Shown piece by piece: positions 1-64,000 of a DNA stretch of 64,000 nucleotides. Positions within the stretch are counted from its first letter, which is position 1, and each line of letters begins with the position of its first letter. The notes beneath the pieces were generated by a model, which had not been told where the DNA came from, made no database searches, and saw only the letters and a list, made by a program, of their open reading frames with translations. This DNA is from Anaerolineae bacterium (GTDB lineage Bacteria; Chloroflexota; Anaerolineae; B4-G1; DUEL01), in the NCBI GenBank assembly GCA_041082215.1, contig JBDOIF010000093.1:69504-133503 (forward strand). Direction: 5' to 3'. Position numbers and translations under genes: made by a program.

Positions 1-983
1 AGCCCCTCAACCCCCGGCTCCAGCTCGACGAAGGCCCCGAACTCCGTGAGGCGGATGACCCGGCCCTCGACGAGTTGATTGCTCGCGTATTTCTCCTCCA
101 CCCGCTCCCAGGGGTCCTGCATGGTCTTGCGGATACTCAGGCCGATCCGCTCCCGCTCCCGGTCCACCTCAAGGACCTCGACTTCCACTTCATCTCCCAC
201 CCGGAACAGCTCATGAGGGTTGTCCACGTGCTGCCACGAAAGTTCGGAGATATGGACCAGCCCGTCCACTCCCCCCAGATCCACAAAGACGCCGAAGTCG
301 GTGATGCTGGAGACCGTTCCCCGGCGGCGCTGCCCCACCGCCAGCTCCCCCAGCAGCCGCTCCTTCCGCATCCGCTGCCAGGTCCGGTAAGCCTGGCGCT
401 GGGAGAAGATCAGCCGACGCCGTCGCCGGTCCACCTCAATCACGCGCAATCCGATGGGCTGGCCCACCATCGCGGCCAGGCGTTCGCGGCGCTCCGTCTC
501 CCTCATACCACGCGGAAGGCCGACGATATGGGAAACAGGGACAAAACCGCGGATGCGGCCGAAGCGGACCGTCAGGCCGCCCCGGTTATAACCCGCCACT
601 TCGGTCTCATAAATTTCGCCGCTCTGGAGCAGCCGCTCCGCTTCCAGCCAGTCCTCTTCCAGGCGGGCCTGATAGACCGACACCTCCAGGTAGGGGACGT
701 CGTCCCGGCTATCGAGGATCATGACCGGCACCTTGTCGCCAGCGGCCACCTCTCCCATCTTTGCCCGCCGCAACTGGCGCAGGTCCTGCGCCGGAGCGAA
801 CCCCTCCCGCTTGAGGCCGAGGTCAATGTACGCCCCCTCATCTGTGACCTCGATCACCCGCCCCATACGAATATCCCCACGCCTGGCGGTATAGTCCCCC
901 TCCTCCTTCAGGAGGCTCTCCATATCGAATTCCGGCTCCGGCCTGGATGGCGGCCCGGGTTCGGAGTAGGGTTCAGAATGCAT
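1..983 (-). CDS. rpsA: 30S ribosomal protein S1 (partial, runs off left edge)
   Basis: Manual translation from ATG at 983 (GAGAGG SD): repeated S1 domains (GAYIDLGLKREGF, ITDFGVFVDLGGVDGLVHISELSW, LTEFGAFVELEPGVEG). Absent from the ORF track because there is no stop in the window. Confidence 0.9.
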   Translation of the reverse strand, partial: MHSEPYSEPGPPSRPEPEFDMESLLKEEGDYTARRGDIRMGRVIEVTDEGAYIDLGLKREGFAPAQDLRQLRRAKMGEVAAGDKVPVMILDSRDDVPYLEVSVYQARLEEDWLEAERLLQSGEIYETEVAGYNRGGLTVRFGRIRGFVPVSHIVGLPRGMRETERRERLAAMVGQPIGLRVIEVDRRRRRLIFSQRQAYRTWQRMRKERLLGELAVGQRRRGTVSSITDFGVFVDLGGVDGLVHISELSWQHVDNPHELFRVGDEVEVEVLEVDRERERIGLSIRKTMQDPWERVEEKYASNQLVEGRVIRLTEFGAFVELEPGVEG

Positions 984-1002
984 AGGCTACCTCTCTTGAT
1001 TC

Positions 1003-1199
1003 AGACACCCGCCACACAAAAACACCCGGCCTCGCCAACGCCTTTTACCGCCGCGCAGGCGATGCCGGGTTCGGGGCCTCAGCCCAGCACCGCTTCGTCC
1101 ACCGCTTCGCTTCGCGAACGTCTCTTGCCGTACCTCCCTACGAAGGCCAACTCCGACAGCAGGGACGGTTCTAATCCATACTACGCGGGGCGGGTATCT
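1003..1199 (-). ncRNA. Candidate structured RNA (rpsA 5' leader or 6S-like RNA)
   Basis: Ends pair (AGAUACCCGCC / GGCGGGUGUCU); internal 11-bp stem GCGGUGCUGGG / CCCGGCAUCGC; lies between a promoter and the rpsA SD. Confidence 0.45.
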
Positions 1200-1214
1200 C
1201 AAAATGTTGTCGCT

Positions 1215-1242
1215 ATTTTATCATGCCAGCGAAGAAAGTCAA
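1215..1242 (-). promoter_or_regulatory. Sigma70-type promoter for the leader/rpsA
   Basis: TTGACT-16 nt-TAAAAT with TGn extension. Confidence 0.7.
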
Positions 1243-1389
1243 ATAGCAAAGCCCGGCAGGCGTATTTCAGTTTGGGGGCGAGATGTCCCTGGCCCGGGCC
1301 GGACCTGGGAAAACACGAATAGCGCGAATGGGAACGAATACCACTCGCCTTGAAATTGAAATACGCCCAGCCCGCCTGCCTGCACTGTA

Positions 1390-1923
1390 TCACTCGCAGA
1401 CAAGGGAAAGGCCGGCTACTTCCGCCACCAGTCGGGCCAGCTCGCGGATCGGCTCCTCCACATCTCCCTCGGCCAGCCGCCAGACCTCTCCCCCTTCCCC
1501 TGTCAGCTCCACCGTCCATCGGGTTGCCTCCACTCCCGGGCCCTCCCGCCAGTACCGGCGGCGACACCGGATGCCCCCTGCCGCTGCCAGAGGCACCCGT
1601 ATGCCGTGGGATCGGGGAGGGAGCAGGTAGGACCGTTCGGCGCGGAACTCCCCTATCTCCAGATCCACTGCAATCCGCTCCCGACGGGGAACGAAGTAGA
1701 GCGCCAGCAGGCTGATCCCGGCCGCGACCACAGCCGTTGCAACAGCGATATAGAGCCGCGTCCCTCCAAGCCACGGGGCGACCGCAACGGCGATGAGGAC
1801 GACCGTCCCCCAAACCACCCCAACTGCAACGAGGGGCTTCCCCCGGGCCTCCACGACCAGCCGTCTTGCCGTGCGCTCCACAACCAGGTACCGGCCGAGC
1901 CTACGCCCCTTTTCCTCTGCCAC
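1390..1923 (-). CDS. Hypothetical membrane protein (2 TM plus beta-rich domain)
   Basis: GTG at 1923 after GGGGAGGT SD, overlapping the kinase 3' end; two hydrophobic segments. Confidence 0.7.
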   Translation of the reverse strand: MAEEKGRRLGRYLVVERTARRLVVEARGKPLVAVGVVWGTVVLIAVAVAPWLGGTRLYIAVATAVVAAGISLLALYFVPRRERIAVDLEIGEFRAERSYLLPPRSHGIRVPLAAAGGIRCRRRYWREGPGVEATRWTVELTGEGGEVWRLAEGDVEEPIRELARLVAEVAGLSLVCE

Positions 1924-3349
1924 GCCCACCTCCCCGGGGTCTGACCTCCTCCTGCCCGGGAGCCGGCAGCCGCACCGTGAAGCGGCTGCCCTCCCCCACC
2001 CTGCTCTCGGCGGTGATCTCCCCGCCGTGCCGGTGGACCACCTCACGGGCGATGGAGAGGCCGAGGCCCACTCCACCTCTGCGCTGGCGGGACTTGTCCG
2101 CCTGGTAGAACCGCTCAAAGATACGGTCCAGGTCCTGGGGGGGAATGCCCTCTCCCGTATCGCTCACCGTCACCTCGACCCACCTGCCGGCCGGGCGGGC
2201 CGTCACCTCCACCCGCCCGCCGCGGGTATGGCGGATGGCGTTATCCAGCAGATTAACGAAGACCTGGGTCAGCCAGTCGGGATCGCCCACGACGGACACC
2301 TCTTCTGCGACAGAAAGCTCCAGCACGTCGTCCGCGGCCCTTGCCTGGGGGGCCATCCGTTCCACACAACTTTCCAAAAGCAGCCGCAGGTCAACCTGTT
2401 GCCGGGCCAGCTCCATCTCCCCGGCATCGAAGCGGGCCAGGCTGAGCAGCTCATCCACCATCCGACGCATCCGCTCCGCTTCGTCGTAAATGATGCGGGC
2501 AGAGCGCGTAATCATCGCCGCATCTGCCGCCGTCCCGTCAAGGATGGCCTGCGAAAACCCCTGCACAGAGGTCAGAGGGGTCTTCAGCTCATGGGAGATA
2601 TTGACCACCAGGTCCTGCTGGGCCCGCTGGACAGCAGCCACCCGGTCCGCCATCTGATTGAACGCACGGGCCAGGTCCCGGACCTCCTGGGGGCCGGAGA
2701 CGAGGGTCCGGTATTCCAGATTCCCCCGGGCGATGGCCCTGGCCGCCTCCGCCACCCGCTCGAGCGGCCTGGCGATGGAGCGGCTCACCAGCCAGGCCAG
2801 GAGGACGGAGAGGACGAGGGCCACCAGCCCGGCCTCCACCAGCGGAGGGAGGAGGTTCTGGGCAAACCAGGAGAGCATCAGCAGGCGAGGCTGAGGGGAC
2901 AGGAAGAGAAGGAGCACCGGATGCCGGTCTGGTCCGCGGATCGTCCTGGCCACGAAAGCCCAGCGGCCGCCGGGTGAAACGACGAACGTGCCCCGCCCTC
3001 CCTCCCAGGGGAACCGCATCCGGGCCAGCTCCTCCAGCCGCTCCCCCTCCCAGGCCTCCGCGCTGTCGAAACGGACCGTCCCCCCGGCGTCCAGCAGCAA
3101 CAGGCGGACCCCGTACTCCTCTGCCGCCCCCGATAGCAGCGCCTCCAGCTCCTCGGTGGGGGGAGTTCCCAGCGGCCCCAGGCGGGTCGTCACCGCCCGC
3201 GCCGCCACCTCCAGCCGCAGGTAGACAGTCCCGGTCCACAAAGGGCTGCTCCACACGAACAGGAGCAGCCCCAGCCCGACCAGCACCAGGCAGACCAGGA
3301 TGATGGAGAAATAGGAAAGCAGCAGGCGACCGTTCAGGCTCCGAAACAT
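1901..3349 (-). CDS. Sensor histidine kinase (2 TM, HAMP, HisKA, HATPase)
   Basis: SHELKTPLT H-box, NLLDNAIRH, DTGEGI, GVGLGLSI. Confidence 0.95.
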   Translation of the reverse strand: MFRSLNGRLLLSYFSIILVCLVLVGLGLLLFVWSSPLWTGTVYLRLEVAARAVTTRLGPLGTPPTEELEALLSGAAEEYGVRLLLLDAGGTVRFDSAEAWEGERLEELARMRFPWEGGRGTFVVSPGGRWAFVARTIRGPDRHPVLLLFLSPQPRLLMLSWFAQNLLPPLVEAGLVALVLSVLLAWLVSRSIARPLERVAEAARAIARGNLEYRTLVSGPQEVRDLARAFNQMADRVAAVQRAQQDLVVNISHELKTPLTSVQGFSQAILDGTAADAAMITRSARIIYDEAERMRRMVDELLSLARFDAGEMELARQQVDLRLLLESCVERMAPQARAADDVLELSVAEEVSVVGDPDWLTQVFVNLLDNAIRHTRGGRVEVTARPAGRWVEVTVSDTGEGIPPQDLDRIFERFYQADKSRQRRGGVGLGLSIAREVVHRHGGEITAESRVGEGSRFTVRLPAPGQEEVRPRGGGRGRGKGA

Positions 3350-3362
3350 CGGATATTCGGAC

Positions 3363-4046
3363 TCAGGTGACGAGCTTGTAGCCGATCCCCAGGACCGTCT
3401 CGATCTTCACGCTGGAACCGCTCAGCTTCTTGCGCAACTGGGCGATGTGGACATCCACGGTGCGAGTCTCGCCGTAGAAATCGTACCCCCACACGTGGTC
3501 GAGCAGTTGCTGACGGCTGAGGACCATTCCCTGATGCTCGGCGAGGGTGCGCAGGAGGTCGAACTCCTTGGGCCGCAGTTGGATCGGCTGTCCGGCCACG
3601 GTGACGGTATGCCGGGCAGGGTCAATGACCACATCGCCGATGTGGATAAGCGTTTGAGGCTGTCCGATCCGGGAGACCCGGCGCAGGATCGCCTTCACCC
3701 GCGCCGTCAGCTCGCGGGGGTTGAAGGGCTTGGTCACATAGTCGTCCGCCCCCAGCTCCAGCCCCACGATTTTGTCCACGTCATCGTCGCGGGCGGTGAG
3801 GATGATGATGGGCAGATCGGGGGCGGTCGTGCCGGAGCGGATACGGCGGCAGACCTCCCAGCCATCCACTCCGGGGAGCATCAGGTCGAGGATAAGCACG
3901 GCGGGCGGCTGGCGGGCGATCGTCTCCAGTGCCTTCGCCCCATCCCTGGCCGCAACGACGCGGAACCCTTCCTGCTCCAGGTACATCCGCGCCAGCTCGA
4001 CGATGTTCTCCTCATCGTCGGCGATCAACACCGTCTCGCCCGCCAT
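3363..4046 (-). CDS. OmpR/PhoB-family response regulator
   Basis: ADDE, LDLMLP, GADDYVTKPF, RTVDVHIAQLRKKL winged helix. Confidence 0.95.
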   Translation of the reverse strand: MAGETVLIADDEENIVELARMYLEQEGFRVVAARDGAKALETIARQPPAVLILDLMLPGVDGWEVCRRIRSGTTAPDLPIIILTARDDDVDKIVGLELGADDYVTKPFNPRELTARVKAILRRVSRIGQPQTLIHIGDVVIDPARHTVTVAGQPIQLRPKEFDLLRTLAEHQGMVLSRQQLLDHVWGYDFYGETRTVDVHIAQLRKKLSGSSVKIETVLGIGYKLVT

Positions 4047-4058
4047 CGGCTCCCTGTC

Positions 4059-4475
4059 CTACGCGCAGCCACACGCCTCCGGCGAAGCGCAGTCGCAGGC
4101 CTCGGCCACAGCTTCGATCTCCACCCGGGCTCCAAGCGGAAGGGCCGCCACCTGTACAGCCGAACGGGCAGGCGGCTCCTCGGGGAAGAACTCCGCATAC
4201 ACCCCGTTCATTCGGGAAAACTCGCCGATATCCTGCAGGAAGACAGTGGTTTTGACCACGTGGCGCAGGCAGGAACCGGCCGCCTCCAGGACAGCCTTCA
4301 GGTTCTCCAGCGCCTGCCGGGTCTGCGCCTCCACATCCTCTCCGGCGAACTCCCTTGTGCCCGGGACGATGCCCAGTTGACCGGCGGTGTAGATCAGATC
4401 GCCGATCCGTACCGCCTGGGAATAAGGGCCGACGGCCGCGGGAGCCTTGTCGGTGGCCACGATTTCCTTGCTCAT
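4059..4475 (-). CDS. ridA: RidA/YjgF family deaminase with Cys-rich tail
   Basis: APAAVGPYSQA, TAGQLG, PPARSAVQVAALP, VEIEAVA; ATG at 4475 after GGAGG. Confidence 0.9.
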   Translation of the reverse strand: MSKEIVATDKAPAAVGPYSQAVRIGDLIYTAGQLGIVPGTREFAGEDVEAQTRQALENLKAVLEAAGSCLRHVVKTTVFLQDIGEFSRMNGVYAEFFPEEPPARSAVQVAALPLGARVEIEAVAEACDCASPEACGCA

Positions 4476-4491
4476 GCCTCTACCTCCTGTC

Positions 4492-7400
4492 CTACACATC
4501 CAGGTTGCGCACCTCGCGGGCGTGGGTCTGGATGAATCGGCGGCGGGGCGGGACGGCGCTTCCCATCAGCATGGTGAATACCCGGTCGGCGGCCGCCGCG
4601 TCTTCCACGGTGACCTGGAGGAGCGTCCGCCGCTCGGGGTCCATCGTTGTCTCCCAGAGCTGCTCGGGGTTCATCTCGCCGAGGCCCTTATATCGCTGAA
4701 GGGTGGCCTTTTGTCCCTTCAGCTCCTCCATCAGCCGGTCCTTCTCCGCATCCGAGTAGGCGTAGTACACCTTCTTGCCGGTGGCGATGCGGTAGAGGGG
4801 AGGCTGGGCGATAAAGAGGTGGCCCTCCTCGACAAGGGTCGGCATATACCGGTAAAAGAAGGTCAGAAGCAGCGTGCGGATGTGGGCCCCGTCCACGTCG
4901 GCATCGGTATTATGACAACACAGGCCGCCCAGGCCGCAGATAAAGTTCTCATCCCCATCCACGGAGAAGTCGTATACCTTCCCGTTTGTCGCCGCCACTC
5001 TCCGGACGGATCGCACAGGCAGCGCAATCAGGTCGCCAATGGCAGTGGCATATCGGCCCTGTGCTTTGTTACAAGGGGACCGCATTTTGTCTGTCAGCCT
5101 GTCCGCCAGGTGGTGATCGGTCCAGATAGGCCGCAGGCGCTCCAGGCACTCTTTTGCCGTGACGGTGAGGACGTAGGCGGGATGTCGTTGAACGACGGTT
5201 TTTCCTCTTACAGTACCGCTGGGCTCGCCGCTGGGGATATGGATGTGGAGGGATGCCAGGGCCTGGTGGACCTGCAAAAGGTAGATCAACTGGCCAGCCA
5301 GTTCCAAGGAGACAGTGGACATCGCAATACCGCTGCGGCTCACCGTACCGTCTCCCAGGAAATATCCTCGCAGAAAAGCCAGTTGCAGTTCGGGGGTAAC
5401 ATTGAAGACCAGGTCAGGAATCCGCTTCGTCGTGGCATCCATTTCGTCCCGGCCGAAAAGACACCGAAATGTCAGGACGACGACGCGGTTCAGGACGCGC
5501 AATTCTGAGACCCGCTCTCTGGAATGGTACAGGCGCGGCTCAACACCGAATGTATCCCGCCAGGCCTGGACAAGTTCATCCGCCAGGGCCTGATTGTTTT
5601 TCCCAAGTGCCAGACGAATGCCGCCGCGACGGCTGATACTCCCCTCGGCGACAAAGAAGCCTAGCAGGACCATCAGGTGCTCGTTGATCGGAATGAATCG
5701 CTGAATTGGCCGGTCGGCGTAATGGATTGGGGTGAGTTCCAGAGGATGGCCGTCTAAGAGAGACAGGTCTTCCAGGGACAGTTCCCTTAAGGGAAGATAC
5801 CGTCGCACCCGATTGGCTGGCGACCCCCGATACTGGCTTTCCCAGATAAGGGCCCGGAGATTCTCCCCGATCTCTACGCGGGCCTCCACCAACTGGGGAC
5901 GGTCGGCATACTCGTTCCGAACGCGTGCCTTCAGCAGTTCTTCAACCCCTTTCCCACGCACCATGACTTCTGTATCCCCCACGTGCTCCAGGTGTTCCAG
6001 AAACAGGCGGAGCAGGTCCAGGTGGCGCGGCGGGTCGGCGGTATGTAGAGGGAGCCGATAGGGTGCTACCACCAGATCACCGGGATGGATTCGGTCACCC
6101 CGTTCCAGCACAACGCGGCCATCCCGGTAGAGATAGACGCTGTGGGAAGCCGTGACGCGTACCCGGCGCCCGTATGCCGTCTCAATCTCATAAAGCGGCT
6201 CATCTACCGGATGTGAAATGGCGGCCTTCAGGGGACGGAAGCGAATCTGCCCGCTCTCCGGATCAAAACAGAGCACCTGATAACCGGTGGCGTCATGCTG
6301 GTTATCTATGAACAACCCAACGCGGACACATCGGATAGTGCCCTGGGGATCGCGCACAAAGGTCATCTCGTCCCCATCTACACTCATCAGAATGACCCGG
6401 TTGTAGCGCAGGTTTTCCAGGTTAAACTGATCCCCAATCCCCGTCCCCAGAGCAGAGATGAGGGCCTGGATTTCCTTGCTGGAGAGGACTTTGTTGATGC
6501 TGGCCCGTTCGGTGTTGAGGATTTTGCCCCGCAACGGCAGGACCGCCTGGAAGTGCCGGTCCCGACCCTGCTTGGCACTCCCACCGGCGCTGTCCCCCTC
6601 GACGATGAACAGCTCCGTCCGTGCCGGGTCCCGTTCCGAACAGTCGGCCAGCTTCCCCGGCAACGTCATGCTCTCCAGCACACTCTTGCGGATCACCAGG
6701 TCCCGCGCCTGACGGGCGGCCGCGCGGGCGTGGGAGGAGACGAGGCACTTCTCCACAATCCGCTTCGCCGAGGCCGGGTCCCGTTCCAGAAACTCGGAGA
6801 AGGCCTCGGCGACCACCGATTCGACAATGGCCTTGACCTCGGCGTTCATCAACTTGACCTTGGTCTGCGACTCAAACTGGGGGTCGGGGTGCTTGACGCT
6901 GACAATGGCGGTCAGCCCTTCCCGCACGTCATCCCCTGAGAAGTTGGCGTCCTTTTCCTTCAGCAGCCCGGCCTTTCGGGCGTAATCGTTGATGGTGCGG
7001 GTCAGGGCGGACCGGAGGCCGGTGAGGTGCGTGCCGCCATCCACAGTGTGGATGGTGTTGGCGAAGGGGTACACCGACTCGCTGTAAGAGTCGGTGTACT
7101 GGATCGCCACCTCCACCCCCACCCCATCCACCTCCCGTTCCATATAGACAGGAGGGTGCAGAGGGGTTCGGTTCCGGTTGAGGTAACGGACGAATGAGAG
7201 GATGCCCCCTTCGAAGTAGAAGGTCATCTGCTGGGGGAAGTCGTCGGGCCGCTCGTCAATCAGGCGGATCGTGACCCCCCGGGTGACGAAGGCCATCTCC
7301 CGCATCCGCTGGGCGAGGGTCTCAAAACGGTAGGAGACCTCTTTGAAGATGGTGGGGTCAAAGCGAAAGGTGGTGGTGGTACCGGAGCGGTCCGTCTCGC

Positions 7401-7893
7401 CGATGACCTCCACCGGCCCCTCCGGCACGCCCCGACGATACCGCTGACGGTACCGCTTCCCGTCGCGGGGGTTGTCCACCACGACCTCCATCCATTCCGA
7501 AAGGGCGTTGACCGCCGAGACCCCCACGCCGTGCAGGCCGCCGGATACTTTGTAGCCCCCCCCGCCGAACTTGGCCCCGGCGTGGAGGGTGGTCATCACC
7601 AGCTGGAGAGTGGAGATCTTCTTTTCCGGATGGGGCGCGGTGGGGATCCCCCGGCCATTATCGCGGACGGTGACGCTTTCGTCTTTGTGGATCACGACCT
7701 CGATCTCGTCACAGGCTCCCGCCAGGGCCTCGTCTATGGAGTTGTCCACCACTTCGTAGACCAGGTGGTGAAGCCCCCGGATGTCGGTGCCGCCGACGTA
7801 CATACCGGGCCGCCGCCGGACCGCCTCCAGCCCTTCCAGCACCTGGACATCAGCCGCCTCGTAGCTGATCGTTCCGCTTTCCCGTTTCGCCAT
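4492..7893 (-). CDS. gyrB: DNA gyrase subunit B precursor containing an intein
   Basis: [67 protein letters not shown]; 1133 aa, about 641 aa after splicing. Confidence 0.95.
4909..6384 (-). mobile_element. Intein with LAGLIDADG homing endonuclease (492 aa)
   Basis: Splits VILM|TDADVDG; starts SVDGDE; block [17 protein letters not shown] and [10 protein letters not shown]; block F VYDFSV; ends CCHN followed by Thr. Confidence 0.95.
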
Positions 7894-7973
7894 ATCGTTC
7901 CACCCCTCCGTAGCACGTTCGATTCTACCACAGGTTGGGGCAGACGAAAAGAGAACGGCCATCGCCTTTTCCA

Positions 7974-8002
7974 TTGACACCGCCCCCCCCACATGTTAGA
8001 AT
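7974..8002 (+). promoter_or_regulatory. Sigma70 promoter for iscS-mnmA
   Basis: TTGACA-17 nt-TAGAAT with TG extension; a divergent extended -10 (TGG-TAGAAT, 7922-7930) faces gyrB. Confidence 0.8.
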
Positions 8003-8021
8003 ACCCGCCGGAGGGGTTACT

Positions 8022-9182
8022 ATGGAGAAAGTCAAACGCGCCATCTATATGGACCACTCGGCCACGACGCCGGTGGACCCCCGCGTGGTGGAGGCGATGG
8101 CCCCCTACTGGACCGATGCCTTCGGCAATAGCTCGTCGGCCCACCGGTGGGGAGTGGAGGCAGCCGTTGCCCTGGAACAGGCGCGGCAGACGGTGGCAGG
8201 GCTTCTGGGCTGCCGGCCAGCCGAGATCGCCTTCACCGGCTCCGGCACCGAAGCGGACAATCTGGCCATCCGCGGCGTGGCCTGGGCCGCCCGCAGGGCC
8301 GGACGTGGCAACCATATCGTCACCAGCCCCGTCGAGCACCACGCCGTGGGCCTCACCGTTGAGCAACTGCACGACCTCTTCGGCTTCGAGGTGACAACGG
8401 TGCCGGTGGACGGGTACGGGCGGGTGGACCCCGACGACGTCCGCCACGCCATCCGACCCGATACGGCCCTGGTGAGCATTATGACCGCCAACAACGAGGT
8501 CGGCACCGTCCAGCCCATCCCGGAGATCGGCGCTATCTGCCGGGAGATGGGCGTCCCCTTTCATACCGACGCCGTCCAGGCGGCCGGCCGGCTGGAGCTG
8601 AACGTGGACCGGCTGGGGGTGGACCTGCTGGCCCTCTCGGCGCACAAGTTCTACGGCCCAAAGGGGGTCGGCCTCCTCTATATCCGGCGGGGCCTGGACC
8701 TGGTGCCCGCCCTCACCGGCGGCGGCCACGAACGGGGCCGTCGGCCGGGGACCGTCAATGTCGCTGGCGCAGTGGGGCTGGCCGAGGCGCTCCGGCTGGC
8801 GGAGGAGACGCGGGAAGAGGAAACCCGGCGCCTGCAGTCGCTGCGAGACCGACTGATCGAGGGGTTGCTGGGCTCGGTCCCGGAGGCCCGCCTCACCGGT
8901 CATCCGACCGAACGGCTCTCCCACCATGCCAGCTTCGCCTTCCGGGATGTGGACGGCACTTCGCTGGTCGTCGCTCTGGACCTGGAGGGGATCGCCGCCA
9001 GCTCCGGTGCCGCCTGCCTGGAGGGGGAGCCGGAGCCTTCGTTCGTTCTGAAGGCAATGGGCCTCCCACCGGAATGGGGGATCGGTTCCGTCCGCTTCTC
9101 GCTGGGACGGGGGAACACGGAGGCGGATGTGGAGGCAGTGCTGGAGGTCCTTCCCCGCATCGTCGCCCAACTTCGCGGCTGA
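8022..9182 (+). CDS. iscS: Cysteine desulfurase (IscS/NifS, group I)
   Basis: YMDHSATTP, FTGSGTEADN, HTDAVQ, SAHKFYGPKG, SSGAAC. Confidence 0.93.
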   Translation: MEKVKRAIYMDHSATTPVDPRVVEAMAPYWTDAFGNSSSAHRWGVEAAVALEQARQTVAGLLGCRPAEIAFTGSGTEADNLAIRGVAWAARRAGRGNHIVTSPVEHHAVGLTVEQLHDLFGFEVTTVPVDGYGRVDPDDVRHAIRPDTALVSIMTANNEVGTVQPIPEIGAICREMGVPFHTDAVQAAGRLELNVDRLGVDLLALSAHKFYGPKGVGLLYIRRGLDLVPALTGGGHERGRRPGTVNVAGAVGLAEALRLAEETREEETRRLQSLRDRLIEGLLGSVPEARLTGHPTERLSHHASFAFRDVDGTSLVVALDLEGIAASSGAACLEGEPEPSFVLKAMGLPPEWGIGSVRFSLGRGNTEADVEAVLEVLPRIVAQLRG

Positions 9183-9238
9183 ACTGGGGGACTGGGTGAT
9201 TGGGGAACTCAGGGACTGGGCAACTGGGTGACTCGGTG
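9183..9238. repeat. Imperfect 8-nt tandem repeat (ACTGGGTG-like, about 7 units)
   Basis: actggggg actgggtg attgggga actcaggg actgggca actgggtg actcggtg. Confidence 0.8.
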
Positions 9239-9250
9239 ATGAGGCACAAT

Positions 9251-10378
9251 ATGCGACACACGACACACACCGTTGTCGCCCTCAGCGGCGGGGTGGATAG
9301 CAGCGTCGCGGCGGCGTTGCTGGTGGAGCAGGGGCACACTGTAACGGGGGTGATGCTCCAGCTCTGGGCTGAGCCGGGAGCGACACGGGATAACCTCTGC
9401 TGCACCCCCGACGCAGTGGAGCGCGCCCGCGCTGTGGCCGACCTGCTGGGCATCCCTTTCTACCTGCTGGATGTGCGCGACCCGTTCCGCCGGGCAGTGG
9501 TGGATCATTTCATCGCCGAATACGCCGCCGCCCGCACCCCTAACCCCTGCATCCCCTGCAATCGGGAGGTCCGCTTCGGCCTCCTCCTCCGCTGGGCGCA
9601 GGAGCGCGGCGCCCAATTCATCGCCACGGGCCACTACGCCCGCGTGCGGCGGGTCGGCGAGCGGTACGAATTGCTGCGCGGCCGCGATCCCGCCAAGGAC
9701 CAGTCCTACGTCCTCCACGCCCTCACCCAGGAGCAACTGGCCCACGTCCTCTTCCCCCTGGGCGAACTGACCAAGGAGGAGGTGCGCCAGATCGCGCGGC
9801 GCAAGGGACTGCCGGTGGCGGAGCAGCCGGAAAGCCAGGACATCTGCTTCCTGGCCGACGGGGACTACCGCCGCTTCCTGGCCCAGGAGGCCCCCGACGT
9901 AGTCCGACCCGGCCCCATCCTGGACACCTCCGGCCGGGTGCTGGGCCAGCACCAGGGGCTGGTCAACTACACTGTCGGCCAGCGGAAGGGGATCGGCCTG
10001 GCTGTGCCGGAACCGCTATACGTGCTCGCGCTCGACCCGGAGCGGAACGCGCTGATCGTCGGACGGGAGGAGGAGCTGGGGCAGGAGACGTGCCTCGTGG
10101 CCGGTATGCACTACATCTCCGGCGAAGAGCCGCCCGGCCCCTTCACCGCCACCGCCAAGATCCGCTACCGCCACCGGGAGGTGGAGGCGGAGGCAACCCC
10201 CCTGCCGGACCACTGGCTGCGGGTCCGCTTTGCCGAGCCCCAGCGGGATGTGACCCCAGGCCAGTACCTGGTCCTCTACCAGGGGGAGGTCGTCCTCGGC
10301 GGCGGTGTGATTGCGGAGGGAGGGCCGTCCGTCCGGGATCGAACCCATTTGCGCACGGGGGAAATCGTGTTAAAATGA
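9251..10378 (+). CDS. mnmA: tRNA 2-thiouridine(34) synthase
   Basis: ALSGGVDSS, TPNPCIPCN, ATGHYAR, KDQSY, ESQDICF, YTVGQRKG, TPGQ; alternative start 9239. Confidence 0.95.
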   Translation: MRHTTHTVVALSGGVDSSVAAALLVEQGHTVTGVMLQLWAEPGATRDNLCCTPDAVERARAVADLLGIPFYLLDVRDPFRRAVVDHFIAEYAAARTPNPCIPCNREVRFGLLLRWAQERGAQFIATGHYARVRRVGERYELLRGRDPAKDQSYVLHALTQEQLAHVLFPLGELTKEEVRQIARRKGLPVAEQPESQDICFLADGDYRRFLAQEAPDVVRPGPILDTSGRVLGQHQGLVNYTVGQRKGIGLAVPEPLYVLALDPERNALIVGREEELGQETCLVAGMHYISGEEPPGPFTATAKIRYRHREVEAEATPLPDHWLRVRFAEPQRDVTPGQYLVLYQGEVVLGGGVIAEGGPSVRDRTHLRTGEIVLK

Positions 10379-10432
10379 CAAACGTTACACACCTGCCGCA
10401 GACGAGGCGCCGCGGAAGCACGGAGGGTAACC

Positions 10433-10921
10433 ATGCAGGTCCCACCGGAGAGCGTTCCTGCCGGTGAAGAGACGGTCTCAAGGGCCGAAGCTCGGGCCAG
10501 GCGAAGCCTGATCCTGGGGCTGGTGATCGCCGGCCTCCTGCTGGTGGGGATGATCGCCCTGCTGGTGATCCTGGCAATTGACGCCTATCGAGCAGCGCCG
10601 GAGCCCAGCCCCGGCGCAGTGGTGGTCTCCCTCCTGCGGGATGTCGCCATCGTGCTGGTGGCTTTCGAAACCCTGCTCATCGGCGCACTGGTGGTCGTCC
10701 TTACCCTCCAGGTCCAGGCCCTCATCGCCCTGCTACGCGATGAGATCCGGCCGATGCTGGAAGCCATCAACGAGACGGTGGCGACGGTGCGGGGGACAGC
10801 CCAGTTTATGAGCCACAACGTCGTTTCCCCGACCATCCGGGCGGCAGGCTTTCTCGCCGGGCTGAAGCAGGTCGCGAAGGAGATCGCCGAGTTGGGGAAA
10901 CCGCCCCGACGCGGCAAGTGA
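10433..10921 (+). CDS. Hypothetical membrane protein (2 TM plus coiled coil)
   Basis: GGAGG SD; hydrophobic helices; directly upstream of a YtxH-like gene. Confidence 0.8.
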   Translation: MQVPPESVPAGEETVSRAEARARRSLILGLVIAGLLLVGMIALLVILAIDAYRAAPEPSPGAVVVSLLRDVAIVLVAFETLLIGALVVVLTLQVQALIALLRDEIRPMLEAINETVATVRGTAQFMSHNVVSPTIRAAGFLAGLKQVAKEIAELGKPPRRGK

Positions 10922-10924
10922 GAG

Positions 10925-10959
10925 GCTGGTTGCTGGTTGCTGGTTGCTCGTTGCTGGTT
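10925..10959. repeat. 7-nt tandem repeat GCTGGTT x5
   Basis: gctggtt gctggtt gctggtt gctcgtt gctggtt. Confidence 0.85.
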
Positions 10960-10984
10960 ATTGGAGTGGGAAAGGAGTGGAGAG

Positions 10985-11386
10985 ATGGCGAAGGAGAACA
11001 ACGGCAGCGATGTTGGGTCCTTTCTCATTGGTTTTGTCGTCGGAGGGCTGGTGGGAGCGGCGGTGGCCCTCCTGTTCGCTCCCCAGTCCGGCGAGGAGAC
11101 CCGGACCCAGATTCGGAGCAAGGGCATCGAACTGAGGGAACAGGCGGAAGAAGAGATCGCCCGCGCTCGTGAGAAGGCCGAGAAGGCCCTGGATGAAGCG
11201 CGTGCCAAAGCGGAGGCCGTGGCTGCAGACATCCGGCGGCGGGCGGAGGAGCTGCAGACGCAGAGCCGCGTGATCCTGGAAGAGGGACGCAAGCAGCTTG
11301 CCACAGCCGTCGAGGAGACGAAAAAGGCGGCCGGGCAGGCCAAAACAGCGCCCGAGGGCGGGGCCCCAGCGACAACCAAAGCCTGA
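10985..11386 (+). CDS. YtxH-domain protein
   Basis: FLIGFVVGGLVGAAVALLFAPQSGEETR signature plus coiled coil. Confidence 0.85.
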   Translation: MAKENNGSDVGSFLIGFVVGGLVGAAVALLFAPQSGEETRTQIRSKGIELREQAEEEIARAREKAEKALDEARAKAEAVAADIRRRAEELQTQSRVILEEGRKQLATAVEETKKAAGQAKTAPEGGAPATTKA

Positions 11387-11592
11387 AGCAGCTCAGCCCA
11401 CAGGGTGCAGGGGCCAAACTCTGCCCCTCTCTCCTGCGGTCACCTCTCCGGAGTGAACGGCCTTTCCCCGCGCATTGCGGGCCGCGAATCCTGCAACGGG
11501 CGAATGGCACGAATGGAACGGACCTCCCGTCCTGTCCGTGCCATTCGCTCTATCTCTTTTTTGTCTCCTTTCGTCGCTTCGCGTCCACTCGT

Positions 11593-11621
11593 TTGCCCAC
11601 CCCGCCACTTTGTGGTAGAAT
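11593..11621 (+). promoter_or_regulatory. Promoter for the rpsB-tsf operon
   Basis: TTGCCC-17 nt-TAGAAT with TGTG extension. Confidence 0.7.
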
Positions 11622-11624
11622 AGC

Positions 11625-11745
11625 CCTGGGCAAAAGCCTAGAACACACGCCTCTGGACCGGTGGGGCCGTGCCGGGAATGCAGCCATACCGGCTCCCCAG
11701 CGGGACGAAAGGGGCGGAGGGAAAAAAACGGTATAAGGAGGTTTC
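11625..11745 (+). ncRNA. rpsB (S2) autoregulatory leader, t44-like
   Basis: ACACACGC...GCGGAGG framing a GC-rich stem, then an A-run and the SD, immediately 5' of rpsB. Confidence 0.6.
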
Positions 11746-11749
11746 CTCA

Positions 11750-12712
11750 ATGGCTGTCATTTCTATGAAGGCTCTCCTGGAGGCAGGGGTCCACTTCGGC
11801 CACCGTACCCACCGATGGAACCCCAAGATGCGCCCTTACATCTTCACCGAGCGCAACGGCGTCCACATCATTGACCTGCAGCAAACGCTGAGGGCCGTGG
11901 AAGATGCGTACGCGGTTGTACGGGATACCGTTGCCGAAGGGGGCACGGTCCTCTTCGTGGGCACCAAACGGCAGGCTCAGGAGACCATCGCTCAGGAAGC
12001 GCAGCGATGCGGCATGCCCTACGTCAACCTGCGATGGCTGGGTGGAACCCTGACCAACTGGCGGACGATCCGGCAGCGGATCGAACACCTGCTCGAAATG
12101 GAGGCGCGGCGGGACCGGGGGGAGTTTGAGCTGCTGACCAAGCGGGAAGCTCTGGGCCTCCACCGGCAAATTGAGAAGCTAAACCAGCGATTGGGCGGCA
12201 TCAAGAATATGAACCGGCTGCCCGACCTGCTCTACGTGATTGACGTCCATCGGGAAGCGACGGCGGTCAAAGAGGCTAACGCCCTGAAGATCCCGGTCAT
12301 CGGGGTGGTGGATACCAACTGCGACCCGGAGCCGGTTGACTACGTGATCCCGGCCAACGACGACGCCATCCGCGCCATCCGGCTGATCACCGGCCTGATG
12401 GCCGACGCCGCCCTGGAGGGGATCGCGCTCCGCAAGGAGTACGGGCTTGAATTTGAAGAAGAGGCCGTAGCCGTTGAGGATGAAAAGTATCTCAGCCCGG
12501 ACACGCTGGCCCGCCTGAAGAGGCTCCGCTTCGAGGAAGAAGATGAGGAAGAAGAATTGCTTCCCACAACAGCCAGGTCCCGAAGGGAAGAAGAGCCTCG
12601 AGCTATGGCTGAAGAGTTTGAGGAAGAGGAAGCCCTCGAAGAGGAGTGGGAAGAAGAGTGGGAAGAGGAGTGGGAAGAAGAAGAGTGGGACGATTTAGCG
12701 GAAGAGGAGTAG
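11750..12712 (+). CDS. rpsB: 30S ribosomal protein S2 with acidic C-terminal extension
   Basis: [46 protein letters not shown]. Confidence 0.97.
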
Positions 12713-12759
12713 CAGCAGCCCGCTGCCACTGAGCAACGAAACCAACGAGGAGGCATTCG

Positions 12760-13362
12760 TTGAAAGTCACAACCGAAATGGTAAAGGAACTTCGCCAGGC
12801 TACCGGAGCTGGCGTTCTGGATTGCCGCAAGGCGCTTGAGGAAAAGGACGGAGATTTCGACGCCGCCGTGGCCTACCTGCGGGAAAAGGGGCTGGCAGAG
12901 GCGGCCAAGAAGGCGGACCGGGAGGCCTCCGAAGGGGTCGTGGAGGTCTATGCCCACCCCGGCAACCGGGTCGGGGTGATGCTGGAGCTGAACTGCGAGA
13001 CGGACTTTGTGGCCCGCACCGGGGAGTTCCGGGCCCTGGCCCACGACCTGGCGCTCCATATTGCCTTCGCCGCCCCCCGCTATATCTCCAGGGACCAGGT
13101 CCCGCCGGAGGTGCTGGAGGAAGAGCGGCGGATTTACCGGGTCCAGGCCCTGGAAGAAGGAAAGCCTCCACAGATTGTGGACCGGATCGTCGAGGGGAAG
13201 CTGGAAAAGTTCTATAAGACGGTCTGCCTCCTGGAACAGGCCTTCGTCAAAGACGAGGAGCGGACGGTCGAAGACGTGCTGAAGGACCACACTGCCCGAC
13301 TGGGCGAAAATATCATAATCCGACGCTTCGCCCGCTACGAGCTGGGAGAGGCGCTCCAGTAG
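12760..13362 (+). CDS. tsf: Elongation factor Ts (short form, TTG start)
   Basis: VKELRQATGAG, LNCETDFVAR; GAGGAGG SD. Confidence 0.95.
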   Translation: MKVTTEMVKELRQATGAGVLDCRKALEEKDGDFDAAVAYLREKGLAEAAKKADREASEGVVEVYAHPGNRVGVMLELNCETDFVARTGEFRALAHDLALHIAFAAPRYISRDQVPPEVLEEERRIYRVQALEEGKPPQIVDRIVEGKLEKFYKTVCLLEQAFVKDEERTVEDVLKDHTARLGENIIIRRFARYELGEALQ

Positions 13363-14088
<726 letters not shown>

Positions 14089-14155
14089 CGTTCGTTCGCT
14101 GCGTGTCATCTATATCCACCCTTCCTCTGCCCCTCCAAAAGGACGGCGACCGAGG

Positions 14156-14713
14156 ATGATCAAGGAGATCCTGCTGGAAACGGAAGATCGGATGAAGAAG
14201 ACCCGCCAGGTGCTGGAAAGCGACCTGCGGGTAATCCGCACCGGCCGCGCCAGCCCCGCCCTTGTAGAGAAGGTGCTGGTGGACTACTACGGCACCCCCA
14301 CCCCTCTCAACCAGCTCGCCGTCATCAGCGCGCCGGAGCCGCAGTTGCTCACCATCCGTCCCTACGACCCTTCCTCCCTTCCCGACATCGAGCGGGCGAT
14401 CCTGAAATCCGATCTGGGGCTTACCCCCTCCAACGACGGAAAGATTATCCGCCTGGTCATCCCCAGCCTCACCGAGGAGCGACGTATGGAGCTGGTCCGT
14501 CTGGTCAACCGGCGGGTGGAAGAGGCAAAAGTCGCCCTGCGAAACGTCCGCCGGGAGGCGCTGGATGACCTGAGGGAGTTCCAAAAAGAGGGCCTGATCT
14601 CCGAGGACGAATTCTTCCGGGCCCGCGACGACCTGCAGGAGCTCACCGACCGGTATATCGGCGAGCTGGATGAGGTCGGAAAGCGTAAGGCCCAGGAGGT
14701 GATGGAGGTCTAA
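14156..14713 (+). CDS. frr: Ribosome recycling factor
   Basis: IRTGRASP, YYGTPTPLNQLA, LTEERR, LRNVRR. Confidence 0.97.
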   Translation: MIKEILLETEDRMKKTRQVLESDLRVIRTGRASPALVEKVLVDYYGTPTPLNQLAVISAPEPQLLTIRPYDPSSLPDIERAILKSDLGLTPSNDGKIIRLVIPSLTEERRMELVRLVNRRVEEAKVALRNVRREALDDLREFQKEGLISEDEFFRARDDLQELTDRYIGELDEVGKRKAQEVMEV

Positions 14714-14758
14714 AGGCCTCCGACCTCTCCCTCCCACCTACCCACCGAAAGAACGGGC

Positions 14759-15493
14759 ATGGTTTCTGAACAAAAAGAAGGGAAAACCTATCCCCCACTG
14801 GAGCGTATCCCGGTCCACGTCGGTATTATCATGGACGGCAACGGTCGCTGGGCCCAGGCCCGGGGCCTGCCCCGCCTGGCCGGCCACCGGGCGGGGACCG
14901 AAAACCTGCGCCGTGTGCTGCGGGCAACGGTCGAGTTCGGCATCCGTATCCTCACCATCTACGCCTTCTCCACCGAGAACTGGGGCCGCCCCGAAGACGA
15001 GGTCCACGGACTGCTGGACCTGATGGAACGGATGATAGACCGGGAGCTGCCCGAACTGCACAGGGAAGGGGTGCAGATCCGCCACGTTGGCCGACTGGAA
15101 CGGGTGCCGGAGCGCCTGACCCGGAAGATCCAGCAGGCACTGGAGCTGACCAAAGAGAACGACCGGCTGATCCTGAACGTCGCTTTCAACTACGGCGGCC
15201 GGGCAGAGATCGTGGATGCCGTCCGACGCATTATCCGGGACGGGGTACCCCCCGAAGCGGTGGACGAAGCGTTGATCTCCCGCTACCTTTACACCGCCGG
15301 CCTGCCCGACCCCGATCTGATCATCCGCACCAGCGGGGAGCAACGGGTCAGCAACTTTCTGATCTGGCAGGGGGCCTACGCCGAGTACTACATCACCCCC
15401 ACCTACTGGCCGGATTTCGATAAAGACGAACTGTACAAAGCCCTGGTGGCCTTCAACCAGCGCGACCGGCGCTTCGGCCTGGTGCCCGGATAG
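14759..15493 (+). CDS. uppS: Undecaprenyl diphosphate synthase
   Basis: [41 protein letters not shown]. Confidence 0.97.
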
Positions 15494-15528
15494 CCGAAAC
15501 AACCCGATCCCAGACCGCGTTAAAGACT

Positions 15529-16338
15529 GTGTTCCGCACTCGCCTTCTGACCGCCATCTTCCTGGTGCCCCTGGTCGTTGCCCTGATCAGCCTCGGGGGG
15601 CTGTGGCTCTTCGCCCTGGTCGCCGCCGTGCTGACGGTCGCCGTCATCGAGTTCTGTAACCTGATGGCGCGGGACCGGTTCCGGCCAGCCCCGGCCTTCG
15701 CCGTCGGCCTGCTGTGGGTGCTGCTGCTGGATGCCCAATACCCTCAGTGGAGGCTTCTGGGGCCCGGCATGAGCCTTGCCCTGATGGCCTCGCTCTCCTG
15801 GCAGATGGCCCACAGGGAAGACAGCCCGGTGGCGAGCTGGGCCCTGAGCATGGCTGGCCCCCTCTACGTAGGCTGGCTCGGAGGCCACATCCTGCGCCTG
15901 CGCAGCCTGCCCGAAGGGCTGTGGTGGGTGATGACCGCCCTGCCGGCGATCTGGCTGGCCGACAGCGGTGCCTATCTCGTCGGCCGGGCCTGGGGACGGC
16001 ATAAACTGGCCCCCCGCCTGAGCCCCGGCAAGACCTGGGAAGGGTACATCGGCGGGATCGCCATCAGTTCGCTGACGACCACCGGCCTGGCAGCGCTCTG
16101 GCATATGCGGGCCGGTCCGACCGGCCCCACCCCCGCCGACGGACTGGCCCTGGGCCTGCTGGTGGGGACGGCCGCTCCCCTGGGCGACCTGATCGTCTCG
16201 ATGTTCAAGCGGCAGGTGGGGGTCAAAGATACCGGCGTTCTCTTCCCTGGCCACGGAGGGGCGCTGGACCGGATAGACAGCATCCTGTGGGCCGCGACGA
16301 TCGGCTACTATTTCGCCCTCTGGCTGCACAATCTGTAA
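15529..16338 (+). CDS. cdsA: Phosphatidate cytidylyltransferase
   Basis: DSGAYLVG, SPGKTWEG, GDLIVSMFKR, KDTG...PGHGGALDRIDS. Confidence 0.95.
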   Translation: MFRTRLLTAIFLVPLVVALISLGGLWLFALVAAVLTVAVIEFCNLMARDRFRPAPAFAVGLLWVLLLDAQYPQWRLLGPGMSLALMASLSWQMAHREDSPVASWALSMAGPLYVGWLGGHILRLRSLPEGLWWVMTALPAIWLADSGAYLVGRAWGRHKLAPRLSPGKTWEGYIGGIAISSLTTTGLAALWHMRAGPTGPTPADGLALGLLVGTAAPLGDLIVSMFKRQVGVKDTGVLFPGHGGALDRIDSILWAATIGYYFALWLHNL

Positions 16339-16455
16339 CCCAACCCCACCTCTTCCTCCAGAGATTGCTGAAAATGTCGAGGCGAGACGATAAACCGCCA
16401 GAGCACAAAGGCACGAAGTACACCATAAACCCTGTTCAGGGACGGAGGGATCTCT

Positions 16456-16860
16456 ATGGGCGAGCGACGAGTCCGCGACATCTACCATAAAGGGGTCATC
16501 TTCTGCAAGCCCGACACCCCGCTGCAGGAGGTGGTAAGGGTGATGGCCGATACGGACATCCACGCCATCATTGTTGCGGAGAAGGAAGGGGAAAGGCCCC
16601 TGGGCGTGGTCTCCCACACCGATGCCATCGCCCACTACGGGGAGGACCTTTCCAGAATCCCGGCCTCAGAGGTGATGACCCGCCAGGTCATCACCATCTC
16701 CCAGGACGCGCCGGTGGCTGAGGCAGCGAAGAAGATGCTGGAAAGCCGCATCCACCGGCTTCTGGTAGTGGACGAGAACCACACCCCCCTGGGCATCCTC
16801 TCCACCACCGACATCATCCGGGATATGCGCGGGTCGAAATGGGTGTGGTATATGGGCTAA
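16456..16860 (+). CDS. Stand-alone CBS-pair protein
   Basis: Two CBS motifs (PLGVVSHTD, IHRLLVVD...LGILSTTDI). Confidence 0.88.
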   Translation: MGERRVRDIYHKGVIFCKPDTPLQEVVRVMADTDIHAIIVAEKEGERPLGVVSHTDAIAHYGEDLSRIPASEVMTRQVITISQDAPVAEAAKKMLESRIHRLLVVDENHTPLGILSTTDIIRDMRGSKWVWYMG

Positions 16861-16875
16861 CGTGAAAGGGGGGCG

Positions 16876-17910
16876 ATGGATCAGGAAATCATAACCATCG
16901 AGCGGCATATCATCGAACAGCAACGGACCCACCCGGAGGCCACGGGGGTCTTCTCCAACCTGCTCTATGACATCGCCCTGGCAGCGAAGATCATCGCCCG
17001 CGAGACCAGACGGGCCGGCCTGGTGGAGATCCTGGGGCTGGCAGGCAGGACGAACGTCCAGGGCGAAGCACAGATGAAGCTGGACGTGTTCGCCAACCAG
17101 ACCCTGATCCGGATGAATTCCTACACGGGCCGGCTGGCTTTGATGGCCTCAGAAGAAGAGTCGGATATCATCCCGATCCCGTCTGGGTATACGGTCGGCC
17201 GCTACGTCCTGGTCTTCGACCCCCTGGACGGTTCCTCCAACATTGACACCAACGCCAGCATCGGCACCATCTTCGGCATCTACCGTCGGATCTCCCACAG
17301 CGGGCCGGGGACTGTGGAGGATTGCCTCCAGCCGGGGCGAGCGCTCGCGGCAGCCGGATATGTCATCTACGGATCCAGCACCATGCTGGTCTACACGACC
17401 GGCAACGGGGTCCACGGCTTCACCCTCGACCCGGGCGTGGGGGAGTTCCTGCTCTCCCATCCCAACATCCGCATCCCCCAGCAATCCAAATACTTCAGCG
17501 CCAACTACGGAAACGAGCGGTACTGGAGCGAGGGAGTGCGCCGTTTCACCCGCTGGCTACAGGGGATGGACGAGGAGGAGCCGAGAAAACCGCTTTCCGC
17601 CCGCTACATCGGCTCCCTGGTGGCCGATTTCCACCGCAACCTGCTGGAGGGAGGGGTCTTCTACTACCCCCTGGATTATAAAGACCCCCACAAGCCCCAG
17701 GGGAAGCTCCGTCTCCTCTACGAGGCAGCCCCGCTGGCCTTCATCGCCCATCAGGCAGGGGGATACGCCTCCGACGGACAGAAGCCCATCCTGGACATCA
17801 TCCCCCAAACCCTCCACCAGCGAACCCCTCTGTTCATCGGGAACCGGGACCTGGTGGAAAAGGCGGAGGCCTTTATCGCCCGTTATGACCTTGTGGATCG
17901 AGGGAACTGA
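16876..17910 (+). CDS. fbp: Fructose-1,6-bisphosphatase class 1
   Basis: [47 protein letters not shown]. Confidence 0.96.
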
Positions 17911-17925
17911 ATTGAAGGAGGAGAG

Positions 17926-19242
17926 GTGGAAGGGAGAGAAGACGTGGAAGCTGTAGTCGAAATGGATATCGCCGCCCTGGAGGCGAAAACGCTCAGCGAG
18001 CTGCGGGAAATGGCCCGGGAGATGGAGATCTCCGGCTTCAGCCGCCTGAAGAAAGAGGACCTGATCCTCCGTCTCCTGCGGGCCAAGGCGGAACGGGAGG
18101 GCTTCATCTTCGGCGGCGGTGTGCTCGACATCGTGGACGAGAACCTGGGCTTTCTCCGCACCCAGAACTACCTGCCCGGACCGGACGACATCTACGTCTC
18201 CCAATCCCAAATCCGGCGCTTCGGCCTCCGGACCGGGGACATGGTGATCGGTCAGGTGCGCCCCCCCAAGGAGAGCGAGCGATATTTCGGCCTTCTGCGG
18301 GTCGAGGCGGTCAACGGCATGGACCCGGAGCAGGCCAAGCAACGGCCCTGGTTCAACCGACTGACGCCGATCTTCCCCGACCGGCGGCTGGTCCTGGAGA
18401 CCGACCCCCGCAACCTGACCACTCGCCTCCTCAGCCTGGTCGCCCCCATCGGCAAAGGGCAGCGCGGCCTGATCGTCTCCCCGCCCAAGGCCGGCAAGAC
18501 GACCGTCCTCAAGCAGATCGCCAACGGGATCACCGCCAACCACCCGGAGGTCCACCTGATGGTCGTCCTCATCGGCGAACGGCCGGAGGAGGTGACCGAT
18601 ATGGACCGTTCGGTCGAGGCAGAGGTGATCAGCTCGACGTTCGACGAGCCGGTCCAGAACCACACCAAGGCGGCTGAGATGGCGCTGGAACGGGCCAAAC
18701 GGCTGGTGGAATGCGGGCGGGATGTGGTCATCCTGCTGGATAGCATCACCCGCCTGGCCCGAGCCTACAACCTGGTGGTGCAACCCAGCGGTCGGACCCT
18801 CTCCGGCGGCCTGGACCCGGCGGCCCTCTACCCGCCCAAGAACTTCTTCGGCGCCGCCCGGAACCTGGAAGAGGGAGGCAGCCTCACCATCATCGCCACC
18901 TGCCTGGTGGATACCGGCAGCCGGATGGACGACATGATCTACGAGGAATTCAAGGGGACCGGCAACATGGAGCTCCATCTGAGCCGCCGGCTGCAGGAAC
19001 GCCGGATCTTCCCCGCCTTCGACATCGAGCGATCGGGGACCCGCCGGGAGGAGCTGTTGCTGGACGAGGATACGCTCCAGAAGGTGTGGCTGATGCGCCG
19101 GATGTTCTCCCAGATGGTCGCTCCGCCGCCTTCAGGGGCCGGATACGACATTGTGACGGCCACGGAGGCGCTGCTGCAACGGCTGCGGCGGACCAAGAAC
19201 AACAAGGAGTTTCTGGACGCGCTCTACGAGGACGCCCATTAA
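17926..19242 (+). CDS. rho: Transcription termination factor Rho
   Basis: [49 protein letters not shown]; alternative start 17962. Confidence 0.97.
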
Positions 19243-19997
19243 CCCCTGCCCTTGACCATTCTCCCCAGGCGTCGGTATTTGACCCCTTCGTAGTAGGCCA
19301 TCAGCAGGCTCAGCCGGAGCCCGTGCAGGCCGTCCCGTATCCCCCGCAGGGTGACAAATCGCCACCAGAAATGGCGTAACGCCTGGGAGCAGGGGGTGTA
19401 GAAGCGGGGACGGACCCCCTGCTCCAGCAGGATGCGGGCGTCGTAGTCGGTGTACCGCTCCTGCCGGGCAATGAAGTCGGCCAGGTCGGTGTAGTTGTAG
19501 TGAATGAGGGGATGCTCCAGATACCCCTCCGGCCCGTCCACCACAGCGACCTCGTGGACCGGCCGTTCCCACCGGGCACAGCCCTGCCGGACGAGGCGGA
19601 GCTGGTAGTCCGGGTACCAGCCAGCCCCCCAGGTGAGCCGCCCGAAGATGTAATTGTGGCGGGGAACCCACCAGGCCACCTCCGGCCGGTCTCCCCCCGT
19701 CACCGCCCGCACCTCCTCCGCCAGCTCCGGCGTCACCCGTTCGTCGGCATCTACGAAGAAGATCCACGCCGCATCCACCCGATCGAGTGCAGCGTTCCGC
19801 TGCTGGGCGTAGTTCTCGAAGGGGTGCTGGATCACCTCCGCCCCAGCCTGCCGGGCCAGCTCCACGGTCCGGTCGGTGCTGAAGGAATCGAAGACCACCC
19901 GCCGGTCCGCCCAGGCCAGGCTCGCCAGGCAGTCCTCGATGTTCCGCTCCTCGTCGCGGGTGAGGACCACAGCAGCAATCTGAGATCGCGCACTCAT
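19239..19997 (-). CDS. Glycosyltransferase family 2 (beta-1,4-glucosyltransferase-like)
   Basis: VLTRDEE, DSFSTDRT, QRN, VDADE, WYPDYQLRL, VHE. Confidence 0.9.
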   Translation of the reverse strand: MSARSQIAAVVLTRDEERNIEDCLASLAWADRRVVFDSFSTDRTVELARQAGAEVIQHPFENYAQQRNAALDRVDAAWIFFVDADERVTPELAEEVRAVTGGDRPEVAWWVPRHNYIFGRLTWGAGWYPDYQLRLVRQGCARWERPVHEVAVVDGPEGYLEHPLIHYNYTDLADFIARQERYTDYDARILLEQGVRPRFYTPCSQALRHFWWRFVTLRGIRDGLHGLRLSLLMAYYEGVKYRRLGRMVKGRG

Positions 19998-20016
19998 ACC
20001 ACAGGCCCCCGGTTCT

Positions 20017-20940
20017 TCAGATTTCCCTCCAGGCCTGGAGGATCTCCTGGCAGGCAGCGACGACTTCGGGGGATGCCCCCTGCTTCTTCCGCCCGATCCC
20101 TGCACGCACCAGTATCCGCGCCAATCGGCGGACCGGCAGCCCATGGTGACGGCTATACAGCCGTGCCCGGCTGGTCCAAAGGTTGATAAATGAGGAGATC
20201 GGCACCTGACCGGTGGAACGACCGGCATGGTGGATCACCTGTGCCGTGGGGACACAGAGCGCCTGCCACCCGGCCCTCCGCATCCGCCAGCACCAGTCTA
20301 TCTCCTCGCAGTACATCCGGTATCCTTCGTCCATCAGCCCCACCTGCCAGACCGCCTCCGCCCGTACCATCATAGCCGCCCCCAGAGGATGGTCCACCGG
20401 GAAGGGCGCCGTCCCCTCGTAGAGCCGACGGGGGTAGCGGCCGTTGAGGGGGGTGTCGTAGAGGCGGGCAGGCAGGGGAAAGAGGTCGAAGGCCAGTTGC
20501 AGGAGGCCTGGAAAGCGGAAGGCGGAATGCTGAAGGGTTCCGTCCGGGTAGAGAAGCTTGGCGCCGACCACACCGACCTCCGGTTGGGATTCCAGCGCCT
20601 CAACCAGCGCCGCCGTCGCGCCGGGAAGAACCTCTGTGTCGGGATTCAGAAGCCAGAAGGATTGCGGGTTGCGTATTGCGTGTTCCGTACTTTGGAGGAT
20701 GGACTTCAGGGCGAGGTTGTTCCCGGCGGCGAAGCCGAGATTCTCCCGGCTGGCGATGAGGCACACTTCGGGAAAGTCGCGGGCCACCATCTCCGGCGTG
20801 CCGTCGGCCGATGCGTTGTCCACCACCCAGACCCCGGCCCCTCGCCCCCATCGCTCCAGATCGGCAAAGAGGGACCGCAGGCAAGCGCCCAGCAGGTCCC
20901 TCACATTCCAGCTCACGATCACGACCGCCAGTTCGGCCAT
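20017..20940 (-). CDS. Glycosyltransferase family 2 (WbbL/rhamnosyltransferase-like)
   Basis: VIVSWN, VVDNASADG, NLGFAAGNN, LLNPDT, YCEEIDW. Confidence 0.9.
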   Translation of the reverse strand: MAELAVVIVSWNVRDLLGACLRSLFADLERWGRGAGVWVVDNASADGTPEMVARDFPEVCLIASRENLGFAAGNNLALKSILQSTEHAIRNPQSFWLLNPDTEVLPGATAALVEALESQPEVGVVGAKLLYPDGTLQHSAFRFPGLLQLAFDLFPLPARLYDTPLNGRYPRRLYEGTAPFPVDHPLGAAMMVRAEAVWQVGLMDEGYRMYCEEIDWCWRMRRAGWQALCVPTAQVIHHAGRSTGQVPISSFINLWTSRARLYSRHHGLPVRRLARILVRAGIGRKKQGASPEVVAACQEILQAWREI

Positions 20941-20962
20941 CCGCTTCCTGCGTCTGTGGTTC

Positions 20963-22480
20963 CTACACAAACCGTTGCCGGATCTCCGCGCTGACGTAGT
21001 CCAGGATCGCCACGGTGATGGCGATGAACCAGACCGCGATCCCCGCCGCCCGATAGTTCAGCAGCTTGATGTACTGGATCAGCACGAAGCCGATGCCGCC
21101 GCCGCCCACCAGGCCGATGACGGTGGACATGCGCACATTGATGTCCCAGCGGTAGATGGAGAAGGAGACGAAGGGGGGGATCATCTGAGGGACCACGGCG
21201 TAGGCAATGGTCTGGAGGCGGTTGGCTCCGGTGGCCTCGATCGCTTCGATGGGGCCGGGGTCTATGCTCTCAATGGCCTCTGAATACAGCTTGCCCAGCG
21301 CCGCGATGGAGTGGACCGTCAGTGCGAGGATGCCCGCAAAGGGGCCCAGCCCCACGACGACGACGGCGATGATAGCCCAGATCAGCGGCTCGATGGAGCG
21401 GACGATATTGAGGATGGTGCGGGTGAGGTAGTAGAGGCCCATCGTGAACCAGGAGCCGGCCATCAGATTACGGGCAGCCAGGAAACTGACCGGGATCGAG
21501 AAGACGATCCCGAAGACGGTGGCCATCATCCCCAGGAAGATGGTCTCGACCATACGGGCGATGCTGATGCGCAGCGGCTCGCTGGGATGGGCCGGACCGA
21601 CGCTCGCCAGCTGTCGGGCCTCCACCCGGTGGATCTGCCGTCCCGCCGCGCTGGGAGGGATGAGGCGGTAAGGCATGACCAGCTGGATCTCGAACTTCCC
21701 TTCGTCGTCGGTCTCAAAGACCACATACTGCCCGCCCTGCCGGACGACAAACTCATTGCCCAACGGATCCACCCACCAGATCCGGGTCTCGGTGTTCGGA
21801 GCAAAACCCCGCCCCACGAGCGTGAGCGTGGTCCCAGGGACAATCTGATTGTCCTCACCCAGATAGGAAAGCTCCCCACAGGTAGGGGTGGCTACCAGGT
21901 AGGGCTGCCCGGGAACCTCCTCCGGCGGCGGAGGGGGATTGTCGTCACAGGGGACCAGGATGTCGGCCCCGGCGCCGATCATCCCTTCTTCCCGCTCAAT
22001 GGCCGCCGGCCACGGCCAGAGGACCTGGGAAAGGGGCCGCCAGGCATCCGGAAGTTCTGTGACCAGCTTGTACAGGTCGATCTCGCCGATCTGCCAGCCC
22101 AGGGTAAAGAAGAGAACGATGACCAGGACAAAGACACCGGCTCCGCCCTGTCGTCCCGGCCGGGCCTGCCGGTAGCCGTCCCACGCTGTCCAGAGCCAGA
22201 GGGCCAGCACGCCGAGCAGCATCGGGACCACAAAGAGGGGCCGCCGCTGGGCGGCCTTGGAGACCATCGCAAGGGGACCTCGCTCCAGATGGGCCAGGTC
22301 GTAGATCCGCCAGGCCAGCAACCCCACAATGCTGAAGAACGAACCGAGCAGGAGCAGGCCGCGCCGCATCTCCCGCGCCAGGACCTGACCCAGGCCGGGC
22401 AGGATGAGGGAAGCCAGCCCGGCAACGGGAGCGGGGACCAGGCTCGGTCGGGCCTCTCTTCGAACCGTCCGCGTCGCCAT
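20963..22480 (-). CDS. phnE: Phosphonate/phosphite ABC permease with extended N-terminus
   Basis: C-terminal RSIEPL, LGKLYSEAIE, GPIEAIEATGA, YRWDINVR, GLVGGGGIG. Confidence 0.9.
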   Translation of the reverse strand: MATRTVRREARPSLVPAPVAGLASLILPGLGQVLAREMRRGLLLLGSFFSIVGLLAWRIYDLAHLERGPLAMVSKAAQRRPLFVVPMLLGVLALWLWTAWDGYRQARPGRQGGAGVFVLVIVLFFTLGWQIGEIDLYKLVTELPDAWRPLSQVLWPWPAAIEREEGMIGAGADILVPCDDNPPPPPEEVPGQPYLVATPTCGELSYLGEDNQIVPGTTLTLVGRGFAPNTETRIWWVDPLGNEFVVRQGGQYVVFETDDEGKFEIQLVMPYRLIPPSAAGRQIHRVEARQLASVGPAHPSEPLRISIARMVETIFLGMMATVFGIVFSIPVSFLAARNLMAGSWFTMGLYYLTRTILNIVRSIEPLIWAIIAVVVVGLGPFAGILALTVHSIAALGKLYSEAIESIDPGPIEAIEATGANRLQTIAYAVVPQMIPPFVSFSIYRWDINVRMSTVIGLVGGGGIGFVLIQYIKLLNYRAAGIAVWFIAITVAILDYVSAEIRQRFV

Positions 22481-22482
22481 CG

Positions 22483-23268
22483 CTACACCCCTCCTTCCTG
22501 GGGTCCCACACTCACCCGGACTGCCTCCTCGCCGTAGATTTCCTTAAATTCCTCGTCCGTCATCCGGCGGATGTCCTCCCGGCTCCCCCGGTAGACGATG
22601 CGGCCCTCCCGCAGGCCGATCACCCGTGTGGCGTACCGCTGTACCAGGTCCAGGTAGTGAAGGCTACACAGGACCGTGATCCCTTCATCCCGGTTCAGTT
22701 GCTCCAGGTAGCCCAGGATCGAGTGGGCCAGCACCGGGTCCAGGCTGGCCACCGGCTCATCAGCGAGGATCATTTTGGGCTGCTGCATCAGGGCACGGGC
22801 GATCCCCACCCGCTGTTGCTGCCCTCCGCTCAGCTCGTCGGCCCGCTTATGAGCCTGGTCGGCGATGCCCACCCGTTCCAGTGCCCGCATCGCCATCTCC
22901 ATATCCTCCCGCGGGAAATGGTGTACCAGACTGGCCCACGGGTTGACGTACCCCAGCCGTCCGGCGAGGACGTTGGTCAGCACGGTGGAGCGCCTGACCA
23001 GGTTGAACTGCTGGAAGACCATCCCGATCTGCCGGCGGATCTGGCGGAGCTGGACGGGGTCGGCCGCCGTGATGTCCACCCCGTTCCAGATCACCTGCCC
23101 CTCCGTCGGCTCGATGAGCCGATTGATGCACCGCAGCAGGGTGGACTTGCCGGAGCCGCTCAGGCCGATGATGACCAGAAACTCCCCGTCCTCCACGGTA
23201 AAGCTGACATCGCGTAACGCGACCGTCCCATCTTCATAAATCTTGGTCAGATTCCGGACTTCAAGCAT
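22483..23268 (-). CDS. phnC: Phosphonate ABC transporter ATPase
   Basis: [27 protein letters not shown]. Confidence 0.92.
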
Positions 23269-23340
23269 CCCTGCCCCCGTTGATGCGAGGGGGGACCCGT
23301 GGCCCCCCCTCGCGTGTTCCATCCCGACCGTCCCGCCGGC

Positions 23341-24255
23341 CTACTTCTGCACCAGTTCCTCGATGCTCATGCCAGAGGCCTGGAGGACCTGCCGGAACGG
23401 ATCGTAGAAGGAGTCATCCGCCTGGATCAGGCCGGACCACTGATAGGCGGTGCTCAGCGCTTCCTTGCCCGCATCGGTCCCGGCGATGGCCAGCAGGCCC
23501 TGCACGATCTTATCCCGCAGCTCCGGCGGCATGGAGGGAACGAACTGGACGCCGTCGTTGGGGATGTCCTCGGTGACCTCGAGGACGACGACCTTCTCCA
23601 TCACATCGGGATGGTCGGCCTCGATACGGGTGCGGGCGTCCACATAGGTAGCTCCGGCGTCGCACTCGCCGTTGTAGACGGCAGCGACGACCGCATCATG
23701 GGCACCGGCATCCACGATCTCCGCCAGGTCGGTCTCCGGGTTGATTCCGGCGGCCCGCATCGTCAGCATCGGGATGATCCAGCCGCTGGTGGAGAGGGGA
23801 TCGGGCCGACAGAAGGTCTTCCCCTTCAGGTCCTGAAGGCTGGTGATGCCGCTGTCGGCGCGGACGATGATCTGGCCGTTGTAGGTGGGGCTGCCGTAGC
23901 GGACAGAGACCAGAGCGGCCTCGGCGCAGCCACGGTCGGCGGCCAGGACGTAGGCAAAAGTCGCCAGCGAGCCCATATGGGCCTCAGGCGGGTCGCTGCA
24001 CATCGCCTCGACGACGCCGGCATACTCAGTGGCGACGGTGGTCTTAAAGTAGAGGCCCGTCTGCTGATGCAGAAGGTCCGCCACCTGCTGGGCGCCAGCC
24101 GCTACCCGCTCCATCTCGCCGGAGGGGACGAACGCCCAGACGATGGGGTTCTCCTCCGACCCCAGCTCCGGCGCCTTCGGCTTGCAGCCACCCATAACGA
24201 TAACTGAAAGGACCAGGATCAGGGCCATAGCAGCCCAAAGGGTCTTCTTGGACAT
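23341..24255 (-). CDS. phnD: Phosphate/phosphite/phosphonate-binding lipoprotein
   Basis: Signal peptide with Cys, DPLSTSG, HDAVV, IPND; first gene of phnDCE. Confidence 0.88.
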   Translation of the reverse strand: MSKKTLWAAMALILVLSVIVMGGCKPKAPELGSEENPIVWAFVPSGEMERVAAGAQQVADLLHQQTGLYFKTTVATEYAGVVEAMCSDPPEAHMGSLATFAYVLAADRGCAEAALVSVRYGSPTYNGQIIVRADSGITSLQDLKGKTFCRPDPLSTSGWIIPMLTMRAAGINPETDLAEIVDAGAHDAVVAAVYNGECDAGATYVDARTRIEADHPDVMEKVVVLEVTEDIPNDGVQFVPSMPPELRDKIVQGLLAIAGTDAGKEALSTAYQWSGLIQADDSFYDPFRQVLQASGMSIEELVQK

Positions 24256-24482
24256 CTCTTACTTCCTCCCTATTGATTTTCCCCTGCAGATAGCCCAGCT
24301 TTACCTTTTCCCAAAGGTTTTTGTCTTTCCGGGCATCCCCCCTTTCCTGGAAGGTTGCTCCTTCGACTGCTCAGGGCTGAGCGGGACAGGGTGTTCGAGG
24401 GAAGATCGGAAACGCCTCTTTCAGGCCCCGCCCGAGCTGGTGGAGATGCTTCTATAATACACCGAATGCTCCAGGCACACAA

Positions 24483-24622
24483 GTAGGGGCGACCGGCAGG
24501 TCGCCCTTACCCGGGGGCGACCAGCAGGCCGCCCTTATCCGGGGGCGACCGGCAGGTCGCCCTTACCCGGGGGCGACCGGCAGGTCGCCCTTACCCGGGG
24601 GCGACCAGCAGGCTGCCCCTGC
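24483..24622. repeat. Tandem array of five 28-nt GTAG-type REP-like palindromes
   Basis: GTAGGGGCGACCGGCAGGTCGCCCTTAC then four CCGGGGGCGACCrGCAGGyyGCCCyTry units, no spacers. Confidence 0.9.
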
Positions 24623-24627
24623 CTTCA

Positions 24628-25911
24628 TCATGGCGTTTCGATGTACAGGAAAACCGGATCAACGTTGGAATTCACCGCGGCGATCTCCACATCCTCGTGG
24701 ATAAGGCCGGCCCAGCAGTACTGGGGGTTGCGAGCTCTGATCACATCCACAAAGCGAATCCCCCCGGTCACCACCGCCCGGGTAAAGGGGGGGAGGTAAA
24801 GATGCCCCTCCTCATCCCTCACCAGCACGCTGGAATCCCCCACAGCCCACCGCCAGGGGTAGTCAATCTGGGCGTTCTCACAGTGGATGCCCACCCGGAA
24901 AACGCCCGATTGGATCGTTTCCCCCAGCGTGGCGTAATTCTGGTCGCTCTCGTAAACAGTGCCCGGCAGGGGGCCGCTGGTGCGGATGGGGGTGGCACTG
25001 TCGTTCTCCACCGTCAGCGTAAAGTAAAGGGTCCCGCTCAACGGAATGCTGGTGGCCGACCATTCCACCTCTCCGTTGAGGATGTAGGCCTTGGGGACCC
25101 CGCCGTTCTGGATGGTCAGGGTAGTCGTGGCTACAGTGTGCTGGCCGACGGCATCCTGCGCCTCCGCGTACACAGTGTACGCTCCGTCGGGCGGAGGCTC
25201 CGCCCCCAGGTCCACCCCGGCATCGTAGTCAAAGTGGTGGGGACCGGCCTCCCCCGGCCGGGAGGGGCTCCTCTCATCCTCCGCCACGTGGTAACGGACC
25301 CCGTCCTCCCCCATCAGGTAGACCGTGAGGGAGGCGTAGTTTTTGGTCACGAAGACCTCCATCTGCGCCCGGTCGCTGATGCCGTCCCGGTTGGGGGTGA
25401 AGACGGGGGGCACCGCGCTGAAGTTCAGAAGCTCCGGCAACGCAGTGTCTGCCTCGGCGATGGTGAGGGTACCGGTCACCTGCTCGGTATGGCCTGTCCC
25501 GTCGGTGGCCTCCACCACCCAGGTATAAACCCCATCCTGCAGCACCCTCCGGGTCACCGCGAAGCCACTGAACTGCTCCCCGGGCAGGGTGTAGCCGTCC
25601 ACCACACCGGAGAAGTAGACAGAGTAGGGTTCATCAGCCGAGGGGGCGCGGGGCTCGCGATCGCGGAAGCTATACCGCCTTCCCTCTGCATCCAGAAAGT
25701 AAATGGAAAGCAGCGCCGACCGGGAGAGCCGGTACTGGATGCGCAGCACATCATCCTCTCCGTCGGCGTTAGGGGTGATGCGGTCCTTAGAAAAGGATAC
25801 GTCGGAAAGGAGCGGCTTCTCCCCGCAGCCGACGAGCAGGGAGAGGGCGATCCCCAGGCCGATAACGAGCAGGAGCCACCTGTTTACTATACGCCTCTCG
25901 TGATTCGTCAT
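24628..25911 (-). CDS. Hypothetical lipoprotein with two related Ig-like repeats
   Basis: Lipobox LVGC; ITPNADGEDD...DGVYTW and FTPNRDGISD...DGAYTV repeats; true start uncertain. Confidence 0.75.
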   Translation of the reverse strand: MTNHERRIVNRWLLLVIGLGIALSLLVGCGEKPLLSDVSFSKDRITPNADGEDDVLRIQYRLSRSALLSIYFLDAEGRRYSFRDREPRAPSADEPYSVYFSGVVDGYTLPGEQFSGFAVTRRVLQDGVYTWVVEATDGTGHTEQVTGTLTIAEADTALPELLNFSAVPPVFTPNRDGISDRAQMEVFVTKNYASLTVYLMGEDGVRYHVAEDERSPSRPGEAGPHHFDYDAGVDLGAEPPPDGAYTVYAEAQDAVGQHTVATTTLTIQNGGVPKAYILNGEVEWSATSIPLSGTLYFTLTVENDSATPIRTSGPLPGTVYESDQNYATLGETIQSGVFRVGIHCENAQIDYPWRWAVGDSSVLVRDEEGHLYLPPFTRAVVTGGIRFVDVIRARNPQYCWAGLIHEDVEIAAVNSNVDPVFLYIETP

Positions 25912-25950
25912 TCGTCATTCGTCAGCAGCCGCCAGCAACCAGCAACCAGC

Positions 25951-27144
25951 TCACGCATCGCTCAGCACCGCCACACCGGGCAGCGTCTTCCCTTCCAGAA
26001 ACTCCAGGCTGGCCCCGCCGCCGGTGGAGATGTGGGTGAAGCGGTCGGCCAGGCCGCTCTGCTGGACGGCTGCGACCGAGTCGCCGCCACCGACGATGGT
26101 GATGGCGTCCAGCCGGGCCAGGACCTCCGCCAGGGCAAAGGTGCCTTTGGCAAAAGCGGGGTCCTCAAACATCCCCAGAGGGCCGTTCCAGACCACGGTG
26201 CGGGCTCCCGCCAGGGCGGACTCGAAGGTGGAGAGCGTCTTCGGCCCCACATCCAGCACCCGCCAGCCGGAGGGAACCCCGTCGGGGGCGACCACCCGCG
26301 GGCGCAGTTCAGCCGCGTCCTTACCGGACTCGGCGATCACCACGTCCACCGGCAGCACCAGCCGGCTCCGGCCCCGTTCCAGAAGCTCTCGCGCCGTCTC
26401 CACAGCCTCCTCTTCGACCAGGGAGTCTCCCATCTCAAAGCCCATCGCCTTGAAGAAGGTATTCGCCATTCCACCGCCGATGAGGAGCCGGTCGCATTGT
26501 TCCAGCAGCCGCCGGACGACGCCGATCTTATCGGAAATCTTGGCCCCGCCCAGGATGGCGACGAAGGGGCGTTCGGGTTCCTCCACCGCGCGGCCGAGGA
26601 AGGTCAGCTCCTTTTCCATCAGGAAGCCGGCCACCGCCTCGCCGCCCTTTTCGCGGATAGCGCGGGCTATCCCCTCCGTAGAGGCGTGGGCGCGGTGGGC
26701 AGCGCCGAAAGCATCATTGACATAAAGATCGCCCAGCGCGGCCAGTTGGGCGGCGAAGTGGGGGTCGTTATCCGACTCGCCGGGGTAGAAGCGGGTGTTC
26801 TCCAGAAGGATCACCTCCCCCGGCTTGAGGGTCCGGCAGACCGCCTCCACCTCCGGCCCGACGCAGTCGTCCAGCTTCCGTACCGGCCGGCCCAGCAGCT
26901 CACTCAGGCGGACCGCCACCGGGTTCATCCGCAACTCCTCCACCACTTTCCCCTTGGGGCGGCCCAGGTGGGACATCAGGATGACGGCTGCGCCGTGGTC
27001 GAAGAGGTACTGGAGGGTGGGCAGGGCAGCCCGGATGCGGGTATCGTCGGCCACCGCGCCCTCCTTCAACGGCACGTTGAAGTCCACCCGCACCAGCACC
27101 CGCTTACCGGAGACATCCACGTCACGCACAGTCTTCTTGTTCAT
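25951..27144 (-). CDS. pgk: Phosphoglycerate kinase
   Basis: [51 protein letters not shown]. Confidence 0.97.
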
Positions 27145-27163
27145 CGGCAATCTCCTCAGGCCA

Positions 27164-27194
27164 GGTGACGGCCACCTCAAAGGTGACCGTCACC
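27164..27194. repeat. 14-bp hairpin between gap and pgk
   Basis: GGTGACGGCCACCT-CAA-AGGTGACCGTCACC, one mismatch, no U-tract. Confidence 0.7.
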
Positions 27195-27210
27195 CGACCA
27201 GCCCTGAATC

Positions 27211-28233
<1,023 letters not shown>

Positions 28234-28277
28234 CTAGCCTTTGTTTTAGCGTTAGCCTGTCCGTTTGTTCCTTCTAA

Positions 28278-28388
28278 CTACTGCCCAAGCTGATCCAGGA
28301 AAATGAGGTGGTAAGCGATCACGATTCGGCCCTCCTCATCATCCGGTCGGCTGCTGTACTGTTCGAGGGCAGTGTACAGCTCTTTCAT
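28278..28388 (-). CDS. Candidate 36-aa small ORF
   Basis: MKELYTALEQYSSRPDDEEGRIVIAYHLIFLDQLGQ; ATGA overlap with the yvcK stop and an upstream GGAGG. Confidence 0.35.
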   Translation of the reverse strand: MKELYTALEQYSSRPDDEEGRIVIAYHLIFLDQLGQ

Positions 28389-29674
28389 CCCTGCCGCCCC
28401 TCCAGAAGCCGCATCAGGACCCTGGCCAGCCGCTCGCTGTCGTGCCGCCAGGGGCGGACCGGGTCAACCACGTCGGCTGTGTAGAGGGTGTAGCCGGCCC
28501 CATCCGGCACCTCAAGCCGCACCGGTTCGACCCCATCCGGAAGCGCTCCGGCGTGGGCGAAGTTGTCGTTGGCCAGGACCAGGGGGAAAAGGCCCGGCCC
28601 CAGGTGCCGCTCCAGCGCCGCCACGTGGTCCCCCACCGTGTAGCCGTCGGTTTCCCCCCGCTGGGTAGCCACGTTGCAGACGTAAACCCGCAGGGCGCGG
28701 CTGGCGGCCACCGCCTGGGCGATCTCCTGCACCAGCATGTTGGGCAGGAGGCTGGTGTAGAGAGATCCTGGACCCAGGACGATCAGGTCCGCATCCAGGA
28801 TCGCCCGCACCGCCTCGGGATAGGCGGGCGCGTCGTCCGGCTCCAGATAGACCCGCTCGATGACGCCCGGGGCCTCGGTGATCCGGGATTCGCCCGTCAC
28901 CCGGTTGAGGCCCTCCGCCTCCTCCCGCAGGTCCCCCAGCAGGGTGACGCTCCGGAGGGTGCTGGGGATCACCCGCCCCTGCACCGCCAGCACGCGGCTG
29001 GATTCCAGGACAGCCCGCTCGAAGGAGCCGGTCACCTCGGCCATTGCGGTGATGAACAGGTTGCCAAAGTTGTGGCCGTCCAGCCCGGCCTCCCCTGAGG
29101 TGCTGGGGAAGCGGTAGCGGAAGAGCTGGGTCATCAGCGCTTCGTCGTCGGCCAGAGCTGCAATGCAGTTGCGGATGTCGCCGGGGGGCAGAACCCCCAG
29201 GGCGCGCCGAAGGCGGCCGGAGCTCCCCCCGTCATCGGCCACCGTGACAATAGCGGTGATGTGGGAGGTGTAGGCCTTCAGGCCCCGCAGAAGGGTGGAA
29301 AGACCATGTCCACCACCGATGGCAACCACCTTCGGCCCCCGGTCCCTCAACCGATGCTGATACAGGATCTCCACCATCTCCCCCCGCCGCCAGTGGAAGG
29401 GGGCCAGAAGCGTCCGGTTCAATCCTGCCAGGCCAGCGACGACCAGCCCCAGGCCCGCCAGGCTGAAGACGAGCGCCCGCGCCCAGGTGGGGAAAGCACT
29501 CAGAGAAGAGAGACTCCGAGAGACGAGGGAAATGGGGGGTACCTGCCAGAGCAACGTCCCCACCCCAACGCCTGCCAGCGCAATACCGACCGCCATGGTC
29601 AGCAACCACCGCTTGACGCCCAGGCCAGGCCGGAGCCATCTCAGATTTGAGCGAAGCCAAACCGGGATACGCAT
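28385..29674 (-). CDS. yvcK: YvcK/GlmR (CofD-related) protein with N-terminal TM segments
   Basis: IGGGHGLS, TVADDGGSSGRLR, PPGDIRNC, GHNFGNL, GPGSLYTS; alternative start 29716. Confidence 0.9.
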   Translation of the reverse strand: MRIPVWLRSNLRWLRPGLGVKRWLLTMAVGIALAGVGVGTLLWQVPPISLVSRSLSSLSAFPTWARALVFSLAGLGLVVAGLAGLNRTLLAPFHWRRGEMVEILYQHRLRDRGPKVVAIGGGHGLSTLLRGLKAYTSHITAIVTVADDGGSSGRLRRALGVLPPGDIRNCIAALADDEALMTQLFRYRFPSTSGEAGLDGHNFGNLFITAMAEVTGSFERAVLESSRVLAVQGRVIPSTLRSVTLLGDLREEAEGLNRVTGESRITEAPGVIERVYLEPDDAPAYPEAVRAILDADLIVLGPGSLYTSLLPNMLVQEIAQAVAASRALRVYVCNVATQRGETDGYTVGDHVAALERHLGPGLFPLVLANDNFAHAGALPDGVEPVRLEVPDGAGYTLYTADVVDPVRPWRHDSERLARVLMRLLEGRQG

Positions 29675-29725
29675 AAAGGGACTCCCGGCGGGGGTAATCT
29701 TTCTGACCCGCCCCATGCCGGAGCC

Positions 29726-29754
29726 ATTATAACCGAAGGGAGCGGAGACGTCAA
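29726..29754 (-). promoter_or_regulatory. Promoter for yvcK(-gap-pgk)
   Basis: TTGACG-17 nt-TATAAT. Confidence 0.8.
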
Positions 29755-29759
29755 CAACA

Positions 29760-29783
29760 CAGGACAAGCTGAAGCTTGTCCTG
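29760..29783. promoter_or_regulatory. Perfect 11-bp inverted repeat, candidate operator
   Basis: CAGGACAAGCT-GA-AGCTTGTCCTG between two divergent -35 boxes. Confidence 0.5.
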
Positions 29784-29793
29784 CAGGGGCAGG

Positions 29794-29821
29794 TTGACTT
29801 GTGGAAGGCCCTGAATATACT
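29794..29821 (+). promoter_or_regulatory. Promoter for the alpha/beta hydrolase
   Basis: TTGACT-16 nt-TATACT. Confidence 0.65.
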
Positions 29822-29881
29822 CGGCAAGGTGGGCAAAGGCTGACCACCGGCTATCGCAATTTGTCTGGAGGGGGGAGACCT

Positions 29882-30649
29882 ATGGCAGTCGTGCGCGTGC
29901 GAGGAAATGACCTCTTTTATGCCGCCAGCGGGGAGGTAGGGCCGACCGTCGTGCTGATCCACGGAGCGGGGGGGAACCACCTGCACTGGCCCCCTTCCCT
30001 CCGCACCCTACCCGGCGCCCGCGTCTGTGCCCTCGACCTGCCGGGGCACGGTCGTTCGGGCGGCGCAGGCCGAAAGGAGATCGGGGAATATGCGGCGGAT
30101 GTCGTCGGCCTTCTGGACGGGCTGGGGGTGGAGCGAGCGGTGCTCATCGGCCACTCAATGGGGGGCGCGATCGCCCAGAGCCTGGCCCTTACCTACCCCG
30201 AACGGGCAGCCGGCCTCGTCCTGGTGGGTACAGGGGCCCGGCTGCGCGTGGCCCCGGCCATCCTGGACGGCATCCGCCAGGACTTCCACAGCGTGGTCCG
30301 GCTGATCACGGAATGGGCCTGGGGCCAGGGAGCCGACCCGGCTCTGGTAGAAAAGGGCCGGGAGCTGATGGAAGAGGTTGACCCCGAGGTGCTGCTGGGC
30401 GATTTCCTGGCCTGCGACCGCTTCGATATCCGGGAGCAGGCCGCCCGGATCGCCGCGCCGACGCTGGTGATCACCGGCTCGGAGGACCGGATGACCCCTC
30501 CCCGATTCGGGGAGTGGCTGGCCGAACACATCCCCGCGGCCCGTTTCCTCCTGATCGAAGGTGCAGGCCACATGGTCGCCCTGGAGAAGCCGTCAGAGGT
30601 CTCCACCGCGGTTCAGGCCTGGCTGAAGGAAACAGGTCTTTCCGGGTAG
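29882..30649 (+). CDS. Alpha/beta-fold hydrolase
   Basis: LIHGAGG, DLPGHG, GHSMGG, GSED, AGH triad. Confidence 0.92.
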   Translation: MAVVRVRGNDLFYAASGEVGPTVVLIHGAGGNHLHWPPSLRTLPGARVCALDLPGHGRSGGAGRKEIGEYAADVVGLLDGLGVERAVLIGHSMGGAIAQSLALTYPERAAGLVLVGTGARLRVAPAILDGIRQDFHSVVRLITEWAWGQGADPALVEKGRELMEEVDPEVLLGDFLACDRFDIREQAARIAAPTLVITGSEDRMTPPRFGEWLAEHIPAARFLLIEGAGHMVALEKPSEVSTAVQAWLKETGLSG

Positions 30650-30671
30650 CAGGTACCTTTAGCCCGTCCTT

Positions 30672-31865
30672 TCACCGTTTGAGCAGGCGGGCCGTGACCA
30701 GCCCGGCGACGGAGAAGAGAAGAGCGGCAGCCAGGAAGGGCACCCGCAGATTCCCCATCACGGCCAGCGTGGTCCCGACCATCGGAGCCACAGCATTGGC
30801 CACCGAAACGACCGTCGCATCCATTCCGTAGACGGCTCCCTCCCGCCCCTCGGGCGCCAGGCTGGCGAGGGTGGCGCTGAGGGTGGCCAGGATCCCTCCC
30901 ATCGCCAGGCCACTGGCAGCCTGCAGCAGGGTCAGCTGGACCATGTCGGTGGTGAAGAACTGGGCGCCGTAGAAGATGGAGGAAGCCATAGCGCAGAGGA
31001 GAAGGACCTGACGGCGACCGATCCGGTCGCTGGCGCGGCCAAGGGCGAGGGCGCCGACGGCCCCCGCCGCTGCATTGGTGCCCCGCACCACACCGGCCAG
31101 GGTGGCCACCCGGCCGGAAGAGGCGACGGCCTGTATAAAGAGAGGGAGGATCGGTTCCAGCAGGCGGCTGGCCGTGCGCATCATCAGCCGGACGCTGAAG
31201 GCGTTACGGAGGGAGGAGGAGAAGAGCACCAGTCTGAAATCCTCCCATATCGCCCGCCACCCCTTCTGAGCGGAGCGAGGGGGCGGGCGGAAATCCTCCT
31301 GCACCAAGAAGGCGACCAGCAACCCGCCGATCAGAAGAAGCCCGCTGGTGGTCCAGAAAGCGGCGCGGAAGCCCAGCGTGTCGGTGATAAGTCCGCCCAC
31401 CAGAGGGCCCACCGAAGCCCCGCTGTAGATCCCCATCTGGAGGATCCCCAGCGCATAGCCGGTGCGGTCGCGGGGAGCGGTGCTGGCAACCAGGGTGTTG
31501 GCGGCTGTGACAGTCCCGGTGAGCATCCCCTGCAGGGTCCGTAACAGGGCCAGTTGCTGCACACTCTGAGCAAACCCCATCAGGCCAATGACCACTGCCC
31601 CCCCGAACATCGCCCGTTCCACCATCAGCTTCCGCCCGTACTGATCGGCCAGTGCCCCCCAGATGGGAGACATCACCGCCATGGCTACTGCATGGGCGGA
31701 GAAGATCATCCCGGACCAGAAGGTCACCGCGTCCGGGTCGCTGATGCCCAGCTCCCGAACGTAGAGGGGGAGGATGGGGATGACCACCGTAAAGCCAATG
31801 ATGGATGTCAGCTCAGCAAACCAGACGATCCAGAGGTTCCGCTGCCAGGGTGTTTGGATTTTCAT
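30672..31865 (-). CDS. MFS transporter (DHA1/MdtG-like)
   Basis: WQRNL, PILPLYV, WGALADQYGRK, GRASDRIGRR; about 12 TM. Confidence 0.9.
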   Translation of the reverse strand: MKIQTPWQRNLWIVWFAELTSIIGFTVVIPILPLYVRELGISDPDAVTFWSGMIFSAHAVAMAVMSPIWGALADQYGRKLMVERAMFGGAVVIGLMGFAQSVQQLALLRTLQGMLTGTVTAANTLVASTAPRDRTGYALGILQMGIYSGASVGPLVGGLITDTLGFRAAFWTTSGLLLIGGLLVAFLVQEDFRPPPRSAQKGWRAIWEDFRLVLFSSSLRNAFSVRLMMRTASRLLEPILPLFIQAVASSGRVATLAGVVRGTNAAAGAVGALALGRASDRIGRRQVLLLCAMASSIFYGAQFFTTDMVQLTLLQAASGLAMGGILATLSATLASLAPEGREGAVYGMDATVVSVANAVAPMVGTTLAVMGNLRVPFLAAALLFSVAGLVTARLLKR

Positions 31866-34800
31866 GAGTTAACGTTTGACGTTTGACGTTCCAGGTTGTA
31901 GACAACTCCCAGAAGCAGGAAAAAGGCGAACGCCAGGTCAATCAGGAAGAAAGAATGGTCCACCAGCCCGTGGGCCAGCATATCCGCCATCGCTCCCATC
32001 GCCCCGATGGCCAGCGCCCGCCCGTCGGGGTGGCGCAACCGGCGGAGGGGGAGCGCCGCCCGCCAGAAGGCCACCTGCAGCCAGGCCCCCGCTGCCGCCC
32101 CGAAGGCCCCCAGCCGCGCCCAGTGGTCGAGCAGCCAGTTGTGGGGATGGGAAAGGTCCGGCTCCTGCCAGGCATCGGGAAGGATATAGCGGCCCCGGTA
32201 CTGGTACAGGAAGTTGTCCAGTCCCACACCCAGCCAGAGATGGTCGCGGATCATCGAGAGGGTGGCCTGCCACAGCTTGAGCCGGAAAAAGGTGGTGCCG
32301 CTCTGAAGGTCGAAGAGGGAGGCGAAACGGGGTAGCCGCAGGAGCGGGATCAACGCCAGCGCCGCGGCCGCGATGCCGGCCAGGGTAGCCCACAGCCAGC
32401 GCCCTCCGGCCAGAAGCCCCATCGTCACCAGGGAGGCGGGCACTCCCAGGAGGAGCGCCCCTTTGGAGAAGCTCAGGAGAATGGCCGCACCCACCGGCAG
32501 TGCCGCCAGCCCATAGAGCCATCGGCGGCGGCGGTTCCCGGCGAAGAGGGGGACCGCCAGCAGGAAGGGCAGCACCCGGCCCAGATAGAGACCCACGTTG
32601 TTGGGGGAGCCGTAGACGGAGCGGAGGCGGGGCAACCCTCCCTCGGCGGTGATCAGGTTGACGCCGAGGCCGTACTGTGCCAGGCCGATGAGGGCCACCG
32701 CCACCCCTCCGGCGACGAAGAAATCCACCACCCGCCACAGGTCCCGCCGATCCAGGCGGGAGGTGCACAACATCAAGTACAGGGCGGCCGGCTCCAGGAT
32801 CACCAGCCGCAGCTCCCGCCACGCCACCCGTTTGAACTCGGCAAGGAAGGGGGAGAGAAGGGAAAGGAGGACGAGAGCGAGGACGGCGAGGTCCAGGGGG
32901 TGCAGGGTTACGAGTTTGCGAGTGTGCGGGCGTGCAGGTGTGCAGATGCGCAGGTTAGCGAGTTGCCGCACCCCCCACGAGGCCAGGCTCATCAGCGTCA
33001 CGATCTCCGCCATCGAGAAGGCTTTGGCGAAGACCCGCCAGGGGAAACCGTAGAAGGGGGCCAGGGCGACGATCAGCGCCATCCCCAATTCGGGGCGGAG
33101 GAGGATAAGGGCGAAGAGGAGCAGGCCGGAGAGGACCGTCAGCAGGAACCAGGGGGAGTAGTAAAAGAGGCCGGCGGCGGCAAGGGTGGCGGTGATGCCG
33201 ACTGTGTCGCCGAGGCGGCGGAAAGCACTGCCCGCTTCCTGCCCCCAGGTCATCCAGGTGGAGAGCCAGAGCAGGCCAGCGGTGGCGGCGGTGAGGAGGA
33301 GCTGACCCCCCTGGGAGAGCCGGCTCCAGGCGGCGGAGACGGCCCGGCCCAGCGCCCCCCACCCCATCCGTCGGCCCGCCACCACCAGGCCGACCAGCCC
33401 GGCCAGGGCTGCGACCGACAGCCCGGCCAGCGACCAGCGGTAGATGGCCTCGTCGGGATGGCAGGCCACCGACCAGCCAGCCAGCGGCCACTGGTCCCAT
33501 CCCCGCTCCACCGTCACCACAGCGACGTGGGGGCCGGGTGAGAGGCGGGTAGCGACAGGCAGGGTGACAAGCTGCGGTTCGTAGTCGGGGGAGGTGAGGG
33601 GAAGATAGGCACGGCCTGCCTCGTCCCGAGGGAGCGCATTGGCCGGCCGCCCGTCCACAGTAACGTAGAAGTAAGCTCGATAATGGCCCCGCCGCGCCCG
33701 CAGGCCAAGATCGGTGCCCCAGAAAGGAATGGTCACCTGCTCCCCGCCCTCCGGGCTGGGATCGGCTCCCAGGTCCGAGAACTCCCAATCCCCTTCCCAC
33801 CCGGCCACACCGGAAAGGGGAGTATAGGCCCCGGGGTAGTTGGTCGGCTCGGCGTGGGCCAGCTCCGCCAGGGCACGGAAGACCGGGCGGGGGGTCCCGT
33901 CCGGGGCGACGGCGGCGAATCCCCAATGGCCCCGGGCGTCCGGCGTGCCGGAAGGGAGGGCCACGTCGGGGTCGGGCTGGAAGTGGGCCAGGCACATCGC
34001 CCCCATCCAGGGCCACTCCCGGCGGGCGCGCTCCACAGCAGCGACGGTGTGGGCGGCCTGGGTGGCTTCGTCCACCGAACCCCATATGGAAGGGACATCC
34101 TCCCACCCCACCGGCAGGCTGTTCCAGCCGAAGTGGGAGGCCCAGATGGCCTTCCCGCCGTCCCCGTGCCGGACCATCACCTCCCGGATCAGGACGATGC
34201 GGGAGAAGTTCAGCCGGTCCTCCGCGACCTGCCGGTCGTCAGGGCCGGCGTCGAAGCCGTAGGGCTGGGCGGAGAGGATGTCGAAGTAAGGAGCCGCCCC
34301 GGCGCTGTAGAGGCCCTCCAGGAAGCGGACCTCAGAGAGGTTCTCCGGCCCCTGCTCGACGGTGGGAGCCAGGCTGCCCAGGAGAATACGGCTATCCGGG
34401 TCAGCCTGGCGGATCGCCTCCGCCGCTTCCTGCAGGAGCCGGGCGTAGGCGGCCGGGTTCGGCTCCGCTCCCCAGCCATCGGCCAGGTTAGGGTTGTGCC
34501 AGACCTGGTAGTGGTTGATTCGGTCGCCGTAGCGGGAGGCGAAGGCGCGGGCGAAGCGGGCGAAGTCCCCCGCCGGAGGCGGAGTGCCGGCCCAGGATGG
34601 GGCGGTTTCCAGGACAGCGATGACCTGCAGCCCCCGTCCGGCCACCTCCTCCACGACGCGGTCCCATATCGCCCAATCGTACACCCCTGGCTCCGGCTCG
34701 ATCCGCGCCCAGGGGAAGGACTGTCGCACCCAAACAAATCCGCCCTCGGCGATGAGGTCAAGCGCCCAGTCCAACCTTTCCCCCTCGTACTGGGCCAGCG

Positions 34801-34969
34801 CAGCGTTGATGCAGAAGGGAGAGACATCGGCGTCAGCGACCGGTTCGGGCAGCCCCGCCGGTATCCCCCGGGTGAGCGCCCGCCAGTTGGCGATACAGGA
34901 GGGAATAGCGAGGGAGGAGAGAAGAAGCAGGAAGCAAGAGGCAAGAAACAGGAAATGGATGCGTCTCAC
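31862..34969 (-). CDS. Fusion of clan GH-A glycoside-hydrolase-like domain and O-antigen ligase/polymerase (Wzy_C-like) domain
   Basis: N-term WVRQSFPWARIEPEPGVYDW, YFDILSAQPYG; C-term multi-TM with YGSPNNVG, SFSKGA, RLKLW, LGVGLDNF, HPHN. Confidence 0.8.
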   Translation of the reverse strand: MRRIHFLFLASCFLLLLSSLAIPSCIANWRALTRGIPAGLPEPVADADVSPFCINAALAQYEGERLDWALDLIAEGGFVWVRQSFPWARIEPEPGVYDWAIWDRVVEEVAGRGLQVIAVLETAPSWAGTPPPAGDFARFARAFASRYGDRINHYQVWHNPNLADGWGAEPNPAAYARLLQEAAEAIRQADPDSRILLGSLAPTVEQGPENLSEVRFLEGLYSAGAAPYFDILSAQPYGFDAGPDDRQVAEDRLNFSRIVLIREVMVRHGDGGKAIWASHFGWNSLPVGWEDVPSIWGSVDEATQAAHTVAAVERARREWPWMGAMCLAHFQPDPDVALPSGTPDARGHWGFAAVAPDGTPRPVFRALAELAHAEPTNYPGAYTPLSGVAGWEGDWEFSDLGADPSPEGGEQVTIPFWGTDLGLRARRGHYRAYFYVTVDGRPANALPRDEAGRAYLPLTSPDYEPQLVTLPVATRLSPGPHVAVVTVERGWDQWPLAGWSVACHPDEAIYRWSLAGLSVAALAGLVGLVVAGRRMGWGALGRAVSAAWSRLSQGGQLLLTAATAGLLWLSTWMTWGQEAGSAFRRLGDTVGITATLAAAGLFYYSPWFLLTVLSGLLLFALILLRPELGMALIVALAPFYGFPWRVFAKAFSMAEIVTLMSLASWGVRQLANLRICTPARPHTRKLVTLHPLDLAVLALVLLSLLSPFLAEFKRVAWRELRLVILEPAALYLMLCTSRLDRRDLWRVVDFFVAGGVAVALIGLAQYGLGVNLITAEGGLPRLRSVYGSPNNVGLYLGRVLPFLLAVPLFAGNRRRRWLYGLAALPVGAAILLSFSKGALLLGVPASLVTMGLLAGGRWLWATLAGIAAAALALIPLLRLPRFASLFDLQSGTTFFRLKLWQATLSMIRDHLWLGVGLDNFLYQYRGRYILPDAWQEPDLSHPHNWLLDHWARLGAFGAAAGAWLQVAFWRAALPLRRLRHPDGRALAIGAMGAMADMLAHGLVDHSFFLIDLAFAFFLLLGVVYNLERQTSNVNS

Positions 34970-36561
34970 TCTTCTACCTCCACTTCACCGGCCCAGCGCA
35001 CGGCGACAATCGCCCCGTCGTCGGTGATGCGGCGGGCCTCCCCTTCCAGCGTCACCAGATAGAGGTCACCCTGGTACACCGCAAGAAACCGCCCCCCCCG
35101 GGGATCCCAGGCCACCGCCGGGTACTCCAGCCCCGGCTCTCCTGAGGTCCTGGGGAAGAGCAGCCGCCGATCCGACCCGTCCCGGTCCATCAGATACAGG
35201 TCGTAGGAGCTGGTCTGGGAAGTATAGGGGATGCGGGCGCGGCCGAAGAGAATCCACTGGCCGTCGGGGGAGAAGGAGGGGGCGGCCCACATGCCGACCT
35301 CGGAGGCCAGTTCTGCTTTCAGGGAAGGGGTGAGGGTATCCCGCCCCTCGATGCCAACGCCCACGACGTAGAGGTCGAACACGGGGCTGTCCTCCGGCAG
35401 CTCCCCGGTGGGGGAGGGGCCGTGGGCAATGGTGGCGAGGAAGCTCCCTTCGGGCGACCAGGAGGTGGGAGGGACCCAGGCCCAGGGGCCACGGGTGCGG
35501 TAGGGCGGAAACTGGAGCAGGGGGAAGGAACGGCCATCGTAGACCCGCACGATCCCCACCTCATCCGCGCGGGCGTAAGCCAGCAGCGCCCTGTTGACAT
35601 CCGGCTCCCGGGATCGCCAGGCAAAGGTGGTCCCCCACCAGCCGTAAGCGCCGCCAGCGGACGGAGAGAGCACCCGGCGACGCCCTACCAGTCGCCCCTC
35701 TTCAGGGCGGGGGATGGCGAGATAGAGATCGTTGGCAGCCTCCCATCCCGGAGGGGCATCACGTGCCGTGCCGGTGGAATAGGCGATATGCTCCCCGTCC
35801 GGCGCCCAGGCGGCCCAGAGGATGTCCCCGGCGCCGAGAGGGACCGGTTCGGCGTCGGCGGTGGCGGTGTCAACGATCCACAGCGTGTTGAGGGAGCCGG
35901 TTTCGGTGGCGGCGCGGGTGAAGAGGAGCCAGGCCCCGTCCGGGGAAAGCTCGAACACCCGCCCATCCAGGTCCCCGGTGGCGGTGAGCCGGCGCGGGGT
36001 GCCCGTGGTGGTGCGCATCACCCAGCCGTTATGGGCGGAGAGGTAGGCGACGGTGCCGGAAATGGGGACGGCGGCCAGCTCCTCCCGGGCGCCGATCAGC
36101 ACCACCTCGTTCTGTGGCTCCTGGACCAGGGTCCGTTGCACAATCCGCCGCCCCGTCTCGACGCCGTCCTCCAGGGTGATGGCGTAGGTGATCTCCTCGA
36201 TGCCGTTGACACCGGCGCGCAGGAGCCGCGTCTCCCCCACAGGGACGGTGGCGTCGCGGACCGTCTCCCGGCTGTACGGGAGGGTACGCTGCTCCGTCTC
36301 CGTCCGCACCTCGACGCGGATCACACGGACGGTCAGGCCGTCGGTGAGGAAGGTGTTTTCGGGAGGGGTAACCCGGTCGTCCTCATCGAGGGTCACGCCG
36401 GCCTGGACCAGCAGGTCGCCGACGGTCTGGACGTCGGTGGTGAGGGTACGGCTCTCCCCGTCGGCGATGAGGGTAACGGTGAGCGGACCAACAGGAGCAC
36501 ACGCAGTTGTAAGGGATGCCAGGAGCATCCCCAGAGCGATCAGTGAAATGTACCTGGGCAT
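34966..36561 (-). CDS. Lipoprotein with DUF348/G5 domains and TolB-like beta-propeller
   Basis: TTAC lipobox; TVGDLLVQAGVTL..DDRVTP; G5-like GETRLLRAGVNG...EPQNEVVLIG; SPDG/APDG repeats. Confidence 0.8.
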   Translation of the reverse strand: MPRYISLIALGMLLASLTTACAPVGPLTVTLIADGESRTLTTDVQTVGDLLVQAGVTLDEDDRVTPPENTFLTDGLTVRVIRVEVRTETEQRTLPYSRETVRDATVPVGETRLLRAGVNGIEEITYAITLEDGVETGRRIVQRTLVQEPQNEVVLIGAREELAAVPISGTVAYLSAHNGWVMRTTTGTPRRLTATGDLDGRVFELSPDGAWLLFTRAATETGSLNTLWIVDTATADAEPVPLGAGDILWAAWAPDGEHIAYSTGTARDAPPGWEAANDLYLAIPRPEEGRLVGRRRVLSPSAGGAYGWWGTTFAWRSREPDVNRALLAYARADEVGIVRVYDGRSFPLLQFPPYRTRGPWAWVPPTSWSPEGSFLATIAHGPSPTGELPEDSPVFDLYVVGVGIEGRDTLTPSLKAELASEVGMWAAPSFSPDGQWILFGRARIPYTSQTSSYDLYLMDRDGSDRRLLFPRTSGEPGLEYPAVAWDPRGGRFLAVYQGDLYLVTLEGEARRITDDGAIVAVRWAGEVEVEE

Positions 36562-36569
36562 CGGCGAGG

Positions 36570-36598
36570 ATTATACCAGCAAGGGGGGAGGTTAGCAA
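36570..36598 (-). promoter_or_regulatory. Promoter giving a probably leaderless transcript
   Basis: TTGCTA-17 nt-(TGG)TATAAT, 8 nt before the ATG at 36561; no SD. Confidence 0.7.
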
Positions 36599-37956
36599 CG
36601 GACCGGATCGGCCACCTGCCCGATCAGGTCGTACTCCAGCGCGCCGGTGATCTCGACCGGAACCATCGAACCGATGGGAAGCTCCCCCTCCACCAGTACC
36701 AGCCCATCAATCTCCGGCGCGTCCCGGTAACTGCGGCCCACGCTCAGCCCCTCCCCCTGCCCCTCGATCAGCACGTCCAGCACCGAGCCGATCAGCGCCC
36801 GGTTCTTCTCCAGAGAGATGGACTGCTGAAGTTCCATCAGTCGGGCGCGGCGCTCTTCTTTCATCTCCGGCGGCACGTCGTCGGGGAGGGAAGCCGCATC
36901 GGTTCCCTCCTCCCAGGAGTAGGTGAAGACCCCCATCCGATCGAAGGCCATCTCCGCAACGAAAGCCTCCAGCGCGGCGAACTCCTCCTCCGTCTCCCCG
37001 GGATAGCCGACGATGAAGGTAGTGCGGATAGCGACGGCAGGGACCCGCTCCCGGAGCGTCGCCACCGTTCTCCGTACCCAATCTACGTCCGCCGGGCGGC
37101 GCATCCGGCGCAGGACGGCCGGGTGGGCGTGCTGGAGGGGGATGTCCAGGTAGGGGAGGACCTGTGGATAGCGGGCCATCACCTCGATCAGCCGGGGGGT
37201 AACGGCGCCGGGGAAACCGTACATCACCCGGATCCAGGGAACCTGAGGGACCGTCTCCACCAGCCGCTCCAGCAGCTCCGCCAGCCCGTCCTCTATCCCC
37301 AGGTCCCGCCCGTAGGCGGTGGTATCCTGGGCGATGAGGACGATCTCCCGAACGCCCCGCTCGGCCAGGAAGCGGGCGTCGTCCAGGACCCGCTCCGGGA
37401 GGCGGCTGACGGCAGGCCCTTTGATGAGGGGGATGGCGCAGAAGGCGCAGGTCCGGCTACAGCCGTCGGCGATCTTCAGGTATCCGGTGGCCCCCTGGAT
37501 CGCCACCCGGGGCACGGCGATGCTCGGCCCGGCGGTAGATGGGGAAAGGTGAACGACCGGGCCGGCCCGGTTGGGACGGGTCAGCTCCCGCGCGACCTCC
37601 ACCACATCCATCCACCGCCTCGTCCCCAGCAACCCATCCACCCCCGGGACCGCTGCCAGGATCGCCTCCGGGTCCCGCTGGGACCAGCACCCGGCGACCA
37701 GGAGGGTCTGGCCGGCCCGCCGGGAGGCTGCCAGCTCCCGCAACGCCTCCAGCGATTCCCGCCGCGCCGGCTCGATGAAGCCGCAGGTGTTGACGATGAG
37801 CAGGTCGGCCTGCCCCGGCTCCTCCACCGCCCGGTAGCCCGCCTGCACGAGGAGCGTCGCCATCCCCTGGGCGTCCACCGTGTTCTTGGCACAGCCCAGA
37901 GAAAGGATATAGAAACGCTGTCCGATGGGGGGTTTCCCCTTGCTCCGCCTGGTCAT
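36592..37956 (-). CDS. rimO: Ribosomal protein S12 methylthiotransferase
   Basis: SLGCAKNTVD, NTCGFI, KIADGCSRTCAFCAIP, YLDIPLQH, GRSYRDAPEIDG. Confidence 0.95.
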   Translation of the reverse strand: MTRRSKGKPPIGQRFYILSLGCAKNTVDAQGMATLLVQAGYRAVEEPGQADLLIVNTCGFIEPARRESLEALRELAASRRAGQTLLVAGCWSQRDPEAILAAVPGVDGLLGTRRWMDVVEVARELTRPNRAGPVVHLSPSTAGPSIAVPRVAIQGATGYLKIADGCSRTCAFCAIPLIKGPAVSRLPERVLDDARFLAERGVREIVLIAQDTTAYGRDLGIEDGLAELLERLVETVPQVPWIRVMYGFPGAVTPRLIEVMARYPQVLPYLDIPLQHAHPAVLRRMRRPADVDWVRRTVATLRERVPAVAIRTTFIVGYPGETEEEFAALEAFVAEMAFDRMGVFTYSWEEGTDAASLPDDVPPEMKEERRARLMELQQSISLEKNRALIGSVLDVLIEGQGEGLSVGRSYRDAPEIDGLVLVEGELPIGSMVPVEITGALEYDLIGQVADPVRC

Positions 37957-38013
37957 TTATGGTATCTTCGAGTTGCGAGTTGCAAGTTACAAGATGCAAG
38001 GTGTAGGATAACA

Positions 38014-39930
38014 TTGAAATCTGAAACCTGCAACCTGAAACCCGTTGCTGCAGCCGCAGTAGTCTCCCTGATATTCACGCTGCTTCTCTACGGTGGCGCG
38101 CTGACCCTTCCCTTTTATTCGGACGACCTCCTTCAGGTTCCGTGGGTAAAAGAGACGGGGCTGGTCGAGTTCTGGCACACCGTCGGGCCGTATCAGGACT
38201 ACCGGCCTCTGCACTTCACCCTCTGGCGGCTTCTTTACCTGCTGGCTGGCGACCTGCGGCCGGGGATGTTGCACGGGCTGAATCTGGCGGGGCATACAGC
38301 CTGCGGGGCAATGGTGGGCCTGCTGGCGGCCCGATGGAGACGGGGCGATTGGGCGGTCGCGTCTCTGGCAGCAGCGCTCTTCGCGGCCTTCCCCTTCGCC
38401 TTCGACGCCGTCCCCTGGGCCATCGGCTTCTCCTACCCGCTGACCACCGGACTGGCGCTGGGCGCGTTGCTAGTCTATCTGAAGGCCCGGAAACGAGGCT
38501 CAACGGCGCTCTATCTGACCTCCGTTGTGCTTGTCTTTCTGGCGGGCTTCTCCTACGAGGGAGGCGTGGCGACCGGGCCGGCCATCTTGCTTGCCGAATG
38601 GCTCCTGCCCGGAGAGGGACGACGCCGCCCCGCCTGGCCCCTCGCCCATGTCGCCGGGTCGGCGATAGTGCTGTACGTGGGTGCGCTGGTCCGCCCCCAG
38701 GGGACAGCATTCCACGGCCTGGCCTGGCCCGACCTGGCCTGCAATGGGGCTTATGCCCTCCAGGCGCTTACCTTCCCGGCGGCCCCGCTGGCCGGGGTTC
38801 TGGCCCGCTGGGGAATGAACCCCTCTCTGGCGGTGGCGCTGGCAGGGCTGCCGGTGCTGGCGGCGGTGGGGTGGGCAGGCCGACGGACCGCAGGTGTCGG
38901 CCCGCTCCTTCTGGCCCTGGGCTGGTGGGCTCTCTGGTCCCTGCCGTCGGTCCTCACGCTCCGTTTTGACTGGCTGAAGGACGCTCCCCGCGCCTTCTAC
39001 CCGGCGGCGGCTGGGGCGGCGCTTCTGTGGGCGAATGGGTTGAACCGCGGAGGACGCAAAGTCAGCCTTTCAGCACACGCCGCGTCCCTGGCGGCCGTGG
39101 CCGCGCTCTGCCTGGCCCCTGCCTGCTGGTTCGTGGTCGGGCGGATGGCCCTGCAGCGGCAGGTGGGAGGGCTGCTGTGGGAGGTCGTTGCCGCAGCAGA
39201 GGGGGAGGGGCCGCTTCTGGTCGTCAACCTGCCCGGCCGGATCACCCCGCCGGGCCGGCTTTACCCCCTGGGGCACGAGGGGCTGATCCCCATGCCGGCC
39301 CGTGTGGGGGCGGAGGAGCTGGTGGCGGCCCACACCGGCGAAAGGGGACGGGCCTTCGAACGGGCCTGGGGACCGGTCCTGCCGCCGCTTCCCTACACCG
39401 TTGAGCCCCTCGGCGAACCCCTCAACCCGGACGACCTGCGGAGGGCGGGGCGGGTCGGCCTGGTCGTCTACCGACCCGATGGGATGGAGCTGGAGGAGGC
39501 GGGGGCAGTCCTCTCCCGTTCAATGGAAGGCCACCCGCTCGCCACCTTCGGAGGGAGCGTCTCCCTGCTTTCCGTCGCCTGCGTGCGGGCCGGGCCGGAG
39601 CGGGTGGTCGTCACTGCCACCTGGCGGCTTTCGGAGCCTGTGGAGGGGAACCCCACCGTCTTTGCCCACCTTCTGGGCAGGGGGGGGGAGCTTCTGGCCC
39701 AGGCGGACGGCGATCCGCTACGTGGCCTTTATCCCTTCCGCCTGTGGCCAGCCGGGGAGGTGGTACGGGACGTGCGGAGCTTCGAGGCCACAGCAACGGA
39801 GGCGGTAGAGGTCCGTCTGGGGGTCTGGGAACCGGCGACCGGCCTGCGGTGGAACGGCGTCGGGCCGGATGGGGAGCCATTCCCGGACAACGCTTTCCGG
39901 TATCGCGAATGCCGCAAATCAGGCGAATGA
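38014..39930 (+). CDS. Polytopic membrane protein, GT-C-like glycosyltransferase with C-terminal Ig-like domain
   Basis: TTG start inferred; FYSDD and YRPL in first loop, about 12 TM, C-term VFAHLL...AQADGDP..GLYP...W..GEVVRD. Confidence 0.7.
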   Translation: MKSETCNLKPVAAAAVVSLIFTLLLYGGALTLPFYSDDLLQVPWVKETGLVEFWHTVGPYQDYRPLHFTLWRLLYLLAGDLRPGMLHGLNLAGHTACGAMVGLLAARWRRGDWAVASLAAALFAAFPFAFDAVPWAIGFSYPLTTGLALGALLVYLKARKRGSTALYLTSVVLVFLAGFSYEGGVATGPAILLAEWLLPGEGRRRPAWPLAHVAGSAIVLYVGALVRPQGTAFHGLAWPDLACNGAYALQALTFPAAPLAGVLARWGMNPSLAVALAGLPVLAAVGWAGRRTAGVGPLLLALGWWALWSLPSVLTLRFDWLKDAPRAFYPAAAGAALLWANGLNRGGRKVSLSAHAASLAAVAALCLAPACWFVVGRMALQRQVGGLLWEVVAAAEGEGPLLVVNLPGRITPPGRLYPLGHEGLIPMPARVGAEELVAAHTGERGRAFERAWGPVLPPLPYTVEPLGEPLNPDDLRRAGRVGLVVYRPDGMELEEAGAVLSRSMEGHPLATFGGSVSLLSVACVRAGPERVVVTATWRLSEPVEGNPTVFAHLLGRGGELLAQADGDPLRGLYPFRLWPAGEVVRDVRSFEATATEAVEVRLGVWEPATGLRWNGVGPDGEPFPDNAFRYRECRKSGE

Positions 39931-40573
39931 CGTCTGACGTTTGACGCCTCCAGTAGGGGCGCCCCGATGGGTCGCCCCAACCCTTCCGTGAATAGAAACA
40001 GTAGGGGCGCCCCGATGGGTCGCCCCCACCCTTCCGCGAATAGAAACAGAGCATCACCCCCCCATACCGCCGTCGGTCGAACAGTAGCAGGTATTCCAGC
40101 GGCAGGTCCTCGTACTCACGGGGATGGATCTGGGCGATGGCCCAGCCGTCTTCGGCCAGCCATCCGGGATGGGCATCCAGCGCCTGGAGCGTCCTGGCCC
40201 ACAGCCCCTGATACTGGGGAGGGGCAATGTAAACGTAGTCGAACGGCTCCGGCTCGCGGTGGAGGTAATCGAAGACATCGGCCCGCACCACCCGGGCGGA
40301 GGCCGTCAGCCCGGTAAGGGCCAGATTTTCCCGGATGGTGCGCAACGCCGCTCCTCCCCGCTCCACAAAAACCGCCTCCGCCGCCCCCCGACTGAGGGCC
40401 TCGATCCCCACCTGCCCGGTCCCGGCAAAGAGGTCCAGAAAACGGCAGCCGACCACATCCTGCCCCAGGATACTGAAGAGGGCGGACTTGGCCCGGTCGG
40501 TAATGGGACGGGTCAGCCCGCCGGGCACCGACTTCAGCCTGCGACCCTTTGCCCTTCCTGCAATCACTCTCAT
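39611..40573 (-). CDS. rsmD: 16S rRNA m2G966 methyltransferase with read-through C-terminal extension
   Basis: MRVIAG, TRPITDRAKSALF, LDLFAGTG, EALSRGA, APPQY; homology ends near 40040 but the stop is at 39611. Confidence 0.88.
   Translation of the reverse strand: MRVIAGRAKGRRLKSVPGGLTRPITDRAKSALFSILGQDVVGCRFLDLFAGTGQVGIEALSRGAAEAVFVERGGAALRTIRENLALTGLTASARVVRADVFDYLHREPEPFDYVYIAPPQYQGLWARTLQALDAHPGWLAEDGWAIAQIHPREYEDLPLEYLLLFDRRRYGGVMLCFYSRKGGGDPSGRPYCFYSRKGWGDPSGRPYWRRQTSDVIRLICGIRDTGKRCPGMAPHPARRRSTAGRSPVPRPPDGPLPPPLLWPRSSARPVPPPRLATGGRDKGHVADRRPPGPEAPPPCPEGGQRRWGSPPQAPKAARWQ
39953..40048. repeat. 48-nt tandem duplication containing GTAG-type REP-like palindromes
   Basis: GTAGGGGCGCCCCGATGGGTCGCCCCmACCCTTCCGyGAATAGAAACA x2, two differences. 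Confidence 0.9.
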
Positions 40574-40615
40574 CAGCCCCCTCCTCGCCCCAGTCACCCA
40601 ATCACCCATCCCCCT

Positions 40616-40665
40616 AATATACCCCTTTCCGCCCCCGTTGACAAACGGAAGCCCTGGGTTATACT
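40616..40665. promoter_or_regulatory. Back-to-back promoters for rsmD (-) and rel (+) with overlapping -35 boxes
   Basis: Plus: TTGACA(40638)-16-TATACT. Minus: TTGTCA(40644)-17-TATATT. Confidence 0.65.
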
Positions 40666-40690
40666 CAATAGGAAAAGCAGGCGAAGGCAG

Positions 40691-42856
40691 ATGGCTGAGA
40701 ATTTGAACCCTTCGATCGAGGAGATACTGGCCCAGTTCCGAACCGCCGGGGAGCGGGAGCTGGTCCGGCGGGCCTATGACTTTGCCGTTCTCTCCCATTC
40801 CGGGCAGTTCCGCAAGTCGGGCGAGCCGTACATCAACCACGTGCTGGCTGTGGCCGGGCTGCTGGCGGACCTGCGGATGGACGCCGAGACGGTGGCGGCG
40901 GGCCTGCTCCACGATGTGGTGGAAGACTGCGGCGTGCCGGTAGGGACGCTGGAGGAGCAGTTCGGACCTGTCATCGCCTCGCTGGTGGACGGGGTGACCA
41001 AGCTGCAGGAGATCAACCGGCTGGGCCGGATGGGGGCCGAGGACCGGGATGAGCGGGAGCTGGAAAGCCTGCGCAAGACCTTCCTGGCGATGGCGCGAGA
41101 CGTGAGGGTGATGCTCATCAAACTGGCCGACCGCTTGCACAACATGCGCACCCTCGATGCGCTCCCTCCCGACCGGCAGCTACGGATCGCCCGTGAGACA
41201 ATGGAGATTCACGCTCCGCTGGCCAACCGGCTGGGCATCTGGCGCTGGAAGGGAGAGCTGGAGGACCTGGCTTTCCGTTATCTGCAACCGGAGGTGTATC
41301 ATCAGATCGCCAGCCAGCTGGCGGCCCATCGGGAGGAAAGGGAAAAAGAGATCGAGCCGTACATCGCGATGCTCGACCATCACCTGCGGCTGGAGGGGAT
41401 CGAGGCAAGGATCACCGGCCGCCCCAAGCACATCTACAGCATCTACCGCAAGATGCAGCGCAAGCAGATCCCCCTGGAGCGGGTCTACGACATCCGCGCC
41501 GTCCGCGTCATCGTGGACACCATTCCCGATTGTTACCACGTCCTGGGAATCGTCCACAACCTCTGGACCCCCATCCCCGGTGAGTTCGACGACTACATCG
41601 CCACGCCGAAGGAGAACATGTACCAGTCCCTCCACACAACAGTGGTGGGGATGAACGGGAAGACGCTGGAGGTGCAGATTCGGACCTACTATATGCACCG
41701 CATCGCTGAATACGGCATCGCCGCCCACTGGCGGTACAAGGAGGGAACCCGTCGGGACCGGGAGTTTGAGGAGAAGATCGCTGCCCTGCGGGCGCAAATC
41801 GAGGCCCGGAGCGAGGCGGAGGACGCAAGGGAGTTCGTGGAGGCGATGCAGGCCGACCTCTTCGAGGACAGGGTCTATGTGTTCACCCCCAAGGGGAAGA
41901 TCATTGACCTGCCGGCCGGTGCAACGCCCATTGACTTCGCCTACTACGTCCATACAGAGATCGGCCATCGCTGCCGGGGAGCGAAGGTGAACGGCCTGTG
42001 GGTGCCGCTGGATTACGTCCTCAAGACCGGCGACCAGGTGGAGATCATCACCGCCAAGCGGGCATCTCCCAGCCGGGACTGGCTTAACCCGGACCTGGGA
42101 TATGTCCGGACCGCGCGTGCCCGCACCAAGATCCGCCGCTGGTTCCGCCAGCAGGACCGGGATAAGAACATCTCGCTGGGGCGGGCGATCCTGGAGCGGG
42201 AGTTGAAGCGGCTGGGGCTGACGGGGATGGCGCATGAGAAAGTGGCCAGCCTCATGGGGTATGAGAACGTCGAGGACTTCCTGGCCGCGATCGGCTTCGG
42301 CGACATCAACAGCCAGCAGATCGCCTCCCGTGTGGTGGAGGTGACGAGGAGGGAAGCGGAATCCGAACTGGAAGTCCCGCCGGTCGTGCCGGCCCGACCG
42401 GAGGCGACGCCCGAGATCCACGTCCTGGGCACGGGGGGGTTGCTCACCCGTCTGGGCCGCTGCTGCAACCCCATCCCCAACGAACCGATCGTCGGCTACG
42501 TCACCCGGGGGCGGGGGATCACCGTCCACCGGCGGGAGTGTCCCAACGTCCTCAACGTGCGGGACCCCGAGCGGCTGATTGAGGTCAGTTGGGGGAAGCA
42601 GGCCCGCACCTTTCCCGTCCTGATCTCCGTGCTGGCCTACGACCGGACAGGGCTTCTGCACGACATCAGCGGGGTCTTCGCCAAAGAAGGAATCAACATC
42701 TCCAACCTCAGCATCAGCCGGAAACAGAACCTCGCCAGCCTGTACATCACGCTGGAGGTGACCGACATCGGGCAGTTAGGACGGGTGCTGGCTCGTATTA
42801 ACAAAGTACCGAACGTGATCGAGGCGCAGAGGCAGCAGGCCTCCAGTTCCAGATAA
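40691..42856 (+). CDS. rel: Bifunctional (p)ppGpp synthetase/hydrolase (long RSH)
   Basis: RKSGEPYINH, LLHDVVED, KLADRLHNMRTL, YQSLHT, EVQIRT, TGS (TPIDFAY), CCNP, ACT. Confidence 0.96.
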   Translation: MAENLNPSIEEILAQFRTAGERELVRRAYDFAVLSHSGQFRKSGEPYINHVLAVAGLLADLRMDAETVAAGLLHDVVEDCGVPVGTLEEQFGPVIASLVDGVTKLQEINRLGRMGAEDRDERELESLRKTFLAMARDVRVMLIKLADRLHNMRTLDALPPDRQLRIARETMEIHAPLANRLGIWRWKGELEDLAFRYLQPEVYHQIASQLAAHREEREKEIEPYIAMLDHHLRLEGIEARITGRPKHIYSIYRKMQRKQIPLERVYDIRAVRVIVDTIPDCYHVLGIVHNLWTPIPGEFDDYIATPKENMYQSLHTTVVGMNGKTLEVQIRTYYMHRIAEYGIAAHWRYKEGTRRDREFEEKIAALRAQIEARSEAEDAREFVEAMQADLFEDRVYVFTPKGKIIDLPAGATPIDFAYYVHTEIGHRCRGAKVNGLWVPLDYVLKTGDQVEIITAKRASPSRDWLNPDLGYVRTARARTKIRRWFRQQDRDKNISLGRAILERELKRLGLTGMAHEKVASLMGYENVEDFLAAIGFGDINSQQIASRVVEVTRREAESELEVPPVVPARPEATPEIHVLGTGGLLTRLGRCCNPIPNEPIVGYVTRGRGITVHRRECPNVLNVRDPERLIEVSWGKQARTFPVLISVLAYDRTGLLHDISGVFAKEGINISNLSISRKQNLASLYITLEVTDIGQLGRVLARINKVPNVIEAQRQQASSSR

Positions 42857-42870
42857 GGAAGGGAATAGAA

Positions 42871-45255
42871 GTGGACGCCATTATCGTAACGTACAACCTG
42901 CTCGGCACGGGGCCGGGGGCCTTCGTTTACCATTTCCTCATCCTGCTGGCCCTGGAGGCGGTGGCCGGGATCGCCTTCACCGAATACCGGCGCACCCGCA
43001 ACCCCGATCAGTACCGGCTCCTCGTGGCCTTCTCCATACTGTTCCTGCTCCGCGTCCCGCTCCTGGCCGGCAGCCTTCTGGGAGCGTCCATCACCGCCCC
43101 CCTTCTCTACGCCCTGGAGGTGGTCAGCCTGGCCCTGCTGGGATGGGCCTTCCTTGCCCCACTGATCGGCCGCCGCGCTGGGCGGTGGTTCCTGACCGCC
43201 AACCTTCTGACTGTGGCCGCAGTCCTGGCCCTCTTCTTCCCTCTCTGGCAGCGGATGCTTTCCGCCGCTCCCTTCTTCGAGTACATCGCCTTCTGGCAGC
43301 AGCCCCTCTGGGACCTGTGGGCTACATTGCTCGCTCTGACGACAGCCGTCGTTCTCCTGACCCGACAGAGGCAGACGGTGCACCTCTTCCCGGCCGTCGC
43401 CTTTCTTCTCCTCACGCTCGGCAACGGACTGATCCTGGCAGACCAACTGGGGCTGGGGCGGCTGGTCAACCTGCTTGGCTATCCGCTGCTGGCACTGGCT
43501 GTCTATCGGGCAGCCCTCCAGGACCTGTGGGCAGCGCGGGAGGAGCTGGAGAGGTTGAGCGAGGGGTCCCTCCGCCAGACCCAGGAGCTTCTTTTCACCG
43601 TGGAGGTCAGCCGCGCCCTGGGCGAAACCCTCGACCTGAACGCCGTCCTCCAGCAGGTCGTGGAGGCTGTCGCCCACGCCCTGCACGCCGACCAGTCAGC
43701 CATCTTCCTTTCCGAAGACGACGAGACCCTCCAGCTCGCTGCCCGATATACCCCCCTTCCGGCTCGCGCGCGGCCGGAGGAGTCCCCCAGGGTGGCCGTA
43801 GACGCCCAGCCGGCCCTGGCCTATGCAGTGCAGCGTCGGCGACAGCTCCTTCTCAAACCGGAGACCGCCACACCTCAACTCCGGTCCCTCTATGCCCTGC
43901 TGGGCAGCCAGAAGGTCGGCCCTCTTCTCATCCAGCCCCTGATCCGGCAGCGACGGGTGCTGGGTGTGCTGGTGGTGGGCAACGACCACAGCGGGCGGTC
44001 CTTCGAAGAGCGGGAGGCCCGCCTCTGCCACTCCATCGCCGCTCAGGTCAGCGCCGCCATAGACAACGCCCGCCTGTACCGACGCCTGGAAGAGCAGGCC
44101 CGGCGGCTGGCAGACGCCCTGACCCGCACGGAGGAAGCGGTCGGCCTGCGAGAGGCCATTCTGGAAAGCATCGTCGAGGGGGTGATCGTCACCGACAACA
44201 AAGGGCATGCCGTGCTGTTGAACGACACGGCGGCGAACATTCTTGGGGCCAGGAAAGAGCAGCTCCTGGGCCGGCCCCTCCAGCGGCTCCTTGAACCGAC
44301 CGCCTGGGGGCAGCCCGCCGATATGAGCCGGCTGATGGAATCCCCCACCCCACTCCAGACCCTTCTGGAGCTGGAGGGGAAACGGATCCACGTGAGCGCA
44401 GCCCCCGTCCACGTCTCCTCCGGCGAACGGGTCGGAACGGTGGCAGTGCTGCGGGATGTGACCGGGGAGATGCAGGCGGAGCAGGCCAAACGGGAATTCA
44501 TCGCCACCATCTCCCACGAACTCCGCACACCCCTTACCGCCATCCTTGGCTACGCCGAAGCCCTCCACAGTGGAATGGCCGGGGAGCTGACCGGAACGCA
44601 GAAACGGCTCGTCCGCACCATCCACGAAAATGCCCGCCGGATGACCGCGATGGCCAACAACCTGATCGCGCTGGCAGAGGCGGAGCGGGGCCGCCTCGAG
44701 CTGGAGTACAGGGAGACCGACCTCCCGCTGATCATCGGCGAGACCCTCCAGGCCTTTATTCCCCAGATGAAGGCCCGCCAGTTGACCTGGGAACTGGAGA
44801 TCGAAGATGGCTTCCCGCCCATCGAAGCAGACCCGGAGCGGATCCGTCAGGTGGTCGCCAATCTGCTGAGCAATGCGGTGAAGTTCACCCCGCCGGGCGG
44901 CCACATCACCATAGGCACGGCGATTGTGCGGGAGAAGGGTATAACCGATCCTCACTTCTGCCGGCTCTGGGTTGCGGATACCGGCATCGGCATTCCAGTG
45001 GAGGAGCAGCACCGGATCTGGGAGCGGTTCTACAGCGCGGAGGAGCCACTGAAGACAGAAGCCGGAGGGCTGGGGGTGGGGCTGGCTATCGTCAAGTCCC
45101 TGGTGGAGGCCCACCACGGCCGCGTATGGGTTGACTCGGCCCCCGGCGAGGGGAGCACCTTCACCCTGCTCCTCCCCATCCGCCGCCCCCCAGCCCCCTT
45201 CACGACGGGAGAGCCAGACTACCCCGATATGGAAGCGGCCACGGGCGCGGGTTAG
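42871..45255 (+). CDS. Multi-TM GAF-PAS sensor histidine kinase
   Basis: About 7 TM, GAF (AIDNARLY), PAS (ESIVEGVIVTD), SHELRTPLT, NLLSNAVKFT, GLGVGLAI. Confidence 0.92.
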   Translation: MDAIIVTYNLLGTGPGAFVYHFLILLALEAVAGIAFTEYRRTRNPDQYRLLVAFSILFLLRVPLLAGSLLGASITAPLLYALEVVSLALLGWAFLAPLIGRRAGRWFLTANLLTVAAVLALFFPLWQRMLSAAPFFEYIAFWQQPLWDLWATLLALTTAVVLLTRQRQTVHLFPAVAFLLLTLGNGLILADQLGLGRLVNLLGYPLLALAVYRAALQDLWAAREELERLSEGSLRQTQELLFTVEVSRALGETLDLNAVLQQVVEAVAHALHADQSAIFLSEDDETLQLAARYTPLPARARPEESPRVAVDAQPALAYAVQRRRQLLLKPETATPQLRSLYALLGSQKVGPLLIQPLIRQRRVLGVLVVGNDHSGRSFEEREARLCHSIAAQVSAAIDNARLYRRLEEQARRLADALTRTEEAVGLREAILESIVEGVIVTDNKGHAVLLNDTAANILGARKEQLLGRPLQRLLEPTAWGQPADMSRLMESPTPLQTLLELEGKRIHVSAAPVHVSSGERVGTVAVLRDVTGEMQAEQAKREFIATISHELRTPLTAILGYAEALHSGMAGELTGTQKRLVRTIHENARRMTAMANNLIALAEAERGRLELEYRETDLPLIIGETLQAFIPQMKARQLTWELEIEDGFPPIEADPERIRQVVANLLSNAVKFTPPGGHITIGTAIVREKGITDPHFCRLWVADTGIGIPVEEQHRIWERFYSAEEPLKTEAGGLGVGLAIVKSLVEAHHGRVWVDSAPGEGSTFTLLLPIRRPPAPFTTGEPDYPDMEAATGAG

Positions 45256-45262
45256 CCTCCGG

Positions 45263-45757
45263 CTACCCCTTCGCAAGGGCCAGGGCCAGCGCGGCCGCCT
45301 CCTCCGCGCTTTCGGCGTAGCGGATGGGGGGCAGCGGATGGCCTTCCCGTTCGACCCGCCAGGTCCCCAGCCCCACCACCGGCACGCCGAAGCGAAGCGC
45401 ATAGGCGATCTCGGAGAGCGTACCGAAGCCTCCACCGATGGCGATCACGGCCTGCGCTGTGCGGACAATGATGACGTTGCGGGCCTCCCCCATCCCGGTG
45501 ACGATGGGCAGGTCTACATAAGGGTTGGCCTCCTGCGCGTCGGGGCCGGGGAGGATGCCGACGGTGAAGCCACAGGCCTGTTTGGCCCCCCGGCAGGCCG
45601 CCTCCATCACGCCCCCCCGACCGCCACAGATGAGCACCGCCCCGCCCTCGGCCAGCGCCCTCCCCACCGCCTCCGCCGCTGCCATCTCTCCAGGCGTGGG
45701 CGTCGCCCCCCCGACGACAGCGATGATCGGCCTGTCTCTCATCCCCCTACCCATCAT
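45263..45757 (-). CDS. TIGR00725 / LOG-like Rossmann-fold nucleotide-binding protein
   Basis: CGGRGGVMEAACRGA, TVGILPG, TGMGEARN, GGGFGTLSE; alternative start 45742. Confidence 0.88.
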   Translation of the reverse strand: MMGRGMRDRPIIAVVGGATPTPGEMAAAEAVGRALAEGGAVLICGGRGGVMEAACRGAKQACGFTVGILPGPDAQEANPYVDLPIVTGMGEARNVIIVRTAQAVIAIGGGFGTLSEIAYALRFGVPVVGLGTWRVEREGHPLPPIRYAESAEEAAALALALAKG

Positions 45758-48083
45758 AGCGCCGCAGATACGCCACTGCCTTTTCCTCTTCGGCGTTCAT
45801 CACCACCTCCAGGAGCCGACCGCCCGACGCCGCCCGCACATCAATCAATTTGACGTAGCGGGCATAAGCCGCGCTGTCGGGCAGGAAGGCTGGAAGCGCA
45901 TTGGGGCTCTCCTCGAAAAAGGCCCGGTTGAATTGCGCCCCCTCATCGTCTGGATAGAGGGGAAGGGGGTAAATGTTAGCCTCCACCAGGTCCTGAAAGA
46001 AGTGCGTGCCGTAGGAGACCTCAGGGGTTCCCTCCGGGCCAGCAAAGGCGATCTCGACCAGCATCGAGGTGTTGTAGATGTCGGCGTAGCTGACCTTGAC
46101 CCCCAGGTCAATATTGGAACTCCCCCACCGACCCGGGCCGATCAGGATGTAGCGGTGTCCCTCGAGCCGCTTGTTCAGCCGCCCGATGACCCGCCCGATC
46201 TCATACCGGGTAGCGGGGTCCGGGGCCCCGGCATAGCGGGCCGGGTCAACATAGACCACGTATTCGATGCGGGAGACAAGGCCCTCCGGCACCATTCGGG
46301 TGGCGATAAAGACAATGTCCTCAGCAGGAATGTACGAAGGAATCTGGGAAGCAGCCTGTTCCGGCCGGCTGCTGAGGGGGCGGCACTGGAGGAGGTGGAG
46401 GGTAAAGCGATAATGGGGGCGGTCCGGGAGGACATCCAGGGTAAATTCGATATCAACTGGTCGGCCATAGGCCCGCTCCAGCTTCCGCATGACGGCTTTC
46501 ATCAGGTCGGCGAAGTCACTCTCGCCAAGCAACCGGTCGAAGGTCAACACCAGCGACCGGGGCGGAAGGGCCGGCTCGCGGAAGCGCATAGGGTGGAGGT
46601 ATTCCCCCTCGTCCACCGAGGCCAGAAGTTCGATCCCGGCATAATCGCCGCGGAGGATCTCGGCTACCGGCAGTGTCCTGAAGGCATTCTCTTCCACGTC
46701 AATGACGTCCATGAAGTGCTGGGAGTATTTTCGGACCTCGTCCAGGGTAACCTCGGGACGGAGCCGGGGGTGGCTGAGGGCGACCATACGGGGGTAATCG
46801 TTAGCCACCCGCTCCACGGCGCGGGTGCCCAGACCGACGACGATGCGCAGGAAGCCGTCCTCACGACGGATCCTCCGGTTCCATCGGAAGGGATTTCGCC
46901 CGAAGCCTACCCCAGCCACCAGGGGGAAGAAATAGCGGCCGAAGCGGGAACCCTCAACTCGCTGGATGAGCACGGCCATCCGCTCGTCGTAGTCCAGGAG
47001 CCCCACCTGTCGGCGGTAGAAAAGGGCGTTCGGATTCAGCGTGCTGGCGTAGACGCGGCGGACCGCTTCGAGCAATGCCTCCAGGTTCTGGGCAAGGCTG
47101 CCCTGGTTGGGGCAGAAGAAGCTGTCGTACTTGCCCGCGAAGGAGTAGCCGAAGTTATCCTCCAGAAGGCTGGAGGAACGGACAACCAGCGGGGTCCCCT
47201 CCATCTCTTCCACCAGCTCTGCCAGCCGGTCCACCACCTCTTCCGGGAACCGGCCGCGGAGAAAGTGCCGACAGATTTCTGGGTAGTCTGCCTCGATCTC
47301 CTCCCGGCTCTTGTATTTTTGATCAGAAAAGCGGAACAGCTCATTGAGGGCCATGAAGTCGTAGAAGACGTCGGCGCCGATGAAGTAGGAATCGGGGATA
47401 ACGACATACTGGCCGAACGGGAACGGGTCGTCCGGCTCCTCCCGCTGGAGGACCTTGTAGGCGAGCATCATCCCTGCTGCCTTGCCGCCGATCTTCCCCC
47501 GTCCGATACGGCGGCGGTAAATCTCTTTCAGGTCGTGGATGTCGAAGTACTCCCGCGCCACGCCGACGAAGTTAAGCTGATCGCTGACCATACCGCGAAT
47601 GAGGACGACGATGATCTGCTGCAGGTGATGGCGCACCTTCGCCTTCTTTTCCGTAGGCAGCCGCTCGTATTCCTCCGCCTGGGCGAAGAGCATGTCCCAG
47701 GGGGCCAGTTCGGGGTTGAAGGTAAGGACGATCTCCTCCCCCGGCTTGCGTGCGCTCAGGGCGGAGCGCACGATCTCCTCGAAGAGAGCGTGAGGGAGAT
47801 TGAGGGCAAAGTAGAAATCGGTCAGGTGGTCCCGGACGATGCGCAGCCGCTCCGCCCACTCCTCCGGCGATTCCTGGATATAGGGTTCGGTCAACCCCTC
47901 CTTCCTCTGAGTGAGAACAGCCTTGCTGCGGACCTCCTCTTCAAACTGTTCGGGGGTGATGATCCCGCGGGCGAACAGCTCCTGACGCATCCGTTCCCGT
48001 ATCCTGCGCGCCAGGATAGGGTATTCGGAGAGCTTCAGATAGACCTCCATCACCTTGGGCATTCGATGGATATCGAAGGACAT
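45747..48083 (-). CDS. PEP synthase/PPDK N-terminal (ATP-grasp) domain protein lacking swivel and PEP-utilising domains
   Basis: IGGKAAG, VRSSSLLED...SFAGKY, MAVLIQ, GLGTRAV; C-term GPGRWGS and SYGTHFFQDL; ATG at 48083 after GGAGG. Confidence 0.85.
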   Translation of the reverse strand: MSFDIHRMPKVMEVYLKLSEYPILARRIRERMRQELFARGIITPEQFEEEVRSKAVLTQRKEGLTEPYIQESPEEWAERLRIVRDHLTDFYFALNLPHALFEEIVRSALSARKPGEEIVLTFNPELAPWDMLFAQAEEYERLPTEKKAKVRHHLQQIIVVLIRGMVSDQLNFVGVAREYFDIHDLKEIYRRRIGRGKIGGKAAGMMLAYKVLQREEPDDPFPFGQYVVIPDSYFIGADVFYDFMALNELFRFSDQKYKSREEIEADYPEICRHFLRGRFPEEVVDRLAELVEEMEGTPLVVRSSSLLEDNFGYSFAGKYDSFFCPNQGSLAQNLEALLEAVRRVYASTLNPNALFYRRQVGLLDYDERMAVLIQRVEGSRFGRYFFPLVAGVGFGRNPFRWNRRIRREDGFLRIVVGLGTRAVERVANDYPRMVALSHPRLRPEVTLDEVRKYSQHFMDVIDVEENAFRTLPVAEILRGDYAGIELLASVDEGEYLHPMRFREPALPPRSLVLTFDRLLGESDFADLMKAVMRKLERAYGRPVDIEFTLDVLPDRPHYRFTLHLLQCRPLSSRPEQAASQIPSYIPAEDIVFIATRMVPEGLVSRIEYVVYVDPARYAGAPDPATRYEIGRVIGRLNKRLEGHRYILIGPGRWGSSNIDLGVKVSYADIYNTSMLVEIAFAGPEGTPEVSYGTHFFQDLVEANIYPLPLYPDDEGAQFNRAFFEESPNALPAFLPDSAAYARYVKLIDVRAASGGRLLEVVMNAEEEKAVAYLRRYDG

Positions 48084-48133
48084 CCTGCTTCTCCTCCATT
48101 CCCTGCGAGCCAGGGGCGAGGCAAGCCCTGTCC

Positions 48134-49396
48134 CTAAAGATACCGCAACCAGATATACCCCATCGCCAGAAGCAGAGACACGAAGGTCGTCAGCACGCCG
48201 TAGCCTGCAAAATGCCAGAAGCGAATGGGATGGCCGCTCCGCTCCGCCAGCGAGGCCACGACCACGTTGGCCGACGCACCCACCAGCGTGGCGTTGCCGC
48301 CCAGGCAGGCCCCCAGCGCCAGCGACCACCACAGCGGCTCTACCGGCATCGCCCCTCCCAGGCTCTCCACCAGCGGGATCATCGTCACCGTGTAGGGGAT
48401 ATTATCCACGATGCCAGAGACCAGCGCCGAGATCCACAAAAGCACCATAGATGCCAGGCGGACGTTCCCATCCACCACGCGCAGGGCCGCCTGCGCCACC
48501 GCCCGGATGACCCCCGCCTGCACCAGTCCCTCCACCACGATGAACAGGCCGACGAAGAAAAAGAGGGTGGTCCACTCCACCTCCCGGATCACAGGATGGG
48601 GGTCCGTCCGGCTCCACAGCAGGAGGACGGTTGCCCCGGCCAGGGCGACGGTGGCGGACTCTATGTGCAGCGCGCCGTGGAGCAGGAAACCGATGATCAC
48701 CCCGGCCATCACGATGACCCCTTTGCGCAGGAGGGGCCAGTTGGTGATCAGCTCCTCCGCCTCCAGCGCGGAGAGGTCGGCGGCCCGTACTGGCCGTGCC
48801 CGCAGCTCCTTGCGGAACATCAGCCAGGCCAGGCCGAAGAAGGCCAGCAGGATGATGGTGCTGATCGGCCCCATATGGGCGATAAACGTGGCGAAGTCTA
48901 TCCCCGCCGCGCTGCCGATGAGGATGTTCGGCGGGTCGCCGATGAGCGTCGCTGTCCCGCCGATGTTGGAGGCCAGGATCTCAGCGATGAGAAAAGGCAG
49001 GGGGTTCAGGCGCAGTTGCCCCGTCACGAACAGAGTGACCGGCACGACCAGGATGACGACCGTCACGTTGTTCAAGAAGGTTGAGGCAAAAGCGGTAACC
49101 AGGCAGAGGATGAGCAAAATCCACACTGGGCGGCCCCGGCCCAGCCGCACGGCCTGCACGGCCACCCACTGAAACAACCCTGTTTCCTGCAGGATGTTCG
49201 TGATGACCATCATCCCTACCAGCAGGAAAATGACGTTCCAGTCTATGGACCGGAATGCCTCTGCCTGGGTGACCACCCGCAGCAGGATCATCGCCACCCC
49301 GCCCAGCATGGCAGAGGTCGTCCGATGGACCCGCTCGGTGACGATGAGGATATAGGTGACGACAAAGACAACGGCGGCAATCCAGGTCTGGTTCAC
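48134..49396 (-). CDS. ArsB/NhaD/SLC13-family ion transporter
   Basis: SNIGGTATLIGDPPN, VDNIP, GACLGGNATLVGASAN; GTGA overlap with the upstream gene. Confidence 0.9.
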   Translation of the reverse strand: MNQTWIAAVVFVVTYILIVTERVHRTTSAMLGGVAMILLRVVTQAEAFRSIDWNVIFLLVGMMVITNILQETGLFQWVAVQAVRLGRGRPVWILLILCLVTAFASTFLNNVTVVILVVPVTLFVTGQLRLNPLPFLIAEILASNIGGTATLIGDPPNILIGSAAGIDFATFIAHMGPISTIILLAFFGLAWLMFRKELRARPVRAADLSALEAEELITNWPLLRKGVIVMAGVIIGFLLHGALHIESATVALAGATVLLLWSRTDPHPVIREVEWTTLFFFVGLFIVVEGLVQAGVIRAVAQAALRVVDGNVRLASMVLLWISALVSGIVDNIPYTVTMIPLVESLGGAMPVEPLWWSLALGACLGGNATLVGASANVVVASLAERSGHPIRFWHFAGYGVLTTFVSLLLAMGYIWLRYL

Positions 49397-50268
49397 CGGA
49401 CCTCCCCTGTTTCCGATTCCCGCCGGGCCAGGCAGTGGACCAACAGGCCCAGCAGGTCCACATATCCCACCACATGGTACATCTCATCCACGACCGGCAG
49501 GCCGGAGAGGCGATGTTCGTGCATCCGCATCAGCGCCTGCTTGAGGGTATCCGTCTCCCTCACCCAGACCGGCTGTTGCATGCCGTCGGCGGCGGTGCGG
49601 ATGCGGGTCTTGGCCGCAAACTCCGCCACCCGCTCCAGGTCTGTGACCTCCCGCAGCAGCTCCTCCGGCAGGATGTAGAAGAGAAGGTCATCGGCGATGG
49701 CGTAGATATCCAGAAGTCCGGCGAGCTGTCCTTCCTCCGTCACCACGCAGGCGACGCGGACGCCGGGATGGGCAGCCAGAGCGCGCGCCACCTCGTCCAG
49801 CGGGGCGTCGAAGGGGACGGTGACCGGTTCCAGGCCGGCCATACGCGCTACCTCTCCCACTTCCATCTCCCGCCACCCCACACAAACCGGTCGGGGCGGC
49901 GCCTTTTCCGCTTCGGGACCGGCCGGTCGCTCTTTCCGCAGCCCGCGCGCCTCGGCGACAGGGAGGACCAGGAGGATGCCGCTGTTGGGGCGCTCGAACC
50001 CGCCCACCACCCGCTCCGCCTCGGCGACAGCGCGCGCCAGCAGCGTTTCGTCCTCGATAGCCGTCAGCAGGGTGCGCCGACGGATCTCCTCGACCTCAAA
50101 GAGTCGCTCCAGCGCCCCCAGCCCCACCCGCTCCAGCCAGGTATGGGCCCGGTACGCGCCGACGCTTTCCAGAATCGTCGCCCTCGGCACGCCAGCGTCC
50201 CACCAGGCCCTCAGAAGGTTCGGCAGAGCCTTGACATCGTCCAGGATCACAACTAGAAGGTATACCAT
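49393..50268 (-). CDS. PII-like domain fused to a CBS pair
   Basis: N-term YLLVVILDD...AGVPRATILESVG...SGILLVLPVAEARGL; C-term CBS (LSGLPVVDE...VGYV); ATG at 50268. Confidence 0.75.
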   Translation of the reverse strand: MVYLLVVILDDVKALPNLLRAWWDAGVPRATILESVGAYRAHTWLERVGLGALERLFEVEEIRRRTLLTAIEDETLLARAVAEAERVVGGFERPNSGILLVLPVAEARGLRKERPAGPEAEKAPPRPVCVGWREMEVGEVARMAGLEPVTVPFDAPLDEVARALAAHPGVRVACVVTEEGQLAGLLDIYAIADDLLFYILPEELLREVTDLERVAEFAAKTRIRTAADGMQQPVWVRETDTLKQALMRMHEHRLSGLPVVDEMYHVVGYVDLLGLLVHCLARRESETGEVR

Positions 50269-50438
50269 TCCTCTCTCCTTATCGTCCTGCGCCATCACAA
50301 AAACTACGTCCTGAATGGACCAGAAAGCAGCTTCTGTGTTCTCCGTGTCTCTAAGGTGAGCAATTATTGAGTATTTATGATACCACAGTTGCAGGGGCGA
50401 GGCCAGCTTCATCGCCGGAGGAGAACGCGGAGGCCCAC

Positions 50439-50476
50439 AAAAAGAGAGCCCCTGCCAGCCGGCCACTGGCAGGGGC
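50439..50476 (-). terminator. Intrinsic terminator after gdh
   Basis: Perfect 11-bp stem GCCCCTGCCAG / CTGGCAGGGGC followed by UCUCUUUUU on the minus strand. Confidence 0.75.
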
Positions 50477-50515
50477 CTTCTCAGGAGGATGGCCGCTGGT
50501 CAGGTCAGGCCCGGA

Positions 50516-51850
50516 TCAGGGGAAGATCCCCCGTGCACGGACCGCTTCGGCGACCCTGGACACGGCCAGCATGTACGCGCCGAGCCGCAGCGGGACCTTT
50601 CGCTCCTGGCAGAAGTCCCAGACCTCGGCGAAGGCGCGCACCATGATCGTCTTGAGGTTCCGGTTCACCTCTGCCTCGTCCCAGAAAAAGTACTGCAGGT
50701 CCTGTACCCACTCGAAGTAACTGACCACCACCCCTCCGGCGTTGGCCAGGATGTCGGGCACCACGACGATGCCCCGGTCCTGCAGGATGTCGTCGGCCTC
50801 GCGGGTGGTAGGGCCGTTGGCGCCCTCGACGATCATCCGCGCCCGGATGTGCGGGGCATTGTCGGCGCGGATCTGGTGTTCCAGCGCCGCCGGTATCAGC
50901 ACATCAACGTCGCTGACCAGCAGTTCGTCATTGGTAATGTAGTCCACTCCGGGCGCCTGATACCCCTCAAGCAGGTGTCGGGGATGGTTGGCCACATGCT
51001 GGTTGATGCCGGGTATGTCCAGGCCAGCCGGGTTGTACAGCCCGCCGCTGACGTCGCTCACAGCCACGATCTTACAGCCCATCTGATGCAGGAAGGTCGC
51101 CGCAAAGGAGCCGACATTGCCGTACCCCTGCACGGCTACGGTCGTGTCGGCAAGCCTGCGGCGCTTCCGCTTGAGCAGTTCGGCGGTAACGATCGCCACG
51201 CCGCGGCCGGTCGCTTCCTTCCGGCCGAGCGAGCCTCCCAGCGGGATCGGCTTGCCGGTGACGATCTCCATGACCGCCTTGCCCTCCAGCATGGTGACCG
51301 TATCGGCGATCCAGGCCATCACCTGCGGGTTGGTGTTGACATCGGGCGCGGGGATATCCCGCCGGGGGCCCAGGATGGGCAGGATGGCAGCGGTGAACCG
51401 CCGTGTCAGACGGCACAGCTCATCTTCGGATAACCCGCTCGGATCGCACTCCACCCCACCCTTGGCCCCGCCGTAGGGGATCCCCACCACAGCGCACTTC
51501 CAGGTCATCAACGCTGCCAGCGCCCGGACCTCGTTGAGGTTCACTTCGGGATGGTAGCGGATTCCCCCCTTGCACGGGCCTCGGGCGCTGGAATGCTGAA
51601 CCCGGTAGCCGGTAAACACCTCGATGTGGCCATCATCCATCACCACAGGGATAGAAACGGTCAGCTCTCGCTCCGGCCGGCGCAGGATCATGTGGATGCC
51701 CGGGTCCAGATTCAGCCTCTGGGCCACATCATCCAGCTGGGATAACACCGTGTCCCACAGGTCCTGCTTTGGAGTTTGAAGGAGGGTCAGCCCAGAAGGC
51801 GTCGCTACAGGCAGTTGCTCCAGACGGTGTTCCATAGCCGCTCCCTCCAT
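50516..51850 (-). CDS. gdh: Glu/Leu/Phe/Val dehydrogenase, probably glutamate dehydrogenase
   Basis: GPCKGGIRY, MTWKCA, PYGGAKGG, DIPAPD, QGYGNVG, EGANGP, NAGGVVVSYFEW; alternative start 51835. Confidence 0.93.
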   Translation of the reverse strand: MEGAAMEHRLEQLPVATPSGLTLLQTPKQDLWDTVLSQLDDVAQRLNLDPGIHMILRRPERELTVSIPVVMDDGHIEVFTGYRVQHSSARGPCKGGIRYHPEVNLNEVRALAALMTWKCAVVGIPYGGAKGGVECDPSGLSEDELCRLTRRFTAAILPILGPRRDIPAPDVNTNPQVMAWIADTVTMLEGKAVMEIVTGKPIPLGGSLGRKEATGRGVAIVTAELLKRKRRRLADTTVAVQGYGNVGSFAATFLHQMGCKIVAVSDVSGGLYNPAGLDIPGINQHVANHPRHLLEGYQAPGVDYITNDELLVSDVDVLIPAALEHQIRADNAPHIRARMIVEGANGPTTREADDILQDRGIVVVPDILANAGGVVVSYFEWVQDLQYFFWDEAEVNRNLKTIMVRAFAEVWDFCQERKVPLRLGAYMLAVSRVAEAVRARGIFP

Positions 51851-52398
51851 TACGCCCGCTTCCAGACCTCGATGGGTCGGTGGTGGAGCGAGGAGAGCAG
51901 AGCTCCGAAGCCGGTGCGGGTCTCCACTTCCACATCCTCTACCACCTGGCAGTCCAGTGCATGCGAGAACTGCGAGCGGTCCACCAGGTCGCCCAGCATC
52001 TCAGCCAGCGCCCGGTCCAACCCTGCCAGCAGAGAGTCCAGGGCGGCGGTCTTCTGCCGAGCCCAGACGATCAGGTGGGTCAGAGGCACTTTCCTGGCCG
52101 CGCCCAGGCAGGCATCCTCCGGGGTAGCCTCGTCGTCGTAGAGGTAGACCGCCCTGATCCCCTCATCCAGTTCCCCCAGGCACCCGGCTACCTCCCTGGC
52201 CAGCCCGTACTGGAAATAGCCACAGGCGTGGCTATCGCCCCGTCGCAGGCAGTCCGCCGCAGCCTCAGGGCTGCCCAGCGCCATCTTCTGCGCGCAGAAC
52301 TCCAGCGCCCGGCTGAGGGCAACCTCAGCAACCTCCGCTACTTCGGAAGAAGGGGTCTGCAGCGCCAGCTTCACATTGCTGCTTGTTTCAGTCGTCAT
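51850..52398 (-). CDS. Hypothetical protein, possible degenerate nucleotidyltransferase-like fold
   Basis: GGGAGG SD; TAATG overlap with gdh; helix-IRAVYLY-HLIVW-helix-LDCQVV pattern. Confidence 0.75.
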   Translation of the reverse strand: MTTETSSNVKLALQTPSSEVAEVAEVALSRALEFCAQKMALGSPEAAADCLRRGDSHACGYFQYGLAREVAGCLGELDEGIRAVYLYDDEATPEDACLGAARKVPLTHLIVWARQKTAALDSLLAGLDRALAEMLGDLVDRSQFSHALDCQVVEDVEVETRTGFGALLSSLHHRPIEVWKRA

Positions 52399-52457
52399 CT
52401 CTACCTCCCTTATCAGAGATTCTCAGCATCCCATTGCACCATCTCAACTCTGCTCAT

Positions 52458-52524
52458 ATCATAGCATGGGAGGGATGAGAAAGTCATAAAAAGCGCCTCC
52501 GTCCTCCTGAAAAATGCATGAAAA
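52458..52524 (-). promoter_or_regulatory. Extended -10 promoter with four phased TTTTCAT-like half-sites
   Basis: TGC-TATGAT at 52458-52466; half-sites at 52518, 52507, 52486 and 52475. Confidence 0.6.
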
Positions 52525-52556
52525 AACGGCGACCCCTGCCTCAACGGGGCCGCCGT
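52521..52556 (-). terminator. Probable terminator after the response regulator
   Basis: ACGGCGGCCCC / GGGGTCGCCGT stem followed by a U-run on the minus strand. Confidence 0.6.
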
Positions 52557-52578
52557 CTGCTCCCGCACATCGGGCGTC

Positions 52579-53292
52579 TCAGCTCTGATCCCCTCCCTCC
52601 TCTTCCGGGCAGGCCAGCATGTATCCGACCCCAGGGCAGGTGAGGATCAGGCGCGGATGAGAGGGATCCTCTTCCAGCTTGCGGCGCAGGTAGCGGATGT
52701 AGGCCCGCAGGTAGTCCACATCGTCCCGATACTCGGACCCCCACACGGCGGTCAGCAGTTCCTCATGCAGGACGACGCAGTTGGCATGGAGGGCCAGATA
52801 TCGCAACAGGGCATATTCTGTACGGGTAAGGGAGACCCGCTCGCCGCGCACCCGGACAGTGCGTCGAGCAAAATCTATTTCCAGGTCCCCACAGGTCAGG
52901 TGGGTTGGCCGCAACTCCTCGGGCCGCTGCGCCCTCCTCAACACAGCTCCTACCCGGGCCACCAGCTCCCTGGCGCTGAAGGGCTTTGTCAGGTAATCAT
53001 CAGCCCCCACATCAAAACCGCGCAGGATGTCGCTTTCCTGAGCCTTAGCGGTGAGCATGATCACGGGGACATCCGAGAACTCCCGGATACGCGAGCAGAC
53101 CTCGTACCCATCGGGGCCGTGCGGAAGCAGGACATCCAGCAGGACCAGGTCGGGTTGCTCCAGGGCGACCATCTCAAGGGCCGATTCGCCGTTGACCGCC
53201 GCGACTACCTGGTAGCCGATTGCCCTGAGCACCTCGCTCACCAGCCGAACCACCCGTGGTTCGTCATCAACGACCAGAATCTTCTCGGCCAT
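52579..53292 (-). CDS. OmpR-family (KdpE-like) response regulator
   Basis: VVDDE, LLDVLLP, GADDYLTKPF, YLRAYIRYLRRKLEEDPSHP. Confidence 0.93.
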   Translation of the reverse strand: MAEKILVVDDEPRVVRLVSEVLRAIGYQVVAAVNGESALEMVALEQPDLVLLDVLLPHGPDGYEVCSRIREFSDVPVIMLTAKAQESDILRGFDVGADDYLTKPFSARELVARVGAVLRRAQRPEELRPTHLTCGDLEIDFARRTVRVRGERVSLTRTEYALLRYLALHANCVVLHEELLTAVWGSEYRDDVDYLRAYIRYLRRKLEEDPSHPRLILTCPGVGYMLACPEEEGGDQS

Positions 53293-53306
53293 GCTGCTGT
53301 CCCTCC

Positions 53307-54584
53307 TTACTCATCGGTCCTATCCCAATCGGGCCGGGTCAGGGGAAGGGTGAAGTAGAAAGTGCTCCCCTGTCCCACCTGGCTCTCGGCCCAGATCTGA
53401 CCGCCGTGGCTTTCCACAATGGTGCGGGCGATGGGCAGCCCCAGCCCTGAGCCGACCACATGGCGGCCCAGGCCCGACTTGATGCGGAAGAACTTTTCAA
53501 ACAGGCGGTTCAGGTGCTCCGGAGCGATACCGACCCCCTGGTCGGCCACGCTGATGACCACGTGGTCCGGACGGACCTCGCCCCGCACCACCACCAGCCC
53601 TCCATCGGGGGAGTACTTGACTGCGTTGTCCAGCAGATTGCGCAGAACCTGCATAATCCGGTCCGGATCAGCCTCCACCAGAGGAAAATCCTCCGGAAAG
53701 TCCACCACCAGCCGGTGTTGACGGCTGCGGCGGGCTATGTCGTCCACCACAACTCTGACCAGACGGGGGAGCATCACCGGCTGGACCTCCAGTTTGAGGA
53801 AGCCAGCATCAATGATGGACGACTCCAGCAGATCGTGAATGAGGTCCTGGAGGACATCGCACTCTTCGTCAATGATCTCCAGGAACTCCCGCTGTGTCTC
53901 AGGGCTGAAAGAGGCCTCTTCCATCAACAAGGCGGTAGAGTAGCCTTTGATGGAGGTCAGTGGAGTTCGCATCTCGTGGGCCAGGGTGGAGATCAGTTCC
54001 GCCTTGAGGCGGTTGGCTTCGCTGAGGGCCTGGGCAGCCTGCAGCTCCTCCCTCAGATGGAAGTTCTCGATGGAAAGGGCTATCAGGTCGGCAACGTGCT
54101 GAAAGAAGGTCAGCTCCGATGGCCCAAAGGCATGCGGCTTTCTTCGGTTTTCCAGGATCAGCACCCCTACCCTGGCCTGACCGGTGATAAGTGGCAAAGA
54201 GATGGCGCTTTGGGCCTGATCCAGGCCCAGGGCCGCCCTGGCGAACCATTCGCGGTTTTCCGGGCTCATATCCTCCCGTGCAGCCGCGACGGCTTCGGGA
54301 GTGGAATATACCTGCGCCTGGCCGCTCTCAAAGGCCTTCCCGCTGACGGCCTCGCCGGGCATAAGACGGATGTGCCGCAGGGAGGAGAAATCATACCCCT
54401 GCGCCGCTTTAACCGCCAGCCGGCCGTCTAACGGATCGTAGATCAGCAGGACACCGGCATCCGTTACCTCCAGCTTTTCAACCAGGCAACGGAGCAGCCC
54501 CTGCATCATCCTGTCCAGGTCCCGCTCCGTGGCCACGATCTTGGCGATCTCCAGGATCGTCAGCAGTTGTTGCTCTTTATCCAT
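53307..54584 (-). CDS. Cytoplasmic GAF-domain histidine kinase
   Basis: No TM segment; GAF; AHEMRTPLT, NLLDNAVKYS, DQGVGI, GSGLGL; start 54584 (or 54602) overlaps ccmD. Confidence 0.92.
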   Translation of the reverse strand: MDKEQQLLTILEIAKIVATERDLDRMMQGLLRCLVEKLEVTDAGVLLIYDPLDGRLAVKAAQGYDFSSLRHIRLMPGEAVSGKAFESGQAQVYSTPEAVAAAREDMSPENREWFARAALGLDQAQSAISLPLITGQARVGVLILENRRKPHAFGPSELTFFQHVADLIALSIENFHLREELQAAQALSEANRLKAELISTLAHEMRTPLTSIKGYSTALLMEEASFSPETQREFLEIIDEECDVLQDLIHDLLESSIIDAGFLKLEVQPVMLPRLVRVVVDDIARRSRQHRLVVDFPEDFPLVEADPDRIMQVLRNLLDNAVKYSPDGGLVVVRGEVRPDHVVISVADQGVGIAPEHLNRLFEKFFRIKSGLGRHVVGSGLGLPIARTIVESHGGQIWAESQVGQGSTFYFTLPLTRPDWDRTDE

Positions 54585-54732
54585 CACCGCCCTCTGCATC
54601 ATCCTTCTTCAGCCTGGCCTCCAGTCTGGCGATCTCTTGCTCTATCCGCCGCTGTCGGGCCCAGATAGAGAGGACCAGGACAAAGGTCAACCCCCAGAAG
54701 ACACCATAAGCCGCCACCAGATAAACCGGCAT
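54577..54732 (-). CDS. ccmD: Heme exporter protein D (51 aa, below ORF-track cutoff)
   Basis: MPVYLVAAYGVFWGLTFVLVLSIWARQRRIEQEIARLEARLKKDDAEGGDG; AAGGAGGT SD; follows ccmC. Confidence 0.8.
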   Translation of the reverse strand: MPVYLVAAYGVFWGLTFVLVLSIWARQRRIEQEIARLEARLKKDDAEGGDG

Positions 54733-54780
54733 CTCCCCACCTCCTTACGTCCCTAATCACCCAATCGCCCAGTCACCCAA

Positions 54781-55470
54781 TCACCCACCGCGCATCACCC
54801 CAACCCGCAGCCGCTCCAGCGCGTCGGCGGCCCGCTCCAGGCGCATGCGCTGCCGCAGCAGGGTAACATAGAGCAGGGTAAAGGCCGCCAGAGAGACCAG
54901 AAGCGCGTGCACCATCCGGGGCGTGATGGCCATCCCCTCCCCGCCGGTCAGAATATCCGGGTGGATCGTCCGCCACCAGCGGATGGCGAACCATGAGAGG
55001 GGCACAGTGACGAAGGCAGCCGCACCGTACACAGCCGCGAAACGGGCCTTCCGCTCCGGCCCCTCGATGGAGGCCCGCAGCATCAAATAGGCGATGTAGA
55101 TCAGGAGCTGAACCGCCGAGATGGTCAGCCGCGGCTCCCAGGTCCAGTAGGTCCCCCAAACTGGCCGGGCCCACAGGGAGCCGGTGACGACGGTCATCGT
55201 GATGAAGGTCAGCCCCACTTCCACCGAAGAGACCGCCAGGATGTCCCATCGCCGCCCCCCACGCGCCAGGTAGGCCACGCCGGCCAGGAAGGTGACGAAG
55301 AAAGCGAAGAAGCCCACCCAGGCCGAGGAGACGTGAAAGTAGAAGATGCGCTGCACATCCCCCATCGTTGCCTCGCGTGGGGCGTAGAGGAAGACCATCC
55401 CCAACGCTGCCAGCACCGTCAAACTGCTGATGCCGACCAGGAGCAGTCCGGTCACATCTTTGTCCTTCAT
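54781..55470 (-). CDS. ccmC: Heme exporter protein C
   Basis: RIFYFHV, TGSLWARPVWGTYWTWEPRLT, WWRTIHP. Confidence 0.93.
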   Translation of the reverse strand: MKDKDVTGLLLVGISSLTVLAALGMVFLYAPREATMGDVQRIFYFHVSSAWVGFFAFFVTFLAGVAYLARGGRRWDILAVSSVEVGLTFITMTVVTGSLWARPVWGTYWTWEPRLTISAVQLLIYIAYLMLRASIEGPERKARFAAVYGAAAFVTVPLSWFAIRWWRTIHPDILTGGEGMAITPRMVHALLVSLAAFTLLYVTLLRQRMRLERAADALERLRVGVMRGG

Positions 55471-55525
55471 AACCCCTTTATCCCCCGATTCCACATTTGA
55501 CGTTTGACGCCTGACGTTTGACGTC

Positions 55526-56224
55526 TCACTCCTCCACCACATACCCAAACGTCAGCATCGAAACCGCCAGGATGAGCAGGTCGTAGACCACCAGCAGGCG
55601 GACCCATCCGCCGACGTCGGCCAGTGTGCTCCCTTCCAGAAGCTCACCCGTCGCCTGCACCGCAGCGATCAGGGCCGGGAAGGCCAGCGGCAACAGCAGG
55701 ACGGGCAGCATCACCTCCCGCGCCCGGGTGTTGACCGCGATGGCTGCCAGCAGCGTCCCTGCAGCGGCATACCCCACCGTCCCCAGCGCCGTCACCGCAA
55801 GCACCTCAGGTTGCAGGAGCGGCACGTCGAACAGGGCGGAGAAGAGGGGCAACAGGGCCACCTCTATCACCACCATGAAGATCAGATTCCCCAGCGCCTT
55901 TCCAAAGAAAATAGCGCTCCGGTCCACCGGCGCCAGCAGCAGCCCGTCTATGCAACCGGTCTGTTGTTCCCGGGCCAGCGACCGGCTCAGCCCCAGTATG
56001 CCGGCAAAGGCGGCCGTGGCCCAGAGCACCCCCGGCGCCGCCGCCCGCGCCATCGCCCCCCGCAGGTCCAGGGCGAAGCTGAAGACGAACAGCGCCAGCA
56101 GGGAAAAGACCAGCATCGCACTGAGGATCTCCCGCGTGTGGAGCTCCGCAGCGACGTCTTTGGCGACGATAGCGAACACCTTACGGATAAATCTCAAGCC
56201 TCCTGCTCCCGTCAGGCCCCTCAC
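55526..56224 (-). CDS. ccmB: Heme exporter protein B
   Basis: PGVLW, GLLLAP, FGKALGN, REVMLPVLLLPL. Confidence 0.92.
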   Translation of the reverse strand: MRGLTGAGGLRFIRKVFAIVAKDVAAELHTREILSAMLVFSLLALFVFSFALDLRGAMARAAAPGVLWATAAFAGILGLSRSLAREQQTGCIDGLLLAPVDRSAIFFGKALGNLIFMVVIEVALLPLFSALFDVPLLQPEVLAVTALGTVGYAAAGTLLAAIAVNTRAREVMLPVLLLPLAFPALIAAVQATGELLEGSTLADVGGWVRLLVVYDLLILAVSMLTFGYVVEE

Positions 56225-56916
56225 CCGGTAAGCCTGTGATACATCTCAACAAACCCCTCCGCCCCTATTGCCTCCCGGCGCTCGTCGTACACGACCCGGC
56301 CGCGAGCAAGCACCACCACCCGCTGCCCCACCGCCAGCCCCTGATCCAGGTCGTGGGTGGTGAGGAGGATGGTACAGCCCTCCCCCGCCAGGCCGGTCAG
56401 CAGGTCGGTGAGCGATCGGGACGCCTGAGGGTCCAGGCCGGTATACGGCTCATCCAGCAGCAGGAGCGGGGGCCGATGGAGAAGCGCTCGCGCCACTGCC
56501 AGCCGCTGCTGCATCCCCCGGGAGAAGGTGCGCACCAGGTCGTGTCGCCGGTCGGCCAGCCCCACCTGTCCCAGCAGCTCATCCACCCGGGCCGGGCCGT
56601 CTTCCAGATCATACATCCGGGCATAAAAGCGGAGGTTCTGCTCGGCGGTCATGTCCTCGTAGAGAAGGGTGCGGTGGGAAAGAAAACCGATCAGACGGCG
56701 GACCTCCGAACCGGTACGGTTGGGGTCCAGCCCCCCGATGCGCACCGTGCCGGAGGTGGGTCGGGTCAGCGTGGCCAGGATGCGCAGCAGGGTGGTCTTT
56801 CCCGCCCCGTTAGGCCCCACCACCGTCACGCACTCCCCCCGCTCGACGGTCAGATCCACCCCATCCAGGGCAGCGCGGGGGCCGAAGGATTTGATCAGGC
56901 CGTGCGCTTCGATCAT
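56221..56916 (-). CDS. ccmA: Heme ABC exporter ATPase
   Basis: GPNGAGKTT, FSRGMQQR, LLDEPYTGLD; adjacent to ccmB. Confidence 0.9.
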   Translation of the reverse strand: MIEAHGLIKSFGPRAALDGVDLTVERGECVTVVGPNGAGKTTLLRILATLTRPTSGTVRIGGLDPNRTGSEVRRLIGFLSHRTLLYEDMTAEQNLRFYARMYDLEDGPARVDELLGQVGLADRRHDLVRTFSRGMQQRLAVARALLHRPPLLLLDEPYTGLDPQASRSLTDLLTGLAGEGCTILLTTHDLDQGLAVGQRVVVLARGRVVYDERREAIGAEGFVEMYHRLTG

Positions 56917-58118
56917 CGCTTCCCGTGCTCCAGCAGGTTCCGGGCCTGCCGCTTGAGCTTCTCCCGCTCCATCCGGTACGCCTCCTCCCCTATCTCCCCC
57001 GCCTCGAACCGCTCGTCCAGCGCCGCGATCCGTTCCACCAGAGGGCGGATCCGGGGAGGGATCGGCCCTGGCGAGCCGGGACGCAGGAGCATGTAAGCCC
57101 CTACCGCCGCCACAGCCAGCGCCACCGCCCCTATCGCGTTTTCCCGGGCCACGTCGCGGGTGGGAAGGCCGCCCGTCGGAGCGGATGCGGTCGGTTCCAC
57201 CGCCGACGACGGCGGCGCAGGGACCAGGGTAAAGACCAGCTCTTCCCCCGCTGCCAGTGGCCCGGCGGTGTAGGAGAAGGATGGCCCCATCTGGGTATCT
57301 ACTGTCCCCGCAGGGGTCAACTCCGGCCCCTCCAGCGTCAGCTCCCCCTGGGGCATAATCACCACCACGGAGGCCACCGGCACCGGAAAGGCACGCCGGA
57401 CCTCCAGCCCTTCCCGATACGGAAGCTCGTAACGGAAGAACACCTCCAGGCTGACCTGGCCGGGCGGAACCGGCCGGGTATCGGCAAAGCCTTCCTCCAG
57501 CCCCACGAACCGCTCCCCCAGCCCCGGCCCGTCGAAGCTCAGCCCCTCGGCCTCTGCCGGCAGGGTGAACCGGAGCGTAACGCGCGCGCCCGCCTCCGGG
57601 CTTTCGGAACCTATATAGGTCCGGTCGCCCCCATTGCCGATCAGGTAATACTCCCCCACCTGGAGACGGTCCCCCACCCTGCTCATGAAGATGTGGAGTT
57701 GAGTGACCCGAACCGTGGCCGGGTCCTCTGTGACCTCATAGACGGTAACGGGGAGTTCAAGCTCCTGCTGGCCCGCTTCCAGGACGACGGACTCGGAGAA
57801 GTAGCCCACCCCCCTGTAGGTCACCTCCGCCAGGAAGGTCGCCCCCTCGCCAGCCGAGAGGCCGTCGAAGAGGAAGGAGCCGTCGGCGGCGACAGGGGCA
57901 GTCAGCGTCTCTGCCACTGCCCCTGCGTCGAAGATACGGAGGGTCACTTCCAGCCCCTCGGGGCTTCCTCCCCCCGGCGTGCCGTTGACCACCCGCCCCC
58001 GGACCACCACTCTCCCCTCCTGGGGGAGCGGGGTCCAGGCAACTATCAGCAGAGCGACGAGGCAGAAAACGAGGAGCGTCCAGCGTGAAACACCGGGTGT
58101 GAAACCAGCCCTCATCAT
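56913..58118 (-). CDS. Exported beta-sandwich protein with C-terminal TM and short helical tail
   Basis: Signal peptide, VRGRVVNGT...DGSFLF, late TM, IAALDERFEAGEIGEEAY; TGATG overlap with the upstream gene. Confidence 0.75.
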   Translation of the reverse strand: MMRAGFTPGVSRWTLLVFCLVALLIVAWTPLPQEGRVVVRGRVVNGTPGGGSPEGLEVTLRIFDAGAVAETLTAPVAADGSFLFDGLSAGEGATFLAEVTYRGVGYFSESVVLEAGQQELELPVTVYEVTEDPATVRVTQLHIFMSRVGDRLQVGEYYLIGNGGDRTYIGSESPEAGARVTLRFTLPAEAEGLSFDGPGLGERFVGLEEGFADTRPVPPGQVSLEVFFRYELPYREGLEVRRAFPVPVASVVVIMPQGELTLEGPELTPAGTVDTQMGPSFSYTAGPLAAGEELVFTLVPAPPSSAVEPTASAPTGGLPTRDVARENAIGAVALAVAAVGAYMLLRPGSPGPIPPRIRPLVERIAALDERFEAGEIGEEAYRMEREKLKRQARNLLEHGKR

Positions 58119-58411
58119 CAGCCTTCCCGCAGCGGCGTGCCGCATCCGGCGCAGAACCGGTCTTCTGGACCGACGCGCCGGCCACACTGGGGGCAAAAAT
58201 TCACCGGCCCCCCTGCCCTTCCGCCCCCCTGCTCTCCTGTCTCCTTGCCCCCTTGCCCTGCTGCGGTCCTGCCCTCCCGCCTCCTCACCTGCGCCACCCA
58301 CCGCTCGATCGCCCGGTCCGGCTCTATCTGCACCCGGCGGAACGGTCGGGCCAGGTAGGCGCCGACGAGCAGGGCCAGTGCAGCTCCTGCAAGAATTGCC
58401 CCGATGCTCAT
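58118..58411 (-). CDS. Membrane-anchored zinc-ribbon protein
   Basis: N-terminal TM; FCPQCG...FCAGCG. Confidence 0.8.
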   Translation of the reverse strand: MSIGAILAGAALALLVGAYLARPFRRVQIEPDRAIERWVAQVRRREGRTAAGQGGKETGEQGGGRAGGPVNFCPQCGRRVGPEDRFCAGCGTPLREG

Positions 58412-58426
58412 ACACCCCCCTTTAGT

Positions 58427-58495
58427 GGAGACGCGGGGACGCGGGGACACGGAGACACGGAGAACACCCCCTCACCGCGTCTCCCCATCTCTCCA
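58427..58495. repeat. 8-nt tandem repeats with a partial inverted copy
   Basis: ggagacgc ggggacgc ggggacac ggagacac ... ccgcgtctccccatctctcc. Confidence 0.7.
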
Positions 58496-61012
58496 TCACC
58501 TGCCCAGCAGCGCATCCAGTTCACCCCTCAGTTGTTCCGCCGTCACCGGGCCGATGTGGACGAAAGCTACCTGCCCCTGAGGGTCAATGATAAAGGTCTC
58601 GGGAACACCCGTGATACCGTAGGCACGCGCGATCCGCCCGTCCAGATCCAACCCGATCCGATAGGTCAGACCCATGCGGGCAACCGTCGCGCGCACGAGT
58701 GATTCCTGATCCTGGTAGGCCAAACCGAGAAACACGGCCTCAGGCTGATAGGTTGAGGAGAGGGCTTCTTCGGGCGAGAGGCTGTACTCTGCCCAGAGGG
58801 ATTGAAGGATCGGCAGTTCCTCCTGGCACGGAGGACACCAGGTAGCCCAGAAGTTGACTACCGCCACGTTCCCCCGGAGATCGGAAAGGCGGAGCGCGGA
58901 GCCATCCAACAAGCTCAGCGTGAAATCCGGCGCTGGCTGGCCGGGAAGGGGCCGCCCGGTTTGCTGCGCCGACACCCCGTGCCCCGGCCCCCACATCGCC
59001 ACGCCAGCGGCGGTCAGGAGCAGAAACATCGCCAGCAGGGCCACCCCGTCCCGGACCGCCCGCCGTCGGGCCTGGGGCACAGAGAGGCGGACCGCCGAGA
59101 CAGGCCACACCGCCACAACCCCTCCGGCCAGGAAGACCAGCCCGCCCAGCCAGAGGAAGGCAGCCAGCGGGTTGACAAACATCTTCAACGTCGCGCTGCT
59201 TGAGCTGTATCCGGCCAGCACCAGGTAGAGGTCCTCCCGCAGCCCGGCCCGCACCGCCGGCACGCCCACCGTCTGGTCGGACCCGAAGTACAGGTCCAGA
59301 CGGGGCGTCAGCGTCGCCAGATACTCCCCATCCCGGTAGGCGGAGAGGTAGGCGTAGGTGCTGAAGTGGTCGCCGGCCTCCTCCTGCCGCAGGTCCTCAA
59401 AGATCAGCGTGTACCGGCCCACATCCACCACTTCGCCGGGGGAGAGGACCAGCTCCGTCTCAAAGGGGTACATCCGGGTGCCGATGATCCCCACTGCCAT
59501 CAGCACCACGCCGATATGGACCAGATAGCCGCCGTACCGGCGTTGATGGTGTCGAATCAGGCTCCATACCGCCCGAAGAAGGTCCTCTTTCTCCCGCCTG
59601 CTGCGCGCCGCCACCCCCTGTGCGATCTCGGCCACCGCCGTTCCCCCCGCCAGGCCCACCAGCCCGAAGCCCAGAAGGGAGGTCCAGTGGTTGAGGCCAT
59701 CCGCCACAGCCAGGAGGACCGCCAGCGCCGCCCCTACCAGCGCCGGCCATCCCCGGCTCCGCAGCCGTGTCAGCGCCTGAGCCGCGCGGCCGAAGAGGGG
59801 GCAGAATCCCAGAACCAGCACCAGCGCGGCAAATTGTGGCCCCGTCACCCGGTCGAACCACTCGGGACCGGCCTCAAACCGTTGCCCGGTAAGGGCCTCG
59901 GTGAGCGTTGGCAGCGTGCTGCCCACCAGCACCGACCCGGTGAGGGTGAGGAAGAGCACCAGGGCGAGGAAGAACAGCCCCTCCCGCGAGAGGAACCCAT
60001 CCATCGAACGCGGATCGCTCAGAAGCGAGCGGCGGGTATAGAGCAGCGCCAGCGACCCGACCAGCGTCACGCCGATGAAGGCGAGGAAGTAAGGGCCGAG
60101 GGGAGAGCGGCCAAAGGCGTGGACCGACTGGATCATCCCGCTGCGGGTGGTGAAGGTGCCGAACAGCACCAGCACAAAGGAGAAGATAACCAGAAGCAGG
60201 TTCCACACGCGGAAGCCTTTGCGTTCCTCCTGCATCACCCCGCCGTGGAGGAGGGCGGTGGCGGTCAGCCAGGGCATCAGCCCGGCGTTCTCCACCGGGT
60301 CCCAGCCCCAATACCCCCCCCACCCCAGCACGTCGTAGGCCCAGCGGGCCCCCAGAAGCAGCCCCAGCCCCAGGAAGAGCCAGGAAGCCAGCGTCCAGCG
60401 GCGGGCCATCTGGGTCCAGCCCTCAACCTCCCGCGTGATCAGGGCGGCCATGGCGAGGGCGAAGGGGACCGCCAGCCCCACGTATCCCAGGTAGAGGGCG
60501 GGGGGATGGAAGATCATCCCCGGATGGCGGAGCAAAGGGTTCAACCCCTCCCCGTCGGCCGGAACCCTGTCCAGGAGCGCAAAAGGGTTGGAGAGGAAGA
60601 GGGTTACCCCCACGAAGAAAGCGGTGATGAGGCTGAGAAGGATCGCCGTCCACCCCCTGTGATCATCCAGGCTCCCCCGCACCACCAGCGCGGCGAACAG
60701 CGCCTGGAGAAACGACCAGAGGAGGAGCGAACCCTCCTGGCCCGCCCACAGGGCCGACGCCTTCAGATAGAGGGGAAGGTCCCGGCTGGAATGCTGGGCG
60801 ACATACCGGACCTCAAACTGATCGCCGAGAAAGGCGGCCAGGAGGAGCAGGAGCGCCAGGCCGAGCAGGCTGGCGGCGGCGTAGATGCCGTTGTGACCGC
60901 TGCGCGCCCAGCGGGGGTCGGTGCGGCGGATGGACTTATATACAGCGAAGGCCGCGTAGAGGGCCGCGGCCAGCGCCAGACCGACAACAGATGTCCCCAC
61001 CTCCGCCAGCAT
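58496..61012 (-). CDS. ccmF: Heme lyase CcmF fused to a TlpA/CcmG-like thioredoxin domain
   Basis: WAGQEGSLLLW, HPP, WGGYWGWDPVEN, RSG..QSVHAF; C-term APDFTL, VVNFWATWCPPC, GVPETFIID. Confidence 0.92.
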   Translation of the reverse strand: MLAEVGTSVVGLALAAALYAAFAVYKSIRRTDPRWARSGHNGIYAAASLLGLALLLLLAAFLGDQFEVRYVAQHSSRDLPLYLKASALWAGQEGSLLLWSFLQALFAALVVRGSLDDHRGWTAILLSLITAFFVGVTLFLSNPFALLDRVPADGEGLNPLLRHPGMIFHPPALYLGYVGLAVPFALAMAALITREVEGWTQMARRWTLASWLFLGLGLLLGARWAYDVLGWGGYWGWDPVENAGLMPWLTATALLHGGVMQEERKGFRVWNLLLVIFSFVLVLFGTFTTRSGMIQSVHAFGRSPLGPYFLAFIGVTLVGSLALLYTRRSLLSDPRSMDGFLSREGLFFLALVLFLTLTGSVLVGSTLPTLTEALTGQRFEAGPEWFDRVTGPQFAALVLVLGFCPLFGRAAQALTRLRSRGWPALVGAALAVLLAVADGLNHWTSLLGFGLVGLAGGTAVAEIAQGVAARSRREKEDLLRAVWSLIRHHQRRYGGYLVHIGVVLMAVGIIGTRMYPFETELVLSPGEVVDVGRYTLIFEDLRQEEAGDHFSTYAYLSAYRDGEYLATLTPRLDLYFGSDQTVGVPAVRAGLREDLYLVLAGYSSSSATLKMFVNPLAAFLWLGGLVFLAGGVVAVWPVSAVRLSVPQARRRAVRDGVALLAMFLLLTAAGVAMWGPGHGVSAQQTGRPLPGQPAPDFTLSLLDGSALRLSDLRGNVAVVNFWATWCPPCQEELPILQSLWAEYSLSPEEALSSTYQPEAVFLGLAYQDQESLVRATVARMGLTYRIGLDLDGRIARAYGITGVPETFIIDPQGQVAFVHIGPVTAEQLRGELDALLGR

Positions 61013-61497
61013 CAGGGCCCCTCCACCTGAGCTGGAATCTCTTCTTCATAGCGGGTGGGGCATTTGAGGAGCACCTCATCGGCGTAGAAGCGGCCATCCT
61101 CCCCCAACCGGCCGCGCATGATGGCCTGGGCCTCATGCTGGAGGAGGTCCGGCTTGACGTCGTTATAGACCACCTCCAGGCGGGGAGCGTCAGGGTTATT
61201 GACGGCGGCGTGCAGCACGGCGGCCAGCCCTCCGGCCCGCTCCACCTCTTTGGGGTCGCCCGGCACCTGGACGACGGTGAAGGTCACCTGCGGCTTCGAC
61301 GCATCGTAGACAATGGTATCTCCCAGCACAGCGCCGGAGACGGTTACATTCCGCCCCACGGCCTCATCCCCCATCGCCAGAAGCTCCTCGACGGTGAGAA
61401 AGTAGTGGGCTGTGCTGCCGGTGCTGGAGACGATCAGATAGACCACAGCCGCCACGATGAGCAACCCGGCGATGACGAATTTCGTCTTCCCTTCCAT
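61012..61497 (-). CDS. ccmE: Heme chaperone CcmE, Cys (CxxxY) variant
   Basis: N-terminal TM, YFLTVEEL, KPDLL, VLLKCPTRY. Confidence 0.88.
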   Translation of the reverse strand: MEGKTKFVIAGLLIVAAVVYLIVSSTGSTAHYFLTVEELLAMGDEAVGRNVTVSGAVLGDTIVYDASKPQVTFTVVQVPGDPKEVERAGGLAAVLHAAVNNPDAPRLEVVYNDVKPDLLQHEAQAIMRGRLGEDGRFYADEVLLKCPTRYEEEIPAQVEGP

Positions 61498-61530
61498 ACT
61501 AACCCCATCCCGCCAAACCGATGTGTCCTG

Positions 61531-61559
61531 ACTATACCACGAAGGGGGAGGGAAGTCAA
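61531..61559 (-). promoter_or_regulatory. Promoter of the ccm operon
   Basis: TTGACT-17 nt-(TGG)TATAGT. Confidence 0.75.
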
Positions 61560-61800
61560 TTTCCACCCCCAGCAGGGGTGCATTTCAGTTTGGTGACGAG
61601 TTACACGTTAGTTTTGCCCACCTGATGGTGGTTTGATCCCTCACCCCTCCCCCTACCCCCTCCCGGTGGGGTGAGGGCCACCCCCGCTGCAGGGGAGAGA
61701 AACCCCGCTACCCCAATCGCCCGGAATGTGCTATAACAGCACCCTGTAACGGGATTGAGAGGGTCCCGATTATGGAGACCATTCGAGCAGGAGAGAAACG

Positions 61801-63594
61801 ATGAAGCGACTCCTTTCCGGCAACGAGGCGATCGCTCTGGGGGCCTGGGAGGCAGGGGTCCGGTACGCTACCGCCTACCCCGGCACCCCCTCCACCGAGG
61901 TTCTGGAGAATCTGGCCCAATATGCTGGTGTCAGGGCGGAGTGGGCGGCCAACGAGAAGGTGGCTCTGGATGCGGCGGCCGGGGCGGCCTTCGGCGGGGC
62001 GCGGGCGCTGGCAGCGATGAAGCACGTGGGGGTCAACGTCGCCGCCGACAGCCTCATGTCCCTCTCCTACACCGGCGTCCGCGGCGGGCTGGTGCTGGTG
62101 AGCGCCGATGACCCCGGCGCCTTCTCCTCCCAGAACGAGCAGGATAACCGCCAGTACGCCCGCTTCGGCAAGTTTCCCTGCCTGGAACCCTCCGACAGCG
62201 AGGAGGCCCGCCAGTTCACCCGCCTGGCCTTCGACCTGAGCGAACGGTTCCAGTGCCCGGTGATGGTCCGCTCCACCACCCGCCTCTCCCACTCCAAGTC
62301 CCCTGTCGAGGTGGAGATGCCAGGGGAGCACAGACAGCAGGAACCGCTCCCCCCCTTCGAGCGCCATCCGGACCGTTACGTCATCATCCCCGCCGTCGCC
62401 CGCCGCCGCCATCCGGAGATCGAACAGCGGCTGCTGGCGATCGCCGAGTGGGGGGAGACCGCCCCCCTCAACCGTATCGAATGGGGAGATCGTTCGCTGG
62501 GGATCATCACCTGCGGGATGGCCTACCAGCACGTCCGGGAGCTTTTTGCAGGGTACTCCATCCTCAAACTGGGGATGGTCCACCCCCTGCCCGGGCGGAT
62601 GATCCGCGAGTTCGCCGCGCAGGTGGAGCGGCTGGTGGTCGTGGAGGAGCTGGACCCCGTCATCGAGGAGCAGGTGCGGGCGATGGGGATCGAGGTGGCA
62701 GCGGGAAAGGAGTTCTTCCCCCTCTGCGGCGAGTTCACGCTGGAGAAGGTGCGGCAGGCAGCGCTGAAGGCGGGGCTGCCCGTCGCGCCGATGCCGGAGC
62801 AGGTGGAGCCGCTGACGGAGCCGGTCGTCCCGCCGCGCCCGCCCGCCCTCTGCCCCGGCTGCCCCCATCGGGCCTTCTTCTACAACCTGCGCCGCTGGCG
62901 GAAACAGGCCGTCTTCTCCGGCGACATCGGCTGCTACTCTATGGGCTTCCTCCCCCCCTTCGACGCGATGGATATGCTGATCTCGATGGGGGCCAGCATC
63001 GGGATGGCCCACGGCCTCAAGCAGGCGGGGGCGCAGGAGAAGGTGATCGCCATCATCGGCGATTCCACCTTCTTCCACGCCGGCCTCTCCCCCCTCGCCA
63101 GCACCGTCTACAACCGGGGCAACATCGTCGTGGCGGTGCTGGATAACCGGATCACGGCGATGACCGGCGGCCAGCAACACCCGGGCACCGGCATCACCCT
63201 CCAGGGAGAGGAAGGCAGACGGATCGAGATCGCGCCGGTGGCCCGCGCGATGGGAGTGGAGCACATCTGGGAGGTGGATGCCTGGGACGTGAAGGAGATC
63301 GGTCGGGCCCTGCGGGAGGCAATGGCGGTGGAAGACGGCCCCTCCGTCGTGGTGGTCAGGGGCGCCTGCGTCTTTACCCCATACTTCCAGCAACGGCCGG
63401 TGGTGGCGGTGGACCTGGAGACCTGCACCGCCTGCGGGACCTGTTTCCGGGTGGGCTGCCCCGCCATCCTCAAGAGCGAGGTCATAGACGAGCGAGCGAA
63501 CAAACCGAAGGCGACCATTGACCCGCTCCTCTGCACCGGCTGCACCGTCTGCCTGCAGGTCTGCCCTGTGGGAGCGATTTACGAGACGGGGTGA
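61801..63594 (+). CDS. iorA: Indolepyruvate:ferredoxin oxidoreductase alpha subunit
   Basis: LLSGNEAIA, YPGTPSTE, MKHVGVNVAAD, SSQNEQD, RPPALCPGCPHR, GDIGCY, IGDSTF, two C-terminal Fe-S motifs. Confidence 0.95.
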   Translation: MKRLLSGNEAIALGAWEAGVRYATAYPGTPSTEVLENLAQYAGVRAEWAANEKVALDAAAGAAFGGARALAAMKHVGVNVAADSLMSLSYTGVRGGLVLVSADDPGAFSSQNEQDNRQYARFGKFPCLEPSDSEEARQFTRLAFDLSERFQCPVMVRSTTRLSHSKSPVEVEMPGEHRQQEPLPPFERHPDRYVIIPAVARRRHPEIEQRLLAIAEWGETAPLNRIEWGDRSLGIITCGMAYQHVRELFAGYSILKLGMVHPLPGRMIREFAAQVERLVVVEELDPVIEEQVRAMGIEVAAGKEFFPLCGEFTLEKVRQAALKAGLPVAPMPEQVEPLTEPVVPPRPPALCPGCPHRAFFYNLRRWRKQAVFSGDIGCYSMGFLPPFDAMDMLISMGASIGMAHGLKQAGAQEKVIAIIGDSTFFHAGLSPLASTVYNRGNIVVAVLDNRITAMTGGQQHPGTGITLQGEEGRRIEIAPVARAMGVEHIWEVDAWDVKEIGRALREAMAVEDGPSVVVVRGACVFTPYFQQRPVVAVDLETCTACGTCFRVGCPAILKSEVIDERANKPKATIDPLLCTGCTVCLQVCPVGAIYETG

Positions 63595-63655
63595 CCCGGT
63601 GACCAGATGACTGGCCATTGATCATTGGCTATTAACCCAACGTGAGGTATGCAGG

Positions 63656-64000
63656 ATGCAGAAGAACTTCCTCTTCGTCGGCGTCGGGGGGCAGGGGGTG
63701 CTGACCGCCTCCGATATCGCTGCCCAGGTGGGGATTGACCTGGGGCTGGAAGCGAAGAAATCGGAAATCCACGGCTTCGCCCAGCGGGGCGGCGTGGTGG
63801 AAAGCCACGTCCGATGGGCTCCCCGCGTAGGCTCCCCCACCTGTGAAAAAGGGACCGTGGACGTGCTGGTGGCGTTTGAGCTTCTGGAGGCGGCCCGCTG
63901 GATCGAGTGGCTCCGCCCCGGCGGCACAGTGCTGGTCAACGACCAGAAGATTACGCCGATGTCGGTGAGCGTGGGGGACGCGGTCTACCCGGATCGGGAG
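63656..64000 (+). CDS. iorB: Indolepyruvate oxidoreductase beta subunit (partial)
   Basis: MQKNFLFVGVGGQGVL...SEIHGFAQRGGVVESHVR; runs off the right edge. Confidence 0.92.
   Translation, partial: MQKNFLFVGVGGQGVLTASDIAAQVGIDLGLEAKKSEIHGFAQRGGVVESHVRWAPRVGSPTCEKGTVDVLVAFELLEAARWIEWLRPGGTVLVNDQKITPMSVSVGDAVYPDRE

Follow-up and report, generated by a model that had tools for sequence, protein, structure and literature searches.

The window, a stretch of 64,000 nucleotides from an Anaerolineae bacterium (Chloroflexota), contained eight co-oriented ORFs on the minus strand (45263..54732), all of which had been placed correctly by the preliminary description. Genes encoding CcmB and an ABC ATPase were located upstream of the eight genes. 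The following genes and elements were identified, given in their order on the minus strand:

53307..54602, minus strand: sensor histidine kinase (HK), 431 aa, with GAF, HisKA and HATPase_c domains (Pfam)
52579..53292, minus strand: response regulator (RR) of the OmpR/PhoB family, 237 aa, with REC and Trans_reg_C winged-helix domains (Pfam)
52521..52554, minus strand: second terminator-like element, after the RR gene (hairpin at about 52528-52554 followed by U6)
52458..52526, minus strand: operator/promoter, four direct TTTTCAYG repeats followed by an extended -10 (TGCTATGAT)
51850..52398, minus strand: unk182, a 182-aa protein with no match in Pfam or NCBIfam
50516..51850, minus strand: glutamate dehydrogenase (gdh), 444 aa, with ELFV_dehydrog and ELFV_dehydrog_N (Pfam)
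50447..50477, minus strand: strong terminator-like hairpin after gdh (13-bp stem, 9 GC pairs, T-tract)
49393..~50295, minus strand: PII-like/CBS gene, CBS pair only by Pfam
48134..49396, minus strand: CitMHS/ArsB-type permease
45747..48083, minus strand: PPDK_N protein, 778 aa, with PPDK_N (Pfam, 180 bits)
45263..45757, minus strand: SLOG gene (SLOG cluster 4/TIGR00725, above cutoff)

The histidine kinase had no obvious membrane segment and was of the soluble type. The response regulator, initially labeled KdpE-like, was not specifically KdpE; its top NCBIfam matches were YycF, RpaB, and MtrA, every one below cutoff, and it was therefore regarded as a generic OmpR-family protein. GDH scored 504.8 bits against GdhB_Halo and 500.2 bits against GdhA_Arch in NCBIfam, both under the equivalog cutoffs, and K94, K118, K130, D170, and the Gly-rich loop 242-247 were invariant in the GDH alignment (A2). 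As for the gene described as a PII-like/CBS fusion, the CBS part was found by Pfam and the PII-like part is only a lead (Atlas feature score of 0.83, below the tool's mark of 0.9); Pfam P-II was not detected in its product at E ≤ 0.01. The three overlaps reported earlier were confirmed (1 nt for unk182/gdh, 4 nt for CBS/permease, and 11 nt for PPDK_N/SLOG), and the terminator reported after gdh was real by pattern (50477-50447). The terminator-like element after the RR gene had a folding energy of -26.6 kcal/mol (z -3.8; none of 200 shuffles as good). The pattern scan did not pick it up, probably owing to its loop of 9, the upper limit of that scan being 8. Its T-run extends into the first operator repeat.

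The gene order HK-RR-unk182-gdh was complete in 21 of 29 unk182-anchored loci, which belonged to different genera of the class Anaerolineae; gdh was located directly 3' of unk182 in 23 and RR upstream in 26 of these loci. The same order was found in 14 of 20 loci of a wider set, in which the genes flanking the cassette were not conserved. In an HK-anchored set, 11 of 14 informative loci had HK upstream of RR-unk182-gdh, with HK orthologues sharing 55–88% identity, and the identity of RR across cassette loci was 68–92%. Gene-neighborhood comparison thus ties gdh to unk182 and the two-component system, and, judged by gene order, HK, RR, unk182, and gdh constitute a conserved cassette in the class Anaerolineae, although its distribution is patchy (69 of 401 class genomes).

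The TTTTCAYG repeats before unk182 were spaced by 11, 21, and 11 bp. The fourth repeat occupies the -35 position, and -10 and -35-like hexamers were found by the pattern scan. An ungapped operator register was common to 25 of 27 RR-unk182 spacers, with variants in the other two (PWM). The whole 3.53-Mb genome contained a single match, before unk182, and this search revealed no copies before other genes of the locus; no match was obtained in 919,287 control bases. The operator was also found in independent loci, and 12 loci of the fused type described below had weaker copies with the same architecture upstream of gdhA.

The unk182 protein represents a new family, with a predicted degenerate fold resembling minimal nucleotidyltransferases (MNT). 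The family occurred in 69 of 401 class genomes, with 491 cluster representatives, and in 3 of 301 genomes of a phylum sample, host genome counted. In the AF2 model (pLDDT 86.6), the best fold matches of residues ~52-182 were of the MNT type (Z 7.9, rmsd 3.5, 95 aa; and Z 6.5; Foldseek probability 0.97, E 0.03), a middling match since Z 7.9 falls within the tool's 'common' range. Active minimal nucleotidyltransferases carry G[SG] and acidic-pair motifs, both of which were absent by eye from the matching strands of unk182 (alignment A1). In loci without gdh, unk182 was encoded within or beside glutamate-synthase-type or NuoF-GltD-type clusters, where it followed an operator-like motif copy and kinase homologues (50–75% identity). 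From this genomic context, unk182 appears to track glutamate-forming enzymes. In another class of the phylum, gdh was followed by unk182, and no kinase or regulator match was detected in that 3.5-kb locus.

Complex prediction for GDH and unk182 was positive, with ipSAE values of 0.67, 0.76, and 0.79 compared with 0.00 for the best control. Of 157 solved complexes, 116 attained the ipSAE mark that this pair reached, as did 2 of 215 mismatched pairs; this calibration is only rough because GDH was modeled as a monomer with alignments made for this analysis. The runs agreed in at least 82% of contacts, with a partner pLDDT of at least 84. The predicted site of unk182 was the catalytic cleft of GDH, where the interface included residues 168-175 (with the invariant D170), 210-211, the Gly-rich loop 242-247, 266-268, and 343-349.

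The PPDK_N protein had a maximal ORF of 861 aa, and its likely start gives 778 aa. In the AF2 model (pLDDT 86.1), residues 161-575 matched rifampin phosphotransferase (RPH; Z 25.1) and HpeI (Z 18.2), and residues 583-776 matched the PPDK phosphoryl-carrier domain (2fm4; Z 6.3, rmsd 3.7, 117 aa), with the sequence GTH694FFQDL invariant. The protein is thus not ATP-grasp-only, as it had been called, and also has a C-terminal domain resembling the swivel domain of PPDK. Neither PEP-utilizers nor a PEP/pyruvate domain was detected by Pfam, and Pfam and structure comparison gave no sign of a known substrate-binding domain, including a RIF-binding-like one. In 42 of 80 loci, including that of Longilinea arvoryzae KOME-1, an unk182 domain formed the N-terminal head of PPDK_N/swivel-domain enzymes (unk182::PPDK_N). 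A gene for GdhA-type NADP-GDH was located directly upstream in 22 of these 42 loci, and gdh was convergent downstream in 3. Four loci with the order RR-gdhA-unk182::PPDK_N (L198, L215, L219, and L230) were preceded by HK homologues, with 38–46% identity covering the GAF domain.

The PPDK_N protein of the window was 45% identical to P0121, whose head is the unk182 domain, and its own helical N-terminus was not unk182-like (hhalign probability 0.3). As stated in the preliminary description, truncated PEP-synthase-like genes do recur beside gdh within Anaerolineae: gdh adjoined PPDK_N homologues in 8 of 59 loci, where PPDK_N had no fixed neighbor, and PPDK_N-type genes in 35 of 80 loci of the second set. 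No gdh was present within 8 kb in 11 of 42 fused loci with full flanks and in 23 of 38 unfused loci. In addition, no PPDK_N gene was found within about 8 kb in 20 other cassette loci. Because of this last result and its own N-terminus, the pathway membership of the window's PPDK_N protein is guilt by association at the family level. The earlier idea of a link from GDH to the uncharacterized protein and to the ATP-grasp protein was supported by the cassette, the unk182::PPDK_N fusion, and the complex prediction, and a functional tie of gdh to unk182, to the two-component system, and, by way of domain fusion and recurrent neighborhoods, to the PPDK_N family is supported.

A mechanism can be proposed in which the GAF domain of HK would sense a cytoplasmic metabolite, and phosphorylated RR, by predicted binding to the TTTTCAYG repeats, would activate transcription of unk182-gdh. 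unk182, probably a catalytically dead protein of nucleotidyltransferase fold, would dock, as modeled, in the GDH cleft that separates the substrate domain from the NAD(P) domain, and from this position it may gate or inhibit the enzyme. In the least certain step, the dikinase-like PPDK_N enzyme would act on the GDH-unk182 complex via ATP and the swivelling H694, which would couple energy status to GDH activity. Taken whole, the view that the locus consists of three or four juxtaposed units, one of them a conserved GDH control cassette with an unk182 gate and dikinase-like coupling, seems to us moderately probable. It counts against the mechanism that an enzyme and its own inhibitor in one operon are not obviously logical.

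The eight genes had originally been read as one module through which energy or nitrogen status would be coupled both to GDH and to the transport of ions or carboxylates. They share one orientation with little space between them, in three pairs the stop of one gene overlaps the start of the next, and adenine nucleotides or 2-oxoglutarate are common ligands of CBS and PII-like domains. However, comparative genomics split the module. The PII-like/CBS gene and the permease formed an independent pair, kept in 28 of 29 loci, and gdh was beside this pair in none of 29 other loci. The transport link has no comparative support. None of 59 loci had the permease, CBS, or SLOG gene next to a PPDK_N homologue, the 80 further PPDK_N loci contained none of the three under the filters used, and none of 20 loci had them near the cassette. 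Further, strong terminators part the units, and the CBS, permease, PPDK_N, and SLOG genes lacked a preceding operator copy. Such a module is very improbable and largely refuted by the neighborhood data, according to which the SLOG gene is a local neighbor only and the CBS-permease pair a separate one. We attach just as little weight to the opposite extreme, in which the cassette order would be a frozen accident of inherited synteny in Anaerolineae with no functional coupling: the near confinement of the family to one class agrees with it, but the same partners occurred in at least four arrangements, with three GDH lineages, and also as a gene fusion, and the cis element was shared while the flanking genes were not.

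Two other readings, each unlikely in our judgment, retain a coupling of another kind. unk182 might be a feedback connector reporting to the GAF kinase or RR, or might assist folding or assembly, in which case it would not regulate GDH activity. RR adjoined unk182 slightly more often than gdh did, unk182 stayed behind the kinase and regulator genes and the operator-like motif when gdh was replaced by GltS-type genes, and P0026 fuses unk182 to a DksA/TraR zinc finger. Against this, the GDH-unk182 prediction passed with controls at zero, the fusions were on the enzyme side (PPDK_N and polyferredoxin-MvhD) with no kinase or regulator fusion among the 10 longer unk182 matches scanned, and the gdh-unk182 pair of the other class had no such genes matched in its locus. 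Alternatively, PPDK_N/swivel enzymes may be small-molecule dikinases phosphorylating a metabolite that GDH produces or consumes, e.g., a 2-oxo acid in its enol or hydroxyl form. On this reading, the sole role of the unk182 domain would be to hold the enzyme at the active site of GDH for channeling, and unk182 as a free protein would act as a competitor or remain as a leftover adaptor. The closest solved ATP-grasp relatives, RPH and HpeI, are small-molecule dikinases, as described in the relevant part of PMC12167813, and both the docking site in the catalytic cleft and the partnership of three GDH lineages with PPDK_N/swivel enzymes would suit this scheme. Nevertheless, the 778-aa protein lacked a detectable RIF-binding-like domain, and a protein filling the cleft would block the active site, not feed it.

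No published account of such a system was found in the literature search. Novel elements are the small protein partnered with GDH, the operator, and the two-component system. The PPDK_N protein resembled PEP-utilizing dikinases (rifampin phosphotransferase, HpeHI, PEP synthase, and PPDK) in its ATP-grasp domain and in a C-terminal domain that superposed on the PPDK phosphoryl carrier with an invariant Gly-Thr-His, and the known enzymes use a swivelling-His mechanism, as outlined in PMC12167813. In contrast, the PPDK_N protein lacked detectable PEP-utilizers, PEP/pyruvate, and known substrate-binding domains, the N-terminal heads vary (helical in the window, an unk182 domain in relatives), and in the genome the partner is GDH instead of a catabolic pathway. 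MNT antitoxins such as MntA (2rff, 8xeh, and 7aer) were the best fold matches of unk182, which differs from them by an extra N-terminal three-helix part and its metabolic context; no HEPN partner gene was present among the annotated neighboring genes.

In PhoB textbook logic, phased direct repeats stand in for the -35 box, and here too a gene for a winged-helix regulator adjoins 11-bp-phased direct repeats replacing this box. The putatively regulated genes are ammonium-assimilation genes, as with the nitrogen regulators NtrBC and GlnR. Unlike in these systems and PhoB/OmpR, the repeat sequence is different, the kinase is soluble and GAF-linked, and the element is present at one operon only in this genome.

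A dead-enzyme homologue regulating GDH, as proposed for unk182, is known from Thermus thermophilus, where an inactive adenine phosphoribosyltransferase homologue relays an adenine-nucleotide signal to GDH as a regulatory partner (PMC12301742, citing Tomita et al. 2019). That partner has a PRTase fold and activates GDH, and neither a two-component system nor a dikinase-like enzyme is known to be involved. By analogy, the GDH control system may also resemble the actinobacterial GarA/PknG switch, built from unrelated parts. According to the relevant part of PMC5448819, GarA (OdhI) binds GDH and glutamate synthase directly, inhibiting glutamate catabolism and stimulating GltS, and is switched off by the kinase. 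The two systems are not homologous: GarA belongs to the FHA proteins and PknG to the Ser/Thr kinases, whereas the predicted counterparts are a protein of degenerate nucleotidyltransferase-like fold (unk182) and a candidate enzyme of the PPDK_N/swivel dikinase-like type. Nevertheless, unk182 is likewise small and a predicted GDH binder, tracks clusters of the GltS type as well, and has its domain joined in fusions to an ATP-using enzyme of the phosphotransfer type.

Eight ORFs, all co-oriented on the minus strand, were found between positions 45263 and 54602 of the window, in agreement with the preliminary description, and the three start/stop overlaps it had listed were borne out by the coordinates.

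Features of the locus (window coordinates; source of the assignment in parentheses)
53307-54602, minus strand: GAF-HisKA-HATPase_c kinase (Pfam)
52579-53292, minus strand: OmpR-family regulator (Pfam; every named equivalog cutoff missed)
~52458-52526, minus strand: four-repeat operator, directly after the terminator of the regulator gene
51850-52398, minus strand: unk182, a protein of 182 aa without a Pfam or NCBIfam match
50516-51850, minus strand: ELFV glutamate dehydrogenase, gdh (Pfam)
50477-50447, minus strand: strong terminator after gdh (pattern)
49393-~50295, minus strand: protein with a C-terminal CBS pair (Pfam)
48134-49396, minus strand: CitMHS/ArsB-type permease (Pfam/NCBIfam)
45747-48083, minus strand: PPDK_N protein, 778 aa from the likely start (Pfam)
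45263-45757, minus strand: SLOG cluster 4/TIGR00725 protein (Pfam and NCBIfam)
40124-45255, plus strand: RelA/SpoT-type (p)ppGpp enzyme (910 aa), then a large membrane GAF-PAS histidine kinase (794 aa)

The kinase matched HisKA (65.3 bits) and HATPase_c (111.1 bits) and the regulator matched Response_reg (105.4 bits) and Trans_reg_C (84.0 bits), all above their Pfam cutoffs; by domain content, the pair is a two-component system composed of a HisKA kinase and an OmpR-family regulator. The earlier label of the regulator as KdpE-like was not retained, the KdpE score being 159.4 bits against an NCBIfam cutoff of 325. The best scores for other named equivalogs also fell short (YycF, 216.9 bits, cutoff 340; RpaB, 216.1 bits, cutoff 330). 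The gdh product is assigned by its sequence to the ELFV glutamate dehydrogenases, with ELFV_dehydrog_N and ELFV_dehydrog domains (282.3 and 192 bits) and with K94, K118, K130, D170 and the Gly-rich dinucleotide loop G242-G247 invariant in the GDH alignment; it reached no NCBIfam equivalog cutoff. The terminator previously noted behind gdh was recovered as a strong hairpin, and a second terminator-like hairpin (-26.6 kcal/mol, z -3.8), followed by U6, was located at the 3' end of the regulator gene.

The protein earlier called a PII-like/CBS fusion kept the CBS part of that name: CBS was the sole Pfam match at E<=0.01, and P-II (PF00543) was not detected in the N-terminal part. Its nearest Atlas clusters were PII-like, at 0.82-0.83, which is under the tool's mark of 0.9, and the PII-like label is treated as a lead only. 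The LOG-like annotation held, as the product passed the cutoffs of both LDcluster4 (152.8 bits, cutoff 26.3) and TIGR00725 (124.2 bits, cutoff 106.9), which places it by profile score in SLOG cluster 4/TIGR00725. Its gene and the end of the PPDK_N gene have 11 nt in common, and the RelA/SpoT-type and GAF-PAS kinase genes converge on it from the opposite strand.

All eight genes had been proposed to form a single GDH signalling module, and neighbourhood searches were anchored on four different genes. When unk182 and the CBS protein were used in pattern-based locus searches, no relatives came up, and six-frame genome searches were therefore used. Neighbour annotation was limited to ORFs with Pfam matches, greedy ORF calling having yielded some spurious ORFs on the opposite strand in high-GC loci, and the counts below come from genomes that are nearly all metagenome bins, with relatives that are not independent. 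Within the class, 69 of the 401 genomes carried a homologue of unk182 (53 of 216 genera), and such homologues were rare beyond it (3 of 301 genomes in the phylum sample, own genome included). Among 29 non-own unk182 loci, 23 had gdh as the next gene downstream and 26 had the regulator upstream, and kinase, regulator, unk182 and gdh followed in this order in 21. Of the 20 loci flanked by about 8 kb at either end, 14 kept the order, and the CBS, permease, PPDK_N and SLOG genes occurred in 0 of these 20. The kinase-anchored search returned 16 loci with orthologues of at least 55% identity; 11 of the 14 informative ones continued with the regulator and unk182, and also with gdh wherever the contig extended. 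Four hot-spring metatranscriptome runs were compared with the window (0 reads in both raw-read runs; short low-depth contigs in the other two).

The remaining genes showed other associations. The CBS protein had 57 strong matches in 54 of the 401 class genomes. Because the permease gene lay directly 3' of the CBS gene in 28 of 29 non-own loci and gdh adjoined it in 0 of 29, the CBS-permease pair is, on gene order, an independent conserved unit; the SLOG gene is a local neighbour. Hence, of the proposed module, the linkage between gdh and unk182 stood, but the inclusion of the CBS-permease pair and of the SLOG gene did not. The CBS and permease genes overlap by 4 nt in the window (48134-50295, minus strand), and in several loci, including L117 and L128, the N-terminal domain of the CBS protein is encoded once more, on its own, just upstream. 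The CBS protein may be a nucleotide-sensing regulator of the transporter, an arrangement that we take to be reminiscent of SbtB/SbtA.

Searches with the PPDK_N protein yielded homologues in 59 species loci, which, by their titles, belong nearly all to Anaerolineae. The sole recurrent specific neighbour was gdh, in 8 of the 59 loci (seven convergent downstream, one upstream); the recurrence of truncated PEP-synthase-like genes beside gdh, suggested in the preliminary description for anaerobes, was thus seen within Anaerolineae. None of the 59 loci had unk182, the SLOG protein, the CBS protein or the permease near the PPDK_N homologue, and with the filters applied no SLOG gene appeared in 80 further loci; the coupling of SLOG and PPDK_N genes may be specific to the own genome. 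In the window, the PPDK_N gene lies 2.4 kb past gdh, behind an unrelated gene pair, a position unique among the examined loci, and its tie to the cassette rests on the family-level association. The own genome also contained a second gdh (contig C45, 15659-16864), 50% identical to the cassette gdh. In other Anaerolineae, it is gdh genes of this lineage that are convergent to PPDK_N genes.

The spacer between the regulator gene and unk182 contained four direct repeats (consensus TTTTCAYG) with centres 11, 21 and 11 bp apart, followed on the 3' side by an extended -10 element (TGnTAnnAT), with the last repeat occupying the -35 position; in the window, the -10 hexamer lies at 52458-52463. This operator aligned without gaps in 25 of 27 spacers, and variants of it were found in the remaining two. 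A weight matrix recovered exactly one site in the 3.53-Mb own genome, no other gene of which was preceded by a site within the training score range, and the motif had 0 matches in 919,287 control bases. We infer that the neighbouring regulator binds the repeats, as a textbook member of the OmpR/PhoB family would. Locus L107 of genome G337 held three copies of the four-repeat motif (8880-8931, 11540-11591 and 13529-13580): 5' of unk182, on the opposite strand 5' of a BON/PRC-barrel gene, and in the gap between the regulator gene and a gene for a 217-aa protein without a Pfam match. The regulon may be larger in this genome.

Besides gdh, unk182 or the kinase/regulator pair were associated with other enzymes of glutamate formation. 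In G048, behind the kinase, regulator, operator and unk182 came a further copy of unk182, in fusion with a polyferredoxin-MvhD protein, and, downstream, FrhB-like, GXGXG and glutamate-synthase FMN-domain genes. In three further genomes (G112, G134 and G218), a same-strand kinase homologue (71% identity in G112, 50% in the other two) was encoded some 11 kb upstream of unk182, with a glutamate-synthase/Hdr-like operon in between; an operator-like motif headed that operon in G112 and G134, both of the loci scanned. Two kinase-anchored loci without unk182 carried NuoE and NuoF(-GltD) genes behind the regulator (L145, 2436-5572; L154, 4877-8539), and NuoE-like and NuoF-like genes also followed unk182 in L101 (9510-11642). 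One NuoF was fused to a GltD/Pyr_redox_2 domain (1060 aa). The operator motif was present 5' of the NuoE/NuoF genes in L145 and was not found above threshold in L154. These loci may encode a complex of the glutamate-synthase type, linked to NADH or ferredoxin and subject to the same regulator. Further, another class of the phylum showed the gene order gdh, then unk182. Given the glutamate-synthase-type, NuoF-GltD and gdh-unk182 contexts, unk182 therefore tracks glutamate-forming enzymes at the level of gene neighbourhoods.

An AlphaFold2 model of unk182, built from a 35-homologue alignment (pLDDT 86.6), contained an alpha/beta core preceded by three N-terminal helices. Its best matches in structure were minimal nucleotidyltransferases (MNT), namely 2rff (Z 7.9, rmsd 3.5, 95 aa) and 8xeh (Z 6.5), with superpositions covering 95-101 aligned residues, and Foldseek related the model to 7aer (probability 0.97, E 0.03); these values are rated middling by the tool's own notes. 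Foldseek returned nothing at E<=0.001, and Pfam NTP_transf_2 gave no match. In active MNT proteins, a G[SG] loop is combined with a second-strand [DE]x[DE] pair. In the homologue alignment, read with the secondary structure, the corresponding strand of unk182 (107-113) is xHLIVWx, without the acidic pair, and the preceding loop lacks a conserved G[SG]; unk182 is therefore called a degenerate nucleotidyltransferase-like fold outside the MNT family. A GarA/OdhI-type FHA regulator was considered and rejected, as unk182 had no such Pfam match and a different predicted fold.

Co-modelling of GDH with the 182-aa protein, which the preliminary description had proposed as a check, scored well above the controls. 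With alignments of 23 rows for GDH and 35 rows for unk182 (residues 15-182), the ipSAE values were 0.67, 0.76 and 0.79, and all three controls gave 0.00. In calibration, 116 of 157 solved complexes attained the tool's mark for this score, against 2 of 215 mismatched pairs, a calibration that is only roughly valid with custom alignments. The runs shared at least 82% of contacts, with a partner pLDDT of at least 84. The model supports a predicted binding of unk182 to GDH. The confident interface on GDH comprised residues 96-102, 136-143, 168-175 (with the invariant D170), 210-211, the Gly-rich loop 242-247, 266-268, 321-330, 343-349, 370 and 373, which in the model is the cleft that separates the substrate domain from the coenzyme domain; the catalytic roles of these residues are presumed from the Clostridium symbiosum enzyme. 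On unk182, the interface included an acidic loop (89-99) and a conserved C-terminal stretch (161-177), the latter also kept in fused unk182 heads. The pattern conserved at the C-terminal end is S-x-H-x-R-P-x-x-V-W-x-R.

Such fusions emerged from a profile search of 1.84 billion representatives, which yielded 491 relatives of unk182, mostly of about 180 aa. A Pfam scan of 10 longer relatives identified named partner domains in four. P0121 (854 aa) and P0146 were fusions of unk182 with PPDK_N. In P0109, an N-terminal unk182 domain was joined to a polyferredoxin with four Fer4 domains and to an MvhD/FlpD domain; the unk182::polyferredoxin-MvhD gene lies at 8757-10601 of L093 (G048), inside the operon with FrhB-like, GXGXG and glutamate-synthase FMN-domain genes. 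P0026 (315 aa) combined the domain with a C-terminal DksA/TraR C4 zinc finger, which hints that some family members touch transcription.

P0121 and the PPDK_N protein of the window were 45% identical over the ATP-grasp and C-terminal parts; no similarity to the unk182 profile was detected at the N-terminus of the latter (hhalign probability 0.3). The fused head was detected in 42 of 80 loci around P0121 relatives, including Longilinea arvoryzae KOME-1. Among these 42, gdh was immediately upstream on the same strand in 22, a different gdh was convergent downstream in 3, gdh was missing from 11 with full flanks, and flanks were too short in 6. Of the 38 unfused loci, 10 had gdh within 8 kb. The upstream GDH checked as a representative (L198) scored 687.5 bits against NF006929 (cutoff 536), the E. 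coli GdhA-type NADP-GDH. A weaker copy of the four-repeat motif preceded gdhA in 12 fused-type loci, a regulator homologue (56-61% identity) was present in 6, and a full-length GAF-kinase homologue (38-46% identity) lay 5' of the regulator in all four of these 6 with enough upstream sequence. By homology, these parts thus reappear in another architecture, consisting of kinase, regulator, operator, gdhA and unk182::PPDK_N. Fused-type loci often contained two more PPDK_N paralogues upstream of gdhA (L213, 2194-5433; equivalents in L208, L214, L216, L218, L220, L221, L226, L232 and L234), and some contained a second gdh. One paralogue in L213 had a C-terminal NTP_transf_2 nucleotidyltransferase domain.

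The PPDK_N protein of the window had been described as ATP-grasp-only. The ATP-grasp domain was clear (Pfam, 180 bits), and in the model built from 52 sequences (pLDDT 86.1) residues 161-575 matched rifampin phosphotransferase (RPH; Z 25.1, 298 residues) and HpeI (Z 18.2). Residues 583-776 could be superposed with the PPDK phosphoryl-carrier domain (2fm4; Z 6.3, rmsd 3.7, 117 of 128 residues) as well as with its counterpart in 2e28 (Z 5.7); Pfam PEP-utilizers, the swivelling phosphohistidine domain, was not found at E<=0.01. Within this swivel-like domain, the motif G-T-H694-F-F-Q-D-L was invariant, H694 across all 52 sequences, and the ATP-grasp-only label therefore needs correcting. The model terminates with the swivel-like domain; neither Pfam nor structure matches revealed a PEP/pyruvate-binding TIM barrel or other acceptor-binding domain, and a PDB sequence search gave only marginal PEP synthase matches (E 0.004-0.008). 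In sequence and model, the protein looks like a dikinase without its substrate domain. RPH and HpeHI (PMC12167813) are its nearest enzymatic relatives.

All of the evidence comes from comparison or from prediction. Genome comparison shows a four-gene cassette, an operator, a fusion and recurrent gdh neighbourhoods. The fusion links unk182 physically to the uncharacterised PPDK_N/swivel enzymes and suggests what these enzymes act on. In a mechanism built on these parts, the regulator would activate unk182-gdh from the repeats, and unk182 would sit in the GDH cleft as a gate or inhibitor. Dikinase-like enzymes, tethered by a unk182 domain or acting on free unk182, would alter the state of the cleft, a change that would be driven by ATP and the swivel histidine. 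Tentatively, the unk182 domain could be the GDH-docking head of histidine-swivel PPDK_N-type enzymes that switch GDH, and perhaps glutamate-synthase-type enzymes too, covalently or conformationally in an ATP-dependent manner; in cassette genomes, the free head would be co-made with GDH under a dedicated GAF kinase/regulator pair. We regard this reading as possible rather than probable. If true, it would represent a previously unknown post-translational control of the central carbon-nitrogen node.

GDH stands where carbon metabolism meets nitrogen metabolism, and little is known of its control except in a few model groups. The locus offers a one-operon regulon with a clear operator sequence suited to footprinting, and unk182 represents a new, small family, well folding in the models, with a concrete, falsifiable prediction, namely that it binds the catalytic cleft of GDH. 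A full-text literature search, with most subscription journals outside its scope, found no paper on such a GDH control system and nothing on GDH control in Chloroflexota.

A head that switches GDH, if real, would be analogous to GarA/PknG or to GlnE/glutamine synthetase, with unrelated parts. According to PMC5448819, GarA is a small protein that binds GDH and glutamate synthase and is switched by a kinase (PknG). It is the nearest functional analogy, and a functional one only, as the FHA domain of GarA/OdhI is missing in unk182. The dead-enzyme partner of Thermus GDH, as cited in PMC12301742, provides a second analogy to the role proposed for unk182.
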